A program made the position numbers and the translations under genes. From assembly GCA_021817905.1 (NCBI GenBank), contig JAKAFM010000004.1:1-59281 (forward strand): a DNA stretch of 59,281 bases, in the 5' to 3' direction. Positions within the stretch are counted from its first letter, which is position 1; each line of letters opens with the position of its first letter. Source of the stretch: a bacterium. GTDB taxonomy: Bacteria > Patescibacteriota > Microgenomatia > UBA12405. Of this stretch, positions 1 to 59,281 are shown one piece after another. The notes below the pieces were generated by a model that did no database searches, was not told where the DNA came from, and saw nothing but the letters and a program-made list of their open reading frames with translations.

Positions 1-888
1 ACTACCGATTACAATAACGCAAATAAGTCCAATGAGGGCCAGTAACCAATAGAGTATTTGTGAAGTGATTGAGGGCTCGGGGAGCCTACCCATGTGAAGC
101 CATCTTAGGGCATGAAAATTACGACTTATAAATATTGCCCATATTATTGGAAGTATTATTTCATAAACAAAGATAATTATTTGGAGTGGTAGTTGAAAAA
201 AATGAAGTGCGTTAATGATTGCAAAAACCATCATAAGTACTACATTACAGCCCAAGAATAAAAGCACCCGGGAGATTACACCCCAGAAATTTTTGGACAT
301 ATAAAGACGACTGCGATTAAGCGCCATGATTCCGTTTTGTTCTTCGATTAACTGAACATTGATAGCAAATAATGAATAGAGACTAATAACTACTCCGGGG
401 ATGATTAACAAGACGCTACCACCGATGGTAGTAAAGGTGGCAAGTAAAATTACGAATACTAATGACCAAATTTTCCCAAATGACCTCATATAAATTTGGA
501 ATACGGTGATTTTTTCGTCGAGATGGTTGACAGCATAAAGCATAGCAATCTGCGACCAGAGAAAAATAAGCATGACCAGACCAATGATGACAATTCCCGG
601 GATAAATAAAGCAGGGTAGTTAGGAGTAGGACCGATAAAACTAAGACTTAAGGCCATTTCAAAAAGTATAAAAATGACAATTCCTAATACTATAAGTCCG
701 ATAAAAGGAACGATGATAACACCTAAAAGTCTAAAAAAATTGTCGATAAACAAATAGACTGTTTCCGACATCAGTTCCAGAAAATTTGGATATCTTTGTT
801 CGACTATTTCTGGCGAGGTTTCGTCAACCGAATGAGAAAATACGATTGAGGGAGAGACGGGCAAATCATGTGGCTTCTGATCGGGCAC
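1..888 (-). CDS. Multi-pass membrane protein, runs off the left edge
   Basis: Not in the ORF track. Hand translation of both ends of this minus-strand frame (GTG at 888 or ATG near 772) gives hydrophobic text: LLGVIIVPFIGLIVLG near the start and YWLLALIGLICVIVIGS at the window edge. Confidence 0.7.
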   Translation of the reverse strand, partial: MPDQKPHDLPVSPSIVFSHSVDETSPEIVEQRYPNFLELMSETVYLFIDNFFRLLGVIIVPFIGLIVLGIVIFILFEMALSLSFIGPTPNYPALFIPGIVIIGLVMLIFLWSQIAMLYAVNHLDEKITVFQIYMRSFGKIWSLVFVILLATFTTIGGSVLLIIPGVVISLYSLFAINVQLIEEQNGIMALNRSRLYMSKNFWGVISRVLLFLGCNVVLMMVFAIINALHFFQLPLQIIIFVYEIILPIIWAIFISRNFHALRWLHMGRLPEPSITSQILYWLLALIGLICVIVIGS

Positions 889-912
889 ATATAAGTATAC
901 CTGAAAGTCGAA

Positions 913-1527
913 TTAAAATAATCCCATTTGTTCCTGTGACAGATTAATTTCGGGATAAGAGAAATCAACCTCAATGGTACGAAGCGTGTTCCATTTATCC
1001 ACGAAACTGAGTGACCGGTGAGTTCTGCCAAAATCGTAAACTTCCTTGGTGACTAAGACGTCCATTTCGCAATACGATTTTAGCTTTTGAAGGCTTTCTG
1101 GGGTGTGCTCATGCCAATAGACTACGGCGTTAGTGCCAACATCTGATTTGGTGTGACCAATAGTCTGAGCAGCGACAGCACCAAGGCCAATACGAAAACC
1201 GAGCTTTTGTTTTAGATAATCAAGCATGTCAAAATGAGGGATTTTTCGAAAGTCATAGGGACATAGCGGGGCTAATGCAGGAACGTCAAATTTGAGGGAA
1301 TTGTAGCCAATCACCCGATCGACATTGGTAAAATGAGTCCACATTTTTGGAATCTCGGTATCCCAAAAACTCATCATCTCTCCGGTAACCTCCTTTCCTT
1401 GCTTATCAAGTGTCCGCTTATAGAGGGAAACAATGGAAACGCCAAGAGCCGATGGATCAAAACCATCGATTTCTTCAAATAATTTTTTGGTTTCAATATC
1501 AAAAATAATTTCTGTGGTCATAAACAT
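913..1527 (-). CDS. RNase H-like (DEDD) 3'-5' exonuclease domain protein
   Basis: ExoI FDIET, ExoII GYNSLKFD and ExoIII YCEMD motifs. Confidence 0.85.
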   Translation of the reverse strand: MFMTTEIIFDIETKKLFEEIDGFDPSALGVSIVSLYKRTLDKQGKEVTGEMMSFWDTEIPKMWTHFTNVDRVIGYNSLKFDVPALAPLCPYDFRKIPHFDMLDYLKQKLGFRIGLGAVAAQTIGHTKSDVGTNAVVYWHEHTPESLQKLKSYCEMDVLVTKEVYDFGRTHRSLSFVDKWNTLRTIEVDFSYPEINLSQEQMGLF

Positions 1528-1558
1528 TACCGGCTTAAGTGGTAGAATAATAGTATAT

Positions 1559-1699
1559 ATGATACTTAATACTATTTCTCCCCTATTGGCTTTAGTTTTT
1601 GGAGTTTTAATATTGATTAACCCAAAATTATTGTCGATTCTGGTTGGACTTTATTTGGTATTTACCGGGTTGGTGGGATTGGGGATACTACATTTTTAA
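1559..1699 (+). CDS. Small two-TM protein, DUF3096-like
   Basis: MILNTISPLLALVFGVLILINPKLLSILVGLYLVFTGLVGL. The ATG at 1559 avoids overlap with the exonuclease gene and has TAGAAT upstream. Confidence 0.75.
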   Translation: MILNTISPLLALVFGVLILINPKLLSILVGLYLVFTGLVGLGILHF

Positions 1700-2059
1700 A
1701 CGAGGTTCGCTTGGTTTGGGTCCGCGGCGGAAGCCAGCTTGTGATTCTGGAAACTGTGGAATCGGTTGCTCGGTAGGCTGGTTTTTGATTAGGCCAGTGG
1801 GTATTGTTTGGCCTTGGTAACTTTTGGAAGTTACGGTTTCGGGAGTGGCGTAACTATCTACGACCTCTTCGGTAAACCGTTGAGTTGTCACGGCATTAAC
1901 AGCATCAAGGGTTCGCCGAAGTAACAGTGTAGTAGGATCGGCGGTTATTGCCTCGACACGGTTTTTTTTCATAATTTGTTGAAGTCTGAGTTGTGCTGCC
2001 TTGGCGGATTCCCGCTCTTGCCTTTCTTTGTCTCTTCGTCGCTTCTGTTCCGCTGTCAT
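1688..2059 (-). CDS. Hypothetical charged protein
   Basis: 123-aa ORF filling the gap, with TATACT 9 nt before the ATG. No recognisable motif. Confidence 0.55.
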   Translation of the reverse strand: MTAEQKRRRDKERQERESAKAAQLRLQQIMKKNRVEAITADPTTLLLRRTLDAVNAVTTQRFTEEVVDSYATPETVTSKSYQGQTIPTGLIKNQPTEQPIPQFPESQAGFRRGPKPSEPRLKM

Positions 2060-2128
2060 TTGAAGTGAGTATAATTTTTCCTTTTAGCTAAATAAATATA
2101 TTGAAATAAAGATAAATATAAGTCAAAA

Positions 2129-2947
2129 TTAGAGTTGCACCATATTATTGTCGATTGTTATCAATCCTTCTTTCTCAAGCTTGGACAAGGCAGCAGTGAT
2201 ATTTTTTTTGGGCCATTTTGGTATATTTTTTATAAGCTCAGAAATAGGGATAATTTTCTTAGCCGTTAGTATTTTTATAATTTGACTGCGGAGTTGTCGA
2301 TTAGATCCTGCAAAAGTGCCTTGTTTAGCGTAATGTTTACTGCGGCGAGCACTGTTACCAATTGTCTTTTTAAGCATCACTCCGTAATCAGTAAGAGCAT
2401 AATACCATTGTCGGATATTGGTCTGATCAAGCGTCTGGATAATGAGGGGCTCGAGCTGTTTATCTGAAACGTTGGTACTATCGGTAAAAAAATAATGAAT
2501 GAAAACAGTCCGAATATTGGTTTCAATAAAAACTACTGGCTGATTGAAAGCATAAGCCAGTATGGCGCCAGCGGTAGCCTGGCCAATACCCGGAAGACTC
2601 ATTAGCTTTTGAAAGTCAGCAGGTAAGCTGTCCTCATAGGTATCAACGACAATTTTAGCGAGGCGAAGCAAATTAAGTGCCCGACGATTATAGCCTAGAC
2701 CCTGCCAAAGTGACAAAATTTGGCTATTTGATGCGCGGGAAAGAACGCTAAAGGTAGGAAAAACGTTGAGAAAATGATTAAATTTTTCAACCACACGAAT
2801 AGTTTGGGTCTGTTGGAGCATTACTTCGGATACAGTTATGGCATATGGGTCGGGGTGATAGCGCCAAGGAAATGAGCGACCATTGTCTTTAAAATAGTCG
2901 TAGATAGTTTGTTGAAAACGGTAGACTTCCGAGGGTGAAAGTTTCAC
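2129..2947 (-). CDS. mutY: A/G-specific adenine glycosylase of the HhH-GPD family, lacking the Fe-S cysteines
   Basis: RSFPWR, VSEVMLQQTQ, WQGLGYNRRA and HhH LPGIGQATAG motifs. No Cys cluster motif. Confidence 0.85.
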   Translation of the reverse strand: MKLSPSEVYRFQQTIYDYFKDNGRSFPWRYHPDPYAITVSEVMLQQTQTIRVVEKFNHFLNVFPTFSVLSRASNSQILSLWQGLGYNRRALNLLRLAKIVVDTYEDSLPADFQKLMSLPGIGQATAGAILAYAFNQPVVFIETNIRTVFIHYFFTDSTNVSDKQLEPLIIQTLDQTNIRQWYYALTDYGVMLKKTIGNSARRSKHYAKQGTFAGSNRQLRSQIIKILTAKKIIPISELIKNIPKWPKKNITAALSKLEKEGLITIDNNMVQL

Positions 2948-2948
2948 T

Positions 2949-3479
2949 TTACCAAGATTTTAGCTGTTGGGAAACTACAAAGGCAAAGGCCTGGTTCAAA
3001 TCATTTCCGGTTGATGATCCAGCAATGGTAAGTAATTGGTTGTTTTTGATGATAAGTTCTTGCATAACAAAAATTTTGGTTTTTTTGCTGTAGTAATAGC
3101 CGTCAAGACTCCGAGTAAAGAAATTATCTTGGGTTGAGGTTGTGTCGCTGGTAAAAACTAAACTTGGCAAGACCGATCGAGCCCCTTTAATGAGGTTATC
3201 AGTGTAATTTTTTGGATCGGGAATGGTTATCTCATTTTTTAACACAATAATTGTTGGTTGAAATCCGGTAGTACCAATTTTAACCATTTTATATATTTGT
3301 GGAGTGACTGGAGTAACTGATTCCCAACCTTTCACATTCGTTGTTTCGGAAACAGTGGTGGGGGTAACAGGTTGAACGAGACGTTGCAAATTAGTGCGAT
3401 TACTTTTATACCACACAAAACCAGCAACCAATAAAATGGCCAAGATAATGATTAGACTGAATATTTTTGAAGGTTTCAT
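2949..3479 (-). CDS. Membrane-anchored extracytoplasmic hypothetical protein
   Basis: N-terminal TM helix and Pro/Thr linker; tightly packed between the sortase gene and mutY. Confidence 0.65.
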   Translation of the reverse strand: MKPSKIFSLIIILAILLVAGFVWYKSNRTNLQRLVQPVTPTTVSETTNVKGWESVTPVTPQIYKMVKIGTTGFQPTIIVLKNEITIPDPKNYTDNLIKGARSVLPSLVFTSDTTSTQDNFFTRSLDGYYYSKKTKIFVMQELIIKNNQLLTIAGSSTGNDLNQAFAFVVSQQLKSW

Positions 3480-3481
3480 GG

Positions 3482-4549
3482 TTATTTGAGCGCTGCTGCT
3501 TTTATAACTACTCGAAGATTTATGTCGTGTGGATCACAGCTGACCAATAGCATGGTATTGGTGGTTATTTTAGTAAATAATTGCTGATACTGAGCACTGA
3601 CCCGACTTACTTCGACGACCTGATAAGTAGTGGAATGACCATAGGCTGAACGAATAAATTTGTCGCCAATATGAAGTTGATTTAGATGACCGAAAACTGT
3701 TGGGGAATTATGGCCGTATATAAAATAACCATTATTAACTTGGGCTTCGAGGGCTTCCTGATCGCCAATGAGCCAATTATCACCGACAGTGGAGGCTTGA
3801 TATAGAGGAGCCGTAAAATTGATTTGGGGGATGGAAAGAAATATACCTTGGAGCCGATCATTGTCCGATGGTAATTTTGGCCCTTCGGCCACGGGGGCAG
3901 CAGTAAACGGAAGTTGGGTTGAATCGCCAAGAATTTCACCATAACTTCCTTTTATACCGTCAATAATCGGATTATAGTTGGTAGTAGTACCAAGAACTTG
4001 GGCAACACCACCGACTGCTGGCGCCGGAGTGGGCGCTGCTGGCGCGGCATTATTACTAGAGTTATTACTGGAATTATTGTTGTTATCGTTACTATTATTG
4101 TTGTTATTATTATTGTCGGAACTACCAGGAGTGGGAGTGGAGGTAGGATTAGGAGATGGCGACTGAGTGGGGATTTCGGTGGGGGATGGAATTACTGTTA
4201 CGGTTGGAATAGGAGTCTGGGTTGGAGATGGGGGTACTTCAGTTGGTGAGACGCAAGGGGTAAGTGTTGGTGATGGAGTTTTGGTGGGTTTGATGGTACA
4301 AATCGGAGTAGGAGTGTTTTTGCAGGAAGTGGGAGTGGGTCGTGGAGTCGAGGTGTTTACTGGCGTTGGAGTATTTTGGCAAAAAGTGGGGGTCGGATGG
4401 TGTTCTTCGTTGGTGGGGGTAGGTGAGGTTTGGCAGCTAGTTGGGGTCGGATGGTGGAGGTTGTCGTCGGCGTTCAGTGGTGTAGTAAGTAAAAAGAAGG
4501 GGATAAAAAATAGAAGCGTAAATACTAAGAATTTATACTTTGGAACCAT
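3482..4549 (-). CDS. Secreted Pro/Thr-rich protein with a C-terminal sortase domain
   Basis: Signal peptide, PTPT repeats, poly-Asn tract, then sortase His (YGHN), Cys (LLVSCD) and Arg (NLRVVIKA). Confidence 0.8.
   Translation of the reverse strand: MVPKYKFLVFTLLFFIPFFLLTTPLNADDNLHHPTPTSCQTSPTPTNEEHHPTPTFCQNTPTPVNTSTPRPTPTSCKNTPTPICTIKPTKTPSPTLTPCVSPTEVPPSPTQTPIPTVTVIPSPTEIPTQSPSPNPTSTPTPGSSDNNNNNNNSNDNNNNSSNNSSNNAAPAAPTPAPAVGGVAQVLGTTTNYNPIIDGIKGSYGEILGDSTQLPFTAAPVAEGPKLPSDNDRLQGIFLSIPQINFTAPLYQASTVGDNWLIGDQEALEAQVNNGYFIYGHNSPTVFGHLNQLHIGDKFIRSAYGHSTTYQVVEVSRVSAQYQQLFTKITTNTMLLVSCDPHDINLRVVIKAAALK
4052..4115 (-). repeat. Low-complexity AAT/AAC codon tract encoding poly-Asn/Ser
   Basis: Runs of tta/ttg triplets on the plus strand translate to DNNNNNNNSNDNNNNSSNNSSNN on the minus strand. 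Confidence 0.75.
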
Positions 4550-4590
4550 TCTTTATTAAAAGGGTATATATTCGATTGTAGCATGTGGCA

Positions 4591-4611
4591 CTCATATAAG
4601 TAATATATGAG
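4591..4611. promoter_or_regulatory. Inverted repeat CTCATATA-N5-TATATGAG between mscL and the sortase gene (operator or weak terminator)
   Basis: Perfect 8-bp arms read directly from the sequence. Confidence 0.4.
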
Positions 4612-4614
4612 GTA

Positions 4615-4929
4615 CTATTTATTTTCTTGTTTTTTCTTGTCGATTCGATCAACTCCAATGATTTTGACTAGGATATAGATGATTAAAGCAATAACAATAA
4701 AGTCAATAAGATTACTTATGAAGTCACCCCACATAAACTTTGAAGAACCTACCAAAAGATAAGCTTCTTTCAGATTGCGGGTTGACCCTAAAATAAGGCC
4801 AATAAACGGAGTGACTAAGTCAGTAACCAAGGCAGTAACAACTTTAGTAACCGAGCCGCCGATAATAAAACCAATCGTAAGACCAATGACTCCCTGTTCG
4901 CGGACAAAATCAATGAATCCTTTAAGCAT
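4615..4929 (-). CDS. mscL: Large-conductance mechanosensitive channel
   Basis: MLKGFIDFVREQGVIGLTIGFIIGG...LVTDLVTPFIG...WGDFISNLIDFIVIA. Start moved to the ATG at 4929. Confidence 0.9.
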   Translation of the reverse strand: MLKGFIDFVREQGVIGLTIGFIIGGSVTKVVTALVTDLVTPFIGLILGSTRNLKEAYLLVGSSKFMWGDFISNLIDFIVIALIIYILVKIIGVDRIDKKKQENK

Positions 4930-4993
4930 ACCTAATATATTGTACAATACGTATGTGTTGTCTGAAATAAACAAGATTGAGAATACCCGAAGA

Positions 4994-6070
4994 ATGCCCA
5001 AAATTGCTTTATTGGTGTTAACAGCACTACTTCTTATTGGGTATTGGTTTGTCAGAGGGGGAAGTTTTCGGTTGTATGCCAGTATGTTTTTTGGCCTTTA
5101 TTTTATAACCAATACCGTATGGCTATCGATTATTTTAGTGAGTCTGATTCAAAATGTTGCTTTTTTACCTTTGCGTATTATTGGAGAAAAATTGTTGCCA
5201 AATTTTAAAGAATTTGAAACAGAACTTGAACAAACAAAAAATGATGATCAATCGCTTTTGGTAACCAAGAAGATACGGGAGGGTGATACTTCACTATTGG
5301 TTTATATACTTAATTTTGTATTGGTAGCAATTGCTTTTATTTCAGCTGGGCGGGTATTTTTACTAGATTTTTATTATGAGAAAATAAGCACGGTCTATCT
5401 TTATCCGTTTATCCCCTACCCTCAATATCCATTACAAGGCACTATTTTTCATTTTCCGTTTTTAAAAATTACAAAAACAATGGCCCTACCTTGGCAAACC
5501 ATTATTATGATATGGGTGGGGCTGGTAGTTGTTTTGGTTTTAGTGAGGTTTGCTTGGCGATTAGTCCGATGGATTCTTAATAGAAATCAACAAATATTAC
5601 GAATGAGGATTGCCTATAATAAAGTTTTGATGATGGGCGGTGGAATTTCGCTAACATTGTTTATTGTATCGACCTTATTTTTGCGCAATATTCCGATCGG
5701 ATTTCAATTTATGTGGTTATCGGCAGATTTAACCAGGCAAAATACAACTTTTAACGTTGTAACCGCGGTGGCAACTTTTTTTGCTACTGTTTATATTGGT
5801 TATTCCCATAATCGAGAGGGAGCCAAACGGGCGTTAGAACGGGGGTTGGGTCAGGAAGCTGTTAATAACGTTTTGCGAGCCAGTATGAAGGTAACGTTAA
5901 GAAATGCCTTATTTCTTGCTATATTTGCTTATTGGCTGACCCATCATATGCCCAGTTCACATGACTTATCAGTGCTAGCGTTTGAATCAATTTATATTCT
6001 AGCACCCTACACAATTGATGCTTTTATTATGAAGAAGATGGTACCCAAAAAAGCGCCTGTTGCTATCTAA
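4994..6070 (+). CDS. Multi-pass membrane protein, possibly a divergent YidC/Oxa1-like protein
   Basis: Start moved to the ATG at 4994. WLSIILVSLIQNVAFLPLR followed by a charged helical hairpin resembles the first conserved YidC TM plus coiled coil. The family call is tentative. Confidence 0.55.
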   Translation: MPKIALLVLTALLLIGYWFVRGGSFRLYASMFFGLYFITNTVWLSIILVSLIQNVAFLPLRIIGEKLLPNFKEFETELEQTKNDDQSLLVTKKIREGDTSLLVYILNFVLVAIAFISAGRVFLLDFYYEKISTVYLYPFIPYPQYPLQGTIFHFPFLKITKTMALPWQTIIMIWVGLVVVLVLVRFAWRLVRWILNRNQQILRMRIAYNKVLMMGGGISLTLFIVSTLFLRNIPIGFQFMWLSADLTRQNTTFNVVTAVATFFATVYIGYSHNREGAKRALERGLGQEAVNNVLRASMKVTLRNALFLAIFAYWLTHHMPSSHDLSVLAFESIYILAPYTIDAFIMKKMVPKKAPVAI

Positions 6071-6124
6071 GTGCAAATTGGTAATAGTTTTGTTATTATC
6101 TTCCCTGTTATTGATTACCTTATC

Positions 6125-6841
6125 ATGAACAGAAAAGAAGCAATACGGACTATTGCAGGCTTGGCAATGGGTGGTATGTTGGTTAGGCCACGCCAAGTGA
6201 TGGCGGAAATTAGCGAACAGGTTGAGTTGCAGTTTTTTCTTAATTCGATCCGCCCTGAATATAATAATTGGCGAAATGTAGTAACAAAAAATGATATATT
6301 TGGCGGATTTAAAATTATTCCCCGAGATTTGCAGCTTGCTAGTTTTGACATGTATTACCCGATGTATAAGGCGGGTGAAGAAAAATATAAGATTGATTGG
6401 AAGTGGGCATTTATTTTTCATGCTTTTGAAACTGGATTTTCGACCGCTCCTAACCCTAGAGCGTCTGGGTTTTTCGGACCATTACAAACATCTTTCAATC
6501 AGCAAGAAATTGATAATGCCATAAATGGCTGGACTATGTTGAGAAAATTACCACAAAGATATACTTTGGAAAATGTGGGGTTTTATGATTGCGATGGAAT
6601 TATGGATGGAATGGGTAGAATGCGAAGTTATGTTGACGAAATGAGGGTTCGCGAACCGAACTCGCCTCAGTTTGAAATTGAAAAACTGGCACTCCGGTGG
6701 TATTGTGGGGATGATTATACAAAAACTTCATTTGCGGAACAAAGACTGGAACTGGTGCACAGAATGAACAGGATATTGCAAGCCGATACTATGGGCAAAA
6801 CATTGGTCGATGGCATTAACCAACCAAGTCAAATGCCTTGA
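6125..6841 (+). CDS. Secreted lysozyme-like / lytic transglycosylase (SLT)-fold protein
   Basis: Tat-like leader MNRKEAIRTIAGLAMGG...VMA; YKAGEEKYKIDWKWAFIFHAFETGF (putative catalytic Glu) and GFFGPLQ match SLT motifs I and II. Confidence 0.6.
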   Translation: MNRKEAIRTIAGLAMGGMLVRPRQVMAEISEQVELQFFLNSIRPEYNNWRNVVTKNDIFGGFKIIPRDLQLASFDMYYPMYKAGEEKYKIDWKWAFIFHAFETGFSTAPNPRASGFFGPLQTSFNQQEIDNAINGWTMLRKLPQRYTLENVGFYDCDGIMDGMGRMRSYVDEMRVREPNSPQFEIEKLALRWYCGDDYTKTSFAEQRLELVHRMNRILQADTMGKTLVDGINQPSQMP

Positions 6842-8621
6842 GTTCTTCTTTAATATCTGAGGCAGGCATCGCCAATGCTCGTTGTTGCAGAGCTATAAGC
6901 TGGGCATATAAACCGTTCTTTTCATGTATCAACTGCGACGGAGGGCCAAATTGAGTAATATGACCTTTTTCGATGGCCAGAATTAAGTCGGCGGTAGCGA
7001 TAGTAGAAAGTCGATGAGCGATAACAATTGAAGTTTTATGATTCATTAATTTATCAAGCCCTTTCTGAACAAGAAGTTCGGCGTGACTGTCAAGGGCTGA
7101 GGTAGCTTCATCAAGAACAACAATTGGGGCGTTTTTAAGAATGGCTCTAGCAATGGCAATACGTTGTTTTTGGCCCCCAGAAAGTTTGACTCCCCGCTCA
7201 CCAACATGACTTTGATAACCATCGGGTAATTTGATAATGAAATTATGAGCGTTGGCGGCTTTGGCGGCGGCAATAATTTCTTTTTTGGTAGCCGATGGAT
7301 GGCCATATCGAATATTTTCTTCAATAGTTCCCGAAAAGAGTAATGATTCCTGAAAAACAACGGCAATATTTTCACGAAGGCTTGCCTGGGTAACCTGGTT
7401 AATTGAATGACCAAAGAGTTTGATAGTACCTGATTGAGGTTGATAATAACGCAATAACAGATTAACAACAGTTGATTTTCCTTGGCCACTTTCGGCAACG
7501 AGTGCTAATTTCTGACCCTGATGAAGATTAAAAGAAATATTTTTAAGAACCTTTTTACCTTTGTCGTAACCAAAATTTACCTTATTAAATGATATGGCGG
7601 GAACATTATTGTTTGTGGTAGTCAACAGATGGGCATCGGGACTATCGGTAATTTCGGAGTCGACTGATAGAACCTGAAAAAAATCTGCCGAGCCGGCCGA
7701 AGCTTGCTGAATTTGACCAATAATAAAGGACATAGCAAAAAGCGGAAATCGAGCTTGGGTAACTAATTGGATCAGTAACGTCATTTCTCCGATGGTGTAG
7801 TGGCCAAGAAAGGTGTTGTAGATAACATAGGCGTAAATAGCAAATAGAATAATATTTAGGAGAGAACGACGAACAAAATCAAAAAAGTGCCAACCTCTGG
7901 TTTGATCGACCGTTAACGACTCAATTTGACGACGGGCGGTAAAAAAATGCTTAAGTTCAGAAATTTCGGCAGCAAATGATTTTACAACCCTGATACCGGT
8001 TAAACTTTCAAAAACTCTTCCCTGCGAGGCATCGTTAAGACTATTTTTTTGACCTTCAAATTTTTCCCATTCAGTTGATGATTTTTGGGATATAAGAATA
8101 TAAAGCGGGAAAAGAATAAAGAGTAGAAAACTAATGACAAGTGAATAGTGAGCTAACAAAATTATGGTCACAATGGCCGTTAAGAAAAATGGCAGAAAAT
8201 TATTGAAAGCATTTTGGATAAAATCGGAAATGCTGGTAATGCCTCGATACATTTTGTTAATAATTTTTCCGGTTATTTCGTTGTCAAAGTAACCAATATG
8301 GAGATTAAGTAAATGTTGATAAAAAGTCTGTGACAGGTAGGACTGAAGTCGAATAGCAAGGATATCGCCAATCCATTGGCCAATAGCGGTTAGTAAAGTA
8401 GAAAAAAGATCAACGCCGATAATAATACCCAGGAGGATATAAAAACGGGAAAAAGCAATCTGCTGACCACCTACCTTGGCGACGATTAGATCAACTACTT
8501 GCTTACTTAGTAGAGGACCAACCAAGGTGAGCAGAGAAATGGTAATCACAAAAAATGCCATGAAAAGATACCATTTCCAAAACTTACCGGTAAATTTGAG
8601 AATACGAAAAATGGGTGACAT
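6816..8621 (-). CDS. ABC exporter, fused permease/ATPase (MsbA/Atm1-like)
   Basis: N-terminal TM domain; Walker A variant AESGQGKST, LSGGQ, VVLDEATSALD, IAHRLST. Confidence 0.92.
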   Translation of the reverse strand: MSPIFRILKFTGKFWKWYLFMAFFVITISLLTLVGPLLSKQVVDLIVAKVGGQQIAFSRFYILLGIIIGVDLFSTLLTAIGQWIGDILAIRLQSYLSQTFYQHLLNLHIGYFDNEITGKIINKMYRGITSISDFIQNAFNNFLPFFLTAIVTIILLAHYSLVISFLLFILFPLYILISQKSSTEWEKFEGQKNSLNDASQGRVFESLTGIRVVKSFAAEISELKHFFTARRQIESLTVDQTRGWHFFDFVRRSLLNIILFAIYAYVIYNTFLGHYTIGEMTLLIQLVTQARFPLFAMSFIIGQIQQASAGSADFFQVLSVDSEITDSPDAHLLTTTNNNVPAISFNKVNFGYDKGKKVLKNISFNLHQGQKLALVAESGQGKSTVVNLLLRYYQPQSGTIKLFGHSINQVTQASLRENIAVVFQESLLFSGTIEENIRYGHPSATKKEIIAAAKAANAHNFIIKLPDGYQSHVGERGVKLSGGQKQRIAIARAILKNAPIVVLDEATSALDSHAELLVQKGLDKLMNHKTSIVIAHRLSTIATADLILAIEKGHITQFGPPSQLIHEKNGLYAQLIALQQRALAMPASDIKEELKAFDLVG

Positions 8622-8636
8622 CTGGTGAGAATTATA

Positions 8637-10364
8637 TCAAGCCTGGGACTGAAGTGACCAAAAGTGACGATAAAGACCATCGGGGATGGCAAGCAGTTGG
8701 TGGTGTGAGCCGTACTCTTTTATTTGACCGTGCTCCATAACAACAATTTTTTCAGCCCGAGCAATAGTAGAAAGCCGATGGGCAATAATAAGGGTGGTTT
8801 TGTTTTTGACAGCATGCCAAAAAGCTTCCTGGATTTTTTGTTCAGAATCGGAATCAAGTTGAGAAGTCGCTTCGTCAAAAATTACTATTTCAGGATCGGA
8901 AAGAATCATTCGAGCAATAGCGAGCCGTTGCTTTTGACCACCGGAAAGTTTGACTCCTCGCTCGCCAACTTGTGTCAGATACTTTAGAGGAAGGCTAACA
9001 ATAAAGTCGTGGAGATTGGCCATTTTGGCAGCGGCTTCGATATCTTTTTGGCCGGCATTTTCCGATCCATAAGCAATATTGTAACTAATTGTGTCGTTAA
9101 ATAAAATTGGCTCCTGGGGGACTACACCCATATATGACCGCAGTTGGTCCTTGGTAAACCGTTTAATATTAGTGCCGTCTATGGTTATTTTTCCGGACGT
9201 GGGATCGTAAAAACGCATTAATAGTTTTATAAGCGTCGTTTTGCCAACCCCACTACTACCGACAAAGGCAACTGATTGACCAGGGCGGATCGTTAGATTT
9301 ATATCCTTGATAGCATTTCGTTTGCCTTCGGGGTAGGTAAAAGAAATGTTTTGAAAGTCGATTTGGCCGGTAATTGTTTTGTTTGTTACCGGATGAAGCG
9401 GATCTTTGACAACAACGTCTTCATTAAGAATGGAGAAATATCGCTCCATATCGGCATTGTGTTTGGCGACATTACGAAGATCAAAAATTACTTCAAAAAA
9501 TTTGGGGTAAAAATTACTAACAAAACCGAGAATCATAATGTATTCGCCGGCAGTAAGATTAAAACTAATGACTTTTTGGAGGCCGATTATGAGGATTAAA
9601 AATAGGCCAGCATTGGCTAAGCCACCAACGGTAATATCGATCAGACGAAACGAATTAGCATAGGCCCACAATTTTTTGTTCCAATCAACAAATTGGCTTT
9701 GAAGTCGGTGATATTCTTTACTTTCTTTGGCAAATAATTTAACGGTCTCGAAATTAATTAAGTTATCGACAATTATGTCGGAAACTTTATCTTCGGATTC
9801 GTTGAACTGGCGTCGGGTAGTAATATTACTTTTAATAAGAAATTTTGCCAGTACAAGATTAAGAGCAAAAGAAATAACCATTAAAACAGTGACTTCGATA
9901 TTAATTTGGGTAAAGAAAAACATAAGAATAAAAAACGAAAATATCGCCTTAAGAAGATTAAGATTGACCGTATGGTGGAAATCAAAAAAAGCATTATCAC
10001 CGCGTTTGAAAGCACTTATCAACGAGCCAGTACTTTTAGATAAATGAAAAGCAAAATCAAGATCCTGGACTTTTTTAAAAATTTTAAGTCGCGCGTCGAC
10101 AGAGGCTGGGATGACCACTTTGTCGCTCAACCAGCCTGAAAGTGTGTCTAAAAGCACACCAACAATGCGGATGACTATGTAGGCTACAAGTAGTGAAAAA
10201 AGTTTGCCAGCAACGGGTGTTGGTAAGTTATCAACGAATAATTTATAAAAGTATGGTTGGATGGAATCGGTAATAGTCAGCAAAAATAAGACCACCACAA
10301 AGAGGCTAAAAATTTTCTTATATTTTAGTAAAAAACCGTAGTAGGTTGCATATATTTTGAACAT
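8637..10364 (-). CDS. ABC exporter, fused permease/ATPase (probable heterodimer partner)
   Basis: GSSGVGKT, LSGGQ, IFDEATSQLD, IAHRLST. Confidence 0.92.
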   Translation of the reverse strand: MFKIYATYYGFLLKYKKIFSLFVVVLFLLTITDSIQPYFYKLFVDNLPTPVAGKLFSLLVAYIVIRIVGVLLDTLSGWLSDKVVIPASVDARLKIFKKVQDLDFAFHLSKSTGSLISAFKRGDNAFFDFHHTVNLNLLKAIFSFFILMFFFTQINIEVTVLMVISFALNLVLAKFLIKSNITTRRQFNESEDKVSDIIVDNLINFETVKLFAKESKEYHRLQSQFVDWNKKLWAYANSFRLIDITVGGLANAGLFLILIIGLQKVISFNLTAGEYIMILGFVSNFYPKFFEVIFDLRNVAKHNADMERYFSILNEDVVVKDPLHPVTNKTITGQIDFQNISFTYPEGKRNAIKDINLTIRPGQSVAFVGSSGVGKTTLIKLLMRFYDPTSGKITIDGTNIKRFTKDQLRSYMGVVPQEPILFNDTISYNIAYGSENAGQKDIEAAAKMANLHDFIVSLPLKYLTQVGERGVKLSGGQKQRLAIARMILSDPEIVIFDEATSQLDSDSEQKIQEAFWHAVKNKTTLIIAHRLSTIARAEKIVVMEHGQIKEYGSHHQLLAIPDGLYRHFWSLQSQA

Positions 10365-10419
10365 ATCGGCTTTTTATTATAGCGCCTATGGATTAAGTTA
10401 CTAGGAGGCAAAGCAAGCA

Positions 10420-11232
10420 TTGTTTGTTACAATGACATCCATGGAGTTATCGATTGCTAGCTGGGGGCTGTTGGCTCGATTGTCGAGGAGTTTGGACGCA
10501 ACTATTAGAAAAGAGGGATTACAAGGAGGGATGGATGCCTTATTGAAGAGATTTGGAGTAAAACTCCAGATTACTTATGATAGTCCGGAAGTAGTTATGG
10601 CTTTACAGTCAGCACCCTTAGTAATTGTGGCAAACCACCCGAGCGAATCAGATCCGATTGTACTTTTGGCGAGTTTAGCCAAGAGAAAAGATATTTATTT
10701 AGTGGCCAATTCTTTTTTGTTGGGAATAAGCAGTGCTTTGGATCATTACTTGTTGCCGGTATATATTGACTATCGAATCCGACAAAAAGAAAATTCTGGG
10801 TCATTCAAACTCGATATTTTAAAAAGGATTCATAAAATTCCTAGTTTTGACCGGGGTATCGAACATCAAAAAAATATTGAGACTATTCAAAAAGCTTCCG
10901 AAGAAGTAAGTCATAACGGCGTGGTAGTTATTTTCCCTGGGGCGGGAGGCGGTAGGTCGGGAAAATGGTTTTCCGGAGTTGGCTATTTGATAAAAAATAT
11001 TACACATAAGGATGCAAGAATTGTGATGGCATATATTGAAAATACTTCGGACAAAGATTATGCCAGGGTTATTCCCGGAGTGAGTAAATTACTAAAGGCT
11101 CCTAAAATTCGTTTTTCTAAACCTTTAATGGTGGCTGATTATCACAACGTTAGCGGAAAAGAAATTGCCCACACATTGGAAAAGAAATATTGGGCATGGG
11201 CTAACGAATCCACATTGCATCACCAAAACTAA
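10420..11232 (+). CDS. PlsC/LPLAT-family glycerolipid acyltransferase
   Basis: HX4D motif ANHPSESD and block III VIFPGAG. The true start may be 10432 or 10441. Confidence 0.75.
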   Translation: MFVTMTSMELSIASWGLLARLSRSLDATIRKEGLQGGMDALLKRFGVKLQITYDSPEVVMALQSAPLVIVANHPSESDPIVLLASLAKRKDIYLVANSFLLGISSALDHYLLPVYIDYRIRQKENSGSFKLDILKRIHKIPSFDRGIEHQKNIETIQKASEEVSHNGVVVIFPGAGGGRSGKWFSGVGYLIKNITHKDARIVMAYIENTSDKDYARVIPGVSKLLKAPKIRFSKPLMVADYHNVSGKEIAHTLEKKYWAWANESTLHHQN

Positions 11233-12256
11233 AGAAGCGGTAGTGGTCAATGATTGCCTGATGATAGACATTACCCAGCGGTGAGGTGTTAAATTGAGTA
11301 TATTTATTGTTGGTGTTTGGCCGGGAACATAAGGCGGAAACTAGCATTAGTAAACTTGATTGAGGAAGATGAAAATTGGTGATTAGACTATCAACTAATT
11401 TAAATTGAAATGGTGGGTAGATAAAGAGATCGGTAGTACCCGTTAATTGACCAGTAGCGGCGTAACTTTCTAAAGTTCTAGCGGTAGTTGTGCCAACAGC
11501 AACAAGACGCTGGCCGTTACTTTTTGCCTGCAATAACCGTGAGGCAACGGCAGGACTGATGTCATACCACTCATGATGTAGTTTCCCCGTCTGAAGATTT
11601 TCAGGTCGTAAAGGCTGAAAAGTTCCGAGCCCAACATGAAGGGTAATATATTCAATAGTAATCCCCTTTTTCTTAATGCTTGCCAATAGTTGGTCAGTAA
11701 AATGAAGCCCGGCGGTTGGGGCAGCAGCAGAACCATTAATTTTGGCATAAACTGTCTGATAATCACTCCGAAGCTGACTTTCAGATTGGGAACTGTGAAT
11801 ATAGGGTGGCAAGGGGGTGTGGCCAATTACGTCTAAGGTGTGGTAAAAAATAGGAGTAGTTTGGTTAAATTCGCAATCAACTTCGCCCGTAGAAAGGTTG
11901 AAGTCAGTGACTACAGCGGTAAGATTATTTTCAAAATTAAGTACCATGGTCGGCTTTAATCCAGGTCGGGCAATAGCCCGCCATTTTGAAGTAGTTAATT
12001 GTTCTAATAGTAAGAGTTCCACTTTTCCACCAGTACTCTTGGTGCCATAGATCCGGGCAGGAAAAACTTTGGTTTCGTTAAGAATAAGGACATCGTTGGG
12101 GGTAAGCTGATCTAAAAGTTCATAAAATTTTAGATGGGTAATGCTGTTGAGACGGCGATCAAAAGCCAGTAGCCGACACCGGTCGCGAGGAGTGGCGGGG
12201 GCAACGGCAATACGATCCTTCGGTAGGTGATAATCAAAATCAGCGGGTGTGAACAT
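11201..12256 (-). CDS. queA: S-adenosylmethionine:tRNA ribosyltransferase-isomerase
   Basis: DFDYHLP, NETKVFPAR, PLPPYI, YQTVYA, AAPTAGLHF, TLHVGLGTF, TNFHLP, YRFFSFGDAM. Confidence 0.97.
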   Translation of the reverse strand: MFTPADFDYHLPKDRIAVAPATPRDRCRLLAFDRRLNSITHLKFYELLDQLTPNDVLILNETKVFPARIYGTKSTGGKVELLLLEQLTTSKWRAIARPGLKPTMVLNFENNLTAVVTDFNLSTGEVDCEFNQTTPIFYHTLDVIGHTPLPPYIHSSQSESQLRSDYQTVYAKINGSAAAPTAGLHFTDQLLASIKKKGITIEYITLHVGLGTFQPLRPENLQTGKLHHEWYDISPAVASRLLQAKSNGQRLVAVGTTTARTLESYAATGQLTGTTDLFIYPPFQFKLVDSLITNFHLPQSSLLMLVSALCSRPNTNNKYTQFNTSPLGNVYHQAIIDHYRFFSFGDAMWIR

Positions 12257-14114
12257 GGCGGTTTATTTTATACCCAAAAATCCGGAAAGAGTTGATGAGT
12301 GGGAAAAAGTCGGTAACAAAATTAAAAAGTGCCGCTTCGGGTGGATTAAGATAACCAGCAAAAACAAGATATAACCCTAAGGTATTGACAATGCCCCAAA
12401 TGGTAAAGTCTTCGATAATGATATTGCGGGTAGTTTTGGCTAAAGAAATGGCGGCGTCAACCCGACTGAAATTATCATCCATAATGGCGATGTCGGCAGC
12501 TTCGATGGCCGAGTCGGTACCAATGGCTCCCATAGCAAAACTGACGTCGGCCTGGGCCAGTGAAGCGGAATCATTAACACCATCACCGATATAGGCTATT
12601 TTGTTATTGGGTGAGAGATTGTGCTCGACGAACGCCAGCTTATCTTGTGGTTTAAGATTGGCATGGACTTCGGTAATACCGGTCTTTTGAGCAATAACAT
12701 TGGCGGCAAATTCGTTATCGCCGGTTAGTAAAACAATGCGGTTAACCCCGAGAGCGGTAAGTTGTTTTAGTGTTCCGCGAACCTCTGGCTTAACTTCATC
12801 TTCGAGAGCAATAAATCCGAGCAACTTTTTATCAACAGCAATAAGGATGGCGGTAGCGGCTTGTTTCTCCCAGTCTTCAAGTATTTTAGTTTGAGTCGGA
12901 GTAATAGTAATTTTATTTTTTTGAATGTACTTTGGACTACCAGCGATGATGACATGATGATGACAAATGGCCTTGACTCCCCCACCAGGTTGTTCAATAA
13001 AATCAGTTGGTAGCGGATACCGAAGTCTAAGAAGTTCAAAATGTTTCATCACTGCCTTAGCTAAGGGATGTTCTGAAACTGACTCAGCGATGGCGGCATA
13101 ATACATGACTTTGCTTTCAGGAATGGACGCGGAAAAGGAAACGGTTTTGACAACTTTGAGTCTGGCTTTGGTAATAGTTCCTGTCTTGTCGGTAATTATG
13201 GTTTTGATTTTGGCAAGAACTTCGAGATAATTACCCCCTTTGATAATAATGCCGTTTTTGGCTGCTTGAGCGATGGCAGCCCAATAGGCAAGGGGGACAG
13301 CGACAGCGATGTCGTCGGCACAACTAACCAACAGAAAAGATATGACCAAGTTAACATTTCTGGAAATAATTAAAATCAGCACTGAGGAAATAACGGTAAT
13401 AATGATATACCAACCGGCAAATTTTTCGGCGACTGTTTGATATTTAATTTTATTATTCTGGGCAGATTCAACTAAATTTATTATTTTTTGAAAGGTGGTG
13501 TCGGCGCCAATTTTATCCGCTCGAATTAATAAGGAACCAGAGAGATTAAGGGTGGAACTAAAAACTTGGTGATTTGGACCCACAGAAATGGGTAATGATT
13601 CACCGGTCAGTGAAGATTGATCGATGTCGGCGTTACCAGAAATGACAATACCATCAACAGGAATACGATCACCGGCTTCGACGACGATCTGGTCGCCTTT
13701 TTTGACCTGATTGAGAGGAACAACTACAAATTGATTGTCTTTTTTTATTTTGACAGATTCGGGACGGAGTTTTAAAAGACTTTTAATGGTATTTTTGGCC
13801 TTTGATTCGGTATAGATTCCAAATAATCGGGCGGAGACAATCATTAAATTAATGAAAGTTGCCGAAAGCCACTCTTGATGGAGAAAGGTGGCAAATAAAG
13901 CAATGGCGGCTAATTGATTGACGGTGACTTTTTTTTGGATTATGTCACCAATAGATAGAATGACGACGGCACTGGTGGAAATAATACAGACATAGATCAG
14001 AAAAAATTGAGGGTCAAAAAAAGCAGAAGTTACTTTGAGAAGTGATGTACATAAAACAAAAATGAGAGCAATGAATAAAACAATGTTTAACTTAAGACTG
14101 TTGATAAGGTCCAC
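12240..14114 (-). CDS. P1B-type heavy-metal-translocating ATPase with a non-canonical intramembrane motif
   Basis: LTGES, DKTGT, SEHPLA, LTGDN, GDGVND. SCADD occupies the CPC position. Probable GTG start at 14114. Confidence 0.9.
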   Translation of the reverse strand: MDLINSLKLNIVLFIALIFVLCTSLLKVTSAFFDPQFFLIYVCIISTSAVVILSIGDIIQKKVTVNQLAAIALFATFLHQEWLSATFINLMIVSARLFGIYTESKAKNTIKSLLKLRPESVKIKKDNQFVVVPLNQVKKGDQIVVEAGDRIPVDGIVISGNADIDQSSLTGESLPISVGPNHQVFSSTLNLSGSLLIRADKIGADTTFQKIINLVESAQNNKIKYQTVAEKFAGWYIIITVISSVLILIISRNVNLVISFLLVSCADDIAVAVPLAYWAAIAQAAKNGIIIKGGNYLEVLAKIKTIITDKTGTITKARLKVVKTVSFSASIPESKVMYYAAIAESVSEHPLAKAVMKHFELLRLRYPLPTDFIEQPGGGVKAICHHHVIIAGSPKYIQKNKITITPTQTKILEDWEKQAATAILIAVDKKLLGFIALEDEVKPEVRGTLKQLTALGVNRIVLLTGDNEFAANVIAQKTGITEVHANLKPQDKLAFVEHNLSPNNKIAYIGDGVNDSASLAQADVSFAMGAIGTDSAIEAADIAIMDDNFSRVDAAISLAKTTRNIIIEDFTIWGIVNTLGLYLVFAGYLNPPEAALFNFVTDFFPLINSFRIFGYKINRHVHTR

Positions 14115-14115
14115 G

Positions 14116-14673
14116 TTATAAGTGTAGCGAATCGTAGACCGCAAGCCAATCGGTAGCAATTTGTCGTTGGGCTTCCGATAAAGAAAGTTTACCGGCGCAG
14201 ACTTGTTGATGGAGATAGTTTTCTAGCTTATCTTTTTGATGGAATCCGGGAACGGGAGTAGCACTTTCCGGCCAAAGATTGCTTTGATCATTAGAACCAC
14301 CAAGTTCAAGACTAATAAAGTGATCAATTTCATATTGACCTTTGGAGTGAGTAATGATGCCGTAGGCCTCATAGACAGCTTTTTTCTCCGTATCGGGAAC
14401 ATTGCGAACTTGCGAGGAGTAGCCGGGAACACAAATTTGATCAACGCCAATGTCGGGAAAAGTAGCACCGGGGGTACATTTTGGATCAGGAAGTGGACCT
14501 TTAACTTGACAGTTAGAATTTATGCTGGGGCTTGGGATTAATGTCAAAGTAGCGGACGTAGTAGTACCCAGACTCTGGCCAGGATTGCTATTTAAGTGAT
14601 TATTTAGGTAAATAATGGCAAAGATAAAGATAATGGCTATTAATAAGTGAGGAAAAAATTTTTTAAGAGACAT
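14116..14673 (-). CDS. Membrane-anchored/secreted HNH-fold protein
   Basis: N-terminal TM; YEIDHFISLELGGSNDQSNLWPE is an HNH signature; four Cys residues. Confidence 0.75.
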   Translation of the reverse strand: MSLKKFFPHLLIAIIFIFAIIYLNNHLNSNPGQSLGTTTSATLTLIPSPSINSNCQVKGPLPDPKCTPGATFPDIGVDQICVPGYSSQVRNVPDTEKKAVYEAYGIITHSKGQYEIDHFISLELGGSNDQSNLWPESATPVPGFHQKDKLENYLHQQVCAGKLSLSEAQRQIATDWLAVYDSLHL

Positions 14674-14697
14674 AAAAAAGTATAGCTCAGCTTTTTA

Positions 14698-14730
14698 TTT
14701 CAGGTAGTTTTCAGGAAAGGCTTATACTAT
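14698..14730 (+). promoter_or_regulatory. Direct-repeat box (TTTCAGG twice, 11-bp period) plus -10 TACTAT upstream of the response regulator
   Basis: TTTCAGG at 14698 and 14709; TACTAT at 14725, 10 nt after the second CAG. Confidence 0.65.
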
Positions 14731-14738
14731 AGGTGCAT

Positions 14739-15413
14739 ATGAAATTATTAGTCGTTGAGGATGAACATAAAATTGCCAATTCGATTAAGAAAGGACTGGA
14801 GCAGGAAAGCTTTGTGGTTGACGTGGCTTTTGATGGAACTGAAGGGTATGATTTGGCAAGCACCAATCCCTATGACGTCATTATTCTTGATTTGATGCTA
14901 CCGGGAATTGATGGGCTGACTATTTGTAAAAAACTGCGGGCGGAGGCTATTCACACCCCGATTTTGATTTTGACAGCCAAGGGACAACTTGATGATAAGG
15001 TGGCCGGGCTTAACAATGGGGCAGACGATTATTTAGTTAAGCCGTTCGCATTTGCGGAATTGTTGGCTAGAGTCAGAGCCTTGGGAAGGCGGCCGGCTCA
15101 TCGCGTAAATACGGTTATTCAAGTTGAAGATTTGGAACTTAACACCAATACTTTTGAGGTAAAGCGTGGAGGAAAATTAATTCCCCTGTCACGAAAAGAG
15201 TTTGGGCTGTTGGAGTATCTGATGCGGCATGTCAATACGATTATGTCAAAAGACCAAATCATTAATAATGTGTGGGATTATGAGGCCGATGTTTTGCCCA
15301 ATACGGTTGAAGTTTATATTGGCTATTTGAGAAATAAAGTCGATAAGCCATTTAAAGGTAAGACCCAACTTATTCACACAATCCGCGGCTTTGGTTATAA
15401 ACTAGGAACATAA
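14739..15413 (+). CDS. OmpR/PhoB-family response regulator
   Basis: LVVEDE, ILDLMLPG, GADDYLVKPF, winged helix IHTIRGFGY. Confidence 0.96.
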   Translation: MKLLVVEDEHKIANSIKKGLEQESFVVDVAFDGTEGYDLASTNPYDVIILDLMLPGIDGLTICKKLRAEAIHTPILILTAKGQLDDKVAGLNNGADDYLVKPFAFAELLARVRALGRRPAHRVNTVIQVEDLELNTNTFEVKRGGKLIPLSRKEFGLLEYLMRHVNTIMSKDQIINNVWDYEADVLPNTVEVYIGYLRNKVDKPFKGKTQLIHTIRGFGYKLGT

Positions 15414-15417
15414 AAGC

Positions 15418-16428
15418 ATGTTTGAATCCGCCAGAATCAAAATAACCTTGTGGTACGTGCTTATTATTATGATAATAAGCGGACTTTTTAGCGTGGCGGT
15501 TTATCAGAATTTAACTAACGAATTGGCACGAGGATTTCGGGCAATGCGACGAATTCAAGGTCAGTTAGTACCGCTTTATGATGCCGCAGACGGAACCTAT
15601 CATATCGAAAGCGACCAGGAATTATTTGACGAAGCCAGACACAGGATAGCTTTTGAGTTATTAATGACTAATCTGATTATTTTAGTGCTTTCAGGGGGAG
15701 CTAGTTATTTATTGGCTGGAATGACCTTGCAACCCATTGAACGAATGGTGGAAGACCAAAAACAATTTGTTAGTGATGCCTCACATGAATTACGGACACC
15801 CTTAACAGCCATGAAAACTGAAATTGAGGTAACTTTGAGGGATAAAAAAATTACCTTGGCGGAGGCGCGGGAAATGCTGAAGAGTAATTTGGAAGAGGTC
15901 GACAAAATGCAATCGTTGTCAAATTACCTTTTGTCGCTTACCCGATATCAAAACAAACAGTTGCCGATGACTATGGGACCTGTACAGCTTGATCGAGTAA
16001 TCGAAAAGGCAATTGCGCAGGTAAAATTGGCGGCTGGCGACAAAAAAGTGACCATTATTACTCATCTCAAAGAGATTACTATTATCGGAAATGAAATGAG
16101 CTTACGGGAACTGGTGGTTATCTTTTTGGACAATGCAATTAAATATAGCCATGAAGGAACGGAAGTTACTGTCAACACCTTTTTTGACCATAAACAAGCG
16201 GTAGTGGAAATAAGTGATTACGGTGTCGGTATTCCGGCCAAGGATTTACCCCATATTTTTGATAGATTTTATCGGGGGGAATCGTCTCGGAGTAAAATTA
16301 CAACTAACGGATACGGACTGGGATTAGCCATTGCGAAAAGTATTATCGAGCTTCACAAGGGCAGAGTTCAGGTAAAAAGTGAAGAAGAAAAAGGTACAAC
16401 TTTCCGAATTATATTGCCAATAAGATAA
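15418..16428 (+). CDS. Sensor histidine kinase
   Basis: Two TMs; H-box DASHELRTPL; LDNAIKYS; DYGVGI; GYGLGLAIAK. Confidence 0.96.
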   Translation: MFESARIKITLWYVLIIMIISGLFSVAVYQNLTNELARGFRAMRRIQGQLVPLYDAADGTYHIESDQELFDEARHRIAFELLMTNLIILVLSGGASYLLAGMTLQPIERMVEDQKQFVSDASHELRTPLTAMKTEIEVTLRDKKITLAEAREMLKSNLEEVDKMQSLSNYLLSLTRYQNKQLPMTMGPVQLDRVIEKAIAQVKLAAGDKKVTIITHLKEITIIGNEMSLRELVVIFLDNAIKYSHEGTEVTVNTFFDHKQAVVEISDYGVGIPAKDLPHIFDRFYRGESSRSKITTNGYGLGLAIAKSIIELHKGRVQVKSEEEKGTTFRIILPIR

Positions 16429-16445
16429 TTATTTTAATCATTTAT

Positions 16446-16479
16446 TATTAAGCTTGTTCTCAGATAATAAACTTACCAT
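16446..16479 (+). promoter_or_regulatory. Internal promoter: TATTAAG-N4-TTCTCAG plus -10 TACCAT
   Basis: Same 11-bp period and 10-nt spacer to the -10 box as at 14698. Confidence 0.55.
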
Positions 16480-16486
16480 TACGGTT

Positions 16487-17710
16487 ATGAAAAAGAAATG
16501 GTTTGTAGTGGTGGCAGTTATACTAGTTATTGTCGGTTATTTCTATATTAGAAGTAAAAATAATACAGCCAAGGTCAGTTATCAGACAGCTCAGGCGACA
16601 AAAGATACTCTGATCACGACGGTAAGTGCGTCGGGCAACATCACTTCGGGAAACAATATTAACATTGCCACCAACGCTTCGGGAACGATTAATCAGGTTT
16701 TTGTTAAGAATGGTGATAAGGTGGTTGCCGGCCAGAAGATAGCCACAATCACACTAGATCAGGACGCTCTGCAACGGCAAACACAAGCATGGGCCAGTTA
16801 TTTGTCAGCTAAGAATCAATTGGCGACAGCCCAGGCAAATCTTAATCAATTGCAGGCGGCGGCGTTTGCAGCTAATCAAAAATTTATTAATGATGCGGTA
16901 TCGCGAAACTTATTACCTGGAGACCCAACTTATATTCAAGAGAATGCCACTTGGTTGCAAGCTCAAGCCAACTATATTAACCAAAATGGGCAAATTGCCC
17001 AAGCTCAGGCAGCACTTCAAAGTGCCTATTACACCTATCAACAAATATCTTCGACGGTGACGGCACCTTCGGCAGGGATAGTCAGCAACCTAACGATTGC
17101 CCCGGGATCACTGGTAAGTGGAGGAACGACATCGGGTAGTAGTTCGACAGCAGCGGCTCAAGTTATAGGGACTATTGCCAAAGAGCAACAAACCCAGGCG
17201 GTAGTTGATTTATCAGAAATCGATGCAGCTAAGGTTTCCCCAAATCAAAAAGTGACTATAACTATGGATGCTTTTCCGAATCAGACTTTTACCGGAAAAG
17301 TACTGGTTATTAATACTAATGGGGCTGTCAGCTCGGGGGTAACTACCTATCCGGCAACAATACTGTTTGATACTTCGCAAAGTAATATGTATCCCAACAT
17401 GGCAGTAAATGCCAAAATTATTACGGCGGTTAAGGATAATGTTATCTTGGTTCCCTCTTCGGCAGTACAGTCTGCCAACGGATCGAGTACTGTTCGGGAA
17501 TTACAAAACGGTAAACTCGTTAATGTTCCCGTAACGCTTGGCGACGCCAATGATAGTTTAACTGAGATAGTGTCGGGGGTTAATGAAGGTGATACGGTGG
17601 TTACTAGTGTAATTAATGGGGTAACTTTAACATCGGGTACCTCAACAACTTCACCTTTTAGTGGCCTAAACCGTGGAGGACCCGGTGGCTTTAGACGGAT
17701 TGGAGGCTAA
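16487..17710 (+). CDS. MacA-like membrane fusion/adaptor protein
   Basis: N-terminal TM; lipoyl halves VFVKNGDKV and VTAPSAGIV; coiled coil; LSEIDAAKV; EIVSGVNEGD. Confidence 0.9.
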   Translation: MKKKWFVVVAVILVIVGYFYIRSKNNTAKVSYQTAQATKDTLITTVSASGNITSGNNINIATNASGTINQVFVKNGDKVVAGQKIATITLDQDALQRQTQAWASYLSAKNQLATAQANLNQLQAAAFAANQKFINDAVSRNLLPGDPTYIQENATWLQAQANYINQNGQIAQAQAALQSAYYTYQQISSTVTAPSAGIVSNLTIAPGSLVSGGTTSGSSSTAAAQVIGTIAKEQQTQAVVDLSEIDAAKVSPNQKVTITMDAFPNQTFTGKVLVINTNGAVSSGVTTYPATILFDTSQSNMYPNMAVNAKIITAVKDNVILVPSSAVQSANGSSTVRELQNGKLVNVPVTLGDANDSLTEIVSGVNEGDTVVTSVINGVTLTSGTSTTSPFSGLNRGGPGGFRRIGG

Positions 17711-17712
17711 TT

Positions 17713-18438
17713 ATGGCGAAAATTACCAAGCCGATTATAGAAACGAGCCACTTGTCAAAGATTTATAAGACCGATGATTTGGAGACAGTGGCCTTGGCTG
17801 ATGTTTCCTTTACAATCAATAAAGGTGAATTTGTAGCAATAATGGGGCCATCGGGGTCGGGTAAGTCGACCTTGATGCATATTTTGGGAGCGCTTGATAA
17901 GCCAACAAGTGGAACTTATATTTTGGATGGAGAAAACGTCGAGAAACTTGATGATGACGAGTTGGCGGATATCAGAAATAGAAAAATTGGTTTTATTTTT
18001 CAAGCCTTTAATTTGTTACCGCGGACAACAACCATGAAAAATGTGATGTTACCGATGGCTTACGCAGGCGTTCCAGTTGAAGAACGAGAGCAGACTGCCG
18101 AAAAGTTTTTGAAGATGGTCGGCTTGGGTGATCGGCTGAAACATACATCAAATCAGTTGTCGGGAGGTCAGCAACAAAGGGTAGCGATTGCCAGATCATT
18201 GGTAATGAACCCGGCATTATTGTTAGCCGATGAACCAACGGGAAATATTGCCAGTGCCCAAGCGGAAGAGATAATGGCAATTTTCCAGAAACTTAATAAT
18301 GAAGGACATACAATTGTGATGATTACTCATGAACCGGATATTGCCGAGCATGCCAAGAGGATTATTCACATTCGCGATGGCAAAATTTTTGAAGATAGTA
18401 ATAACCATCAGCAACGAAAGGTTAACCTTAAAAAATAA
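17713..18438 (+). CDS. MacB/LolD-type ABC ATP-binding protein
   Basis: GPSGSGKST, LSGGQQQR, LLADEPTGN, ITHE. Confidence 0.95.
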   Translation: MAKITKPIIETSHLSKIYKTDDLETVALADVSFTINKGEFVAIMGPSGSGKSTLMHILGALDKPTSGTYILDGENVEKLDDDELADIRNRKIGFIFQAFNLLPRTTTMKNVMLPMAYAGVPVEEREQTAEKFLKMVGLGDRLKHTSNQLSGGQQQRVAIARSLVMNPALLLADEPTGNIASAQAEEIMAIFQKLNNEGHTIVMITHEPDIAEHAKRIIHIRDGKIFEDSNNHQQRKVNLKK

Positions 18439-18440
18439 TT

Positions 18441-19661
18441 ATGGAACTTATTGAACAAATAAAAGAAAGCTTAGGGATGCTAACCCTTAATAAAACGAGG
18501 ACAGGGTTGGCGATTTTGGGAATTGTGATTGGTATTGGCTCAGTAATTGCTTTGATTTCTCTTGGTCAGGCCAGTCAACAGGCGGTGGCTTCACAAATTC
18601 AAGGTTTAGGGGCGAATTTGCTAACAGTTCAACCAGGGGCAGTTAGCCAGGGGGCGGTTCGTGGAGCTGCCGGAGGCAACACTACTTTAACTAATGATGA
18701 TGCCACGGCTATCGCCAGCACCCCGCAAATTACAACGATTCAAAATGTTTCACCGGAGCTGTCGCGAAGGTCTCAGGTAAGAACGGGATCGAGCAATACC
18801 AATACACAAATTGTGGGGGTGACACCGGCTTATGCGCAAGTACATAAAATTACGGTGGATTCTGGAGCTTTTATAACTCAACGGGATGTTGATGCTATTA
18901 ATAAGGTGGCAGTGATTGGGCCACAAGTAGTAACCGATTTATTTAATGGCAATAGCCCCATTGGCCAAACTTTGAGAATTGGAACACAGACATTGACCGT
19001 TATTGGGGTGACAACCTCAAAAGGAGGGAGTGGTTTTTTTAACCAAGATGATATTATTTTTGTGCCGTTGTCGGTGGCTCAAAAACAATTGTTTGGGGTG
19101 AACTATTTAAGTTCAATTGCACTGGAAGCAAAAAGTTCTGATCAAATGACGAATGCCCAAAATGAAGTTGGTTATTTCTTGTTGGCTCGCCATCATTTTA
19201 ATGACCCGGCTCAAGCAGATTTTACGATTACTTCACAGCAGGATATTGTCAATACGGTATCGGCAACGACCGGGACTTTTACGACTTTACTATCGGGAGT
19301 AGCGGCAATTTCGTTATTAGTAGGCGGCATTGGGATTATGAACATTATGTTGGTGACGGTGACTGAACGAACTAGGGAAATTGGACTTCGAAAAGCTTTG
19401 GGTGCCAAAAAAGGAACTATTACGACCCAATTTTTAATTGAATCAATGATTTTGACTTTTTCCGGGGGGGTGATTGGAGTATTGTTGGGAATTGCGGCAT
19501 CGTATCTTTATTCAGTCAGTTCAAATTCGCCTTTTGTAGTATCGCCAAGCTCGGTAGTTTTGGCGTTTGTGGTATCGGTGGGAATCGGTATTTTGTTTGG
19601 TTGGTATCCGGCCAAAAGGGCCTCTCAGTTGCAGCCAATTGAAGCTTTGAGGTATGAATAA
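18441..19661 (+). CDS. MacB/FtsX-type ABC permease
   Basis: LGIVIGIGSVI, VGGIGIMNIMLVTVTERTREIGLRKALGA, PIEALRYE. Confidence 0.95.
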   Translation: MELIEQIKESLGMLTLNKTRTGLAILGIVIGIGSVIALISLGQASQQAVASQIQGLGANLLTVQPGAVSQGAVRGAAGGNTTLTNDDATAIASTPQITTIQNVSPELSRRSQVRTGSSNTNTQIVGVTPAYAQVHKITVDSGAFITQRDVDAINKVAVIGPQVVTDLFNGNSPIGQTLRIGTQTLTVIGVTTSKGGSGFFNQDDIIFVPLSVAQKQLFGVNYLSSIALEAKSSDQMTNAQNEVGYFLLARHHFNDPAQADFTITSQQDIVNTVSATTGTFTTLLSGVAAISLLVGGIGIMNIMLVTVTERTREIGLRKALGAKKGTITTQFLIESMILTFSGGVIGVLLGIAASYLYSVSSNSPFVVSPSSVVLAFVVSVGIGILFGWYPAKRASQLQPIEALRYE

Positions 19662-19729
19662 TACTGGTGTTATTCGGAAATATTATGAGTTTGTTTGAAT
19701 AATAAGAAATATTGGTTTGAAAAGCAAAA

Positions 19730-21139
19730 TTATATATCTGGAAAAAGTATAGTTTCTCTTAAGCTTTTTTGATTACCCACAATCATTAATAATCTGTTTA
19801 GACCGATACCCAGTCCAGCAGTTGGTGGTACACCATAATTTAGGGCAATAACTAATGGATCAGTAGAATGATCTCTTTCTTGAATACCCATTTCACTGTC
19901 TTGACCTGCCAACTTCTTTTGAAGTTCAGTTGAGTTAACCAAATTAGTTGATATATCAGCGAATCCAATACCATTCATACATGCCCAAGCCCTTTCAACT
20001 TTATTTTCATCATATCCAGTTGTTTTTCCAAGTGGAGCTAGTCCAACCGGGAAATCCCTCAAAAATGTTGGTTGCAATAGTTTGGGTACAATAATTTTTT
20101 CAATTAACTTACCCACCTCCTGTGTTAAAGGAAGTCCCGAAAGTAGGATATTGTTTTTAGCAGCCATTTTTTTAAGGGAGTCTAAACTATTTATCTCATT
20201 TAGTGAAAAGTCTCCGAATAGCTTAAAGCCTTCATCTACAGTCATTTGTCCCCATTTTGTATCAACATTAATGCATTCTCCATTTAACAAAAAACGAGAT
20301 GTTCCAAACGCTCTCGTGACGGCTTCTCTAACCAAATATTCAGCCAAATCCATCATGCCGTTATAATCTGAATATGCAGCATATGCTTCTAGGGCTGTAT
20401 ATTCCGGGTTGTGGAATCTATCTTGCCCTTCATTCCTAAATGCTTTTCCTAGTTCATAAACCCTTTCATAACCAGCAGCAATCAACTGAACAAGTTCCAA
20501 TTCGCTTGTCGGTCTCATAAACATATCGGTTCCGAGCGAATTTTGGTGAGTGACAAATGGCTTAGCTTGACCAGACCTAAATTGTCTTCTTAAAACAGGT
20601 GTTTCAAATTCTTTAAAACCCAATCTATTAAGATTATCCCTTAATGACATATTTACTTTCGATATTCTGTCAAAAAAGACAAACGAATCTCTATCTGTAA
20701 TTAGTTGTAAAGGGAAATTGCCCCTTCTTTTACCGGTGTCCTGGACACCTTTATAACGATCTGGAAACGGCCCATTAAAACGAGTCACAACCTCTAATTG
20801 CTCCACAACTAGACTTCGCTCTTCCTTTTTAGATACAAAGGCTGAACCTGTAACACTAATTACGTCGCCTGTGTTTAACTGCTTGGCTAATTCGGTGGTT
20901 CCAGGTGTTGTCTCATCTGAAAAAGCTAACTGTGTTTGATCAGACTGGTCTTGGAGAACACCAAAACTTATTGATTTAAATCGTCTAAGATTTCTTACTC
21001 GGCCTCGTAACTCGACTTGTTTATTCTGTGAAAGGATAATACCAAAATCTCTTTTGAAATCGGCTATCAAAATACGCTTTGATTTTGGTTTACCATCTGC
21101 AATTGGTAATATACTTTCAATCATAATTTTATCTTCCAA
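19730..21139 (-). CDS. Class II lysyl-tRNA synthetase-like paralog (OB-fold plus catalytic domain, divergent active site)
   Basis: OB-fold LRGRVRNLR, motif 1 EFETPVL, motif 2 YELGKAFRNEG..HNPEY, motif 3 PPTAGLGIGLNRLLM. Confidence 0.85.
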   Translation of the reverse strand: MEDKIMIESILPIADGKPKSKRILIADFKRDFGIILSQNKQVELRGRVRNLRRFKSISFGVLQDQSDQTQLAFSDETTPGTTELAKQLNTGDVISVTGSAFVSKKEERSLVVEQLEVVTRFNGPFPDRYKGVQDTGKRRGNFPLQLITDRDSFVFFDRISKVNMSLRDNLNRLGFKEFETPVLRRQFRSGQAKPFVTHQNSLGTDMFMRPTSELELVQLIAAGYERVYELGKAFRNEGQDRFHNPEYTALEAYAAYSDYNGMMDLAEYLVREAVTRAFGTSRFLLNGECINVDTKWGQMTVDEGFKLFGDFSLNEINSLDSLKKMAAKNNILLSGLPLTQEVGKLIEKIIVPKLLQPTFLRDFPVGLAPLGKTTGYDENKVERAWACMNGIGFADISTNLVNSTELQKKLAGQDSEMGIQERDHSTDPLVIALNYGVPPTAGLGIGLNRLLMIVGNQKSLRETILFPDI

Positions 21140-22103
21140 ATAGAAATCTCATAGTGTTTGTATAAGAAATATCTTTTCTGACTGAAGTTGGTAAGTCACC
21201 TAAAAGAGTGACTTCGTCTTCATAAACAACTTTTGTAAGAATTTTATGATTATTATCGTCTGTTACTGTCGTCCACGGCTCATCTGTACCCCAAAGAAGT
21301 CTGTCTGGGATCATTTTGTAAAGATCCATTATTACCTGTCTAGGTTTTGAATAGTCCAAATCCAATATTTTTCCATCGTCACGTCTTTGGGCAAAATAAC
21401 AGTTTGTGATATGTGGAGCCAGGTCGGTAAACAAGTTAGGTAACCCATCTTTTGTCAATACAGCAAACAGATCTTTTTCATAATCTCCCGTATGAGCTAT
21501 ACATATCCTTGTATCTGGGTATTTTTTCGCAACTTCGACTATTTGGTCAGGTCTTGAGTACTCATCGGGTCCCGAGTGAATCATAATTGGCAATGAATGT
21601 TCAGTGGCAAATTCTGTAAATTTGGAACCAATAAGTTTTAGGGCATGGGTATGGGTAGCCAGAGTGTGTAGTTTTAATCCAAAGAGTCTGTCCCCATCAA
21701 GAAGCTCTTTCAAAAGATTTAATTGTTCATCCTCTTTTGTACCTGGAAGAATATTTGCAAAAGGCATTATTTGTCCATTTCCAAAGAGTTCAACTTCTGC
21801 AAAGTGCGCTATGTTCGCGTGTTCATATGGAAATCTCTCGGCTGGTTTTTCTAGTTGTTCCCACACAGCATCAAATGCAACTTTTCTAGGGTCAAACCAA
21901 AACAAATCACTTGGGCCGGGAAATACAGCTGCATGGGTTATTCCGTTCGCATTCATCTTTCTGGCCATGTCTATAATACTTTGAGCGATTGGGTATCGAC
22001 GTCTTACTATATTGGTTAAATCTACCCCTGCGTGAGAATGGGCATCAATTGTTTTGGTGCCTGGACTAGCAAGATCTTTAAATATTTCTTCTCGTTCGAT
22101 CAT
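21129..22103 (-). CDS. TIM-barrel metal-dependent amidohydrolase (Amidohydro_2-like)
   Basis: IDAHSH, GLKLH, MIHSG, IAHTG, WGTDEP. Start moved to the ATG at 22103; overlaps the LysRS-like gene by 11 nt. Confidence 0.85.
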   Translation of the reverse strand: MIEREEIFKDLASPGTKTIDAHSHAGVDLTNIVRRRYPIAQSIIDMARKMNANGITHAAVFPGPSDLFWFDPRKVAFDAVWEQLEKPAERFPYEHANIAHFAEVELFGNGQIMPFANILPGTKEDEQLNLLKELLDGDRLFGLKLHTLATHTHALKLIGSKFTEFATEHSLPIMIHSGPDEYSRPDQIVEVAKKYPDTRICIAHTGDYEKDLFAVLTKDGLPNLFTDLAPHITNCYFAQRRDDGKILDLDYSKPRQVIMDLYKMIPDRLLWGTDEPWTTVTDDNNHKILTKVVYEDEVTLLGDLPTSVRKDISYTNTMRFLFGR

Positions 22104-22158
22104 GTGTTGAAAAACTGGCAGGTGAAGTATACAATAACGGCAGTCCAGTATCAAACCT

Positions 22159-23172
22159 ATGAGATATAACAAAGGCCTGACTATCGTCACTTTTTTAGTA
22201 GTCTGTTTTGTTGGCTTAAGTATTCTTCTTAAACATTTTAAAGTTGGATCTTACAGATCACAGATGAATGGAATCCGAGTTGGTTGGCAAATTCCGTGGG
22301 CGACTGAAGGGCAATTGGTGCAAGCAATGAAACACAAGAATCTTTTACAAAAACAGAACTTAAACCCGAATTTTATAGGTTTCAGTTCTGGGGCACCACT
22401 AAATGAAGCAGCTCTTTCGGGTAAAGTTGATGTTATTTTAACCGCGGATCAACCCGCAGCAACGTTACTTAACAAAAATTCTGATTGGGTCATTATAGGC
22501 CGTCTGATGTACAACCGTGTATCGTTATATGTCCCTCCCGATTCTCCAATCAAATCTGGAGCAGATTTAAGAGGTAAAACGGTAGCAATGCCTTTTGGTG
22601 CAGCTGCACAAAGGCTTGCATATAAAGTTGAGCAGAATGCTGGTCTTGATCCTAGTAAAGATGTCAAAAATATAAATATTGACATCTATGAACAATCCTC
22701 ATTGATTACAGATAAAAATGCTACAAAGTGGGGAAATATTGATGCGGTGGCTGGATTTGATCCCACCCCCGCTGTTTTGGAAGAAAAAGGACTTATTAGA
22801 AATATTGCTGTAGGTAAAGTGGTCTCAGTTGTGATGATGTCAAAATCGTATATAATTAAAAACCCAAATGCACCAACTGAATTCTTAAGAGCACTTAATA
22901 ATTCATATGTATACTATAAAGCTAATGTTGGTCAGGTTGATCAGTGGTTTAGAGACGAATCTAAGTTAAATGTTAGTTCGAAAGCTCTTGAAATATCAGC
23001 AAGTATTGAACCTAATATGACTCAACCAAATATTAATCTTTCTTTAAACGATGACGACTATCAGGTATTACAACAAGCAGCAGATTTTATTTATTCAGTA
23101 AAACTTATAAATAAAGACGTCACGATGAAGGATTTTGTGAATTTATCCAGTCTAAAAAATGTTAATAACTAA
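22159..23172 (+). CDS. ABC substrate-binding protein, SsuA/TauA/NMT1 family
   Basis: N-terminal anchor; FSSGAPLNEAALSGKVD; SPIKSGADLRGKTVAMPFG; GNIDAVAGFDP. Confidence 0.88.
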   Translation: MRYNKGLTIVTFLVVCFVGLSILLKHFKVGSYRSQMNGIRVGWQIPWATEGQLVQAMKHKNLLQKQNLNPNFIGFSSGAPLNEAALSGKVDVILTADQPAATLLNKNSDWVIIGRLMYNRVSLYVPPDSPIKSGADLRGKTVAMPFGAAAQRLAYKVEQNAGLDPSKDVKNINIDIYEQSSLITDKNATKWGNIDAVAGFDPTPAVLEEKGLIRNIAVGKVVSVVMMSKSYIIKNPNAPTEFLRALNNSYVYYKANVGQVDQWFRDESKLNVSSKALEISASIEPNMTQPNINLSLNDDDYQVLQQAADFIYSVKLINKDVTMKDFVNLSSLKNVNN

Positions 23173-23174
23173 AA

Positions 23175-24305
23175 ATGAAGCAAAATTTGCTACTTATATC
23201 GCTGGATACTTTAAGGGCAGATGTTGCTTATAGTGGTAAATTTAAGACAATTGAAAAACTTCGTTCTTGCAGTGCCACTTTCATAAATACAATATCCTCA
23301 TCTCCCTTGACCCCATGTAGCCATGCCTCAGTTTTTACAGGATTACAACCATATAATCATGGCGTAAGACATTTATTTAAAGAAAAATTAAAAAAAGACA
23401 CAACAACCTTGGCACAAATACTTAAGGAAAATAATTATAAAACTAAAGCTATTATTTCTTGTCCTGGCATGAATAAATGGTATGGTTTTTCTAAGGGCTT
23501 TGATAATTATGATGACGAAATACCTTTACTCGCCGATGGCTCTGATCCTTTGAAAACTATTGATGTCAAAAAACGAGGCACAGCTTTAAAAAGAGCAAGT
23601 GTTGTTACTGAACGAGCGATTAATTGGTTAGAAAAAAACAAAGATGAACAATTTTTTCTCTTTATACATTATTTTGACGCTCATTGGCCGTATGAGGCGC
23701 CAGAAATATATGGTGGTGATAATGCATACGAGAACGAAGTTGCCTATTCAGATCATTATCTAGGTAAAGTCTTTGACTATTTAGAAAAAAATAAACTAAT
23801 GGATAGCACAACTATAGTTTGCTTCTCTGATCATGGCGAGGATTTAAATGGGTGGTATCCAAATGACAAAGGAGGTAAAAAATTAGGCCATCCTGAGGAA
23901 AATGGTCATGGATGCTTGCTTTATAATCAAACACAAAAAGTAGTTTTGATTATTAAAAACCGTATAATTTCAAAAAAGTCTAATTTTAACAATCAGGTTC
24001 GTTTGATAGATGTGTTACCCACTATCCTAGACTTACTTTCAATAAATTCAAAACTTAAGAATATTGATGGAATTAGTTTGCTACCGGTATTACAAAAAAA
24101 GATTAAAGACTCTTATATTGGTTATTCAGAAACTTTCTATCCTGAGGAGCAAGCCAAAACAGAACCTTCACTGAGCTATGTAAAAAACAAAAAAGCTTTC
24201 TTTTTTGATAACGAATTTAAGGTAATAAATAATTTGGATTCCGATTTGCAAGAAGCTTACGATCTTATAAGTGATATTAATGAAAAATATAACCTTATTA
24301 AATGA
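23175..24305 (+). CDS. Sulfatase / alkaline-phosphatase-superfamily enzyme, Thr-type
   Basis: LISLDTLRAD, SPLTPCSHASVFTG, HYFDAHWPY, FSDHGE, HG. Confidence 0.88.
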   Translation: MKQNLLLISLDTLRADVAYSGKFKTIEKLRSCSATFINTISSSPLTPCSHASVFTGLQPYNHGVRHLFKEKLKKDTTTLAQILKENNYKTKAIISCPGMNKWYGFSKGFDNYDDEIPLLADGSDPLKTIDVKKRGTALKRASVVTERAINWLEKNKDEQFFLFIHYFDAHWPYEAPEIYGGDNAYENEVAYSDHYLGKVFDYLEKNKLMDSTTIVCFSDHGEDLNGWYPNDKGGKKLGHPEENGHGCLLYNQTQKVVLIIKNRIISKKSNFNNQVRLIDVLPTILDLLSINSKLKNIDGISLLPVLQKKIKDSYIGYSETFYPEEQAKTEPSLSYVKNKKAFFFDNEFKVINNLDSDLQEAYDLISDINEKYNLIK

Positions 24306-25720
24306 AAATCAATAATTCCGAGAAGTACAACAAAGTCATTTTAATCTCACTTGATACATTAAGAGCAGATTGTGTTCCGTCGAATCCCAATAAACTTTAT
24401 CCTTCTGAATACAAAGCAAAAGTTAAACTTAATGACTCTGAGGTAAATAAATTATTTTCTAAAGGTGTGTTTTTTAATAATGTTGTGTCGGCTGCGCCCT
24501 ACACATCTTCGTCGCATGCAGCATATTTTACAGGCAAATGGCCTATTCGTAACGGGGTTTACGATCAATTTAACAGCAAACTAAAAACTAAAAGTATTTT
24601 TCAAATATACAAACAAAATGGATATGAGACGATTTTTAAAACAGATTTTCCATTCATTCTGGGTAAATATCTTAACATGATAAAGGGTGTAGATAAATAT
24701 TTTATAGAAGACACGCCATCAGCACTCAAAGAACTTAAATCTAAAAAGAAACAACTGGCATTCTTTCATTTCGGACAGTTCCACTATCCATACGGATTCC
24801 ATAATCTTAAATATGGAGGTAAAGATTATGTCAATAAAATAAACTTTTTAGAGAAAAAATATAAAATTCCAACAGACAAAATTAACTTGGAAGATATGGC
24901 TATGGAGTCGTTTAGGTCAAAAGAAGATACTGAGTTGCTTTATAGATATAAAAAGATAATTGCATACCTTTATAAACACAGGTTGGATAATGATCTCTTT
25001 AATCTTTATTTGGAAGGCATTAATTATTTTAATAAAAACTTTTTGGATAAATTTATAAAAGAACTGCTCGAAACTATTAACAATCAAAACTATTTACTAG
25101 TTATATTTTCCGATCACGGGGAGGCATGGAATGATTATTCCTATGGTCATCACAATTCTTTTGATGAAGGAGTTATCAGAGTTCCTATTGTTTTTTACTA
25201 TAAAGGTGTAACTCCAAAATTATATTCAAATAGGGTACGTACAATAGACCTTGCCCCTACACTTAATGATTTATTATCACCAAACAGTAACAGATTTGAT
25301 GGAAAGAGCTTGTATAAAAAAGTATTTGCTGACGAAGAAGATGGTAACCTTGATGCTTTTTCTGCAATTTGGGTAAATGAATCTACTGATGTCATCAAAA
25401 AAGTCAGAACATTAATTGATAAAGACGAACTAACATTTAATAAATCGCTTTCCATAAGATACGGAGCGGCTTACTATCAACAAAATCTAAAATATACTGA
25501 ATACTATAAAAGATTTACAAATCGGTCTGAGGAGTTAAGTGATGTAAAAGAACATGATACTTTTGAAATCACAGACAATCTTAATGTTTTACAGACACAG
25601 AAAAGATTACCAAAATCTATAAAGCAAAATATAAACAAACTTAACAACATAAAATTACAGTCAAACTCCTCACCTGATATTGTGCGTACTTATCTACGTT
25701 TAAGTGGATACAAGGTCTAA
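24302..25720 (+). CDS. Second sulfatase / alkaline-phosphatase-superfamily enzyme, Thr-type
   Basis: LISLDTLRAD, APYTSSSHAAYFTG, HFGQFHYPY, FSDHGE, YGHH, C-terminal LRLSGY. Confidence 0.85.
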   Translation: MKINNSEKYNKVILISLDTLRADCVPSNPNKLYPSEYKAKVKLNDSEVNKLFSKGVFFNNVVSAAPYTSSSHAAYFTGKWPIRNGVYDQFNSKLKTKSIFQIYKQNGYETIFKTDFPFILGKYLNMIKGVDKYFIEDTPSALKELKSKKKQLAFFHFGQFHYPYGFHNLKYGGKDYVNKINFLEKKYKIPTDKINLEDMAMESFRSKEDTELLYRYKKIIAYLYKHRLDNDLFNLYLEGINYFNKNFLDKFIKELLETINNQNYLLVIFSDHGEAWNDYSYGHHNSFDEGVIRVPIVFYYKGVTPKLYSNRVRTIDLAPTLNDLLSPNSNRFDGKSLYKKVFADEEDGNLDAFSAIWVNESTDVIKKVRTLIDKDELTFNKSLSIRYGAAYYQQNLKYTEYYKRFTNRSEELSDVKEHDTFEITDNLNVLQTQKRLPKSIKQNINKLNNIKLQSNSSPDIVRTYLRLSGYKV

Positions 25721-25721
25721 T

Positions 25722-26300
25722 ATGTCAATTACAACTAAAACTATTCTAAAACTGCAGTATGGTGACTTTACGACTTGTTATCACGAAACAAAAACTGGTG
25801 AGTGTATATCTTTAAGTTATGGAGATATAACAAAACCCTTACCTGTTGTTCGAATTCATTCTTCATGTCTTTTTGGTGAATCGTTTTTATCTCTCCATTG
25901 TGAATGTCGGAATCAACTTGAAGAAACACTTAAACAAATTAAGAAAAACGGTTCAGGTGTGATCATATACACATATGCAGAGGGAAGAGGGATTGGTTTA
26001 GAGAAAAAAATAAAAGCAATGGAAGTTCAAAGAACAAAAAATTTGGATACTGTACAGGCATTTGAGTTTTTAGGGCTACAACCAGACCTTAGAACATATA
26101 GCACTGAAGTAACCGCACTTAAAGAGCTTTATGTAAACCGTAATATAAAGCTAGTTTCAAACAATCCAAATAAGATTAATGCCCTAAATAAGGCAGGTTT
26201 TGTTATAAAAAAAATAGTTAAATTAACCATCAAATTAAATGAATACAACTCAAAAGAATTGATAACCAAAAAGACAAAACTAGGCTATTATATTGATTAA
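25722..26300 (+). CDS. ribA: GTP cyclohydrolase II-fold enzyme (RibA-like, Tyr-to-Met variant)
   Basis: VRIHSSC..GE...HCEC zinc triad, EGRGIGL..KIKAM, DLR, SNNPNK. Confidence 0.85.
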   Translation: MSITTKTILKLQYGDFTTCYHETKTGECISLSYGDITKPLPVVRIHSSCLFGESFLSLHCECRNQLEETLKQIKKNGSGVIIYTYAEGRGIGLEKKIKAMEVQRTKNLDTVQAFEFLGLQPDLRTYSTEVTALKELYVNRNIKLVSNNPNKINALNKAGFVIKKIVKLTIKLNEYNSKELITKKTKLGYYID

Positions 26301-27048
26301 AAGTTTTATGAGAAAAAACATATTAGTACTATTATCCGTTTTGATCTTTTGGCAGATATTGGACTACCTTGCCCTTAACCGTAGCGGTCAGTTCACTTCA
26401 CCTTTCAGTCTTATAACATCAATAATTAATACAATTAAGAATGGGGAAATATTATCAGATGCGCTTGCGAGTATCGTACGAGTCTCCATAGGTTTTGTGA
26501 TTGCTACCTTTTTAGCTATCCCATTAGCCCTGATTTCAGAAACCAATAAAATTATGCGCATTTTTATAAATCCCATTATTGAAGTATTACGTCCAATTCC
26601 ACCAATTGCGTGGATACCAATATCCATTATTTTTTTTGGCCTTGGAGATACGTCATCCTATTTTATTGTCTTTTTAGGCTCATTCTTTCCGATATTCAGT
26701 AATACTTATTTGGGCGCTTCGTCATTGCCGACAATATACAAACATATCGCAGAAACGTTTGAATTGAATAAATCAGATTATTACAGAAAGGTGTTATTAA
26801 AGTTTTCCCTTCCTTATATTTTTACTGGATTAAAAATTGGGATTGGAATGGCATGGATGAGTGTAATCGCCTCAGAACTAGTTAGCGGCCAATCTGGACT
26901 GGGGTATTATATTCAGATCAATAGATTACTTCTTAATCTCGATAACGTAATTATTGGGATGGTATTTATTGGTTTTATTGGGATTGTTTTTAATTTTGGT
27001 TTTACTAAACTAGAACGTAAAATGATACCTTGGAGGAAAAAAATATGA
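26293..27048 (+). CDS. ABC permease, SsuC/TauC family
   Basis: LRPIPPIAWIP, LPYIFTGLKIGIGMAWMSVIASEL, SGLGYYI. The start may be 26308. Confidence 0.92.
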   Translation: MIKSFMRKNILVLLSVLIFWQILDYLALNRSGQFTSPFSLITSIINTIKNGEILSDALASIVRVSIGFVIATFLAIPLALISETNKIMRIFINPIIEVLRPIPPIAWIPISIIFFGLGDTSSYFIVFLGSFFPIFSNTYLGASSLPTIYKHIAETFELNKSDYYRKVLLKFSLPYIFTGLKIGIGMAWMSVIASELVSGQSGLGYYIQINRLLLNLDNVIIGMVFIGFIGIVFNFGFTKLERKMIPWRKKI

Positions 27049-27737
27049 TTTTGATAAAAAATTTATCCTATTCTTACGATATGAATACATATCAAACTAT
27101 TAAGGATCTGTCTTTCAATATACAACAAGGTGAGTTTGTTAGTATTTTAGGAAAATCGGGTTGTGGTAAAACGACATTGGCAAATATTATTTGCGGGTAT
27201 TTAAAACCTACAGAAGGGAAAATAGAAATAGATGGAAAAGCAAGTTTTTATCCGAACAAAAATAAAATTATAATAAACCAAGAAGACGATCTGTTTGATT
27301 GGATGACTATTTACCAGAATATGGAAATTGCTACTCAAGACCGAGACTTAATTCTTAAATATCTCCTTCTTGTAAATCTAGAAGATAGAATAAACGAGTA
27401 TCCGTCTAGTTTGTCTGCTGGAATGAAAAAGAAGTTGTCGTTTATAAGGGCCTTATCTGCAAAACCAGATCTGCTTATTCTTGATGAACCATTTTCGTAT
27501 TTGGACTATTCCACAAAAGCCGAGCTTCTTAAACAGTTTCAAAGAATTATTAAATCATCTAATACTACGACGATCTTAATCACCCACAACATAGACGAAT
27601 CTTTATATTTATCGGATAGAATAATAGTTTTAAAAGGTTATCCGTTTAAAATTTCTAAAGATATTAGATTGGATAGCAAGAAGATTAAAGGACATGCGAT
27701 GGCTAGTTTGGTTGATGACATCAAAAAATCATACTAA
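27045..27737 (+). CDS. ABC ATP-binding protein, SsuB/TauB family
   Basis: GKSGCGKTT, signature LSAGMKKK, LILDEPFSYLD, ITHNIDE. ATGA overlap with the permease stop. Confidence 0.92.
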   Translation: MILIKNLSYSYDMNTYQTIKDLSFNIQQGEFVSILGKSGCGKTTLANIICGYLKPTEGKIEIDGKASFYPNKNKIIINQEDDLFDWMTIYQNMEIATQDRDLILKYLLLVNLEDRINEYPSSLSAGMKKKLSFIRALSAKPDLLILDEPFSYLDYSTKAELLKQFQRIIKSSNTTTILITHNIDESLYLSDRIIVLKGYPFKISKDIRLDSKKIKGHAMASLVDDIKKSY

Positions 27738-27754
27738 CTTTGGTATAATCGCTT

Positions 27755-28741
27755 ATGGACAAAATATTTCCAGAAAAGCTTAAACAAGGTGATGAGGTAC
27801 GAATTATCACTCCTTCTAGATCTTTGGCAATAATTAGCAAAGAGAACAGAGAAAATGGAAACAAAAGATTTGCTGAATTGGGGCTAAAACTTTCATTTGG
27901 AAAACACGCGGAAGAAATTGATGATTTTGTTTCCTCATCAATTAAATCGAGAATAGAAGATTTACATAATGCTTTTTCTGACGAAAATGTTAAAGCCATT
28001 TTGACTGTAATTGGAGGATTTAATTCCAACCAACTTTTGAAATACATTGACTGGAATTTAATAAAAAATAACCCAAAAATCTTTTGTGGATTTTCTGATA
28101 TTACAGCTCTAAATAATGCAATTTTTGCAAAGACTAGCCTTGTTACATATTCTGGACCATTTTATTCAACTTTTGGACAAAAATTATATTTTGACTACAC
28201 CCTGGATTACTTCAAAAAATGTTTGATGTCAGAGGAATCTTTTGAGGTAAAGCCAAGCGATAATTGGAGCGAAGATGTGTGGTATAAGGATCAGAACAAC
28301 AGAAAGTTAGTTCAAAATCCAGGCTGGGTGATAATAAATGAAGGAAAAGCCGAAGGGACAATACTTGGTGATAATTTGTGTACTTTTAACTTACTCCAAG
28401 GAACGGAGTATTTTCCCGATTTATCCAATTCGATTCTATTTATCGAGGATGATGAAGAATCAGCCCCTCATAATTTTGACAGAGATTTACAGTCATTAAT
28501 TCATCTTCCGAATTTTCATAAAGTTAAAGGGATTGTGATAGGAAGATTCCAAAAAGCCAGCGAAATGACAAACGACCTGTTAATTCAAATTATAAAGTCT
28601 AAGAAAGAGTTAAATAATATTCCAGTGATTGCAAATTTGGACTTTGGTCATACAGATCCCAAAATGACTTTCCCGATCGGGGGAAATGTAAAAATATCCG
28701 CATCTAACTTAAAAGTTTCTATTATTATAACTAGCCACTAG
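27755..28741 (+). CDS. S66 peptidase (MccF / LD-carboxypeptidase family)
   Basis: IGGFNSNQLL; Ser in GFSDIT, Glu in FIEDD, His in DFGHTDP; Trp-containing loop NWSEDVWY. Has its own TATAAT 5 nt before the ATG. Confidence 0.9.
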   Translation: MDKIFPEKLKQGDEVRIITPSRSLAIISKENRENGNKRFAELGLKLSFGKHAEEIDDFVSSSIKSRIEDLHNAFSDENVKAILTVIGGFNSNQLLKYIDWNLIKNNPKIFCGFSDITALNNAIFAKTSLVTYSGPFYSTFGQKLYFDYTLDYFKKCLMSEESFEVKPSDNWSEDVWYKDQNNRKLVQNPGWVIINEGKAEGTILGDNLCTFNLLQGTEYFPDLSNSILFIEDDEESAPHNFDRDLQSLIHLPNFHKVKGIVIGRFQKASEMTNDLLIQIIKSKKELNNIPVIANLDFGHTDPKMTFPIGGNVKISASNLKVSIIITSH

Positions 28742-28938
28742 TGTTTAATTGCTGTTTCTCGCGAACAAACCAACCATTCGAATTTTGTGTGAATAGTAAG
28801 TCTGTCAATATACCCTGGACATGCTGTATTTAACATCTTTTCAAACCCAGAACGTATCTGGTCAATATCCGGTGCGGGGGATCTTTCTTTATATTCTTCA
28901 AACTCAAACTCAATTTGGTACAGCCCTTCATCTGTAGA
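28738..28938 (-). pseudogene. C-terminal remnant of a gene truncated at 28937 (possibly CYTH-like)
   Basis: Hand translation: STDEGLYQIEFEFEEYKERSPAPDIDQIRSGFEKMLNTACPGYIDRLTIHTKFEWLVCSRETAIKH*. It has no N-terminal start codon and is preceded by an in-frame TAG inside the IS-like end. Confidence 0.5.
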
Positions 28939-28961
28939 CTAATCTACTAAAGATGTGTCAA
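28937..28961. mobile_element. Solitary IS256-family-like terminal inverted repeat (scar)
   Basis: GACTAATCTACTAAAGATGTGTCAA has the GA-N15-TGTGT layout I recall for IS256-family ends. It sits exactly between two truncated genes. No transposase is present. Confidence 0.4.
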
Positions 28962-29207
28962 GTACCCTGTTTGGATGAATTTGTCGGGTGAGCAAGAGAT
29001 AATGGTTTTGAAAATGCTGAAATTGAAGATTTAACTGCGCGGGTATCTGTATCGGTAAATGCTATGGGGGATAATTCAGAAAAAAAGATTAGAGAAGGGG
29101 GTGAAGTGTCAAGCGTAATTGCACAAAGTAGGCGGGCCTGTGTGGCCACTCGAGACTTGTTGAAAGATGGACTTATGGGTTATTTTAGTTTATTACTTAC
29201 TAAATAG
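28962..29207 (+). pseudogene. C-terminal remnant of a probable class I SAM-dependent methyltransferase with an internal stop
   Basis: Hand translation: VPCLDEFVG*ARDNGFENAEIEDLTARVSVSVNAMG...DGLMGYFSLLLTK*. TGA at 28989. GFxxxEIEDLT and GY..L..xK are typical methyltransferase C-terminal features. Confidence 0.5.
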
Positions 29208-29340
29208 TAATAAAATATTTTATGATGTGTTTGAAGTGTCTTCTTTATCTTAATATTATGAGCATACTATTCTTACGAGTTATACTCACAGTAGCAGTGG
29301 TAAAGTTATCATTATTATAGGTAGTATATAGAGAATGGTT

Positions 29341-29427
29341 TTATATACATACCCGATGTGTAATATACATTATAGGCTCTTTAATTATTGATTTAAAGAC
29401 TCAAAAGAGGTAGAATGGCGGATATGA
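29341..29427 (+). repeat. Conserved upstream/promoter block, copy 1 (copy 2 at 35131-35217)
   Basis: Identical 26-nt run TGTAATATACATTATAGGCTCTTTAA at 29359 and 35149. Both copies end GGTA(G/C)AATGGCGGATATGA. Confidence 0.85.
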
Positions 29428-30992
29428 ATGATGGAGAGAAGCTTATTCGTAAATTGTTAGTAGCTGCAACGTTAACAAGTGGTTTGGCGGCATGTGCTCC
29501 CCAACCCAAGGCAGCAACTCCAGAAATTGTTGGAGGAACGGTGACTCCGGTACCTAGTGCCACGGCTCCAGAAACAGCAACAGTAACTGCCAGCGGCACT
29601 CCCCAGGGTTTAGAGATCAGTCCGACGGTGGCTGCCTTAACGGCCACTCCTGAGTCAATAGAAACAGCCACTACAGTACCAAAGGCTTCGTTGGGAGCAG
29701 TGGAAGTTTTAGGAGCTGGTGATTCAACGATGCTGGGAATGGTTGATCAGGCCAGCTTACAAAAGATAGCTGAAAAGATGGGTCCGGGGGTCATTGTTTA
29801 CTTAAAGGCTGGAGTGCCAAGTGGAACAATTGAACAAGTGGGGAGTAACTATCAGGGAGTGATTACCCAAGTTCCCCAAGAGATAATGGTTACTGGGATA
29901 AGCTACTCTTTAAATCTGTCCAATAGTACTCCCTCTAAAGTAGTGGGGGCAGAGTATGTCTCGGCTGAGGGAAAGAAAATCACTTTGGATAATCAATGGT
30001 TAGCAAGCGGATTAAACTCGGCAGTGGATATAGTATATTATTTTCAAGATCAAAAGAACCCTGACCAGATAAAGGCAGGATTATTACTGAAGAATGGAGA
30101 GGTGGTAAAGGGGAATATTGATAAAGTGAAGGAGGCAGTAGATGTGGTTTCCGTTGACCAAATGGAGCCAATCGATGCCTCTAAAAACCCAGAAAAAATT
30201 GCGGCATTACCAGTCAAAACAGCGGTGGAAGCGTGGGTAAAGGGAAAAATCAGACCAGGAGTCGATCAAGGTATAACTAATGTAAATGCTACAAAATATA
30301 AAGATGGAACAGTAAGATTTGGTGTTATTGATACTGAGGACAATGTTATAAAGGGACAATTGTTAGCTACAAATGATTACATGCCGGCTATTATATTGGG
30401 ATTAGATAAAGCGACTGGTAATGGAATTGAAAATGTGGCGCTCGGAATAACGAGGAAAAACTTACAAGGAGAAGATGTTCAAATTGTACTACGGGTTCCT
30501 TTTGATACTTTTATGGACGTTGGTTATGTTGATAATAAGATAGATGCTTCGTCAAGAAAAAATATTACTGACAGGGCAGCATTTTCTGCTGTTTTAGATA
30601 CAAAAGTTGGTTCGGTGGCTTTAGTCGGCTATCTACGAAAATTTGTACCCGGGGTATTTTTAAATGTAATTGAAGTTAAAAAGGTAAATACATCATATAT
30701 TGATAATGATCCAACTATGCAAAAAGAACCGGAAGATGTGCGTAATTGGGCTAAATTGATGCTCATACTTGATGCAAATGCAGGTAAAGATGTTTCTGGT
30801 TACACAGTTCCAGTTTTGATTGATAAGGCACAAAAACAAGTACAACAATATAAAACATTTGATTTACTTTCAGGATTTTTTACTGGAAAAACGGACAAAA
30901 TTCCTGATGGAGATATTATTTTACCAAATTCAACGGTAACAAAGCTTAATTTGAAAAATATCAGTATTGCTGTTCCACACGAAGGTTCATAA
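29415..30992 (+). CDS. Cassette 1 lipoprotein: conserved N-terminal domain plus unique C-terminal domain
   Basis: Lipobox GLAAC and Ala/Thr/Pro linker. The segment IETAT...NGEVVKGN is homologous to 35205-36644. The start may be 29424. Confidence 0.8.
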   Translation: MADMNDGEKLIRKLLVAATLTSGLAACAPQPKAATPEIVGGTVTPVPSATAPETATVTASGTPQGLEISPTVAALTATPESIETATTVPKASLGAVEVLGAGDSTMLGMVDQASLQKIAEKMGPGVIVYLKAGVPSGTIEQVGSNYQGVITQVPQEIMVTGISYSLNLSNSTPSKVVGAEYVSAEGKKITLDNQWLASGLNSAVDIVYYFQDQKNPDQIKAGLLLKNGEVVKGNIDKVKEAVDVVSVDQMEPIDASKNPEKIAALPVKTAVEAWVKGKIRPGVDQGITNVNATKYKDGTVRFGVIDTEDNVIKGQLLATNDYMPAIILGLDKATGNGIENVALGITRKNLQGEDVQIVLRVPFDTFMDVGYVDNKIDASSRKNITDRAAFSAVLDTKVGSVALVGYLRKFVPGVFLNVIEVKKVNTSYIDNDPTMQKEPEDVRNWAKLMLILDANAGKDVSGYTVPVLIDKAQKQVQQYKTFDLLSGFFTGKTDKIPDGDIILPNSTVTKLNLKNISIAVPHEGS

Positions 30993-31034
30993 AGCATTGT
31001 TATCGAGCGGAATATATTATATTCTTACATATAT

Positions 31035-31631
31035 ATGTTCCGGAAGGTTATGGTTTTCGTTGTCGTTCTAGTTGTTGGATTTGTTGTTTATTGGCTATTT
31101 TCTTCACCTTCAAAACATACTAATGCTCAAATAAATGATTGTAATGGTCAGTTTGCTTTAGACAAAACTGTAAAGTCTTGTGGTTTGGTTAGCTTGTCAA
31201 ATAATACTACTAATTATTATGTTGGAATATTAAAGTCTGTAAGAAAAAGTGGTACAAGTTATTATTTGGATCTTGATGTTGGTAGAGTTATTCCGCTTAG
31301 TTTCTTAATATTTGATTCTATAGGGGTTCATACTGGCAGTGATGTAAAATCACCCACAATCATTAAGGCAGACATAATTGCTCAACTTAAGCCGTATATT
31401 GGTCAAAAAATAACATTACTTTCCCCAAATGGAAAGAGTTTTGCGAGTGTATTGAATTCTCTTTTACCAAAAATTCCGCTTACTCAGTCTATTGGGGTAA
31501 GAAATATGATAGGCTATTTAAATCAGTGTGATGGTGAAATGTCAGAAATGAAGACGGGGGATGTAGTTTATACTTATGGTTTTTTAAAAACCGGCTGTAA
31601 TCTACTGGTAAATGATATATATGTTAACTAA
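31035..31631 (+). CDS. Cassette 1 small membrane-anchored protein
   Basis: Single N-terminal TM, 198 aa, four Cys; overlaps the start of the next gene. Confidence 0.75.
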   Translation: MFRKVMVFVVVLVVGFVVYWLFSSPSKHTNAQINDCNGQFALDKTVKSCGLVSLSNNTTNYYVGILKSVRKSGTSYYLDLDVGRVIPLSFLIFDSIGVHTGSDVKSPTIIKADIIAQLKPYIGQKITLLSPNGKSFASVLNSLLPKIPLTQSIGVRNMIGYLNQCDGEMSEMKTGDVVYTYGFLKTGCNLLVNDIYVN

Positions 31632-34600
31632 GTTTGTAAGATTTGGGTTAGTATTTTTATTTTTTCTATTTTTATTTAAATTGTCTGTTTTTGCAAGTTA
31701 TTGTTCTGGAAAAACTACCTGGAATAATAGTTATAATACTTGCGACAGTCTTGGATATGGGGGTTATGTATATTGTAATAGTCATTCGTCTGGTCAATCG
31801 GCTAGCTGTGGAGGTACTAGTACAAATTGTGGTTCATTTGTAATGATTTGTTCTGACTCGTGCAGTGTTAACCAGAGTCAAACGGCGTGTAATATAACTA
31901 GTAATGGATGTGTTCAAAATTGGCAATCATCAAATTGCAGTTCGTGTACTTCAAACTGCAGTAATCCTGGTTCTCATTGCGGTAGTTTTTCTGATGGTTG
32001 CGGAGGATGGTGTACTGGAACACTGACGTGTACTGGTGGCCAAACATGTCAAAACGATAGCTGCGCTTGCCCAAGTGGACAATGTACTGTAAATGGGCAA
32101 TGTACGGCACCTAGCTGTGGTTCGTGGGGTTCGTGTTCAACGGGGTGTGGCAATCATACCCAAACAAGAACAGAAGTCTGCGGAGGCTGCGGTGGGGTTT
32201 TGTCACAGGGTTGCGGGGCCTGCACCGAATGCCAGACCTGCACCCGACAGTGTGGTCAGAGTAAAGATTGTGGAGGCAGCTGTGCCCAAGGTTATGAATG
32301 TACCAATCCCCTGGCGCCGACTAACCCGATTCCTAACAATGCCACTAGTTCACCTTTGGTAATCGCGACTCCAAATATTACTTTACAGTGGAGCGATCCG
32401 GCCAACACGGCTCCGCCTTATAATTTTGATAATTTTGTAGTTAGTGCTGACGGGGCGGTGGTGGGAACATTACCAAACACTCAACATAGTTTTCTTTTCC
32501 CGGCGTCGGGAAGTATGGTTGGTAACCATAAGTATGGCTGGACCGTACAGACGTACAAGGCTGCAAATTGTAATGGTTTGGGATGTGGGGCTAATGGCTA
32601 TAGTCCGGCGGTGGGAGGCTATTTTTGTTACCAAGTGACTCCGGGGGCACCGACCATGGCTAATGGCAATGGAGTAAGCGCCAGTAGCCCGTATGGTTTT
32701 CCGAACACGACCACGGCAAATTTAACTTGGAATTTGGATGAAACTAATCACAGTGCCACGATTAAATATGAAGTGCAAGTGCTTGATTCGTCGGGGAGCA
32801 CGATTTTAGCTTCAACAACAACGACCAATGCAACGATTAACACCTATAGTTTCACTGGTTCTAAGGGGGTGGTCTATAGTTGGAAGGTGCGAGCACTTTC
32901 AACTTCCTGTACCGGAGTGGCATTGCAAGGCCCATGGACAACTGGTTACTTTATCTTTGCAACGCCGCCGATTTTTAATGACTTTAATATTTATAGTGTG
33001 ACGGATACGATGACTAACGGTTATCATGATGGGTCGTTGGTGGCACCTCAAAATACCAGCATTGGTTTTAGTGGAAACCAGATTTGTCAGCAGCCATTCC
33101 AAATGTCAACACACCCGCGAAGTGTTTCGTTTCGAGTAGGGGTCGTTGATAATAGTGGTATTACTAGTATTTCAGAAATTGACATGAGGTTTGTTAACCG
33201 GAGTACCGGGACAGTTTACACTACGGCGAAATTAACTGGTATGGATACGGGTAGTCTTGCTTACAGCTCAACACCCAACATTGGACTTACTTTCTATGAG
33301 ACGCCACACACGATTACGGTAGGGACAACCGAAGTTCAAGCGATTTTCCCATTAACTTTTCCTGATAACTTTAATCCTTTAAATTATGAAATTAATGTTT
33401 GGGCAGTAGATAAATATGGGTTGACAATTGTTAATGGCGGAGGGTCAACACCTGTCCCGCCGGCAACTACCTGTACGGGAATTATGTATTACCTCAGTCC
33501 AGCTTCGCCGGAAAATCCTAATACATCGGTTAATGTTAATATTGACCGGTCAACAGCAACCAGTTGTAGCGGAAATTGGAATAATGTGGGCTTTTTGCTT
33601 GACGGAGTGTCACTGCCGGGAGGGTCGATAGGTTATCTGGACGGCTCAAATACTGGCAGTGGTTATCATTGGCCGATAAATAGTGGTGCGGTTGGAACTC
33701 ATACCATTCAATTTACGGTAAACAACGGAGCTTGTACGTGTAATCCAAATTACTTTTTAACCGTGTCACCGCTGACAGCTGATGGCTGGGTTGATGCTAA
33801 TCGAACCTTTAAATCATGGAGTTGTGCCGTGGCAGTATCGGGTGATGTTTACGATGCCAGTGCCTATTCCTTTACTGACCTGACCAGTTGTTTGAGCAGT
33901 ATTTACACCCCAACCAACTTGTATAGCCAAAACCCGAGTATGTTTAAGACACTGGATTGGCAACAGAACGGAACTAGTTCGAACACCAGTACGACAATTA
34001 GTAATATTTCCCATTATGTAGTTAACGTTGGCTTGACTTGGGGATATCAATATTTGCCACTTTTTAATGCCGATAGCGATATGCCGGGATTAAACCAACA
34101 TATGCGGGTATCAGATACTGGAACCAATGGGGCACCATCACCAGTAACGAATCTTTGTTGGGCGAGTAGTTTTAGTCCATCAATTTTGGATTTGCGAGGG
34201 GCAGTTGGAAGTCAATTTGTGGTCAATCCTTATGCGGATAATCCCAGCGCACAAGTTGACTTTGCGGGAATTAGGAATCAGGATCCATGGTTTCAAGCGG
34301 TTGGCGGTGGAATCCAATCGGATGGAGTGTTGCATAGTGCGGTGCCCGTAACTTGTAGTGTCAGTAATGCCTCAACTCCAGGGAGTTGTTTGCCGGCATT
34401 ATCGATTAGCAGTGCCGGTAATTTGGATAGCGGGGTGGTTACCGGTAAGAGTGGAATTACTAATACTAATGGTTGTGCCACCAACCAATGCTTCAACGGC
34501 TACCCTTCACCAGACCGAAACTGGAGTGTTGCTGGCGCTAATGTTTCAACTGTGGCTAGTGTGGACTATAACAAACTTATTAATCAACTGTATTACCAAT

Positions 34601-35061
34601 CGGGTATTGGATCGACGATGATTTTCAACAGTAATCCCAGTGCTAATACCAATGCCTGGCAAACTATTATTGCGGATCCTAATTATGCCCATCAAGTTTT
34701 GTTTATTGATACTTTAGGCCAGGGATTAACGATTTCTAGTGACTTGACGCTACCGGCTAATTCGTATTCAGTCATGGTGGTTAATGGTGATATTACCGTT
34801 GACCCATCAGTTTCCCGACTGGATGGTATCCTGGTCTCTACGGGAACTATTGCTATCGGAGGGAAAGCTCCCACCGATAATCAACTGGTCATCAACGGAT
34901 CATTGTTTGGCAAGACACTTTCGTTTACCAGAAGCTATACGACGGCTTCTCTTAATAATACCCAACCGGCAGTAAAGATTAACTACCAACCGGGATACAT
35001 GATATTATTACCTCAGAAAGTATTTAGAAATGTGGGCGCTTGGTCACAGGGAGCGCAGTAA
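31621..35061 (+). CDS. Cassette 1 large Cys-rich secreted surface protein (putative adhesin)
   Basis: Signal peptide, Cys-rich N-terminus with TSP1-like WGSCSTGCGNHTQTR, two FN3-like beta domains, and a C-terminal domain shared with 37227-40220. Confidence 0.8.
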   Translation: MLTKFVRFGLVFLFFLFLFKLSVFASYCSGKTTWNNSYNTCDSLGYGGYVYCNSHSSGQSASCGGTSTNCGSFVMICSDSCSVNQSQTACNITSNGCVQNWQSSNCSSCTSNCSNPGSHCGSFSDGCGGWCTGTLTCTGGQTCQNDSCACPSGQCTVNGQCTAPSCGSWGSCSTGCGNHTQTRTEVCGGCGGVLSQGCGACTECQTCTRQCGQSKDCGGSCAQGYECTNPLAPTNPIPNNATSSPLVIATPNITLQWSDPANTAPPYNFDNFVVSADGAVVGTLPNTQHSFLFPASGSMVGNHKYGWTVQTYKAANCNGLGCGANGYSPAVGGYFCYQVTPGAPTMANGNGVSASSPYGFPNTTTANLTWNLDETNHSATIKYEVQVLDSSGSTILASTTTTNATINTYSFTGSKGVVYSWKVRALSTSCTGVALQGPWTTGYFIFATPPIFNDFNIYSVTDTMTNGYHDGSLVAPQNTSIGFSGNQICQQPFQMSTHPRSVSFRVGVVDNSGITSISEIDMRFVNRSTGTVYTTAKLTGMDTGSLAYSSTPNIGLTFYETPHTITVGTTEVQAIFPLTFPDNFNPLNYEINVWAVDKYGLTIVNGGGSTPVPPATTCTGIMYYLSPASPENPNTSVNVNIDRSTATSCSGNWNNVGFLLDGVSLPGGSIGYLDGSNTGSGYHWPINSGAVGTHTIQFTVNNGACTCNPNYFLTVSPLTADGWVDANRTFKSWSCAVAVSGDVYDASAYSFTDLTSCLSSIYTPTNLYSQNPSMFKTLDWQQNGTSSNTSTTISNISHYVVNVGLTWGYQYLPLFNADSDMPGLNQHMRVSDTGTNGAPSPVTNLCWASSFSPSILDLRGAVGSQFVVNPYADNPSAQVDFAGIRNQDPWFQAVGGGIQSDGVLHSAVPVTCSVSNASTPGSCLPALSISSAGNLDSGVVTGKSGITNTNGCATNQCFNGYPSPDRNWSVAGANVSTVASVDYNKLINQLYYQSGIGSTMIFNSNPSANTNAWQTIIADPNYAHQVLFIDTLGQGLTISSDLTLPANSYSVMVVNGDITVDPSVSRLDGILVSTGTIAIGGKAPTDNQLVINGSLFGKTLSFTRSYTTASLNNTQPAVKINYQPGYMILLPQKVFRNVGAWSQGAQ
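34873..35059 (+). repeat. Near-identical 3' end of the large surface genes, copy 1 (copy 2 at 40032-40218)
   Basis: 59-nt exact match between 34873-34931 and 40032-40090, then mostly synonymous differences to the stop. Confidence 0.9.
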
Positions 35062-35130
35062 AGAATCGTATTATAAGATGGTAAATAATAATATTTGTTA
35101 GGTATTTTAGACGGTATATACGGATATACT

Positions 35131-35217
35131 TTATCTACATATTTGATATGTAATATACATTATAGGCTCTTTAAATATTGATTTAGAAGCCTAAAAGGGG
35201 TACAATGGCGGATATGA
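35131..35217 (+). repeat. Conserved upstream/promoter block, copy 2
   Basis: Aligns without gaps to 29341-29427 at an offset of 5790 nt. Confidence 0.85.
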
Positions 35218-36644
35218 GTAATGTGGATCGTGATAGCTCACCTAAGCCCCTGACTAAAATATCCAGAAGGGATTTTTTAAGAATTGGGATGGTAGCAGGC
35301 GCCGGGACAGTATTAGCGGCTTGTGAAGCAGTCCAGAAAAAAATTACTCCAGTGGCTCAATTCATAGATACGGCTACTCCAAAAGCATCAGCAACTGAAA
35401 AAGCATCAGCAACTCCTCAGCCAGCAGCATCAGCAACCGCAGCAAAAGTCATAGAAACAGCCACTCCAGTACCAACCGCTTCTTTGGGAGCAGTGGAAGT
35501 TTTAGGAGCTGGTGATTCAACACCACTAGGGATAGTTGATCAGGCAAGCTTACAAACAATAACGGAAAAGATGGGAGCCGGAGTGACGGTCTATTTGGAA
35601 GCTGATAAACCAAGTGGGACTATTGCCCAAGCAGGAAATGACTATCAAGGAACTATTTCACAAGTGCCAAAGGAGCTAATGGTTAAAGGGATAAAGTATG
35701 CTTTACAGTTATCAAACACACCATCAAAGACACCCGGGATTAACTATCTGTCAACTGATGGGAAGAATACCTCATTAACACTAGACAATCAGTGGGGAGG
35801 TTCTGGTTTGAACGCAGCTGTGAAGACAGTTTTCTTATATCAAACAACCGATAAACCAGATGAAGTTCTGGCAGCAATTGCTTTAAATAATGGAGAGGTG
35901 GTTAAGGGGAATAGTAATAAAGTGAGAGAGGGGCAAGCTACAGCTGAGGCGACAGCGGTAACAGAATTTACGAATGCGCAATTGAGTGAGATATTGTCTC
36001 ACAAAGATGAACATGGTTATTTTAATGACCCACACTGGGTTGAGGCATTACAACAAATTACAGCTCCATTAGGGGGAAAGGATGCTTTAACTTGGATAAA
36101 GAATATAAATACCTTAGCTAAACCAAATTTTGATAATGATGCGTGGTTGAAGGTTAAAGGAAAAAGTAGAAATTTTGGTGGTTATACGCCGGTTAAGTTT
36201 GATACACCTGGAGTTTATTACAATGCAGATGGCGTTACTCCCGTTGGATTTGTTGGTAACATAGAAGGTTTAGTGAAAGGTATGGATACTAAATTAGGTG
36301 GTATTGATAATAATTATGGCGGAATGTTAGTATCGTTTAGTAAAGATGATATGGTGCATACGCTGGTCTTTGCTCCTGATTCTTTTGGAATAAATAATAT
36401 TTCTTTTTTTGATGCAAATAAGCAGAAATATGTACCTGATCGTGATATCCAGAACATGATGAACTTGTACAAAAGTATTGGTGATATTTTGCTTAACAAA
36501 CCTTGTTATGTCATTGCTACCGGTAGAGGAATGATTCCGATCTTACATGAGATTGTTATGGCTTCTCAAGTACAAGCAATAACAGGAGTAGACTTAAAGG
36601 AACTTAAGGATAGGTATGGAGTGTCCACACATATACGTGAGTAA
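35205..36644 (+). CDS. Cassette 2 lipoprotein with twin-arginine leader: conserved N-terminal domain plus unique C-terminal domain
   Basis: ISRRDFLR, lipobox VLAAC, KASAT repeats. 38-nt exact match between 35484-35521 and 29691-29728. Confidence 0.8.
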   Translation: MADMSNVDRDSSPKPLTKISRRDFLRIGMVAGAGTVLAACEAVQKKITPVAQFIDTATPKASATEKASATPQPAASATAAKVIETATPVPTASLGAVEVLGAGDSTPLGIVDQASLQTITEKMGAGVTVYLEADKPSGTIAQAGNDYQGTISQVPKELMVKGIKYALQLSNTPSKTPGINYLSTDGKNTSLTLDNQWGGSGLNAAVKTVFLYQTTDKPDEVLAAIALNNGEVVKGNSNKVREGQATAEATAVTEFTNAQLSEILSHKDEHGYFNDPHWVEALQQITAPLGGKDALTWIKNINTLAKPNFDNDAWLKVKGKSRNFGGYTPVKFDTPGVYYNADGVTPVGFVGNIEGLVKGMDTKLGGIDNNYGGMLVSFSKDDMVHTLVFAPDSFGINNISFFDANKQKYVPDRDIQNMMNLYKSIGDILLNKPCYVIATGRGMIPILHEIVMASQVQAITGVDLKELKDRYGVSTHIRE

Positions 36645-36688
36645 TCGTTGAGTTGTGGTGAGTGTAGATAAAATTATATACTGTTTAG

Positions 36689-37225
36689 ATGAAGCTTTAT
36701 TTTGTCGGGGCTGTGGTTGTAATAATTATTGCCATGTCTTTGTTTGTGGCTTCTCGGTTTTCAAATGATGGTTCTCAAATAATTTATCAGACTACTGGTT
36801 TGAGGTCCTATGATTTGGGTGGAGTGGGAATTTTAAAAAATGCCAATGGGGTTCCTTATTTATTTAAAGGGTTTCTTGAAAGTTGGAATGTTGACGGTAA
36901 CGGAGACATTGTAGTTAAGGCAAGTAGCGGATCTGGGCAAACATTTGAAGGGGTCGTAAAATTGAATCCCAATTTAGGTTTTCAGACACTCTTATTTGAT
37001 GAACAACTGACAAGGTTATTAAACAGCCCGTATGAGATGACCAAAATGGGTAAAATGAGCGATTTGAGCAGGAGCCAGTTAGTCGGAATTTTGAAAACGG
37101 GCCGTTTTATGGCTTTTGGATATGCTCTTCAATTAATAAACAATACCAACGTGAACATTATTATGGAAAACGACAGGCCGGTGATTCGCACTTGTTATAT
37201 TAGAAGTTATGGTAAATTGTTATAG
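36689..37225 (+). CDS. Cassette 2 small membrane-anchored protein
   Basis: Single N-terminal TM, 178 aa. Same position as 31035-31631 but no similarity visible by eye. Confidence 0.75.
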   Translation: MKLYFVGAVVVIIIAMSLFVASRFSNDGSQIIYQTTGLRSYDLGGVGILKNANGVPYLFKGFLESWNVDGNGDIVVKASSGSGQTFEGVVKLNPNLGFQTLLFDEQLTRLLNSPYEMTKMGKMSDLSRSQLVGILKTGRFMAFGYALQLINNTNVNIIMENDRPVIRTCYIRSYGKLL

Positions 37226-37226
37226 T

Positions 37227-40220
37227 ATGCGTACGTTTTGGTTAGTGATAATTTTTGGGATTTGGAGCGCTTTGACCTTTTATACGGGCTTTAAAAAACC
37301 GGTGTTGGCAGCGGTATGTTGTGCCAGTGATGGTACTTGTCCGGGAGGAACGACCTGTTCTAATTGTCCGGCAAATATGTCATGTGCATGTCCTGGGTAT
37401 GGAACGTGCATTGATCCTAATGCGATTCCAACTACTTCTTGTTCAACCTATGGTCAACAATGCGGGGCAAATGGGGTTCAAAGTGCCTGTTGTAGTGGTT
37501 ATATTTGTAATGCTAACACATGCCAACCTATACCTACCAGTACGCCTGTTCCTGCTGGAGTGACACCAATTTCAACAGCACCGGCCGTAACTAGCTGTTC
37601 GGGTTGGTGTACGAACGCTGGGGATACATGTCAGGCTCATGGTTTGCCGACGGCATCCGGAACATGTAGTAATGGTGGACAATGTTGTGGAACAACTACG
37701 GTGGTGCAGTCTTGTGGTACTGGCTGTTGTGATTCTACCCCGGTTAGTTATATGAACTTAACCTGCTTGACAAATACAAGTCAGTTGCGTCTTGATTGGC
37801 AGCCATCAGTTGACACCTATAGTTGTATTTCGCATGGGGTTTCGCTGGTTCATTCACCTGATTGGTGGGATCCGTTTTATTCTCAAAATTTTGCGGCTTC
37901 GGCATCAACAACAACGCTTTCTATTACTAATACGTCTGCCTATCAGGACTATACTGTTTCTACCAGCGGAACTCAGACGGGAACCAATATAAGCTGGGCA
38001 GCGTGGTATAACCCAATAACTTCCAAAAATTCTTCTCAAAATGGTGATCGATCATTTTCCTGTACGGATCGGATGGGGCGAGTAATTGATAAAAGTAATA
38101 AGGGAATCCCGGGGGTATTGTTGGATATTTATAAATGTTCAACGTCTGGATATTGCGGACAAAGTGGCACCTTAGTAACTACAGAAACAACTGATAGCAG
38201 TGGCTATTATTATGTTCCCTACGGATCAGTTTTTCCGGGGGCGATAGCGACGCGACATGCTCAAGATGCTATTAATTACGGATGGGTAGAAACAAGTTAT
38301 GCAGTGTTTCCCCACGATACTACCTGGGGGTTGGTAACACCGAGCGGAGGGACATCATACAGTGATCAGAATACAAAATATTCCGGCGGTTCATCTGACT
38401 GCGCTTACCCGTCAAGCATGGCGGCACACCCTTATTCGGGTCTATGTAACTTTACGGCTACTGTTTCGCCTCCAACTTTTACAGATTTAACTATCAACAA
38501 TGTAAACGGGACGACATCACAAGCAACCAGCGGGGTACTTCTTGATGGGGCTTTAGTAAATCCCGAAAATGTTTCCGGGGTAGGAGTCAGTGTTAATCAA
38601 ATTTGTGATAGCTCGTTTGCTAACCAAACAAATAATAGTCGAGATGTTTCATTTAGAATTAATGTATCAGACGCTACCAAGTGGCAAGATATTCAAAAAG
38701 TGGCTTTGAGAATGAGTAATGGGGGGAACTCTTTAACCGTATGGATGAATAACGTCGGGGCGGGACAGACCTCTCCGGGAGCACTAACGTTGACCATTGA
38801 TCCGGCAAGTACGACATCGATGGCTTCAAATGTATCATTTTATGGAAATAATAATCCGCCGATTATAAATGCACTTAGCTCAACCAGTGTAATGGCAGTG
38901 ATTCCGTTGCGATTTACAAAAAGCTTCCCTTCGGCCTTGTACAATTTGCAGGTTTATGCAATTGACACTAATGGGATTTTGATTCCGGGTTCGACTAGTG
39001 GGTGGGTTGATTCCGGAAGAGAGTTTAAAGTATGGAATTGCGGCGTGGCTACCCAAGGAACCATCTATGATGCTAGTGGTTCAAACAGCCTTGATGTTCA
39101 AGCATGTGCAGCTTCAGCCTTTACAACGGTTTATACCAATCCCCATAATTTAGCCAACACGCTTGATTTTGCCTGGACAGCGAATCTAGCCACCATAGTA
39201 CCAGCGACGATTACCAATAACGCATTGTATGCCACTAACTCGCCATTAACTTGGGGACAGAGTTTTCAACCGACATTTAATACCAATTTTGATTTGCCAG
39301 GACCAATCGGAAGAGTTAACGGCGGACAGGCATGCATTGGAACCGGGCCGATTAACTTGGCCGCTAAGGATGGCAGTGGGGCATATTTGGTCAACCCATA
39401 CGCTAATTTACCGACATTACAACTTGATTTTGCGGGGATACGTAATCAAGATTCCTGGTATCAAGTAGTCGGTGGTGGGGTGCAATCAGATAGGACATTA
39501 TATAATGCCGTTCCCGTTACCTGCAGTGTCAGTAACAGTACTACTCCGGGAAGCTGTATTCCGGCAGTGTCAATTAGTAGTACGGGGAATTTAAACAGTG
39601 GATTGGTCGCCGGTAAGAGTGGAATTACTAATACTAATGGCTGTAGTAGTAGTCAATGTTTTAACGGCTATCCCGACCCAGAGCGAAACTGGAGTATTAA
39701 TGGAACTAATATTTCAACCGTACCTATCATGGATTATAACAAACTTATTAGTCAGCTCTATTTTCAATCTGGGATAGGAACTACGATGATTTTTGACAGT
39801 AATCCCAGCGCCAATACCCTGGCTTGGCAAACTATTAGCGGTGATACTAATCAAGTTGTATTTGTTGATACTAAAGGTCAAGGATTACTTATTAATGCTA
39901 ATTTAGTTTTACCGGCTAATGACTACATAGTCATCATTGTTAACGGCAATGTCACCATCGACCCATCAGTATCTCGACTTGATGGTATTTATATTTCAAC
40001 TGGTGCGATTGGGGCTGCAGGTCAAAGTCCAACCGATAATCAACTGGTCATCAACGGATCATTGTTTGGCAAGACACTTTCGTTTACCAGGAGCTATACA
40101 ACGGCTTCTCTTAATAATACCCAACCGGCAGTAAAGATTAACTACCAACCGGGATACATGGTACTTTTGCCTCAGAAGGTGTTTAGAAACATAGGAGCTT
40201 GGTCACAGGGAGCGCAGTGA
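37227..40220 (+). CDS. Cassette 2 large Cys-rich secreted surface protein (putative adhesin)
   Basis: Signal peptide, Cys-rich modules, SdrD-B/prealbumin-like GRVIDKSNKGIPGV...TTDSSGYY, and the shared C-terminal domain ending AWSQGAQ. Confidence 0.8.
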   Translation: MRTFWLVIIFGIWSALTFYTGFKKPVLAAVCCASDGTCPGGTTCSNCPANMSCACPGYGTCIDPNAIPTTSCSTYGQQCGANGVQSACCSGYICNANTCQPIPTSTPVPAGVTPISTAPAVTSCSGWCTNAGDTCQAHGLPTASGTCSNGGQCCGTTTVVQSCGTGCCDSTPVSYMNLTCLTNTSQLRLDWQPSVDTYSCISHGVSLVHSPDWWDPFYSQNFAASASTTTLSITNTSAYQDYTVSTSGTQTGTNISWAAWYNPITSKNSSQNGDRSFSCTDRMGRVIDKSNKGIPGVLLDIYKCSTSGYCGQSGTLVTTETTDSSGYYYVPYGSVFPGAIATRHAQDAINYGWVETSYAVFPHDTTWGLVTPSGGTSYSDQNTKYSGGSSDCAYPSSMAAHPYSGLCNFTATVSPPTFTDLTINNVNGTTSQATSGVLLDGALVNPENVSGVGVSVNQICDSSFANQTNNSRDVSFRINVSDATKWQDIQKVALRMSNGGNSLTVWMNNVGAGQTSPGALTLTIDPASTTSMASNVSFYGNNNPPIINALSSTSVMAVIPLRFTKSFPSALYNLQVYAIDTNGILIPGSTSGWVDSGREFKVWNCGVATQGTIYDASGSNSLDVQACAASAFTTVYTNPHNLANTLDFAWTANLATIVPATITNNALYATNSPLTWGQSFQPTFNTNFDLPGPIGRVNGGQACIGTGPINLAAKDGSGAYLVNPYANLPTLQLDFAGIRNQDSWYQVVGGGVQSDRTLYNAVPVTCSVSNSTTPGSCIPAVSISSTGNLNSGLVAGKSGITNTNGCSSSQCFNGYPDPERNWSINGTNISTVPIMDYNKLISQLYFQSGIGTTMIFDSNPSANTLAWQTISGDTNQVVFVDTKGQGLLINANLVLPANDYIVIIVNGNVTIDPSVSRLDGIYISTGAIGAAGQSPTDNQLVINGSLFGKTLSFTRSYTTASLNNTQPAVKINYQPGYMVLLPQKVFRNIGAWSQGAQ
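40032..40218 (+). repeat. Near-identical 3' end of the large surface genes, copy 2
   Basis: Matches 34873-35059. Confidence 0.9.
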
Positions 40221-40230
40221 TTGTTTGATA

Positions 40231-40264
40231 TTTTCAGATTAATCTCAGTTTATAGACTTATGAT
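40231..40264 (+). promoter_or_regulatory. Direct-repeat box TTTTCAG-N4-ATCTCAG plus -10 TATGAT
   Basis: 11-bp period and 10-nt spacer, as at 14698 and 16446. Confidence 0.6.
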
Positions 40265-40295
40265 AGCTACAGGCAATTATTAGTTATCTATAAAA

Positions 40296-40730
40296 ATGAA
40301 TAAAAATATGTTGGCTGTGGTTTTGTTAGTTGTTGGACTGATTGGGGGTTTTGTTGGTGGAATGCAATACCAAAAAGGTCAAATTTCGACAAGTACGAAC
40401 GGGAACGGAGTCCAATTCCGGCGGGGGGCTGGCGGATTAGGGGCTAATGGTTTCAGAGCAACCTTGGGTACTATTTTGAATGCCGATGCGTCGACTATGA
40501 CGGTTAAGCTCCAGGATGGCAGCAGTAAAATTGTGATTCTTAATTCTAAAACTACCATCGGTAAAACGACCGAAGCAACAGCAACCGACTTGACCGCAGG
40601 ACAGACTGTCCAAGTGTTTGGAACTACTAATAGTGACGGAAGTGTGACGGCGTCAAATATTCAACTTAATCCGATTATGCGACAAAGACCAGAAGCAGGT
40701 GGGACGGTTACTCCGGCTACAAAGCTGTAA
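40296..40730 (+). CDS. Membrane-anchored DUF5666-like OB-fold protein
   Basis: TM GFVGGMQYQ, Gly-rich linker, GTILNADASTMTVKLQDGSSKIVIL...DLTAGQTVQVFGTTNSDGSVTASNIQ. Confidence 0.75.
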   Translation: MNKNMLAVVLLVVGLIGGFVGGMQYQKGQISTSTNGNGVQFRRGAGGLGANGFRATLGTILNADASTMTVKLQDGSSKIVILNSKTTIGKTTEATATDLTAGQTVQVFGTTNSDGSVTASNIQLNPIMRQRPEAGGTVTPATKL

Positions 40731-40779
40731 TCCGGGATAACTGATATGTTAACAGTGTCAGTTTGTGGTACCATATTTT

Positions 40780-41151
40780 ATGGATTACCATAAGCTGACA
40801 CCAGAGGAGGAAGCGGTCATAGTTCAACAACAGACAGAAGCCCCCTTTACAGGTGAATATAATGACTTTTGGAAGGAGGGTATCTATGTCTGTCGACGGT
40901 GTGATAATCCCCTTTTTGATTCGAAGGCTAAGTTTGAAGCAGGTTGCGGTTGGCCAAGCTTTGATCGGGAAATTAAAGGTGGCGTAAAGCGAATACCAGA
41001 TAGAGACGGTATGAGGATGGAGATACTTTGTGCTCGATGCGGCGGACATCTAGGGCACGTATTTGGAGGAGAAGGAATGACACCCCAAAATACAAGGCAC
41101 TGTGTAAATTCACTAGCAATTAAATTTATCAAAAAAAATAGTGAAAAATGA
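40780..41151 (+). CDS. msrB: Methionine-R-sulfoxide reductase
   Basis: TEAPFTG, two CxxC motifs, GCGWPSF, GHLGHVF, RHCVNS. Confidence 0.95.
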   Translation: MDYHKLTPEEEAVIVQQQTEAPFTGEYNDFWKEGIYVCRRCDNPLFDSKAKFEAGCGWPSFDREIKGGVKRIPDRDGMRMEILCARCGGHLGHVFGGEGMTPQNTRHCVNSLAIKFIKKNSEK

Positions 41152-41638
41152 TAATGAAGTCATTGTTTTAGGAGGTGGGTGTTTTTGGTGTGTGGAGGCT
41201 GTTTACCAACAGGTTACTGGAGTTGTATCAGTTGAGCCGGGTTATGCCGGAGGAACCATAGCGAACCCCAGCTATGAACAGGTATGTGGTGGAAAAACAG
41301 GACATATTGAGGTGGTTAAAATAACCTATAATTCCGCGCTTTTGTCACTTAGTACGCTACTGGAAATCTTTTGGAAAACACATGATCCGACCTCATTTGA
41401 TCGGCAAGGAAATGATGTGGGGAGCCAGTACCGAAGCGTTGTTTTTTATACCACTGAAAACCAAAAAAGGGAGGCAGAAAGGGAAAAACAAGCGATCGAT
41501 GGAGCAGTAACTGAAATTCGACCTTTGGAAATATTTTATCCAGCTGAGGCCTATCACCACGACTACTATGAACGGCACAAAAACGAACCTTATTGTCAGC
41601 TGGTGATTGCACCAAAATTACGGAAATTAGGACTTTAA
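41141..41638 (+). CDS. msrA: Methionine-S-sulfoxide reductase
   Basis: GGCFWCVE, GYAGG, HDPT, RQGNDVGSQYRS, AEAYHHDY. Confidence 0.96.
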   Translation: MKNDNEVIVLGGGCFWCVEAVYQQVTGVVSVEPGYAGGTIANPSYEQVCGGKTGHIEVVKITYNSALLSLSTLLEIFWKTHDPTSFDRQGNDVGSQYRSVVFYTTENQKREAEREKQAIDGAVTEIRPLEIFYPAEAYHHDYYERHKNEPYCQLVIAPKLRKLGL

Positions 41639-41753
41639 TCGAATTTATGATTCGCAAATACGCATTAATTGAGGTACAATATAGGAGTAGGGAGTTTTTT
41701 TTATCCAACAAGATTGAAAAGCCGCTACAGATTATTAATTATTTTAGGACCTT

Positions 41754-42107
41754 ATGGCAAAAAAATTGTATGTCGGCGGCTTGTCTTTCCAGACGACCAA
41801 TGATACTTTAGCCGCAGCATTCGCTCAGGCTGGTACCGTCGTATCCGCGGTTGTTATTATGGATAAATTCTCCGGTAAATCGAAGGGATTCGGTTTTGTG
41901 GAAATGTCAACCGACGAAGAAGCTACAGCTGCTATTGAAATGTGGAATGAGAAGGAACTCGATGGCCGTATGGTTCGAGTTAACGAAGCTCGCCCCATGG
42001 AAGATAGACCTCCTCGTCAGGACAACTATTCTCGAAGTGGATCGAGTCGTGGTTTTGGTGGTGGAAGCAACGGCGGAAGCCGCAGTGGCGGTCACAACCG
42101 TTACTAA
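41754..42107 (+). CDS. RRM-domain RNA-binding protein with Gly/Ser/Arg tail
   Basis: RNP2 LYVGGL and RNP1 KGFGFVEM. Confidence 0.95.
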   Translation: MAKKLYVGGLSFQTTNDTLAAAFAQAGTVVSAVVIMDKFSGKSKGFGFVEMSTDEEATAAIEMWNEKELDGRMVRVNEARPMEDRPPRQDNYSRSGSSRGFGGGSNGGSRSGGHNRY

Positions 42108-42123
42108 GTTTCTGTTGAAATTT

Positions 42124-42159
42124 AAAAAGTCCTCCGATGTATGTCGGGGGATTTTTTTT
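42124..42159 (+). terminator. Intrinsic terminator after the RRM gene
   Basis: AAAAAGTCCTCCGA-loop-TCGGGGGATTTTTTTT hairpin with G:U pairs and a U tract. Confidence 0.8.
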
Positions 42160-42193
42160 GGAATCAAATCAAGAACGTGTATAATTTTGGTAG

Positions 42194-42439
42194 ATGAAAA
42201 CAAAAAAAGAGGAGACTTTTCAAGTTAATGGAGAGGATTTAATTAAAAAAGTTAAGGAACTTATCAACGAGGGAAATATTCGTCAAATTTCTATTGTCGA
42301 TAAAAATGAAAAAACTTTAATCGTTTTACCGTTAACGCTCGGAGTAGTTGGTGCTATTTTAGTGCCGGCATTAGCGGCGGTGGGGGCGATTGCAGCTTTG
42401 GTAACCGAGTGCACCATTAAGGTCGAGCGAAGGGCATAA
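42194..42439 (+). CDS. DUF4342-family small protein
   Basis: EETFQVNGEDLIKKVKELINEGNIRQI...LPLTLGVVGA...ALVTECTIKVER. Confidence 0.85.
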   Translation: MKTKKEETFQVNGEDLIKKVKELINEGNIRQISIVDKNEKTLIVLPLTLGVVGAILVPALAAVGAIAALVTECTIKVERRA

Positions 42440-42497
42440 TATTTGATAAGGGCGTATAGAGCGATGATTAAGAACTTTGGATATCGTAATTGAGTAG

Positions 42498-44180
42498 TTA
42501 TAGTGTTTCGACGATTCTAAAAACAATTTTGCCATCGGGCATAGGGATTTCTCTAATTAATTTAAATTTAGTGGGGTCAGTAATGTCTTTTTTGGGGATT
42601 GATTCGTCGGTGCCAACATAGAGTACATGGCGAACTAATCGATCCTGTGGCCAGAAGATTTGCCTAAATTGGTATTTATAAAAACTATAGACAGCGACAA
42701 CTTTGTTTACGAGATCATCTTGTCGGGAAACAGTTTTGTTGTACAAATTCGGATCAAATTGCTGATAAAACAAAAAGAAAATATAAGGGTTTCCATAGAC
42801 GGCGGGTACATCGACTACCACTTTATCAAAACGATTTTGTTCGTCATGGACCGTCTCTACAACTTGCTTATAACCATATTGCCACCAACCAGCTCGCTCA
42901 ATGGGAGTGTAAATAAAATAGCTTTGGATAAAACGAGCGAAATTAATACCAATAGTAGTTACCATTACCAAAACCGTTATCAGAAGAATGGCTTTTGATC
43001 GCTTTTTTATTACCTGTAAAAATTGACTTAAGCCCCAGGCCTCAAAAATAAATAAGGGAGGGATAGCTAACAGCGACCGTATTCCATGGATTCGATCTTT
43101 GGTAATCATGGCTGGTAGTAAGCCTAAAAATAACCAAATGATTAAAAATAGATCAGTATCTTTTTTTTGACGACGGATATAAAAATAAATTGAGACAAGT
43201 AAAATTAAGAAGTCAGTAGTATATAAAATTCCAATATCAACAGCTCCATGTCGGCCTACCGGGTCACCATTGACGAATAATTCGGCCGGAGACAGGTAAG
43301 CAAAAAATTTTGAGGCGATATCAGTAAACGACAAGGCTAGTCTGGAGTGCAGGAATATGACCTTAAGTGGGCCGGAAGGATCTTTGACTAGGTTTTGAGT
43401 AGCAGCATAATCCACATCTTTAGTTGAGTAGTAAAGATAATCGGTAATAAGTGATCCGCGGGCGCGTGATGTTCCGGAAACGTTAGTAATGCCAATAATA
43501 GCCGGAAGAGCAGTGAGACATAAAACGATAATAGCAATACTATGTCCCTTGATAGATAATTTTATTTTCTTTCTGAACAATACGTAAGCCGCCAAGATTA
43601 ATAACGGTACAGATACTTTTTCGGCATGGTAGGTATAAAATGACAACATAAAAAATAGTATTGAACCGGATAACCAAGCAATTTTTTCCAAACTTAATAA
43701 AAATAAGTAGACAGCAAGTGTAAATAAAAATACCGCCATCATAGCTTCCCAACCGGCACGAGAAAAATTTATAGCCCAGGGGGAAATGGCCAACAAAAGA
43801 GCCGAGAGGAGGGCAACTAAATCTGACTTAAAAAGTTTTTTAGCAATTAAAAATACGAGGACAACGAGCAAAGTTCCAAAAAGGGCGATAGGAGCACGAA
43901 CAACCATCTCACTTAAGCCAAATATTTTTACCAGTGGGGCAAGAAAATAAACAAAGAGAGGAACTTTGTAGTCGCCAAATGATTTAAAAACCAACGGTAA
44001 AAATTGGCCATGTTCGTCGCGTAATGTTTTTTCTATAGCAAAGGCATTATAGCCAAAGGCGGTCTCGTCTCCGGTCATAGCTACCGGAACTGAAGTGATA
44101 TGATAGAATCGCAAAGAGGCTCCGAGAACAACAATAAGTATTAATAAAATAATTACTTTGTGACTAAGGACTTTTTTCAT
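42498..44180 (-). CDS. GT-C glycosyltransferase (ArnT/PMT-like)
   Basis: LRFY, DE motif (GDETAFGYNA), FKSFGDYKVP, AISPWAINFSR, many TMs. Start at the ATG at 44180. Confidence 0.88.
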   Translation of the reverse strand: MKKVLSHKVIILLILIVVLGASLRFYHITSVPVAMTGDETAFGYNAFAIEKTLRDEHGQFLPLVFKSFGDYKVPLFVYFLAPLVKIFGLSEMVVRAPIALFGTLLVVLVFLIAKKLFKSDLVALLSALLLAISPWAINFSRAGWEAMMAVFLFTLAVYLFLLSLEKIAWLSGSILFFMLSFYTYHAEKVSVPLLILAAYVLFRKKIKLSIKGHSIAIIVLCLTALPAIIGITNVSGTSRARGSLITDYLYYSTKDVDYAATQNLVKDPSGPLKVIFLHSRLALSFTDIASKFFAYLSPAELFVNGDPVGRHGAVDIGILYTTDFLILLVSIYFYIRRQKKDTDLFLIIWLFLGLLPAMITKDRIHGIRSLLAIPPLFIFEAWGLSQFLQVIKKRSKAILLITVLVMVTTIGINFARFIQSYFIYTPIERAGWWQYGYKQVVETVHDEQNRFDKVVVDVPAVYGNPYIFFLFYQQFDPNLYNKTVSRQDDLVNKVVAVYSFYKYQFRQIFWPQDRLVRHVLYVGTDESIPKKDITDPTKFKLIREIPMPDGKIVFRIVETL

Positions 44181-44181
44181 A

Positions 44182-45819
44182 TTAGCTACCGATAATTTTG
44201 AAACTAGTAGTACCATCAGGTAATGTTATGGTTTGTTTGAGCCGAAGACAAAGTAATTGATTAACTGAACAATATGCTGATTTGCCGGGATCGTAGTCTA
44301 TTAATAGGGTATGATCTAACGAACTATCCTTCTTTTCATCAATGGATCGATATTCATATTTTCCGAAACTACTGGTAGAAATAAATATGCTTCCGCCACG
44401 TTGTTTGGTCATTTGTTGATATTGATGAGGGTCAATTTTTTCGTAAAATAAGGTATAGATGTAAGGTTTAGTCGCCAAGGCGTCGGAGATGACAAGGTGA
44501 TCATATTTGCCGCTTTCTTGAGTGGCTATTTTGTTGACTTGTTGGTAGCCATAGTCCCAATCAGCCAGAGCTTGAATGGGGTAATGAACAAAATAATAAT
44601 GAAAAAATGTGGTAGCACTGGTGATTAGTAACAATAGTGAAAAGACGATTATTAGTTTAACAATGATATTACTTGACCACTTGGTTAATAGTTGGCTGAA
44701 ACCATAAGCTGTCAGTAGGTAGAAAGGGATCATACTTACGAAGAAAGTTGAGCCAAGTTGCTGTGTAATATTGGTAATTCCCGGCAAAGGTGACAAAAAA
44801 AGTATTGCCCAAAGATAATTGGCGTTTGGTTTTGTTTTTTTGATAATGAAATAACAACCAATAAAAAAACCAATTAATTCTATACTATAGAGTTTTCCAA
44901 ATGCATTGGCAAAATATCTTTCGTGTGTATCGTTACTACTAAATAAATTATAGAAGTCAAAGTCCCGCAGGTAATTTTTGGTTGTCTGGTCAACAAAAAC
45001 AACTATTTTATTTTGAAACAGTCGGGCAGAGACATTGCTGTGGGTGTAATTTCTGACATAACCCTGGAGTTGGTCGATGCGGTTGCTAAAACCGATTTCC
45101 CCATAAAAGGCCTGGTCAAAATAATATGATTTAATAGTGTTTTTTGTTAGATAACCAACTAATCCTATGGCTAAAATAAGTGTAATCAGAAAAAAGCGGT
45201 TTGATGCTTTGTTTTTTGTTTGGTGTCGAATTAAGGCTATTAAAGCTAAAGGGACACTAACTACCCACATTGAAGGGTGGGTCAACAAGAGAAGAATTTG
45301 AATAGCGAGAAGTAGCCACCATTTTCTTTTACTGTCTTCTTTAATGATTAAAATAATTATTTCAAAAAGTAATAAACAAATTGCTAAAGTTATGGGGGTA
45401 TTAGACCGTGATAACTGGACATGCCATGGCGAAATAGCAAGCAGAAATGAGGCGGTTAATGCCGAAGGTTGATTAAATAGTTTCTGGGCTAGAACATATA
45501 GCAGCCAGACTGAAAATACACCAACCAAAGCAGCAACGATTCTAATAGAAAAGGTTGATAAATCATTTATTTTTATGGAAATACCAGTTAAATATATAGG
45601 GATGGGGAGTTTGTAATCACCAAAGGATCGAAAGGTAATCGGTAAAAATTTTCCCTCTTCATCCCTGCCTGTTTTAATGATTGAATAGGCATTGTATCCA
45701 ATGGCGGCTTCATTTTCTGATAATCCCAGAGGGACTTTATCGAGTTGGTAGATTCTGAGAAAAAAGGCAAGGGCAATTATGAGTAGTAAAATCCAATTTT
45801 TTTTGATTATGGTCAGCAT
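44182..45819 (-). CDS. GT-C glycosyltransferase paralog
   Basis: LRIY, ENEAAIGYNAYSI (NE in place of DE), FRSFGDYKLP, AISPWHVQLSR. Start at the ATG at 45819. Confidence 0.85.
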   Translation of the reverse strand: MLTIIKKNWILLLIIALAFFLRIYQLDKVPLGLSENEAAIGYNAYSIIKTGRDEEGKFLPITFRSFGDYKLPIPIYLTGISIKINDLSTFSIRIVAALVGVFSVWLLYVLAQKLFNQPSALTASFLLAISPWHVQLSRSNTPITLAICLLLFEIIILIIKEDSKRKWWLLLAIQILLLLTHPSMWVVSVPLALIALIRHQTKNKASNRFFLITLILAIGLVGYLTKNTIKSYYFDQAFYGEIGFSNRIDQLQGYVRNYTHSNVSARLFQNKIVVFVDQTTKNYLRDFDFYNLFSSNDTHERYFANAFGKLYSIELIGFFIGCYFIIKKTKPNANYLWAILFLSPLPGITNITQQLGSTFFVSMIPFYLLTAYGFSQLLTKWSSNIIVKLIIVFSLLLLITSATTFFHYYFVHYPIQALADWDYGYQQVNKIATQESGKYDHLVISDALATKPYIYTLFYEKIDPHQYQQMTKQRGGSIFISTSSFGKYEYRSIDEKKDSSLDHTLLIDYDPGKSAYCSVNQLLCLRLKQTITLPDGTTSFKIIGS

Positions 45820-45850
45820 GCAACAAAATTTTGCTAACGCCTTAAATATA

Positions 45851-47083
45851 TCACGGCTCCAGTTCTTTAACGCCACCAAAACTAATACGATCAGGAGCTA
45901 AATTTTTGGCGGTAAGCATTAAGGCGGGAGTGATGACAAAATTTCCCCATTTTCGGTTAATAGTATCAATAGTATTGACTAATCGATTTTTTTTGACAAC
46001 ATCACTGAATAAGTCAAGCTGAAAACTATTGACTTTGGCCAAATCAAAAACAGTTACTGAAACGGTGGCCACCGGTTTTTTGGTGGGGGTGGAAGTTAAC
46101 AAAAAGAAAGCGCGGCGATAGATATCGTGGGCTGAGGAAAGGAGTCGCGGATTACGATGACTCTGGTGCCAAAAGGTATGGTCACGATAAAGAAGCGCCA
46201 AATGAACCCCATAGGCAGAAAAACCGGCCAAGCGCATACGAAAACTACATTTTTCAATCAATTTGGAAAGAATGGGGGCTAACTCCTGAGGAGTTGACAG
46301 CGATTGAGGAAGAGAAAACATGTTCCCAAATGATTTTCGGCCAGTATCAATATCATCAACCTCCCAACCATGGAGCCGTAAAAACCAATAATAACCGTTG
46401 ACAGAATGAAAAGCTGACCGAAGTTGAGTGATAGGGGCATGGTAAAAATCAAGAACCGTATAGATGCCAGCGCTATTAAGACGGACAGTATTAGCTTTTT
46501 TGATGCCCGTAATATCCATTAGGGTTAGCCGCTTGTAAATCTTTCTAAAATTAGTACTATTGATTTCATTAAGGCCGTCGGGCTTCTTGAGGCCAGCACC
46601 CATTTTTGCCAGGAAACGATTGGGGCCAATACCAATGGAAACAGTGAGCCAATCACCGATAGTTGCTTTAATGCGATGCTTTATCTCAGTGGCGACATTT
46701 TTTAGACCCCGATTAAGCCCAGAGTAACCACTAAAGTTGATCGCAAACTCATCGATTGATTTGGCGATAACATCGGATGAATATTCAAGCAGTAATTTTC
46801 TTAACTTAAGGTGAATATAGCGATATTTATTGGGATCAGGCCCGAGAATTTTAAGGTTTGGACATATTTTCTGGCCATCCTTGACACGCATGCCGACTTT
46901 AACTCCGAGTTTTTTGGCTTCAATTGAGGGTGCCAGAATACACCCCGAGGGGGTTGGGTAAGCAGCAACAGCAATGGGAAGCCCACGCAAAAAAGGATTG
47001 GCTTGTTGTTCAATGGTAGCGAAACAGGAATTTAGATCGACGTGCATTATGGTGGGAGGATTCTGGTTAAAGTCCATTATCAA
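45851..47083 (-). CDS. dinB: Y-family DNA polymerase IV
   Basis: HVDLNSCFATIE, SIEAKKLGV, SIDE, SIGIGPNRFLAK, KKPDG; beta-clamp-like motif QLDLF. Confidence 0.92.
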   Translation of the reverse strand: MIMDFNQNPPTIMHVDLNSCFATIEQQANPFLRGLPIAVAAYPTPSGCILAPSIEAKKLGVKVGMRVKDGQKICPNLKILGPDPNKYRYIHLKLRKLLLEYSSDVIAKSIDEFAINFSGYSGLNRGLKNVATEIKHRIKATIGDWLTVSIGIGPNRFLAKMGAGLKKPDGLNEINSTNFRKIYKRLTLMDITGIKKANTVRLNSAGIYTVLDFYHAPITQLRSAFHSVNGYYWFLRLHGWEVDDIDTGRKSFGNMFSLPQSLSTPQELAPILSKLIEKCSFRMRLAGFSAYGVHLALLYRDHTFWHQSHRNPRLLSSAHDIYRRAFFLLTSTPTKKPVATVSVTVFDLAKVNSFQLDLFSDVVKKNRLVNTIDTINRKWGNFVITPALMLTAKNLAPDRISFGGVKELEP

Positions 47084-47321
47084 CCTCCGTAAGCCGCCAG
47101 ATTAAGGTGTCGGTGTCGAGGACAAGGCAGAAAAAGGCAGTGGGGGCGGCGACAGAAAAAACATGGAATAGCGTCCTCCCCTGCCGAAAGGTATGATGCA
47201 GGCCAAGCTTGACGATTTGATATTCCCGGGATTGCCATTTTAATGATAACGGAATAAGTTGTTTGGTGTAAGGATCAGAATTAAAAACAACAGCAACCGG
47301 AGTGTTGATCTTAAGACTCAT
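47067..47321 (-). CDS. Small beta-rich protein coupled to dinB
   Basis: 84 aa, MSLKINTPVAVVF...LKWQSREY...FHVFSV...LDTDTLIWRL. Overlaps the dinB start; TATACT lies 6 nt upstream. Confidence 0.7.
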   Translation of the reverse strand: MSLKINTPVAVVFNSDPYTKQLIPLSLKWQSREYQIVKLGLHHTFRQGRTLFHVFSVAAPTAFFCLVLDTDTLIWRLTEVDNGL

Positions 47322-47327
47322 ATGAGA

Positions 47328-47352
47328 AGTATACCCGAATAAAACCCGAATA
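47328..47352 (-). promoter_or_regulatory. Direct repeat TATTCGGGT twice, overlapping the -10 box of the dinB operon; candidate LexA (SOS) box
   Basis: ACCCGAATA at 47333 and 47344 on the plus strand; the minus strand reads TATTCGGGT-TT-TATTCGGGT-ATACT. Confidence 0.6.
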
Positions 47353-48531
47353 TCATCTATGGGAACGAATAGTGGCTCCGATGAATAAAATTCCGAAACT
47401 AGCGGCAATAACGCCAGTAGTAACAAATCCTGCTTGAATAGAAAATTGGGTGATAATAAAACCAACAATAAATGGACCAACAGATTGACCGATATCCATT
47501 ATTGAATGTAATGCCCCCAGAAAGCTGGTTTGTTGGGAAAGTTGCGATAATTGGGCAACATAGGCAGTGGTAGCCACAGTAGTAATAGACATGCCGATAC
47601 CAAATAAGACGCAACTTGCCATAAGTAGTGAATAGATCGATGATTGAGTAAGAAGAATCATGGCTACGGCAATAATAAAAATACCGATCGCAATAGGAAA
47701 GCGCTTGTCAATTTGATCGGCAATTTTACCGAAGAATGGCTGGGTGACAGCAATTGATAGAACCTGAACTGAAAGCAATGGCCCCATCAAGACGGCCGGG
47801 ATATTTTTTCCAAGGAGATACAGAGGAAGATAGGTTTCAAAAACACCATAGGTAAAATAGACAGCCATTTGAATGAGAGCTGTTAAAAATATTGGTCTAT
47901 TGGTAGTAAATTGTTTAAGGGTAAAGAGAAAATCAGAAAAACTCAAATGGCGGGGTAACTTATTGGAAAAATCAGTAGAATGGTTAAGTAAAATAACCAA
48001 AAAACTGACCGGAAGACTGATAATAAAAGCAGCGATATAAACAAGACGGTAATTTAGAGTGGTAGTGATGATTAGGCCACCAAGAAGCGGGGCTAGTAGC
48101 CGGCCAACTAAGGTTGAGGAATTATAGAACCCAAGACTTTGAGCTTTTTTATTTTCAAAAAGTTCAACAATAATGGAAGCGACTATCGGCCCCAAGATGG
48201 CAGTGGCCAAACCATGAAAGAAGCGAATCGGCAAGAGGAGAAGTGGATTTTGAACAGCTAAATAAAGCAATGGGGCTGTAACAAAAATAAAGGCAGCGAT
48301 CGTAAGCAGGTTTTTCTTACCCCAATTGTTGGCCAAATAACCAATAGGAAAACCTAAGATCATACCCGCTAACGGAGAGAGCGACGAAAGTAAACCTAAC
48401 AAAGCGGTGCTGGCACCAAGACTTTTGGCAAAAAGTGGTAATACCGGACTTTTAGAAATGGTGGTTGAAAAAATTCCAAAAAAGCCAAGAAGGCAGATAT
48501 AATAGACTCCTCGGGAAGATATTTTGGTCAT
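47353..48531 (-). CDS. MFS transporter
   Basis: About 12 TMs; motif A variants GYLANNWGKK and GKIADQIDKR; RFFHG. Confidence 0.9.
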   Translation of the reverse strand: MTKISSRGVYYICLLGFFGIFSTTISKSPVLPLFAKSLGASTALLGLLSSLSPLAGMILGFPIGYLANNWGKKNLLTIAAFIFVTAPLLYLAVQNPLLLLPIRFFHGLATAILGPIVASIIVELFENKKAQSLGFYNSSTLVGRLLAPLLGGLIITTTLNYRLVYIAAFIISLPVSFLVILLNHSTDFSNKLPRHLSFSDFLFTLKQFTTNRPIFLTALIQMAVYFTYGVFETYLPLYLLGKNIPAVLMGPLLSVQVLSIAVTQPFFGKIADQIDKRFPIAIGIFIIAVAMILLTQSSIYSLLMASCVLFGIGMSITTVATTAYVAQLSQLSQQTSFLGALHSIMDIGQSVGPFIVGFIITQFSIQAGFVTTGVIAASFGILFIGATIRSHR

Positions 48532-48548
48532 ATGTTAACTTCATTGTA

Positions 48549-50069
48549 TCAGGCAAAGCCCGGGAAGAAATCAGTTTTGAGATGATCTTTGGCAACACCC
48601 ATATTAGCTAAAAGTTCCTCAAAGGTGACAATCATAGAACGAGGCCCTGAAACATAAAAATAGCAATTTTGATAGTCAGGTACTTCGGTTTGAATAAGCG
48701 GGGCATCAATGCGCCCGGTTTTCCCGGTCCAACCAGGGGGGACAGTTCCACCATCACTCAGAACATAGATTGTTTTAATTCCTAATACTTTTTGGGCCTG
48801 ATTAAAAACATCGCTATAGACAACATCGTCAATAGTTTTGCTGGCATAAAAGATAGTAATATCCCGCTGTTCCTTTTTATCAATTAGGTATTTGACCATA
48901 CTTCTAAAGGGGGTGATTCCGATCCCGCCGGCAATAAAAACTAATTTCTTGGTTTTATCCTGAGGAAGGGTAAAATCCCCTGCCAACTGTCCGGCAACAA
49001 TTCGACTATCGATAGTCATATTAAGAAGCGCTTTTTTATAGGTACTGGAATTTTGGTAGAATTTTATTCCCAAACGAAGATCCGGCTCGGTTGGCGATGA
49101 GGCCAAGGTAAAATAACGTCGATTGCCACGGTCGTCGGGATTGTCGTGCTCAAGTGTCCACTCCATATACTGACCCGGTTCATAGGAAATTTTTTGGATA
49201 GGTGTAAACACAAAGTCGTAAATATCCGGTGAAAGTTGGATTTCTTTGGTGAGATTAAGCACCAGCTTAATTTTTGGACTCACTAGATATGAAAAAAGAT
49301 TGCCGGCAATAAGGGCAAGTTCCGGAGTCGAGAAAATCGGGCCAAGATGGATTTGGGGAGCAAACAAGATTCCCACCAGCCCACCATACATCATTTGCAG
49401 TTTGGCAGTTGGAGGAGTAGTTAACGGTTCGGTTAACATGACAAAGGCAAAAAATAGAATTGGAGTATCGATAACTAGATTTTTTATACCACCAAATGGA
49501 CTGACTCCCCGACTGACAGCAAAAAATACCGTCTCAATCAGAGCCACAACCAGGAAGCTTTCTATCAACCTATACCGTTTAATTTTTCTAACAATTAAAA
49601 GTCCCCCAACAAGAACAAACGGAAACATAATGGAATTACCAACCCACCAGGTAGCAGTTTGGTTAATAACCAAGGAAGTAATGACGACGGCAATAGCAAC
49701 GGGATTAAATAAGTGTTTTTTGCCAATAGCAAAGATAAATTTTGAGGCCATTGTTAAAATGGCGGCCCAGGCAAGAAAAATATAGTCATGAATGCCGGTA
49801 GGCGGGGTAATAATTAAGGCCAGAATAAGGGCGGAGATATAGAGTGATTCGTTATTAGTCGGTGACTCAAACACGGTGGCAAATACGGTGTTAGTACACC
49901 AACTAACAATAACCAGAACGGTGATTGAAGCGATGAGTGCAAGGGGGCTAAATGGGAGCAGATGAAAAATACTGAATGATAAAGCAATGGCCAATAAGAT
50001 AAGCAAAAAATAAAGTATCAGGCGATACATGGTAATGGAATTGAGAAAATTGTCGATTATTTTGAGCAT
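48549..50069 (-). CDS. RnfD/NqrB-like membrane domain fused to an FNR-type FAD/NAD(P)-binding domain
   Basis: KHLFNP and MLTEPLTTP in the membrane half; PGQY, RYFTLASSP, IAGGIGITPF and YVSGP in the soluble half. Start at the ATG at 50069. Confidence 0.88.
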   Translation of the reverse strand: MLKIIDNFLNSITMYRLILYFLLILLAIALSFSIFHLLPFSPLALIASITVLVIVSWCTNTVFATVFESPTNNESLYISALILALIITPPTGIHDYIFLAWAAILTMASKFIFAIGKKHLFNPVAIAVVITSLVINQTATWWVGNSIMFPFVLVGGLLIVRKIKRYRLIESFLVVALIETVFFAVSRGVSPFGGIKNLVIDTPILFFAFVMLTEPLTTPPTAKLQMMYGGLVGILFAPQIHLGPIFSTPELALIAGNLFSYLVSPKIKLVLNLTKEIQLSPDIYDFVFTPIQKISYEPGQYMEWTLEHDNPDDRGNRRYFTLASSPTEPDLRLGIKFYQNSSTYKKALLNMTIDSRIVAGQLAGDFTLPQDKTKKLVFIAGGIGITPFRSMVKYLIDKKEQRDITIFYASKTIDDVVYSDVFNQAQKVLGIKTIYVLSDGGTVPPGWTGKTGRIDAPLIQTEVPDYQNCYFYVSGPRSMIVTFEELLANMGVAKDHLKTDFFPGFA

Positions 50070-50070
50070 A

Positions 50071-50811
50071 TTAGACGACAAATTTACTAAATCCAGAAGT
50101 ATAGGTGGCTTGGCCATTTTTATCAATCTGGTAACCTTCGAACCCCGGAAGTTGTTCGATAAAATCGATGCCTTGAACACCCATAGCGAAGGCGGGCGTA
50201 GCAAAGCGATCAGCTTCGTAGACGTTTGGACCGATAACTGTTAGGCTGACAATATCGGTAATTAATTGACCTGATTTTTGGGGATTATATACATGTTGAC
50301 CACGGATGTAGGTTCCAGAGGTAGCAATGCCTTGGTTTGAAAGTTGGAGGACTTTGATTATTTCGTTAAAATTAAACGGGTTGCGGATACCAACTTGCCA
50401 GGGTTTATTTTCTGCATTGTGGCCATATATTTGAATGTCGCCGCCGGCATCAATGTAGCAATTTTTGACACCTTTTTGAATGAGAAGCTGGGCAGCGTTA
50501 TAAATAGCCCAACCTTTTACTAGACCAGATGGATCAAGTTGGCCACGACGTTTAATTTCAAAATAGCCATTTGATTGTATTTTTGTTTGTTGACAGAGAC
50601 TCAGGACTGTTTTCATGTCTGGGCTATAATCAGCCGCCTTTATTTTGCCAAGATTGATTTGGGATATTTCGCTCGTTGGTTTAAAAACGCTGAATTTGTT
50701 GTCTATATAGATAAAATAATCGTAGACTAGCGAAAATAGATCAGGAGAAGGATTCTTATCAGTAATCTCGACAGTAATAGGCATATCCATCATTATTTTT
50801 GTTTGTCTCAT
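50071..50811 (-). CDS. apbE: FAD:protein FMN transferase
   Basis: LDPSGLVKGWA, IDAGGDI, WQVGIRNP, IATSGTY, ADRFAT. Confidence 0.92.
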   Translation of the reverse strand: MRQTKIMMDMPITVEITDKNPSPDLFSLVYDYFIYIDNKFSVFKPTSEISQINLGKIKAADYSPDMKTVLSLCQQTKIQSNGYFEIKRRGQLDPSGLVKGWAIYNAAQLLIQKGVKNCYIDAGGDIQIYGHNAENKPWQVGIRNPFNFNEIIKVLQLSNQGIATSGTYIRGQHVYNPQKSGQLITDIVSLTVIGPNVYEADRFATPAFAMGVQGIDFIEQLPGFEGYQIDKNGQATYTSGFSKFVV

Positions 50812-50813
50812 GG

Positions 50814-51359
50814 TTAAGATGCCTGATTAAGGGCGGTTTGTAACGATTGCATGAAGGCCTGGCTGGTAAAAGTGACACTGGAGACAATTTGGACATTGGC
50901 GCTTTGGGCCTGAATAGCTTCGGAAGTTAGGATGGGGACGGCCATAGAGCTTTTTCCGGCCGAAGTGTAGTTGTCGTTAGGATATTGAAGAAAATTAATC
51001 GCGGCAATTTTGCCACCTCTAATAGCTACCTGGACCTGGACACTGCCATAAACAGCGTCGTTTACCGAGCCGGTGTAATTGCCATTTTTATATCTACCTT
51101 GTGGAGCAGGGACTCTTGTTGGCGGTGGGGCAGTTGGAACCGGTCTTTTGGTAGGGGCGGGAGTAAATGCAGGATTGTCGACGATAGTTGGGGGAGGGGC
51201 CGTGGGTACTGGCGATGACTGAATAGAAGTTACAGAATCGGAAATAGGAGAAGAAGAAATAAGCATTGAGGGTGTAGAAGCAGCTGCGTTTGATTGTTCC
51301 AAAATGGCATAGGCCACAAATGCCAGTACCACGAACGAAGAAAGAATTATTTTTTTCAT
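50814..51359 (-). CDS. Secreted/anchored FMN-binding-domain protein
   Basis: Signal anchor, Pro/Thr linker, YKNGNYTG...YGSVQVQV...AQSANVQIVSSVTFTS (SGAT position altered). Confidence 0.85.
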   Translation of the reverse strand: MKKIILSSFVVLAFVAYAILEQSNAAASTPSMLISSSPISDSVTSIQSSPVPTAPPPTIVDNPAFTPAPTKRPVPTAPPPTRVPAPQGRYKNGNYTGSVNDAVYGSVQVQVAIRGGKIAAINFLQYPNDNYTSAGKSSMAVPILTSEAIQAQSANVQIVSSVTFTSQAFMQSLQTALNQAS

Positions 51360-51368
51360 GAATGTTTG

Positions 51369-51402
51369 ATAGTAAAGGTGTTTTCTGAAAGTTAACTGAG
51401 AA
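51369..51402 (-). promoter_or_regulatory. Direct-repeat box TTCTCAG-N4-CTTTCAG plus -10 TACTAT upstream of the flavinylation operon
   Basis: On the minus strand, same 11-bp period and 10-nt spacer; a third half-site TATTCAG lies further upstream. Confidence 0.62.
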
Positions 51403-51473
51403 CAATTACTGAATATTGGCCTACTTACATCTTACATTATGCGCGATAAAACATGGGTGGGTGGGTAAATCTT

Positions 51474-51923
51474 TTAGATATCTCCGGTAGTTATTTCAAT
51501 GACAGTGACAGGTTGACCATTTACGTCAACGGTATCCCCTTGCTGATGCCCTATTAGGGCAATACCAAGCGGACTTTCGGCCGATATCCATTGAGGTTTA
51601 AGGTGGGCATCATTTTTGCCGACAAGGGTAATAACCATCTGACGATTATCGTTAGTAAAATTGACGGTTATCTGATGGCCAAAAGTAATAGTGGTATTTT
51701 GAGTGGGAATTGGCTGAACAACTGCCGCTTTCAGATCGGCCATAATTTCGGCAATTTGCGTTTGTAAGACAACGGCCCGTTCACTGTAAAAAAGATAGGC
51801 GGAATTTTCTTTTAAGTCGCCTTCGGCGGCGGCTTTGGCTCGCTCTTCGTAGGTACGGGTTAACTCAGCTTTGAGTTCTTGAAGGTTTTGCTCTAATTTT
51901 TGTTTACCTAATTTGGTTATCAT
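51474..51923 (-). CDS. greA: GreA/GreB-family transcription elongation factor
   Basis: EGDLKENSAY and ISAESPLGIALIG. Confidence 0.88.
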   Translation of the reverse strand: MITKLGKQKLEQNLQELKAELTRTYEERAKAAAEGDLKENSAYLFYSERAVVLQTQIAEIMADLKAAVVQPIPTQNTTITFGHQITVNFTNDNRQMVITLVGKNDAHLKPQWISAESPLGIALIGHQQGDTVDVNGQPVTVIEITTGDI

Positions 51924-51930
51924 TAGATTG

Positions 51931-51958
51931 TAATTCTATCAGTTTCTCGATAGAATTA
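51931..51958. promoter_or_regulatory. Inverted repeat TAATTCTATC-N8-GATAGAATTA, giving back-to-back TAGAAT -10 boxes for divergent genes
   Basis: Perfect 10-bp arms between greA and the nitroreductase gene. Confidence 0.55.
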
Positions 51959-51986
51959 AAACATTACTTTTTTAGTAGGAGTTTCC

Positions 51987-52637
51987 ATGAATACTTTTTC
52001 CGATGCCCTATTGTGGCGTTATGCAACCAAAAAATTTGACCCGACCAAAAAACTTACTCAAGAGCAGCTTGATTATTTAATGAATGCCGGACGATTGGCC
52101 CCAACCTCTTTTGGGTTACAGCCATTTAAAATTTTAGTGATTACCGACCAAAAAACAAAAGAACAATTAAGTCCAGCTGCCTTTAACCAACCACAGATAA
52201 TTGATTCGAGTGCGGTATTTGTATTGGCAGCTAACAAGAGCGGTTTAAGAGCTGAAGATGTTGATAGTTTTATAACCTTAGTAAGCCAGACTCGTGGGGT
52301 ACCGGTCGATTCATTGGCTGGTTTTCGGCAAACTTTACTTGACTTCTCAACACGAGCTACCACTGAACAGCAAATTGAGTGGATAAAAAAGCAACTTTAT
52401 ATTGTTTTGGGAGTTATCATTTCCGCGGCGGCAATGAGTGCTATCGATAGCTGTCCAATGGAAGGTTTTAATCCAAGTGAAGTTGATAAAGTGTTGGGAT
52501 TAGAGGCGTTAGGTCTAACTTCGGCTGTTTTACTGTCAGTTGGCTATCGCGCGACCGATGATAAATATAGTCAGGCGAAAAAGGTCAGGAAACCAATAAG
52601 CGAACTTTTTATACCAATAGCTACACCCGGAGAATAA
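51987..52637 (+). CDS. Nitroreductase family NAD(P)H-flavin oxidoreductase (NfsB-like)
   Basis: WRYATKKFD, LAPTSFGLQP, IDSCPMEGF, VGYR. Confidence 0.92.
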   Translation: MNTFSDALLWRYATKKFDPTKKLTQEQLDYLMNAGRLAPTSFGLQPFKILVITDQKTKEQLSPAAFNQPQIIDSSAVFVLAANKSGLRAEDVDSFITLVSQTRGVPVDSLAGFRQTLLDFSTRATTEQQIEWIKKQLYIVLGVIISAAAMSAIDSCPMEGFNPSEVDKVLGLEALGLTSAVLLSVGYRATDDKYSQAKKVRKPISELFIPIATPGE

Positions 52638-52980
52638 AAATAAAAATACCGATAATAGCTGAAATAATTGCAAGTGTTAAAACGGCGCCCGCGGCAAGAT
52701 CGCGGGCGTTCTTGGTAGCGTGATAACTAAGTTTATTTTCATCCCGGATTAAATTTGCTAATTCCTCGACACTGGTGTTAATTAGCTCGGCGGCCCATAC
52801 CAGACCAATGAGTAAAAATAAGATCATCCAATCTATAGGTGATATTTGCCAAATTACACCAGCGACAATAACACTTAAGGCTGCTACTCCGTGAACTTTC
52901 ATGTTACGTTCCTTAAATCCGGTAGTAATTCCTCTGAAAGCGAAATAAAATCCCTTAAAAAACTTTGCCAATGCAGTCAT
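52621..52980 (-). CDS. dgkA: DgkA-family diacylglycerol/undecaprenol kinase
   Basis: FYFAFRGI, ERNMKVH, ELINTSVE, ARDLAAGAV. Confidence 0.9.
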   Translation of the reverse strand: MTALAKFFKGFYFAFRGITTGFKERNMKVHGVAALSVIVAGVIWQISPIDWMILFLLIGLVWAAELINTSVEELANLIRDENKLSYHATKNARDLAAGAVLTLAIISAIIGIFIFILRV

Positions 52981-52989
52981 AAAAATAGT

Positions 52990-53676
52990 TTAATCCTTTT
53001 GGTGGTTTTTATATAGTTTAAAAAAATAGAATGATTTATCAATAAGTAGGGCGGTAATAAACCACCACAAGCCAATACAATACCCTCCCAAGACATCGGA
53101 AGGATAGTGAACGCCAAGATAAATACGGGTAAATCCAATATAAACTATGATTAAAACACAAGCGATTCCAGTGTAGAGACTAAGTTTTTTATTTCTTGTA
53201 AAATGAAACATATAAAAAGCGATAGTAGAATAAAAGACAAAAGAATTCATGGAATGACCAGAGGGAAAGGTATAGGTTGATTCGTGAATAAGTGGCGATA
53301 TGAGGGGGCGTGGGAGAGCGATGAGAGACTTTAATAGCAGGTTGATAGCAAGACCCATAGAGGTCATAATAATAAAAAGTAGGGCCTCTTTTTGGTGATG
53401 ACGGTGAATGAGAAAGATAACAATGATTAACAAACCGATGAGAGTATAGCTGGCTCCGAGATTGGTCGTCACCATGATTATTTTTGTTAAAACAGGGGTG
53501 CGTAAATGGTAAACAAAAGTAGAAATGAGCAAGTCATAATGAAAAAGTTCTTTTTCGACGACATCCCGAGCAAATTTTAGAAAGACGAATCCCACCAAGA
53601 AACTTGAGGAGATGCCGATAAGTACCTCTAGGAAGATGAGACTAATCGCATGAGTAGTAGAAAATAACTTTTTCAC
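52990..53676 (-). CDS. PAP2-family phosphatase (undecaprenyl-PP / lipid phosphate phosphatase)
   Basis: K......RP, FPSGH, TRIYLGVHYPSDV. Confidence 0.92.
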   Translation of the reverse strand: MKKLFSTTHAISLIFLEVLIGISSSFLVGFVFLKFARDVVEKELFHYDLLISTFVYHLRTPVLTKIIMVTTNLGASYTLIGLLIIVIFLIHRHHQKEALLFIIMTSMGLAINLLLKSLIALPRPLISPLIHESTYTFPSGHSMNSFVFYSTIAFYMFHFTRNKKLSLYTGIACVLIIVYIGFTRIYLGVHYPSDVLGGYCIGLWWFITALLIDKSFYFFKLYKNHQKD

Positions 53677-53876
53677 TACTTTAGTTTAGCAGTTGGCAGA
53701 GCTTTGGTACTGGGAGTTGGTGACACAGCTGAAGTGGGCACAGCTTCTATTGTCGGGATGGCCGTGGGGGCACCGAGTAAATGCCTTTTGATATTACTGG
53801 GACTAAAACTCTTAAGACTGCAGGCAGAAACAACAACAGCAGAGGTAACTAATACAGCTAGAGAATATTTTTTCAT
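53676..53876 (-). CDS. Small putative lipoprotein
   Basis: MKKYSLAVLVTSAVVVSAC lipobox and Pro/Thr tail; the stop overlaps the next start. Confidence 0.6.
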   Translation of the reverse strand: MKKYSLAVLVTSAVVVSACSLKSFSPSNIKRHLLGAPTAIPTIEAVPTSAVSPTPSTKALPTAKLK

Positions 53877-53917
53877 TTGGAAATTAATTGATAAAAAAAA
53901 TATCTGTTATTACTATA

Positions 53918-54550
53918 TCATTTTTGTTTTTGGGCGGTGAATCCAAAAACGGCACAGACTAAAGCAGTGGCAAGCAAAAATCCACCAACTACATCACTTG
54001 GCCAATGCTCCCCTAAACTAACTCGGGAAACCAACACAGCGAGTAATAAGACTCCAATCGTAAGATTTATGGCTCTAATTGATTTTTTATGGAAATGAAC
54101 GCCAGTATAATTTACAATAAGTGCAAAAAAGGTGGAGCGAAAACTGTGCCCTGAAGGATAGGATGAGCCGAGGCTGATTTGTGAGGTAGGGAGCGTGACA
54201 TGAAGATCGTTGCGATAAAATTGAAGTGGAGGGCCAGGGTGATTAAATGAGTATTTTGAGAGGAGTTCTATTGATGAGCCGATAATATAAGCAAAAGTGA
54301 GAAAAAGTCTGAGTTTATTGTTTTTAGTTGACCAGATAAAGAAAGCGATGGGGAGGGTAATAATTTCAAAATTACCTAATACGCTTAAAACGGCTAGAGG
54401 ATTGTCTAAAATAATAGGGGTTTTTCTTTGGATTAGCTTGAGAATGACAACATCAAATTGCTGAAAAGGGTGTAGGAAAAGTAGTAAGGTTCCTAGGCAA
54501 AATAAGAAGGTGGAAGTGAGTGCGAGCAACCGATAGTGCTGGGAAGTCAT
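53918..54550 (-). CDS. Second PAP2-family phosphatase
   Basis: YPSGH and SRVSLGEHWPSDV; motif 1 variant K.....PGP. Confidence 0.88.
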   Translation of the reverse strand: MTSQHYRLLALTSTFLFCLGTLLLFLHPFQQFDVVILKLIQRKTPIILDNPLAVLSVLGNFEIITLPIAFFIWSTKNNKLRLFLTFAYIIGSSIELLSKYSFNHPGPPLQFYRNDLHVTLPTSQISLGSSYPSGHSFRSTFFALIVNYTGVHFHKKSIRAINLTIGVLLLAVLVSRVSLGEHWPSDVVGGFLLATALVCAVFGFTAQKQK

Positions 54551-54585
54551 GACTCCTTTAATTTTAACAGAACTTGGGGTGGTCG

Positions 54586-55053
54586 CTATTGGACAATACC
54601 GTTTTGATCGACAACCAAACCATAATCATCACGAAGATTATTGTCTTTGTTTTCGGTGTCATCCAGCATAGTATTTTCAACAAAGTACAAACTTTGATCT
54701 TTACCTAGTTTATAGCTTTGAATTTCTTCGTCTGATTCTTTGGGTAATAAATCCACCTGAGTACGACCGTCGGCAGTTTTTGATGTTTTCATGGAGTAAT
54801 TTACAAATGCCTTTTGAGCATCGGCAGATAATTCACCAGGATAAATTTTGTAGGCTACCTTGGCAACAGGTGAATCTGTTAACTTCATACCTTTAGTAAG
54901 GAAGGCGGGACGTTTAGGGGCTGAGGAGGCTTGTGATTGGGCGGTTATAGCGGCGTTCCAAGCACGCATGGTTTGAATTTTATGTTTAATGAGTAATGCA
55001 CTTTCGAGGGCAATAATAATAAGGAGAACAATGATGATAGTATTTTTTGACAT
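54586..55053 (-). CDS. Membrane-anchored hypothetical protein
   Basis: N-terminal TM and an acidic C-terminus (DDTENKDNNLRDD). Confidence 0.65.
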   Translation of the reverse strand: MSKNTIIIVLLIIIALESALLIKHKIQTMRAWNAAITAQSQASSAPKRPAFLTKGMKLTDSPVAKVAYKIYPGELSADAQKAFVNYSMKTSKTADGRTQVDLLPKESDEEIQSYKLGKDQSLYFVENTMLDDTENKDNNLRDDYGLVVDQNGIVQ

Positions 55054-55133
55054 ATTTATTTGGATTTTATACTACTACTTAATCAGTGTAAAGATTTAAT
55101 TTTATTCATACCATAAAATGGTAGAATTTTGGA

Positions 55134-56229
55134 ATGAGAAAGCTTTTATTGCTTATGTTTTTGAGCTTATGGTTTTGGGGAGGATTAACCAAACCATCAT
55201 TGGCGGCTTCTGGTGATAACCAAACGGATCAACAGACAATGGATGGAAAGATAGATAAAATAGTTGAAGAAAAGACTATTACAGTTATGGATACGAAACA
55301 ACTTTACCAGAAATTGGAAGTAACCATAACTTCAGGAGAAAAAAAAAGGTGAAAAAGTTATTATTGAAAACGGCAATGAACCGCTGGCAACCAATATTCG
55401 TTATCATCTTTATGACCGGGTAATTGTAAGTTCGAGCTTGGGGACAGATGGTAGCGAGCATTTTTTTATTATGGATTTCGTTAGAACAGACAGTTTGGTT
55501 TTGTTGACAATTATTTTTGTGGCTGTAACTTTGCTTGTAGCCAGGTGGAAAGGGTTGGCGTCAGTGGTTAGTATGGCACTAACTTTTTTACTTATTATGG
55601 TATTTGTTTTACCAAAGTTGGCGGATGGAGTTAATCCGGTTTTGATTGCTTTAGTGGCATCGGCATTAATTATTCCGGTAACTTTTTATTTGTCCCATGG
55701 GGTTAATAAAAAAACGACGGCGGCTATTTTGGCTTCCTGGATCACTCTATTGTTTACCGGATTTTTGGCATATATATTTATTAACCTTGGAAAACTTTCC
55801 GGAACAGCTTCCGACGAGGCGGCGACATTGTCAACCTTTCTGCACGGAACTGTAAATATGAAAGGGTTATTGTTGGCTGGATTCATAATCGGAACTTTGG
55901 GAATTTTGGATGATATTACTATTTCTCAGGCGGCGATCGTAGAGGCATTGGCAAAAACTACGAAACACAAACTTGGACATCTTTACAGTAAGGGAATGGA
56001 AGTTGGACGCGATCATATTTCATCGAATGTGAATACATTAATTTTGGTGTATGCCGGAACCTCGTTGCCATTAATGCTTATTTTTATTGATAATCCTCAT
56101 CCTTTTTCTGAGGTGGTTAATTATGAATTTATAGCCGAGGCTATTATTCGAACTTTAGTAGGAAGTATTGGGTTGGTAATAGCGGTTCCAGTGACAACTT
56201 TAATTGCAGCTTGGTTTTATTCCAGTTAG
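55134..56229 (+). pseudogene. YibE/F-family membrane protein split by a frameshift in an A9 tract
   Basis: Removing one A from 55339-55347 joins ORF 55134 to ORF 55438 (EKKGEKVIIENG...YHLYDRVIV...DFVR). YibE/F motifs: LGILDDITISQ, VGRDHI, VNTLILVYAG. Confidence 0.82.
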
Positions 56230-56240
56230 AATGGAAGTGG

Positions 56241-57389
56241 ATGCAGAAAAGAAGCTGGTTGGCGATAGGTATTGGGATTGTTATTGTGGGCTTTATTGGA
56301 GTTTTATATAAAGGTGTTTTATATCAAAAAAGTGTGGAATTGAATCAGCTTGAGCAGCGGCAGCAATTAGCAGAAAACCAACTCATTGATGTCAATAAAA
56401 AATTAGAACAAGTTTCAACTCAATATCAGATTTTGCAAAACAGTAACCCAATACAACTTACCAAGCAATTTAAGGATAGTATCGGAACGTATGAAAAAAT
56501 TGTTGATTTACAGAAATCAGGTGCGAAAACACAACCACTAGAAGTGCTATGGGCGGAAGTGATGGCAGATATCGCTAATAATAATACCTCGTCGGCGAGT
56601 GCTGACCTAAACAAGTTACAGACGGCTGTGTCCCAGACGGAGACAGCATTGGTATCAACTCCCCCACCAACTCAACTGCCTGTTTCTAATTCCCCACCCG
56701 GAAGTGGCTTTTCGCAACAGGTAGTCACGATTGATAGTGGCAGCTTTGTCGTTTCAATTGTCAGCGCAGATTTAAAAACGTCTAAATTAATTGTCGATAC
56801 AGCATCAGAACATGATTGTGGAAATAACTGTCCAGTAAACTCGCTTGATTTTTACGCACGGAGAAGTGGCGCTTTTGCCGGCGTGAATGGGCCATATTTT
56901 TGTCCAGATACCTACCCAACATGTGCCGATAAGAAAAATTCATTCGACACTCTATTAATGAATAAAAATAAAGTATATTTTAATTCTGATAATAATGTCT
57001 ATAGTACTAATCCGGTGGCAATATTTTCAACATCATCCCGATTTGAAGAAAAAGGTCAAGCTTGGGGGCGAGATACCAGTGTTGATAGTGTAATTATGGG
57101 AAGACCGCTTTTGGTGTTTAATAATTCTGTTTGGTTTAATGGTAACAGTGATTCTAAGGAGACAAGTAAAGGAAATCGGGCTTTTGTGGGGGCAACTGAT
57201 GGGACAGTGTATATAGGTATTGTTCACTCAGCAACAGTAGCGCAAGTTGCTCAGGTATTAGCAAAATTAGGAATCAGAAACGCTATTAATTTGGACAGTG
57301 GAGGGTCAGCTGCAATGTGGGTTAATGGAAAATATATTATCGGACCAGGGAGAAATTTACCTTTTGGGGTTTTATTGGTGAAAAGATGA
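56241..57389 (+). CDS. Phosphodiester glycosidase (NAGPA/DUF2233) family protein with coiled-coil stalk
   Basis: TM, coiled coil, AGVNGPYF, NRAFVG, AINLDSGGS. Start at the ATG at 56241. Confidence 0.82.
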   Translation: MQKRSWLAIGIGIVIVGFIGVLYKGVLYQKSVELNQLEQRQQLAENQLIDVNKKLEQVSTQYQILQNSNPIQLTKQFKDSIGTYEKIVDLQKSGAKTQPLEVLWAEVMADIANNNTSSASADLNKLQTAVSQTETALVSTPPPTQLPVSNSPPGSGFSQQVVTIDSGSFVVSIVSADLKTSKLIVDTASEHDCGNNCPVNSLDFYARRSGAFAGVNGPYFCPDTYPTCADKKNSFDTLLMNKNKVYFNSDNNVYSTNPVAIFSTSSRFEEKGQAWGRDTSVDSVIMGRPLLVFNNSVWFNGNSDSKETSKGNRAFVGATDGTVYIGIVHSATVAQVAQVLAKLGIRNAINLDSGGSAAMWVNGKYIIGPGRNLPFGVLLVKR

Positions 57390-58617
57390 GATAGAGTATA
57401 GAACTTATTCCCTGACCAATAATCCAGCCATAGCCAATACCTCTTAACCCTAACAGTGCAAGCAAAGTGCAGGAAATTATGATTGATGCAGCATTGAAAA
57501 CGTTCATAAAGACATAGGCTTTGTGGTGATGGGTTATGTTTAGAAGCGTATCAACAACAATGTTACATGATACAAATATTGAACCTATTGTTAAAAGATG
57601 AAGAACGATAAGTCCCTCGTGTGAATAGCCTTTCCCAAAAGCTAACAGAACATATTTACCAACGAGATTAACGCAAATTATTGCCGGAATTAAGAGAACA
57701 AAAATGGTTTTTATTGATTTTTTTAGATGGGTAGCAATGGTTAATTCGTCATGAGAACCTTCGGCAAAAAGTGATTGTGAAACCGACTTAGGAATAATGT
57801 GAAGAATATTAACGATCATTAATGGCATATAAAAGTAGGCGGCACTTTGGGCATTAAGCCGGTTGGTGATAATGAGCGGTAGGAGTAATACCGGGAGGGA
57901 ATTACAGATAGTGGCTAAATGGTTTGCTAGTGAAAATCGAGCGATCCGGTGAAGAATTGCATAATCAATATGAAGTGAAAAATGGTAATTAAATTTTTTA
58001 GAAAGAATCATAATACAAGCAAAAACGGTGATCATGAAGGCAACCCCAAAAGAAAGAAATATTCCATATCCAGCAAGGGCAACAAACAAAAAAGGCAAGA
58101 GCAACTTAGTAAAACCGGTAATAACATTTTTAATCAGAACATATTTTGCTTGACGATAGGCGATAAAAACATTTTCAAATAAGGTTGATGAGGCCGAAAA
58201 AATCACAATAATAATAAAGGTGACGATATAAAACGTGTTTTGGCGAAGAAAAACTAATTCTGGAGATAGTCGAGGGAGAAAAAATAAAAATATAAGTGAA
58301 AACAGAACACTAAACAGAGAAATAACAGAAAGTGAAGTGTTAATAATATGATCTTTATTGATAGTTTTGGAAAAATAGTGAATTAATCCATTAGTGAGGC
58401 CGAAAAAACTTAGGGTTATTATGAGCGAAGATACAGAGATCAAATCCGTAGATACACCAACCATAGAAGGAGTAAAAAGACGCGCATTGACAATCCAAAA
58501 GATAAAACCAATTACGGAAACAATGGCAGTGCTGGCCATTAGATAGAAGGAGTTACTGGTCAGTGAGTCGTCTCTGAGTTGAGCGACAGTATTTTTGGCA
58601 ACTTTTACAAGGTTCAC
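57337..58617 (-). CDS. Wzx/MOP-superfamily oligosaccharide flippase
   Basis: NSFYLMAS...GFIFWIVNARLFTPSMVG, about 12 TMs, AAYFY, LAFGKGYS. Confidence 0.85.
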   Translation of the reverse strand: MNLVKVAKNTVAQLRDDSLTSNSFYLMASTAIVSVIGFIFWIVNARLFTPSMVGVSTDLISVSSLIITLSFFGLTNGLIHYFSKTINKDHIINTSLSVISLFSVLFSLIFLFFLPRLSPELVFLRQNTFYIVTFIIIVIFSASSTLFENVFIAYRQAKYVLIKNVITGFTKLLLPFLFVALAGYGIFLSFGVAFMITVFACIMILSKKFNYHFSLHIDYAILHRIARFSLANHLATICNSLPVLLLPLIITNRLNAQSAAYFYMPLMIVNILHIIPKSVSQSLFAEGSHDELTIATHLKKSIKTIFVLLIPAIICVNLVGKYVLLAFGKGYSHEGLIVLHLLTIGSIFVSCNIVVDTLLNITHHHKAYVFMNVFNAASIIISCTLLALLGLRGIGYGWIIGQGISSILYLIFSPIKPQKVNFSLVR

Positions 58618-58681
58618 AATATGGTATTTTACACTGAATAGTTTGCTAGAATGAGGTACGATCAGTCAAAAAATAAAAAAA

Positions 58682-59281
58682 ATGATGAAGCTTGTTGGAC
58701 CGGGGATTATTACCGGGGCGGCGGATGACGACCCATCGGGAATTGCGACTTATAGTCAAACTGGGGCTCAATTTGGGTATGGACAATTATGGACAGTACT
58801 TTTTATTTTGCCATTTTTAACGGCAGTACAGGAAGCTTGCGCTCGAATTGGGGCCGTTACTGGCAAAGGAATTGCTGCCGTGGTTAGACAACATTATTCA
58901 AAAAAAGTCCTCTATTTTGTTGTAGGACTAGTATTGGTGGCAAACACTATTAACATTGGGGCAGATATCGGAGCGATGGCAGCAGCGGCACAGCTAGTAG
59001 TACCCATTAATTTTGCATTTTTAACTATAGGTTTTACCGTCCTAATTTTATTACTGGAAGTATTTACCTCGTATAAAGTTTATTCGCGAATTTTGAAGTG
59101 GCTAGCCCTTGCATTGATTGCCTATTTATTATCCTTAGCAATGATAAAAGTGCCATGGATCACAGTACTTAAGGCAACTTTTATTCCTCATATGGAATTT
59201 AATCCGGCCTTTTTATTTATTATTACCGGAGTTTTTGGAACTACCATTTCGCCCTATATGTTTTTTTGGGAAGCATCCGAA
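58682..59281 (+). CDS. NRAMP-family divalent metal transporter, runs off the right edge
   Basis: Hand translation: GPGIITGAADDDPSGIATYSQTGAQFGY...QEACARIGAVTGKG...NTINIGAD...GTTISPYMFFW. Confidence 0.9.
   Translation, partial: MMKLVGPGIITGAADDDPSGIATYSQTGAQFGYGQLWTVLFILPFLTAVQEACARIGAVTGKGIAAVVRQHYSKKVLYFVVGLVLVANTINIGADIGAMAAAAQLVVPINFAFLTIGFTVLILLLEVFTSYKVYSRILKWLALALIAYLLSLAMIKVPWITVLKATFIPHMEFNPAFLFIITGVFGTTISPYMFFWEASE

Follow-up and report, generated by a model that had tools for sequence, protein, structure and literature searches.

The question raised by this locus is why nine tightly packed genes on contig JAKAFM010000004.1 of a small-genome bacterium combine a paralogue of lysyl-tRNA synthetase (LysRS), hydrolases, two sulfatase-fold enzymes (AP1 and AP2) and an ABC importer. 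A sequence-only reading had proposed a horizontally acquired pathway that makes, imports and dismantles, or resists an aminoacylated purine-derived metabolite. Our own answer, tentative and with slightly less than even confidence, is that the cassette was acquired horizontally and forms a compact unit building a lysyl- or aminoacyl-nucleoside sulfamate-like antimetabolite, of the ascamycin type or a close isostere. Behind it stand observations over positions 19730–28741: the set of genes, their orthology, the lost active-site motifs, the repeated occurrence of the architecture and the acquisition itself. We found no published description of the cassette.

Positions refer to the window, the whole 59,281-nt stretch of DNA that was analyzed. 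Open reading frames and Pfam and NCBIfam matches confirmed all nine genes where the sequence-only reading had placed them (Table 1). Its two divergent operons were also recovered, with a 55-nt gap running from a plausible ATG of the amidohydrolase gene at 22103 to the ATG of the binding-protein gene, neighboring genes overlapping or at most 18 nt apart, and AP1, AP2 and the cyclohydrolase nested between the binding protein and the permease and ATPase. A methyltransferase-like remnant suspected at 28742–29207 was not borne out: the interval had no Pfam match, and none of its four stop-to-stop fragments matched any family at E ≤ 0.1.

Table 1. Features of the cassette and of the island that contains it.
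Feature	Position	Strand	Basis
LysRS-like gene (tRNA-synt_2 + tRNA_anti-codon)	19730–21139	-	Pfam
Amidohydro_2 hydrolase	21129–22103	-	PF04909 (Pfam)
Divergent intergenic region, 55 nt	22104–22158		sequence reading
SsuA/NMT1-type binding protein	22159–23172	+	Pfam NMT1
AP1, sulfatase-fold	23175–24305	+	PF00884
AP2, sulfatase-fold	24302–25720	+	PF00884
GTP cyclohydrolase II homologue, Met type	25704–26300	+	PF00925
ABC importer permease, NitT/TauT type	26293–27048	+	PF00528
ABC importer ATPase	27030–27737	+	PF00005, NCBIfam matches
S66 serine peptidase, MccF-like branch	27755–28741	+	both S66 domains (Pfam)
Inserted island	19700–40250		synteny break vs G001 and G019

The proposed horizontal acquisition was supported by synteny. 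In G001 (same genus) and G019 (same family), the orthologue of positions 18441–19661 is followed directly by that of 40296–40730, and because these flanking orthologues adjoin in both genomes, we take ≈19.7–40.25 kb to be a single insertion of 20.5 kb, with the cassette at its left. An AP2 orthologue was not found among the 40 relatives searched, which gave just two weak partial matches, and was present in 1 of 400 other sampled genomes of the phylum. The genes do co-occur elsewhere: L010 has eight of the nine, in the same order and at 48–67% identity. The AP1/AP2 pair was also found within SsuA-type ABC importer cassettes in metagenome assemblies of small-genome bacteria and archaea, the record labels including several Patescibacteria groups and "archaeon". 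The most conserved feature of these cassettes is the adjacency of binding protein and AP1, the SBP-dependent importer being AP1's most constant partner, and variants repeatedly carry nucleoside-handling genes (PNP_UDP_1, Glycos_transf_3, HAD, NUDIX, deaminase).

The two proteins described as sulfatase-fold enzymes do have that fold (PF00884), but true sulfatase status was ruled out: the formylglycine motif is missing, a Thr occupying the position of the formylglycine Cys and a His that of the Arg. In AP1, T-P-C-S-H aligns with the sulfatase C-x-P-S-R and is also conserved in the Streptomyces homologues. Neither protein has a signal peptide. AP2 has 271 relatives; D18, D23, T68, H72, D271 and H272 are invariant, again giving a Thr/His motif, and the top fold match of its predicted model (pLDDT 86.9) is choline sulfatase (E 5e-18, TM 0.5–0.57, 14% identity). 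Judged from sequence, AP1 is a cytoplasmic enzyme orthologous to the smaller 'sulfatase' of nuc/acm-like loci, and AP2 is an orthologue of the larger one. By tblastn, AP1 is 52–53% identical to L025, L026, L027 and L045, and AP2 37–40% identical to Streptomyces loci. In the AP1 tree, 27 importer-linked and 5 nuc-like rows form a clade with 100/100 support on a long stem, and 28 generic sulfatase-like rows fall outside it.

A link to sulfamoyl-nucleoside clusters, as had been suggested, is upheld by the Streptomyces loci, in which the orthologous pair lies with a NucJ/K/L/N/O/P/Q-type set. Genes encoded there include those for a sulfotransferase, a B12-radical SAM enzyme, a methyltransferase, rubrerythrin, a GyrB-methyltransferase, an amidinotransferase and a NucO-like protein of 461 aa. 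Gene kinds and sizes agree with the published nuc set and with Table 1 of the acm report, in the available parts of both sources (PMC10946740, PMC4257720). The same part of the former states that deletion of the nuc set abolishes sulfamylation and that nucG and nucI as well as nucJ, K, L, N, O, P and Q are each necessary for it (PMC10946740). The window's AP1 and AP2 are orthologous to the pair in these nucleocidin-type loci and have the Thr/His motif in common with it, but the window keeps only the G/I-type pair, lacks the fluorination and glucosylation genes, and adds the synthetase paralogue and importer. Seven of the nine sulfamylation genes (J, K, L, N, O, P and Q) are absent from the cassette, and without them S–N bond formation here is unexplained, which counts against a sulfamate.

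A Thr nucleophile is typical for phosphoryl-transfer members of the alkaline-phosphatase superfamily, and given this residue, the chemistry of AP1 and AP2 could be phosphorus-based, which also argues against a sulfamate. In that case the product would be an N-acyl phosphoramidate nucleotide of the same kind as microcin C, agrocin 84 or phosmidosine, and AP1 and AP2 would transfer phosphoryl or nucleotidyl groups. Weak Pfam matches of both proteins to Phosphodiest (PF01663) and of the binding protein to the phosphonate-binding family are consistent with this, as is the association of MccF-like immunity proteins with phosphoramidate antibiotics in the accessible text of PMC8323819. Nevertheless, we consider such a product improbable: the sole genetic data on the orthologues, as available in PMC10946740, point to sulfamylation, the AP2 fold is closest to S1 sulfatases, and the binding protein is nearer to sulfonate binders than to PhnD.

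The reading that we prefer, an aminoacyl sulfamate, draws on the LysRS paralogue. Its class II core and OB-type anticodon domain are intact, but the ATP/Mg and lysine pocket is degraded, and it scored 339 bits against the NCBIfam lysine–tRNA ligase model, below the cut-off of 468, compared with 497 for the canonical LysRS on another contig of the same genome. Its clade includes only four close relatives, beyond which identity falls to 35%; the six clade sequences have ERAWAC..G..F.DIS.N for the canonical ERFE...GxE..N..ELNDP, with conserved acidic residues replaced. The earlier description as a synthetase paralogue is supported; canonical ATP-site residues are lost, as in the ascamycin transferase AcmF. 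We propose that it is an aminoacyl-tRNA-dependent transferase; the amino acid used is uncertain because the paralogue also lacks the counterpart of the lysine-binding Glu.

Synthetase genes recur in these cassettes. Of 29 importer-linked loci, at least 18 carry an aaRS-like gene within the cassette or ≤1.5 kb away (11 show none), and random 6–12 kb spans of the window's own genome hold one at 10–19% of positions. The types were Lys, His (×2), Cys (×2, with embedded tRNA-Cys), Ala/Leu and Asp (×2), and each pair has one copy with a degraded ATP site. In all six HisB sequences the motif-2 loop is gone and the Arg of ARGLDYY has become His, HisA keeps both (5/5), and CysB has QIGN for HLGH in all three. 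A tRNA-Cys(GCA) gene lies beside the CysRS genes in all four Cys-type loci covering the spot. L010 has a second, canonical-like LysRS; as a point against our reading, the window contains neither a cassette-linked second LysRS nor a tRNA gene. In Streptomyces L029, which carries AP2, an amidinotransferase, MFS exporters and a HisRS-like gene, the HisRS-like signature HGTG.YSG is that of the HisB paralogues in importer-linked cassettes.

In the available part of PMC12945691, AcmD is a charging, resistant AlaRS and AcmF an ATP-site-degenerate Ala-tRNA-dependent transferase, and by analogy the canonical and ATP-blind pairs mirror these two enzymes of ascamycin biosynthesis. The same text describes SbzA, of SB-203208 biosynthesis, as an IleRS copy that moves Ile from Ile-tRNA onto a sulfonamide (PMC12945691). 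It is a cluster paralogue acylating an S–N group from aminoacyl-tRNA, the role proposed for the window's enzyme, but it keeps weak canonical activity and doubles as a resistance copy, whereas the window's paralogue lacks the conserved ATP-site residues. The likeness to the Streptomyces acm cluster extends to two sulfatase-fold proteins of comparable size classes (the 'sulfatases' AcmG and AcmI), an adjoining aaRS-derived, ATP-site-degenerate enzyme (the AlaRS-like AcmF), a canonical-like aaRS copy (the AlaRS copy AcmD, matched in sister loci) and a hydrolase able in principle to remove the aminoacyl group (AcmE). We infer orthology of AP1/AP2 to AcmG/AcmI through the nuc/acm-like loci. In contrast to acm, the window has no PAPS genes, sulfotransferases, radical SAM enzyme, amidinotransferase, GyrB-methyltransferase or rubrerythrin and has an ABC importer instead, its paralogue derives from LysRS (class IIb) rather than AlaRS, and the host genome is only 0.8 Mb.

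The binding protein is membrane-anchored and belongs to the SsuA/NMT1 family, scoring 106 bits against TIGR01728 SsuA_fam (cut-off 163.5), with SsuA 2x26 as closest solved structure (E 5e-7) and 52–65% identity to its partners in related cassettes; the permease matched NCBIfam models of nitrate, taurine and sulfonate permeases with scores under their cut-offs. Since the nearest families of the binding protein bind aliphatic sulfonates, taurine and nitrate, the importer might bring in an organosulfate, sulfonate or phosphoester and AP1/AP2 cleave it as a source of sulfur, phosphorus or carbon; the aaRS genes, cyclohydrolase and S66 peptidase would be neighbors with other roles, such as aminoacylating a cell-envelope or cofactor-like molecule. 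AP2 occurs with an NMT1-type ABC system and no aaRS genes in L023, L012 and L100 (Janthinobacterium and Acidobacteriaceae labels and a metagenome contig), which fits such scavenging, as do the 11 loci without an aaRS gene and the frequency of these genes near any locus in small genomes. However, 18 of 29 is well over that baseline, and paralogues that are duplicated and ATP-blind do not belong to housekeeping. AP1 and AP2 lack signal peptides and the formylglycine motif and are orthologous to secondary-metabolite pathway enzymes, and with the queries used no sulfur-assimilation route for released sulfate was found in the genome. We regard scavenging as rather unlikely.

The hydrolases bear on a further alternative. 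The amidohydrolase gene overlaps the LysRS-paralogue gene by 11 nt, and in G170 a 38% identical homologue is again overlap-coupled with an aaRS paralogue; the enzyme, a metal-dependent hydrolase, has 46 relatives, and D20, H22, H24, K144, H176, H204 and D274 are invariant in 33 sequences. The peptidase had been called MccF-like, and it does fall in the MccF-like S66 branch, with a closest relative different from that of the other cassette genes. Like MccF, the microcin C immunity peptidase, it is a two-domain protein, and it is far nearer to MccF-like structures (4e5s, 'MccF-like BA_5613' of Bacillus anthracis, E 7e-120; B. anthracis MccF, E 2.5e-49; E. coli MccF, E 1e-38) than to LdcA (1zrs, E 2e-15). 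It differs in being nearest to the uncharacterized BA_5613/Lmo1638 branch, not a proven MccF, and in having no mcc genes. S66 genes are patchy, being found in 10 of 40 relatives, and their patchiness in relatives lacking the cassette counts against our preferred reading; the gene in G012 is non-syntenic. The window's S66 gene was probably acquired separately, because L010 has no S66 gene at that position.

These enzymes could instead serve uptake and dismantling or resistance. The importer would take in a neighbor's aminoacyl-nucleoside sulfamate-type compound or free nucleoside sulfamate, the S66 and Amidohydro_2 enzymes would cut the aminoacyl amide, AP1/AP2 would hydrolyze the sulfamate ester to a usable nucleoside, and the paralogue would be a decoy or handle the aminoacyl group, resulting in detoxification and salvage for an organism unable to make nucleosides or amino acids. 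According to the available text of PMC8323819, aminoacyl-nucleotide antibiotics are substrates of MccF-type S66 enzymes, and S66 genes adjoin the cassette in L107, L091 and L122. SBP-dependent transporters of this family import, the binding protein–AP1 adjacency is strongly conserved, the sulfatase fold suggests hydrolysis, and the cassette has no exporter of its own; the MacB/HlyD system that adjoins it is ancestral, since G001 has it. L047, which has AP1, binding protein, permease and ATPase and no AP2-type or aaRS gene, fits catabolism or salvage of an imported compound at least equally well. On the other hand, aaRS pairs and an embedded tRNA-Cys are unnecessary for hydrolysis or resistance, an ATP-blind LysRS is no substitute for an inhibited one and has also lost the ligand-binding residues that a decoy would use, and returning an aminoacyl group from an N-acyl sulfamate to tRNA would presumably be uphill. 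Moreover, the Streptomyces orthologues are needed to make the sulfamoyl group, not to remove it, in the available part of PMC10946740. Dismantling or resistance is an alternative that we judge unlikely.

The cyclohydrolase is indeed a variant, having Met at the position aligned to the catalytic Tyr105 of the E. coli enzyme. The three Cys are conserved, as is the Arg that corresponds to E. coli R128. The Met is invariant in all nine cassette-linked homologues, including Streptomyces L045, and the same Tyr-to-Met change occurs in SCO6655, the third GTP cyclohydrolase II homologue of Streptomyces coelicolor, where it reportedly shifts the product to a formylamino-pyrimidine nucleotide. The riboflavin pathway is absent, neither lumazine synthase nor DHBP synthase being found in the genome, and SCO6655 has a new function unrelated to flavins, according to the available portion of a review (PMC13151069). 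The cyclohydrolase is the only basis for the 'purine-derived' part of the earlier interpretation.

The sulfamoyl-nucleoside-type enzyme pair, importer and disabled LysRS copy occur together, and therefore an amino-acid-tagged nucleoside directed against protein synthesis is probably made or handled. We infer all chemical steps of its biosynthesis, and the identity of the imported compound, as follows. With the queries used, the genome yielded neither an ATP sulfurylase nor Sulfotransfer_3, and no APS kinase scored above cut-off. The SsuA-type importer would take up a sulfur(VI) donor beyond the cell's own capacity, no PAPS route or sulfotransferase having been found. AP1 and AP2, the sole members of the Streptomyces sulfamoyl assembly kept, would attach this group to a nucleoside or nucleotide at its 5'-position via a covalent Thr intermediate, and the Met-type cyclohydrolase may supply or reshape a guanine-derived nucleotide, probably ring-opened. 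The paralogue, with tRNA binding presumably retained and the acidic ATP/Mg ligands gone, would transfer lysine or a similar amino acid from tRNA charged by the canonical LysRS to the new group, in the way that AcmF uses Ala-tRNA. Trimming, maturation or detoxification of the conjugate would fall to the Amidohydro_2 enzyme and the MccF-like peptidase. If this is true, a bacterium with a 0.8-Mb genome has acquired a pathway for a nucleoside aimed at protein synthesis.

The right half of the island is a separate tandem duplication of three large genes of unknown function, in repeats D1–D5 with a period of 5.2–5.8 kb; five of the six large ORFs at 29.4–40.2 kb have no Pfam family, and the sixth has only a sub-threshold TAT-signal match (22.6 against 22.7 bits). 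Promoter-like hexamers overlap on both strands of the 55-nt region (+, 22107–22135; -, 22154–22126), in a scan whose total was not above chance (36 found, 39.6 expected). The reported AT-richness held for 23–29 kb (GC 0.30–0.35) but not for the LysRS-like gene through the binding protein, where GC is 0.38, compared with 0.39–0.44 in the left flank.

The sequence-only reading had placed an AT-rich cluster in two divergent, tightly coupled operons, and ORF, Pfam and NCBIfam analysis found the nine genes where it had put them, between positions 19730 and 28741 of the window. The 55-nt divergent gap holds with the amidohydrolase start taken as the ATG at 22103. AT-richness applies to 23–29 kb, where the GC fraction is 0.30–0.35, but not to the three leftmost genes, at 0.38 against 0.39–0.44 in the left flank, and Pfam gave no support for the methyltransferase-like remnant at 28742–29207. 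The window holds no tRNA genes, and Rfam had no match at E ≤ 0.1 between 16 and 42 kb, so that there is no riboswitch clue to the ligand. A megablast search of a plasmid collection with the whole region matched nothing. The genome, of which the window is contig C29, amounts to 817 kb in 31 contigs and is estimated to be 97% complete; the 40 sampled relatives have genomes of 0.5–1.1 Mb. The stretch was present in four DNA sequencing runs, all from one study, with no RNA runs listed.

Cassette genes and other features discussed in the text. Positions refer to the window unless a fetched locus (L) is named.
Feature	Position	Strand	Remark
HlyD/ABC ATPase/MacB-type exporter	16454–19661		abuts the cassette
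MacB-type gene	18441–19661
LysRS-like protein	19730–21139	−	leftward operon
Amidohydro_2 hydrolase	21129–22103	−	leftward operon; 11-nt overlap with the LysRS-like gene
SsuA/NMT1-type binding protein			rightward operon; N-terminal membrane anchor
AP1	23175–24305	+	rightward operon; PF00884
AP2	24302–25720	+	rightward operon; PF00884
GTP cyclohydrolase II homologue			rightward operon
ABC permease			rightward operon
ABC ATPase			rightward operon
S66 peptidase			rightward operon; last gene
Insertion	~19.7–40.25 kb
Tandem duplication	29313–40220		right half of the island
Gene beyond the insertion	40296–40730
Canonical LysRS	L002 (own genome, G000, contig C23), 1015–2919	−	634 aa
Radical SAM/aaRS-like locus	L188 (G170:C1), 5372–13174
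AP2-containing locus	L029 (Streptomyces sp. record), 4670–15314
Mom-family match	L104, 6446–7774		442 aa

AP1 and AP2 had been described as two sulfatase-fold enzymes. Both have the S1 two-domain sulfatase fold, with N-terminal Asp residues that bind metal and a DH(G)E metal site, but the formylglycine motif C/S-x-P-x-R is absent, so that neither is a conventional sulfatase: at the positions aligned with C-x-P-S-R of sulfatases, AP1 has T-P-C-S-H and AP2 has T-S-S-S-H. None of the homologues aligned, including those from Streptomyces, contains a formylglycine motif, and the motif Thr and His are invariant across the AP1/AP2 family. A covalent intermediate on this Thr may take the place of formylglycine chemistry in both enzymes. 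AP2, which has 271 relatives at E ≤ 0.001, has invariant residues D18, D23, D271 and H272, and its structure model (pLDDT 86.9) best matches S1 sulfatases (E 5e-18 to 1e-15, TM 0.5–0.57), choline sulfatase coming first at E 5e-18 and 14% identity. Neither protein has a signal peptide, the sequences opening with the metal-binding DTLRAD segment.

A set of 78 genome loci and 79 metagenome loci was fetched and compared by tblastn. Four Streptomyces loci (L025, L026, L027 and L045) encode proteins with 52–53% identity to AP1 and 37–40% to AP2. They combine AP1 and/or AP2 with a B12-radical SAM enzyme, a sulfotransferase, a methyltransferase and a rubrerythrin, together with a 658-aa GyrB–methyltransferase fusion, an amidinotransferase and a 461-aa protein with a weak sulfotransferase signal. 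In the AP1 tree, 27 importer-linked and five nuc-like sequences formed one clade with 100/100 support on a long stem, and 28 generic sulfatase-like sequences fell outside it. By these comparisons, AP1 and AP2 are most probably orthologues of the sulfatase-like pairs NucG/NucI and AcmG/AcmI of the nucleocidin (nuc) and ascamycin (acm) clusters; loci were called nuc/acm-like by gene content compared with published descriptions. The gene set of the L025-type loci is that described for nucleocidin, for which the knock-out study reports a requirement for every one of nucI, G, J, K, L, N, O, Q and P in sulfamylation (PMC10946740). Table 1 of the acm paper agrees with the Streptomyces loci in gene kinds and sizes (AcmP 658, AcmQ 155, AcmO 444, AcmK 356, AcmG 480; PMC4257720). 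Five more loci (L017, L021, L106, L116 and L124) carry the nuc/acm-like set in whole or in part. Sulfamoyl-group assembly in nucleocidin and ascamycin is an unsolved problem, and reviews and the knock-out study (PMC10946740) term the roles of the two "sulfatases" elusive.

In our preferred reading, the cassette would make a lysyl-type aminoacyl-nucleoside sulfamate-like compound and would thus be a variant of the known aminoacyl-nucleoside sulfamate cluster. The window shares the AP1/AP2 pair with the Streptomyces clusters, but not its co-location with the rest of the set and PAPS genes: tblastn with the other seven sulfamoyl-assembly proteins (J, K, L, N, O, P and Q) found none of them either in the window or in any importer-linked locus. 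Elsewhere in the genome, the sole match to NucP was a GyrB-type region on another contig, the NucP methyltransferase part and NucL gave weak matches to generic methyltransferases on other contigs, and there was no Sulfotransfer_3 protein, no ATP sulfurylase and no APS kinase above cut-off. This missing S–N chemistry speaks against biosynthesis and helps to keep alive three other explanations, namely that the cassette takes up and dismantles, or confers resistance to, such a compound, that it serves plain scavenging, or that the compound is a phosphorus-based analogue. If biosynthesis is correct, the importer would stand in for the missing seven-gene Streptomyces route by supplying the product of that route, and AP1 and AP2 would install the imported group.

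Importer-linked loci, defined as those with AP2 and a binding protein, permease or ATPase, numbered 29, including the window and the near-duplicates L103 and L104. Where named, their records are labeled Saccharibacteria, Paceibacterota, "Patescibacteria group", uncultured archaeon or other MAGs. A search for co-occurrence of the cassette families was positive: L010 has eight of the nine genes in the same order, at 48–67% identity by tblastn, and differs from the window in an extra NIF3/DUF34 gene and in having a second LysRS, not S66, after the ATPase. The binding protein of the window falls below the SsuA-family cut-off (TIGR01728, 106 bits vs. 163.5) and scores 32 against 304 with the taurine model; the importer belongs to the same transporter class as the aliphatic sulfonate importers SsuABC/TauABC. 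The constant presence of the importer, and the existence of a module consisting of AP1 and importer alone (L047), likewise weigh against biosynthesis and help to keep these alternatives alive.

Several other genes recur in these loci. A NIF3/DUF34 gene, from a family with a proposed role as metal chaperone, occurs inside or beside the cassette in L010, L013, L015, L020, L092, L095, L105, L114 and L121, often between AP1 and AP2; the window lacks it. A conserved protein of 446–480 aa is encoded just upstream of AP2 in L015, L016, L020, L107 and L114; in L109 its gene lies on the other strand, ~2.9 kb upstream of AP2. It has a stretch resembling the PRPP-binding motif of phosphoribosyltransferases and no Pfam family; as found in His-type cassettes, it was ruled out as a NucO homologue (hhalign probability 0.07%). 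The Mom-family match of L104 (PF25680, E 1e-12) lies between AP2 and the permease, inside a His-type cassette.

The aminoacyl-tRNA synthetase (aaRS) paralogue of the window had been recognized from the sequence; it proved to be LysRS-derived, scoring below curated cut-offs (NF001756, 339 bits vs. 468; TIGR00499, 297 vs. 427.6), which the LysRS on contig C23 passes (497 and 455). The latter is a fusion with a C-terminal YtpR/PheT-N-like tRNA-binding domain. EpmA (GenX) was rejected as the identity of the paralogue, with 119 bits against 286.9 for TIGR00462 and an OB anticodon domain present, which EpmA lacks. A comparison with 5.8 billion proteins gave just four close relatives of the paralogue (72, 58, 58 and 51% identity), and all further matches are canonical LysRS at ≤36%. 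Three of the four are on contigs of the same sizes (9586 and 11243 nt) as those bearing close AP2 and Amidohydro_2 relatives, and we infer that these genes are co-located.

When six members of this clade were aligned with nine canonical LysRS sequences, the clade was found to keep the OB anticodon domain and motif 2 (FRNEG). Ahead of motif 3, the consensus ERFE...GxE..N..ELNDP of the nine canonical sequences is replaced by ERAWAC..G..F.DIS.N in all six, with the loss of two acidic residues and of a Glu/Asn, which we take to be ligands of Mg-ATP and lysine as in the LysU structures. In addition, GGA has become SGQ, and the Asp of motif 3 is Asn. The conservation of this clade-specific signature speaks for a new function and against decay. 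Ascamycin offers a comparison: AcmD is a resistant, charging AlaRS, and AcmF is a truncated AlaRS-like protein without the residues for ATP binding and alanine activation, which moves alanine from Ala-tRNA to the sulfamoyl nitrogen (PMC12945691). The LysRS paralogue likewise keeps the aaRS fold and tRNA-binding parts and has lost the residues for ATP and amino-acid activation, as have HisB and CysB, the divergent members of the aaRS pairs in sister cassettes.

At least one aaRS-like gene lies inside the cassette or within 1.5 kb of it in 18 of the 29 importer-linked loci, a lower bound, given a panel of 11 queries for seven aaRS types and contigs of <3 kb for four of the 11 negative loci. As a rough control from one genome, random 6–12 kb spans of the window's own genome hold a panel-detectable aaRS gene at 10–19% of positions. 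Counting all loci with an AP2 match, whether or not an importer is in view, the Lys type is found in the window and L010; the His type, usually with two genes, in 10 loci (L088 being from the same genome as L016); the Cys type, with two genes and a small radical SAM enzyme, in L090, L092 and L095, the short contig L089 ending after one CysRS; a 377-aa AlaRS-like protein with LeuRS in L013, L097 and L105; a 596-aa AlaRS in L022 and L122; and the Asp type, with two genes, in L121.

In the two-gene loci, NCBIfam identifies one aaRS as canonical, and its partner is divergent or ATP-blind. With a cut-off of 287, the scores are 365 for HisA and 215 for HisB. All six HisB sequences have a three-residue deletion in the motif-2 loop and His in place of the Arg of ARGLDYY, both features being intact in HisA and in the genome's own HisRS. 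All three CysB sequences have QIGN for HLGH and an altered KMSKS, both of which CysA retains. A tRNA-Cys(GCA) gene adjoins the CysRS genes within the operon in all four Cys-type loci that cover the spot. In L089, L090, L092 and L095, it has the small radical SAM gene on one side and a CysRS gene on the other; the second CysRS comes immediately next in L090 and L092, and 2 kb further, past AP2 and RibA, in L095. One CysRS of each pair is without the HIGH motif. In nine related loci, Rfam found tRNAs only. In the Streptomyces locus L029, AP2 is accompanied by an IMPDH-like protein, a 6-pyruvoyl-tetrahydropterin synthase, DUF6027, an amidinotransferase, two MFS transporters and a HisRS-like protein; this last bears the HGTG.YSG active-site signature that HisB paralogues of importer-linked cassettes have.

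The LysRS paralogue fits the pattern of canonical and ATP-blind aaRS genes in the sister cassettes, and in the biosynthetic reading it would add an amino acid taken from aminoacyl-tRNA. The repeated, independent pairing of the AP1/AP2 module with ATP-blind aaRS paralogues, and the dedicated tRNA of one variant, are the strongest support for biosynthesis; hydrolysis or target replacement needs neither.

The GTP cyclohydrolase, correctly called a variant, has Met106 at the position of E. coli Tyr105, invariant in nine of nine cassette-linked homologues, one of which adjoins AP2 in Streptomyces L045. The zinc triad C55, C66 and C68 and the catalytic Arg (R130), which aligns with E. coli R128, are invariant. 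The protein passes NF001591 (160 bits > 148) but not the equivalog TIGR00505 (150 vs. 205.85). Its role is not riboflavin synthesis, since neither lumazine (DMRL) synthase nor DHBP synthase was found in the 97%-complete genome, in which 14 of 14 controls were positive. The Met-type homologue of S. coelicolor reportedly stops at a formylamino-pyrimidine nucleotide. The third GTP cyclohydrolase II copy of S. coelicolor has a function unrelated to flavins, according to a review (PMC13151069). In the biosynthetic pathway, the cyclohydrolase would shape the nucleotide.

The two hydrolases might then mature or neutralise the product. Amidohydro_2 has the full metal-ligand set and, by sequence, gave only chance-level matches to solved structures. 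In genome G170, a homologue (38%) is overlap-coupled to a Trp/Tyr-type aaRS paralogue, and in two other genomes homologues adjoin M19 dipeptidases; these neighbors point to action on aminoacyl conjugates. Beside the TrpRS/TyrRS-type paralogue with the Amidohydro_2 homologue, the G170 locus, L188, contains two radical SAM enzymes, a ThiF-like enzyme, a methyltransferase and two unknown genes. The S66 protein (PF02016 and PF17676) is MccF-like, as had been proposed, and nearer to MccF than to LdcA, its matches among solved structures being MccF-like 4e5s (E 7e-120), MccF 3gjz (2.5e-49), MccF 3tla (1e-38) and LdcA 1zrs (2e-15). It shares the two-domain S66 architecture with MccF. Its nearest solved relatives, B. 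anthracis BA_5613 (E 7e-120) and Listeria Lmo1638 (3e-113), are structural-genomics entries. S66 genes occur in 10 of the 40 relatives, mostly at low identity, with a 65% copy in G012 in an unrelated context, and L107, L091 and L122 have S66 genes from other lineages next to the cassette. We read S66 as a separately recruited accessory of the cassette.

It is possible, if doubtful, that a modular family of minimal cassettes in small-genome, metagenome-assembled bacteria and archaea (labeled as Patescibacteria groups and "archaeon") makes aminoacyl-nucleoside sulfamate-like aaRS inhibitors, that ATP-blind LysRS, HisRS, CysRS, AspRS and AlaRS paralogues repeatedly became aminoacyl-tRNA-dependent transferases setting target specificity, and that AP1/AP2 are the long-sought sulfamoyl-installing enzymes, fed by an imported S–N or S(VI) donor and not by the nine-gene Streptomyces route. 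We found no literature on importer-linked cassettes or on Lys-, His- or Cys-derived AcmF-like enzymes in a search that covered few subscription journals. The finding is notable because it occurs in minimal genomes and isolates two orphan sulfamoyl-assembly enzymes. If the proposal is true, organisms regarded as nearly free of biosynthesis would gain a chemical weapon against translation, which bears on competition of episymbionts with, or control of, their hosts or neighbors, and AcmF-like chemistry, so far that of one AlaRS-derived enzyme, would span at least four aaRS families and offer tRNA-dependent aminoacyl transferases ready for use. The minimal natural context of AP1, AP2 and importer points to where the orphan enzymes act, and the cassette provides small, soluble, low-GC AP1 and AP2 proteins for assay. 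If the cassette instead dismantles such compounds, it represents a new way to resist and salvage aaRS-hijacking nucleoside sulfamates.

The suggestion that the cassette was acquired horizontally agrees with synteny. In G001 (same genus) and G019 (same family), the MacB-type gene (79% and 70% identity) has as its immediate neighbor the orthologue of the gene beyond the insertion; this uninterrupted order shows that the intervening segment was inserted in the window relative to both. AP2 orthologues are rare, with one in 400 other sampled genomes of the phylum and two weak partial matches in the 40 relatives. The exporter looks ancestral and outside the insertion, since orthologues of the MacB-type gene occur in G001 and same-family genomes, and it was therefore ruled out as part of the cassette. 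The cassette is thus left with no exporter, which is a further point against biosynthesis.

No flanking direct repeats or integrase were seen at the island ends. The right half of the island is tandemly duplicated, the period being 5.2–5.8 kb and the DNA identity 70–79% in parts. Pfam gave no family for five of the six repeat ORFs and only a sub-threshold TAT-signal match for the sixth (479 aa). The repeated module consists of three large genes, encoding 525, 198 and 1149 aa in one copy and 479, 178 and 1003 aa in the other.

Follow-up and report, generated by a model that had tools for sequence, protein, structure and literature searches.

The analysed DNA (the window, 59,281 nt) contains two copies of a repeated unit of three genes, which is tentatively read, by analogy to phage Llp proteins, as a swappable surface cassette: a predicted pilus-tip adhesin together with a putative exclusion lipoprotein that is paired with host-recognition parts and captured by hosts. 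Each unit encodes a lipoprotein, a small membrane-anchored protein and a secreted protein of 1,000–1,150 aa and possesses a likely shared promoter region (Table 1). A third copy (LpC, SmC) is located on contig C17, so that the genome carries three copies, all of them outside its own pilin operon, which is found on contig C24.

The genome (817 kb) belongs to a Ca. Shapirobacteria-type family of the Patescibacteria. The organism is likely an epibiotic parasite, and we infer that Anaerolineae are its hosts. To our knowledge, most Patescibacteria have no described host, host-range determinant or host defence. Section 5 of one report (10.64898/2026.06.21.733656) presents a cultured member of the Microgenomatia as an ectoparasite that is specific to its host, a member of the Chloroflexota. 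Neither the third gene nor the link to the pilus nor the exchange with Anaerolineae appeared in a preliminary description of the window.

Table 1. Position and properties of the features of units A and B in the window
Feature	Position	Strand	Properties
Upstream region of unit A	29244..29414	+	precedes each of the three lipoprotein genes in conserved form, probably as a common promoter (repeat D4); 81% with the C17 copy (186 nt) and 88% with unit B (89 nt)
LpA	29415..30992	+	525 aa; lipobox LAAC (Cys27), Pro/Thr-rich linker, middle domain, unique C-terminal domain
LpA middle domain	about 29658–30134	+	
LpA C-terminal domain	30135–30992	+	
Junction tract A (NGEVVKGNIDKV)	30090..30135	+	middle-domain end and likely recombination anchor; repeat D6, 87% over 46 nt; identity peak extends to third codon positions
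SmA	31035..31631	+	198 aa; one N-terminal membrane anchor; 20-nt overlap with BigA start
BigA	31612..35061	+	1149 aa; secreted, Cys-rich; predicted pilus-tip adhesin
BigA conserved C-terminus, modelled part	34069–35058	+	predicted ComZ/tapirin-like beta-solenoid
Upstream region of unit B	35103..35204	+	copy of the shared promoter region; repeat D4, 79% over 121 nt
LpB	35205..36644	+	479 aa; twin-arginine leader SRRDFL, lipobox LAAC (Cys40), linker, middle domain, C-terminal domain
LpB middle domain	about 35451–35930	+	
Junction tract B (NGEVVKGNSNKV)	35886..35931	+	repeat D6 partner
SmB	36689..37225	+	178 aa; one N-terminal membrane anchor; 17-nt overlap with BigB start
BigB	37209..40220	+	1003 aa; BigA paralogue with divergent N-terminal half and conserved C-terminus

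Lipoprotein domains and the junction

The reading frames and sizes of both lipoproteins and both small proteins agreed with the preliminary description, as did the alignment of LpA and LpB up to the motif NGEVVKGNxxKV (BLASTP, 51% identity across LpA residues 1–240, E 4e-66). The DNA at 30093–30129 and 35889–35925 indeed differs at only three of 37 positions, and the C-terminal domains behind it (285 aa in LpA, about 238 aa in LpB) are unrelated as described, with no similarity by BLASTP and a profile–profile probability of 0.33%. The conserved part ends sharply, but its nucleotide identity is not flat and is highest at the two ends of the middle domain (83–89% at residues 85–120, 83% at residues 230–241, and 50–69% in between). 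The peak at the junction includes third codon positions and matches the pattern of a crossover tract. We take the NGEVVKGN tract to be a putative domain end and crossover site rather than a cleavage motif. In line with the preliminary description, modules are swapped at a fixed boundary also in protein P0003 and in relatives (L048/L057, L038/L074), and leader, middle and C-terminal domain form blocks of recombination-style mosaics in the lipoproteins occupying this slot. Both junctions were bridged by contigs with zero differing letters in four of four runs, which checks the assembly only, because the runs belong to a single study that is possibly the source of the window itself.

Relatives of the C-terminal domains (tips) of the window are scarce. 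The LpB tip is common to protein P0002 only, and protein searches yielded four matches for LpB and, for LpC, nothing but the query; for the C-terminus type of LpC and P0003, the two queries and one marginal match of 30 residues were obtained among 1.84 billion representatives. Locus scans with the window middle domain or with alignment A1 detected no relative in metagenome and genome collections or in 40 related genomes. For LpA, no family of Pfam, NCBIfam or PADLOC exceeded the cut-off, the TAT_signal score of LpB was 22.6 bits (cut-off 22.7), and sequence searches of the PDB with alignment A1 and with A7 returned no match at E < 0.1. The Atlas models of the window tips were too poor for use (pLDDT 0.31–0.32), and Atlas searches with both tips gave no usable match.

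The small gene, the adhesin and the type IV pilus

SmA and SmB showed no similarity by sequence or profile comparison. SmA, SmC and L036 share Cys motifs, but a common family was not supported by profile comparison (probabilities below 8%). In the loci of relatives, the small gene varies with the type of the C-terminus, as had been suggested: a small family was shared in 53 of 60 pairs with the same C-terminus and in 20 of 760 pairs with different C-termini, these pairs being non-independent; linkage and kinship alone can yield such a co-variation. For these counts, genes received their roles and family labels manually. Six loci and one row that lacked upstream genes were left out beforehand, and 20 of 37 rows were used as pairs; the excluded loci had no recognisable slot gene upstream of the adhesin gene or reached a contig end. 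Exceptions from the pairing are L095, L070 and L068/L091.

The arrangement of a lipoprotein gene followed by a small gene describes the unit in part, because a large third gene and the shared promoter region also belong to it. In 38 of 41 loci, the small gene runs into the adhesin gene or directly adjoins it, and in 35 of 41 a gap of 15–80 bp separates it from the lipoprotein gene upstream; it is thus coupled to the adhesin gene and not to the lipoprotein gene. Furthermore, the small gene and the adhesin N-terminus are swapped together in blocks. The extracytoplasmic location of the proteins was supported, and they may act there as ligand–receptor pairs, the other suggestion of the preliminary description.

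BigA and BigB are 59% identical over their last 433 columns. A model of the BigA C-terminus (pLDDT 72) resembled ComZ (6qvi; Z 10.0, 213 residues aligned, rmsd 4.2). ComZ held the top Foldseek rank but at E 0.023; ice-binding DUF3494 domains tied with it on Z, and tapirins reached Z 4.0–4.9. The C-terminus is hence predicted to adopt a ComZ-like beta-solenoid fold, and the large protein is predicted to be a type IV pilus tip adhesin. In relatives, the triad lies within a type IV minor-pilin operon. A PilX-like gene (PilX_N and N_methyl matches) follows the adhesin gene immediately in 61 of 84 rows, pilin genes precede it in 22 of the first 47 rows, and the adhesin C-terminus is present in 76 of 104 genomes of the family and 87 of 111 genomes of the order. 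Thus, the large protein shares the predicted beta-solenoid fold and the position in a pilus operon with ComZ of Thermus and the tapirins of Caldicellulosiruptor. It differs from these in a variable Cys-rich N-terminus of 500–1,500 aa, in the separate PilX-like gene next to it, and in that no prepilin motif was detected on it.

Tips in genomes of Anaerolineaceae

C-terminal families of relatives have moved repeatedly into Anaerolineaceae genomes, where they stand behind host leaders and have mostly lost the small gene. One such family, XYV, was found in 12 of 251 Anaerolineaceae genomes, and two more were reached by locus. These copies are low-GC inserts behind host leaders (GC3 0.23–0.45, compared to 0.50–0.69 in seven flanking genes). 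One of them shares 95% DNA identity over 1,016 bp with a parasite copy; the match begins in the Pro/Thr linker and is flanked on both sides by host-like DNA. A parasite clade was rejected in the tree test (p-AU 1.6e-41). The reading frames of the host copies are open, and pN was lower than pS in nine of nine pairs checked.

No trace of a small gene was found with 16 of 21 host XYV copies. The small family S2 occurs in three of 251 genomes, with solid matches only beside a lipoprotein gene; one is whole and the rest are cut or stopped, and no solid orphan small gene was detected in the 251 genomes. A second tip family occurs in hosts as a whole triad adjoining integrase and ParA genes, and, in genome G350, as an array of four variant genes under one host leader. 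The adhesin was found in only two of 251 genomes, in comparison to 12 for one tip family. Besides the whole triad, an adhesin remnant also reached hosts. In acquired interbacterial defence, non-producers stockpile orphan immunity genes in arrays. Like these, the host copies comprise variant antagonist genes in tandem near mobile elements; here, however, it is the tip of the lipoprotein encoded upstream that is stockpiled, refitted to a leader of the host, and it comes from an epibiont that belongs to a different phylum.

The three tips of this genome itself were not found in hosts, and the LpA C-terminus was present in none of 401 Anaerolineae genomes. Alignment A1 was matched in 60 of these 401, nearly always in the leader only. 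The link between the window and the hosts is a common slot and not a common sequence. The tips are a marker which ties Shapirobacteria-type genomes to Anaerolineaceae via recent, repeated gene exchange, the hypervariable pilus-tip locus is a candidate specificity determinant, and the captured tips make host prediction testable.

Proposed exclusion of further parasites and rival explanations

According to passages of PMC4728585, a receptor-blocking lipoprotein and the adjacent receptor-binding gene form one module in the phages T5 and BF23: llp lies beside oad or hrs, both are exchanged together, and non-homologous lipoproteins occupy the same slot. The same features recur here, as the lipoprotein gene is adjacent to and co-exchanged with host-recognition genes, given the predicted role of the large protein. 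In contrast to the phage module, the carrier is a cell, the lipoprotein is multi-domain and of 280–800 aa, a small membrane protein is encoded in between, and hosts appear to capture the gene. The window proteins showed no Pfam or NCBIfam match above the cut-off, and the likeness to phage Llp and Cor, including receptor blocking, is an analogy and not a family membership.

By this analogy, the lipoprotein would likely serve as a strain-specific exclusion factor at the surface of the host. Recognition of the host may fall to the small protein together with the variable N-terminus of the adhesin, and the lipoprotein, which may reach the host envelope via host export, may mask the same receptor or mask the small protein, so that further parasites with a matching tip would be kept from attaching. 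Captured tips would be retained by hosts as borrowed resistance. Since such tips of relatives are found in likely host genomes, mostly without the small partner, they likely block re-infection rather than act as classical toxins. It is possible, if doubtful, that superinfection exclusion is part of the pilus-tip operon of Patescibacteria epibionts, that the host-exported lipoprotein marks an occupied host and that Anaerolineae recombine tips at the Pro/Thr linker into lipoprotein arrays of their own as an acquired strain-specific immunity against parasitic bacteria, which would record past parasite–host pairings. If exclusion applies, a phage-like superinfection-exclusion module would exist in a cellular parasite, along with a gene-capture defence against parasitic bacteria. 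Counted against it were the absence of the window tips from hosts, the presence of Lgt, the exceptions from the pairing and the enzyme-like slot proteins, which fit toxins better.

Export by the host is suggested by the twin-arginine leaders. TatC gave no match in this genome (0/1) and is present in eight of 104 family genomes; ten of the eleven slot proteins with such leaders derive from searched genomes without a TatC match, and the genome of the eleventh lay outside the search. Where TatC has no match, such leaders would make the export of these lipoproteins dependent on the host. Lgt is present in this genome and the LspA match is weak, so that Sec-type lipoproteins, LpA among them, could remain on the parasite itself.

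That the tips are polymorphic toxins against rival epibionts is rather unlikely. The tip would then harm other Patescibacteria on a shared host, with the small protein as membrane-bound immunity, and hosts would steal the tip as an anti-parasite weapon, needing no immunity because the target is parasite-specific. Polymorphic toxin systems such as CdiA and Rhs resemble the units in their conserved N-terminal part, the abrupt change to a variable C-terminus, the small gene downstream that co-varies with it, and the extracytoplasmic location. Hydrolase-like slot proteins fit as well: L070 contains Peptidase_M14, and L034, L068 and L091 possess what we take to be papain-like motifs. Lipobox toxins whose immunity proteins are membrane proteins or have an OB fold are also described in passages of PMC12419801. 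However, no toxin family was detected in the 36 slot proteins scanned (34 of relatives and the two window lipoproteins). The X domain of a relative family, modelled at pLDDT 92.9, retains almost only structural invariant residues (P, F, P); no known fold clearly matched its model (best Z 3.5, OB-like rows), which is no proof of a new fold. Moreover, one small family pairs with C-termini less than 20% identical, no small gene stands behind seven of 37 slot proteins (first set), and the coupling of the small gene to the pilus adhesin gene differs from that of an immunity gene. Orphan tip–immunity arrays were not seen in the parasite loci fetched. A polymorphic toxin tip would be expected not to persist without its immunity gene, and immunity genes would be expected to occur as orphans; family XYV in Anaerolineaceae behaves otherwise. 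Hosts keep the "toxin" and drop the "immunity", which argues against the classical polarity put forward in the preliminary description. A parasite-specific toxin would escape this test, and the toxin reading also accounts for tips retained without the small gene. Both the exclusion and the toxin reading are testable now, because a Microgenomatia–Chloroflexota co-culture has been reported.

It is unlikely that the lipoprotein stays on the parasite surface as an adhesin or host mimic which helps the pilus tip to recognise the host, with host copies kept as decoys or surface variation. The presence of Lgt, the position within the pilus-tip locus and the similarity of the slot-protein leaders to Anaerolineae lipoprotein leaders, with a Cu_amine_oxidN1 domain in those of genus g8, are consistent with it. 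The twin-arginine leaders without a TatC match argue against it, as do the own promoter and the gap which separate the lipoprotein gene from the small and adhesin genes, and the host arrays are not explained by it alone.

Linkage and drift are a very unlikely explanation of the whole. A hypervariable pilus-tip locus would recombine blockwise, neighbouring genes would co-vary for no other reason, and host copies would be passengers of DNA flow from attached parasites. The exchange in blocks with the small gene and adhesin N-terminus and the whole triad and adhesin remnant in hosts agree with this; the host copies, however, are refitted behind host leaders, open, arranged in arrays and show pN below pS, whereas small genes decay and the adhesin is rare in comparison to the tips.

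A self-installed receptor, planted on the host by the parasite for docking via the small protein in analogy to Tir–intimin, would suit the host-type export leaders, the cognate small membrane protein and the pilus context but is highly improbable, as selection should remove such a docking site from hosts, which yet keep and multiply the tips.

Architecture of the repeated triads

The repeated unit consists, in this order, of a common upstream region, a lipoprotein (Lp), a small N-anchored protein (Sm) and a large Cys-rich secreted protein (Big). In the preliminary description, only lipoprotein and small gene were taken as the repeat, which is real, but drawn too small, as the unit also includes the upstream region and the large gene. 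The coordinates and the alignment of LpA and LpB were correct when the ORFs were re-read and the proteins aligned, and direct comparison confirmed the three mismatches in the DNA tract at the NGEVVKGNxxKV junction. BLASTP and profile comparison also showed that the C-terminal domains (tips) of LpA and LpB are unrelated, as are SmA and SmB. Since contigs of four out of four runs (one study) span both junctions without differences, a misassembly is unlikely. The first reading was right in part, and its observation is real and no artefact.

BigA (1149 aa) and BigB (1003 aa) share 59% identity across 433 C-terminal columns. BigC of a third triad in the same genome (G000) is 76% identical to BigA past residue 112; tip and small gene of this triad differ. 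It is inserted ahead of leuS; upstream of it lies an IS-like transposase ORF (function judged by eye).

Coordinates of the triads and of further features mentioned in the text
Feature	Location	Remarks
LpA	window 29415-30992	
SmA	window 31035-31631	
BigA	window 31612-35061	
LpB	window 35205-36644	
SmB	window 36689-37225	
BigB	window 37209-40220	
Third triad	G000:C17:8903-14944 (= L001:5904-11945)	LpC 552 aa, SmC 227 aa, BigC 1231 aa
IS-like transposase ORF	L001:4349-5032	
Slot proteins with presumed papain-like motifs	L034:5388-6521; L068:5523-6479; L091:5247-6203	
G350 triad region	L164:9677-13394; L165:479-1702	
Twin-arginine orphan proteins	G000 C3:12352-13260; C16:6804-7490	
Block upstream of the triads	window 22159-28741	GC 0.30-0.35

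The lipoproteins are composed of three parts (leader, middle domain and C-terminal domain). LpC has its leader in common with LpA and a different middle domain. The database lipoprotein P0003 possesses the middle domain of LpA and LpB and a weakly LpC-like C-terminus (25% in the alignment; phmmer E 3e-4, set of 63), and P0002 resembles LpB along its full length. In their DNA, LpA and LpB are most alike at the beginning and at the end of the middle domain, even in third codon positions, a pattern in keeping with crossover tracts. At about half depth, loose 30-base contig ends encode the first residues of P0003 behind the common upstream region, from which we infer that P0003-type and window variants coexist in one community.

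Pairing of tips, small proteins and the predicted adhesin

Profile comparison united the C-terminal groups X, Y and V of the relatives (E 2e-5 and 1.8e-4) as well as Z and W (E 6e-6). In the 41 loci with both lipoprotein and small gene, XYV was paired with small-protein family S2 in 9/9 cases and ZW with S1 in 6/7; L095, L070 and L068/L091 were exceptions. The proposed co-variation of tip and small gene was borne out: a common small family was seen in 53 of the 60 locus pairs that agree in tip family versus 20 of 760 others, these pairs being kin and linked and therefore no independent test. Swaps in which the N-part was retained while C-terminus and small gene changed were recurrent (L048 versus L052/L057; L038 versus L074). 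The small gene lies 15-80 bp behind the lipoprotein gene in 35, and abuts or overlaps the large gene in 38, of the 41 loci.

The C-terminus of the large protein is present in 76/104 genomes of the Ca. Shapirobacteria-type family and 87/111 of the order. Among the 84 rows from 80 fetched regions, 61 have a PilX-like gene behind the large gene; of the first 47 rows, 22 have pilin genes ahead of the unit. The pilin operon of G000, on contig C24, has a PilW-like gene directly before the PilX-like one and contains none of the triads. The modelled C-terminus (alignment of 39 rows, pLDDT 72) matched the pilus-associated protein ComZ with Z 10.0 over 213 residues, ice-binding beta-solenoids scoring equally, and tapirins with Z 4-5. 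From fold and gene position, the large protein is predicted to be a pilus-tip adhesin. Pili are described in CPR (PMC6744442). Many contigs start or stop within the adhesin gene (G084, G087, G088, G090, G097, G057, G071), as expected of a multi-copy or population-variable locus.

The slot before the small and large genes is occupied by an orphan secreted protein. Among 56 slot proteins, 11 have twin-arginine leaders, 29 lipobox-like motifs (regular expression) and four a C-terminal LPxV motif, which we take to be typical of Chloroflexota. Pfam revealed no toxin family in 34 slot proteins of relatives, where Cu_amine_oxidN1 (twice) and Peptidase_M14 (once) were matched; 3/28 small proteins carry M23-like domains. 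The model of the X domain has a pLDDT of 92.9, its conserved residues being mainly structural. Slot proteins of genus g8 (L035, L066, L080, L095) have Sec-type leaders, and two contain Cu_amine_oxidN1, which is common in Clostridia surface proteins; the leader type may reflect a different host phylum. Three twin-arginine slot proteins (L034, L068, L091) combine a C-terminal LPxV with Gln/Cys and His motifs that are presumably papain-like, and gave no enzyme match in Pfam or NCBIfam.

Exchange with Anaerolineae and candidate functions

With the X alignment as query, a scan of all species genomes yielded seven loci, three of them labelled Anaerolineaceae (the putative host group), where the flanking genes are of host type and higher in GC. 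Locus L116 and the family locus L054 are 95% identical over 1,016 bp, a stretch that starts at the Pro/Thr linker and reaches into the small gene; their leaders differ. The XYV family occurs in 12/251 Anaerolineaceae genomes (18 matches), with three matches in two further genomes. In an unrooted tree of 20 rows, host and parasite copies are interleaved, and a parasite clade is rejected (p-AU 1.6e-41). In host copies, GC3 is still parasite-like and pN is below pS, pointing to a probable transfer from parasite to host; as the tree is unrooted, it is composition and the place of the small gene in the operon that indicate the direction. The contig of L114 is identical at the match to locus L058 of family f1, and its label as a gammaproteobacterium seems wrong.

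A trace of the small gene is found beside 5 of 21 host copies (one intact, one altered at its end, two shortened, one with a stop), and no trace beside the other 16, a few of which lie at contig ends. An S2 search matched 3/251 genomes, two of which had contributed genes to the query. Two of the 251 have the large protein, including G350 (a single 3.52-Mb contig), which holds a complete parasite-type triad next to ParA and integrase genes. At a distance of about 25 kb lie four lipoproteins that share one leader, followed by a truncated small gene, and three of the four are about 60% identical to the tip of the triad. Genome G308 carries a low-GC island with a parasite-leader lipoprotein and an adhesin remnant. 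As a counterpoint, the window's own tips were found neither in 401 Anaerolineae genomes nor in wider collections.

Putative hosts retain and multiply the tip, and the small gene decays there, which is the reverse of orphan-immunity collection. Tentatively, we favour an exclusion module resembling that of phages T5/BF23, where llp adjoins the receptor-binding gene (PMC4728585) and to which the triad lipoprotein is likened. Host recognition would fall to the small protein and the N-terminus of the adhesin; on a host already occupied, that same site would be masked by the lipoprotein, and hosts would capture the lipoprotein. Via the shared slot, we infer that what holds for the relatives extends to the tips of the window. 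It is possible, albeit rather doubtful, that hosts have stolen a parasite-specific toxin; it would explain the same host pattern and suit the enzyme-like slot members, and pairs of lipobox toxin and membrane immunity protein are known (PMC12419801). It is unlikely that the lipoprotein is an adhesin of the parasite surface, and improbable that linkage and drift account for the pattern. A receptor planted by the parasite itself has very little probability, being hard to square with hosts that keep and multiply tips. Parallels are the CdiA/Rhs motifs for the toxin layout, Tir-intimin for the planted receptor and acquired defence arrays for the stockpiling of variant genes.

The weight lies on the parasite-host exchange and the host arrays, which are shown, more than on the proposed mechanism. 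No description of the triad cassette or its capture by hosts was found in a search mostly outside subscription papers. A Microgenomatia ectoparasite lives on an Aggregatilineaceae host (10.64898/2026.06.21.733656); the main text of that article contains neither 'lipoprotein' nor 'Shapiro'. Related literature includes PMC13622651.

Genomic context and export machinery

The genome G000 (817 kb, 31 contigs, 97% complete) encodes Lgt and has a weak LspA match; TatC gave no match, and two more orphan proteins with twin-arginine leaders were detected. TatC, unusual for this bacterial group, was found in 8/104 family genomes, full-length in G042, G002, G066, G067, G069, G021, G082 and G102, scattered over six genera.

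The low-GC block just upstream of the window's triads is probably a separate acquired island. It contains, judged by eye, genes for an ABC substrate-binding protein, two sulfatase-like proteins, a GTP cyclohydrolase II-like protein and an ABC permease/ATPase, as well as an S66 LD-carboxypeptidase (Pfam). The G350 triad is embedded in an element of low GC that also carries genes resembling ParA, Rep and integrase. This element adjoins a tad-like pilus cluster in an Anaerolineaceae-family chromosome and is a possible vehicle of parasite-host gene flow.
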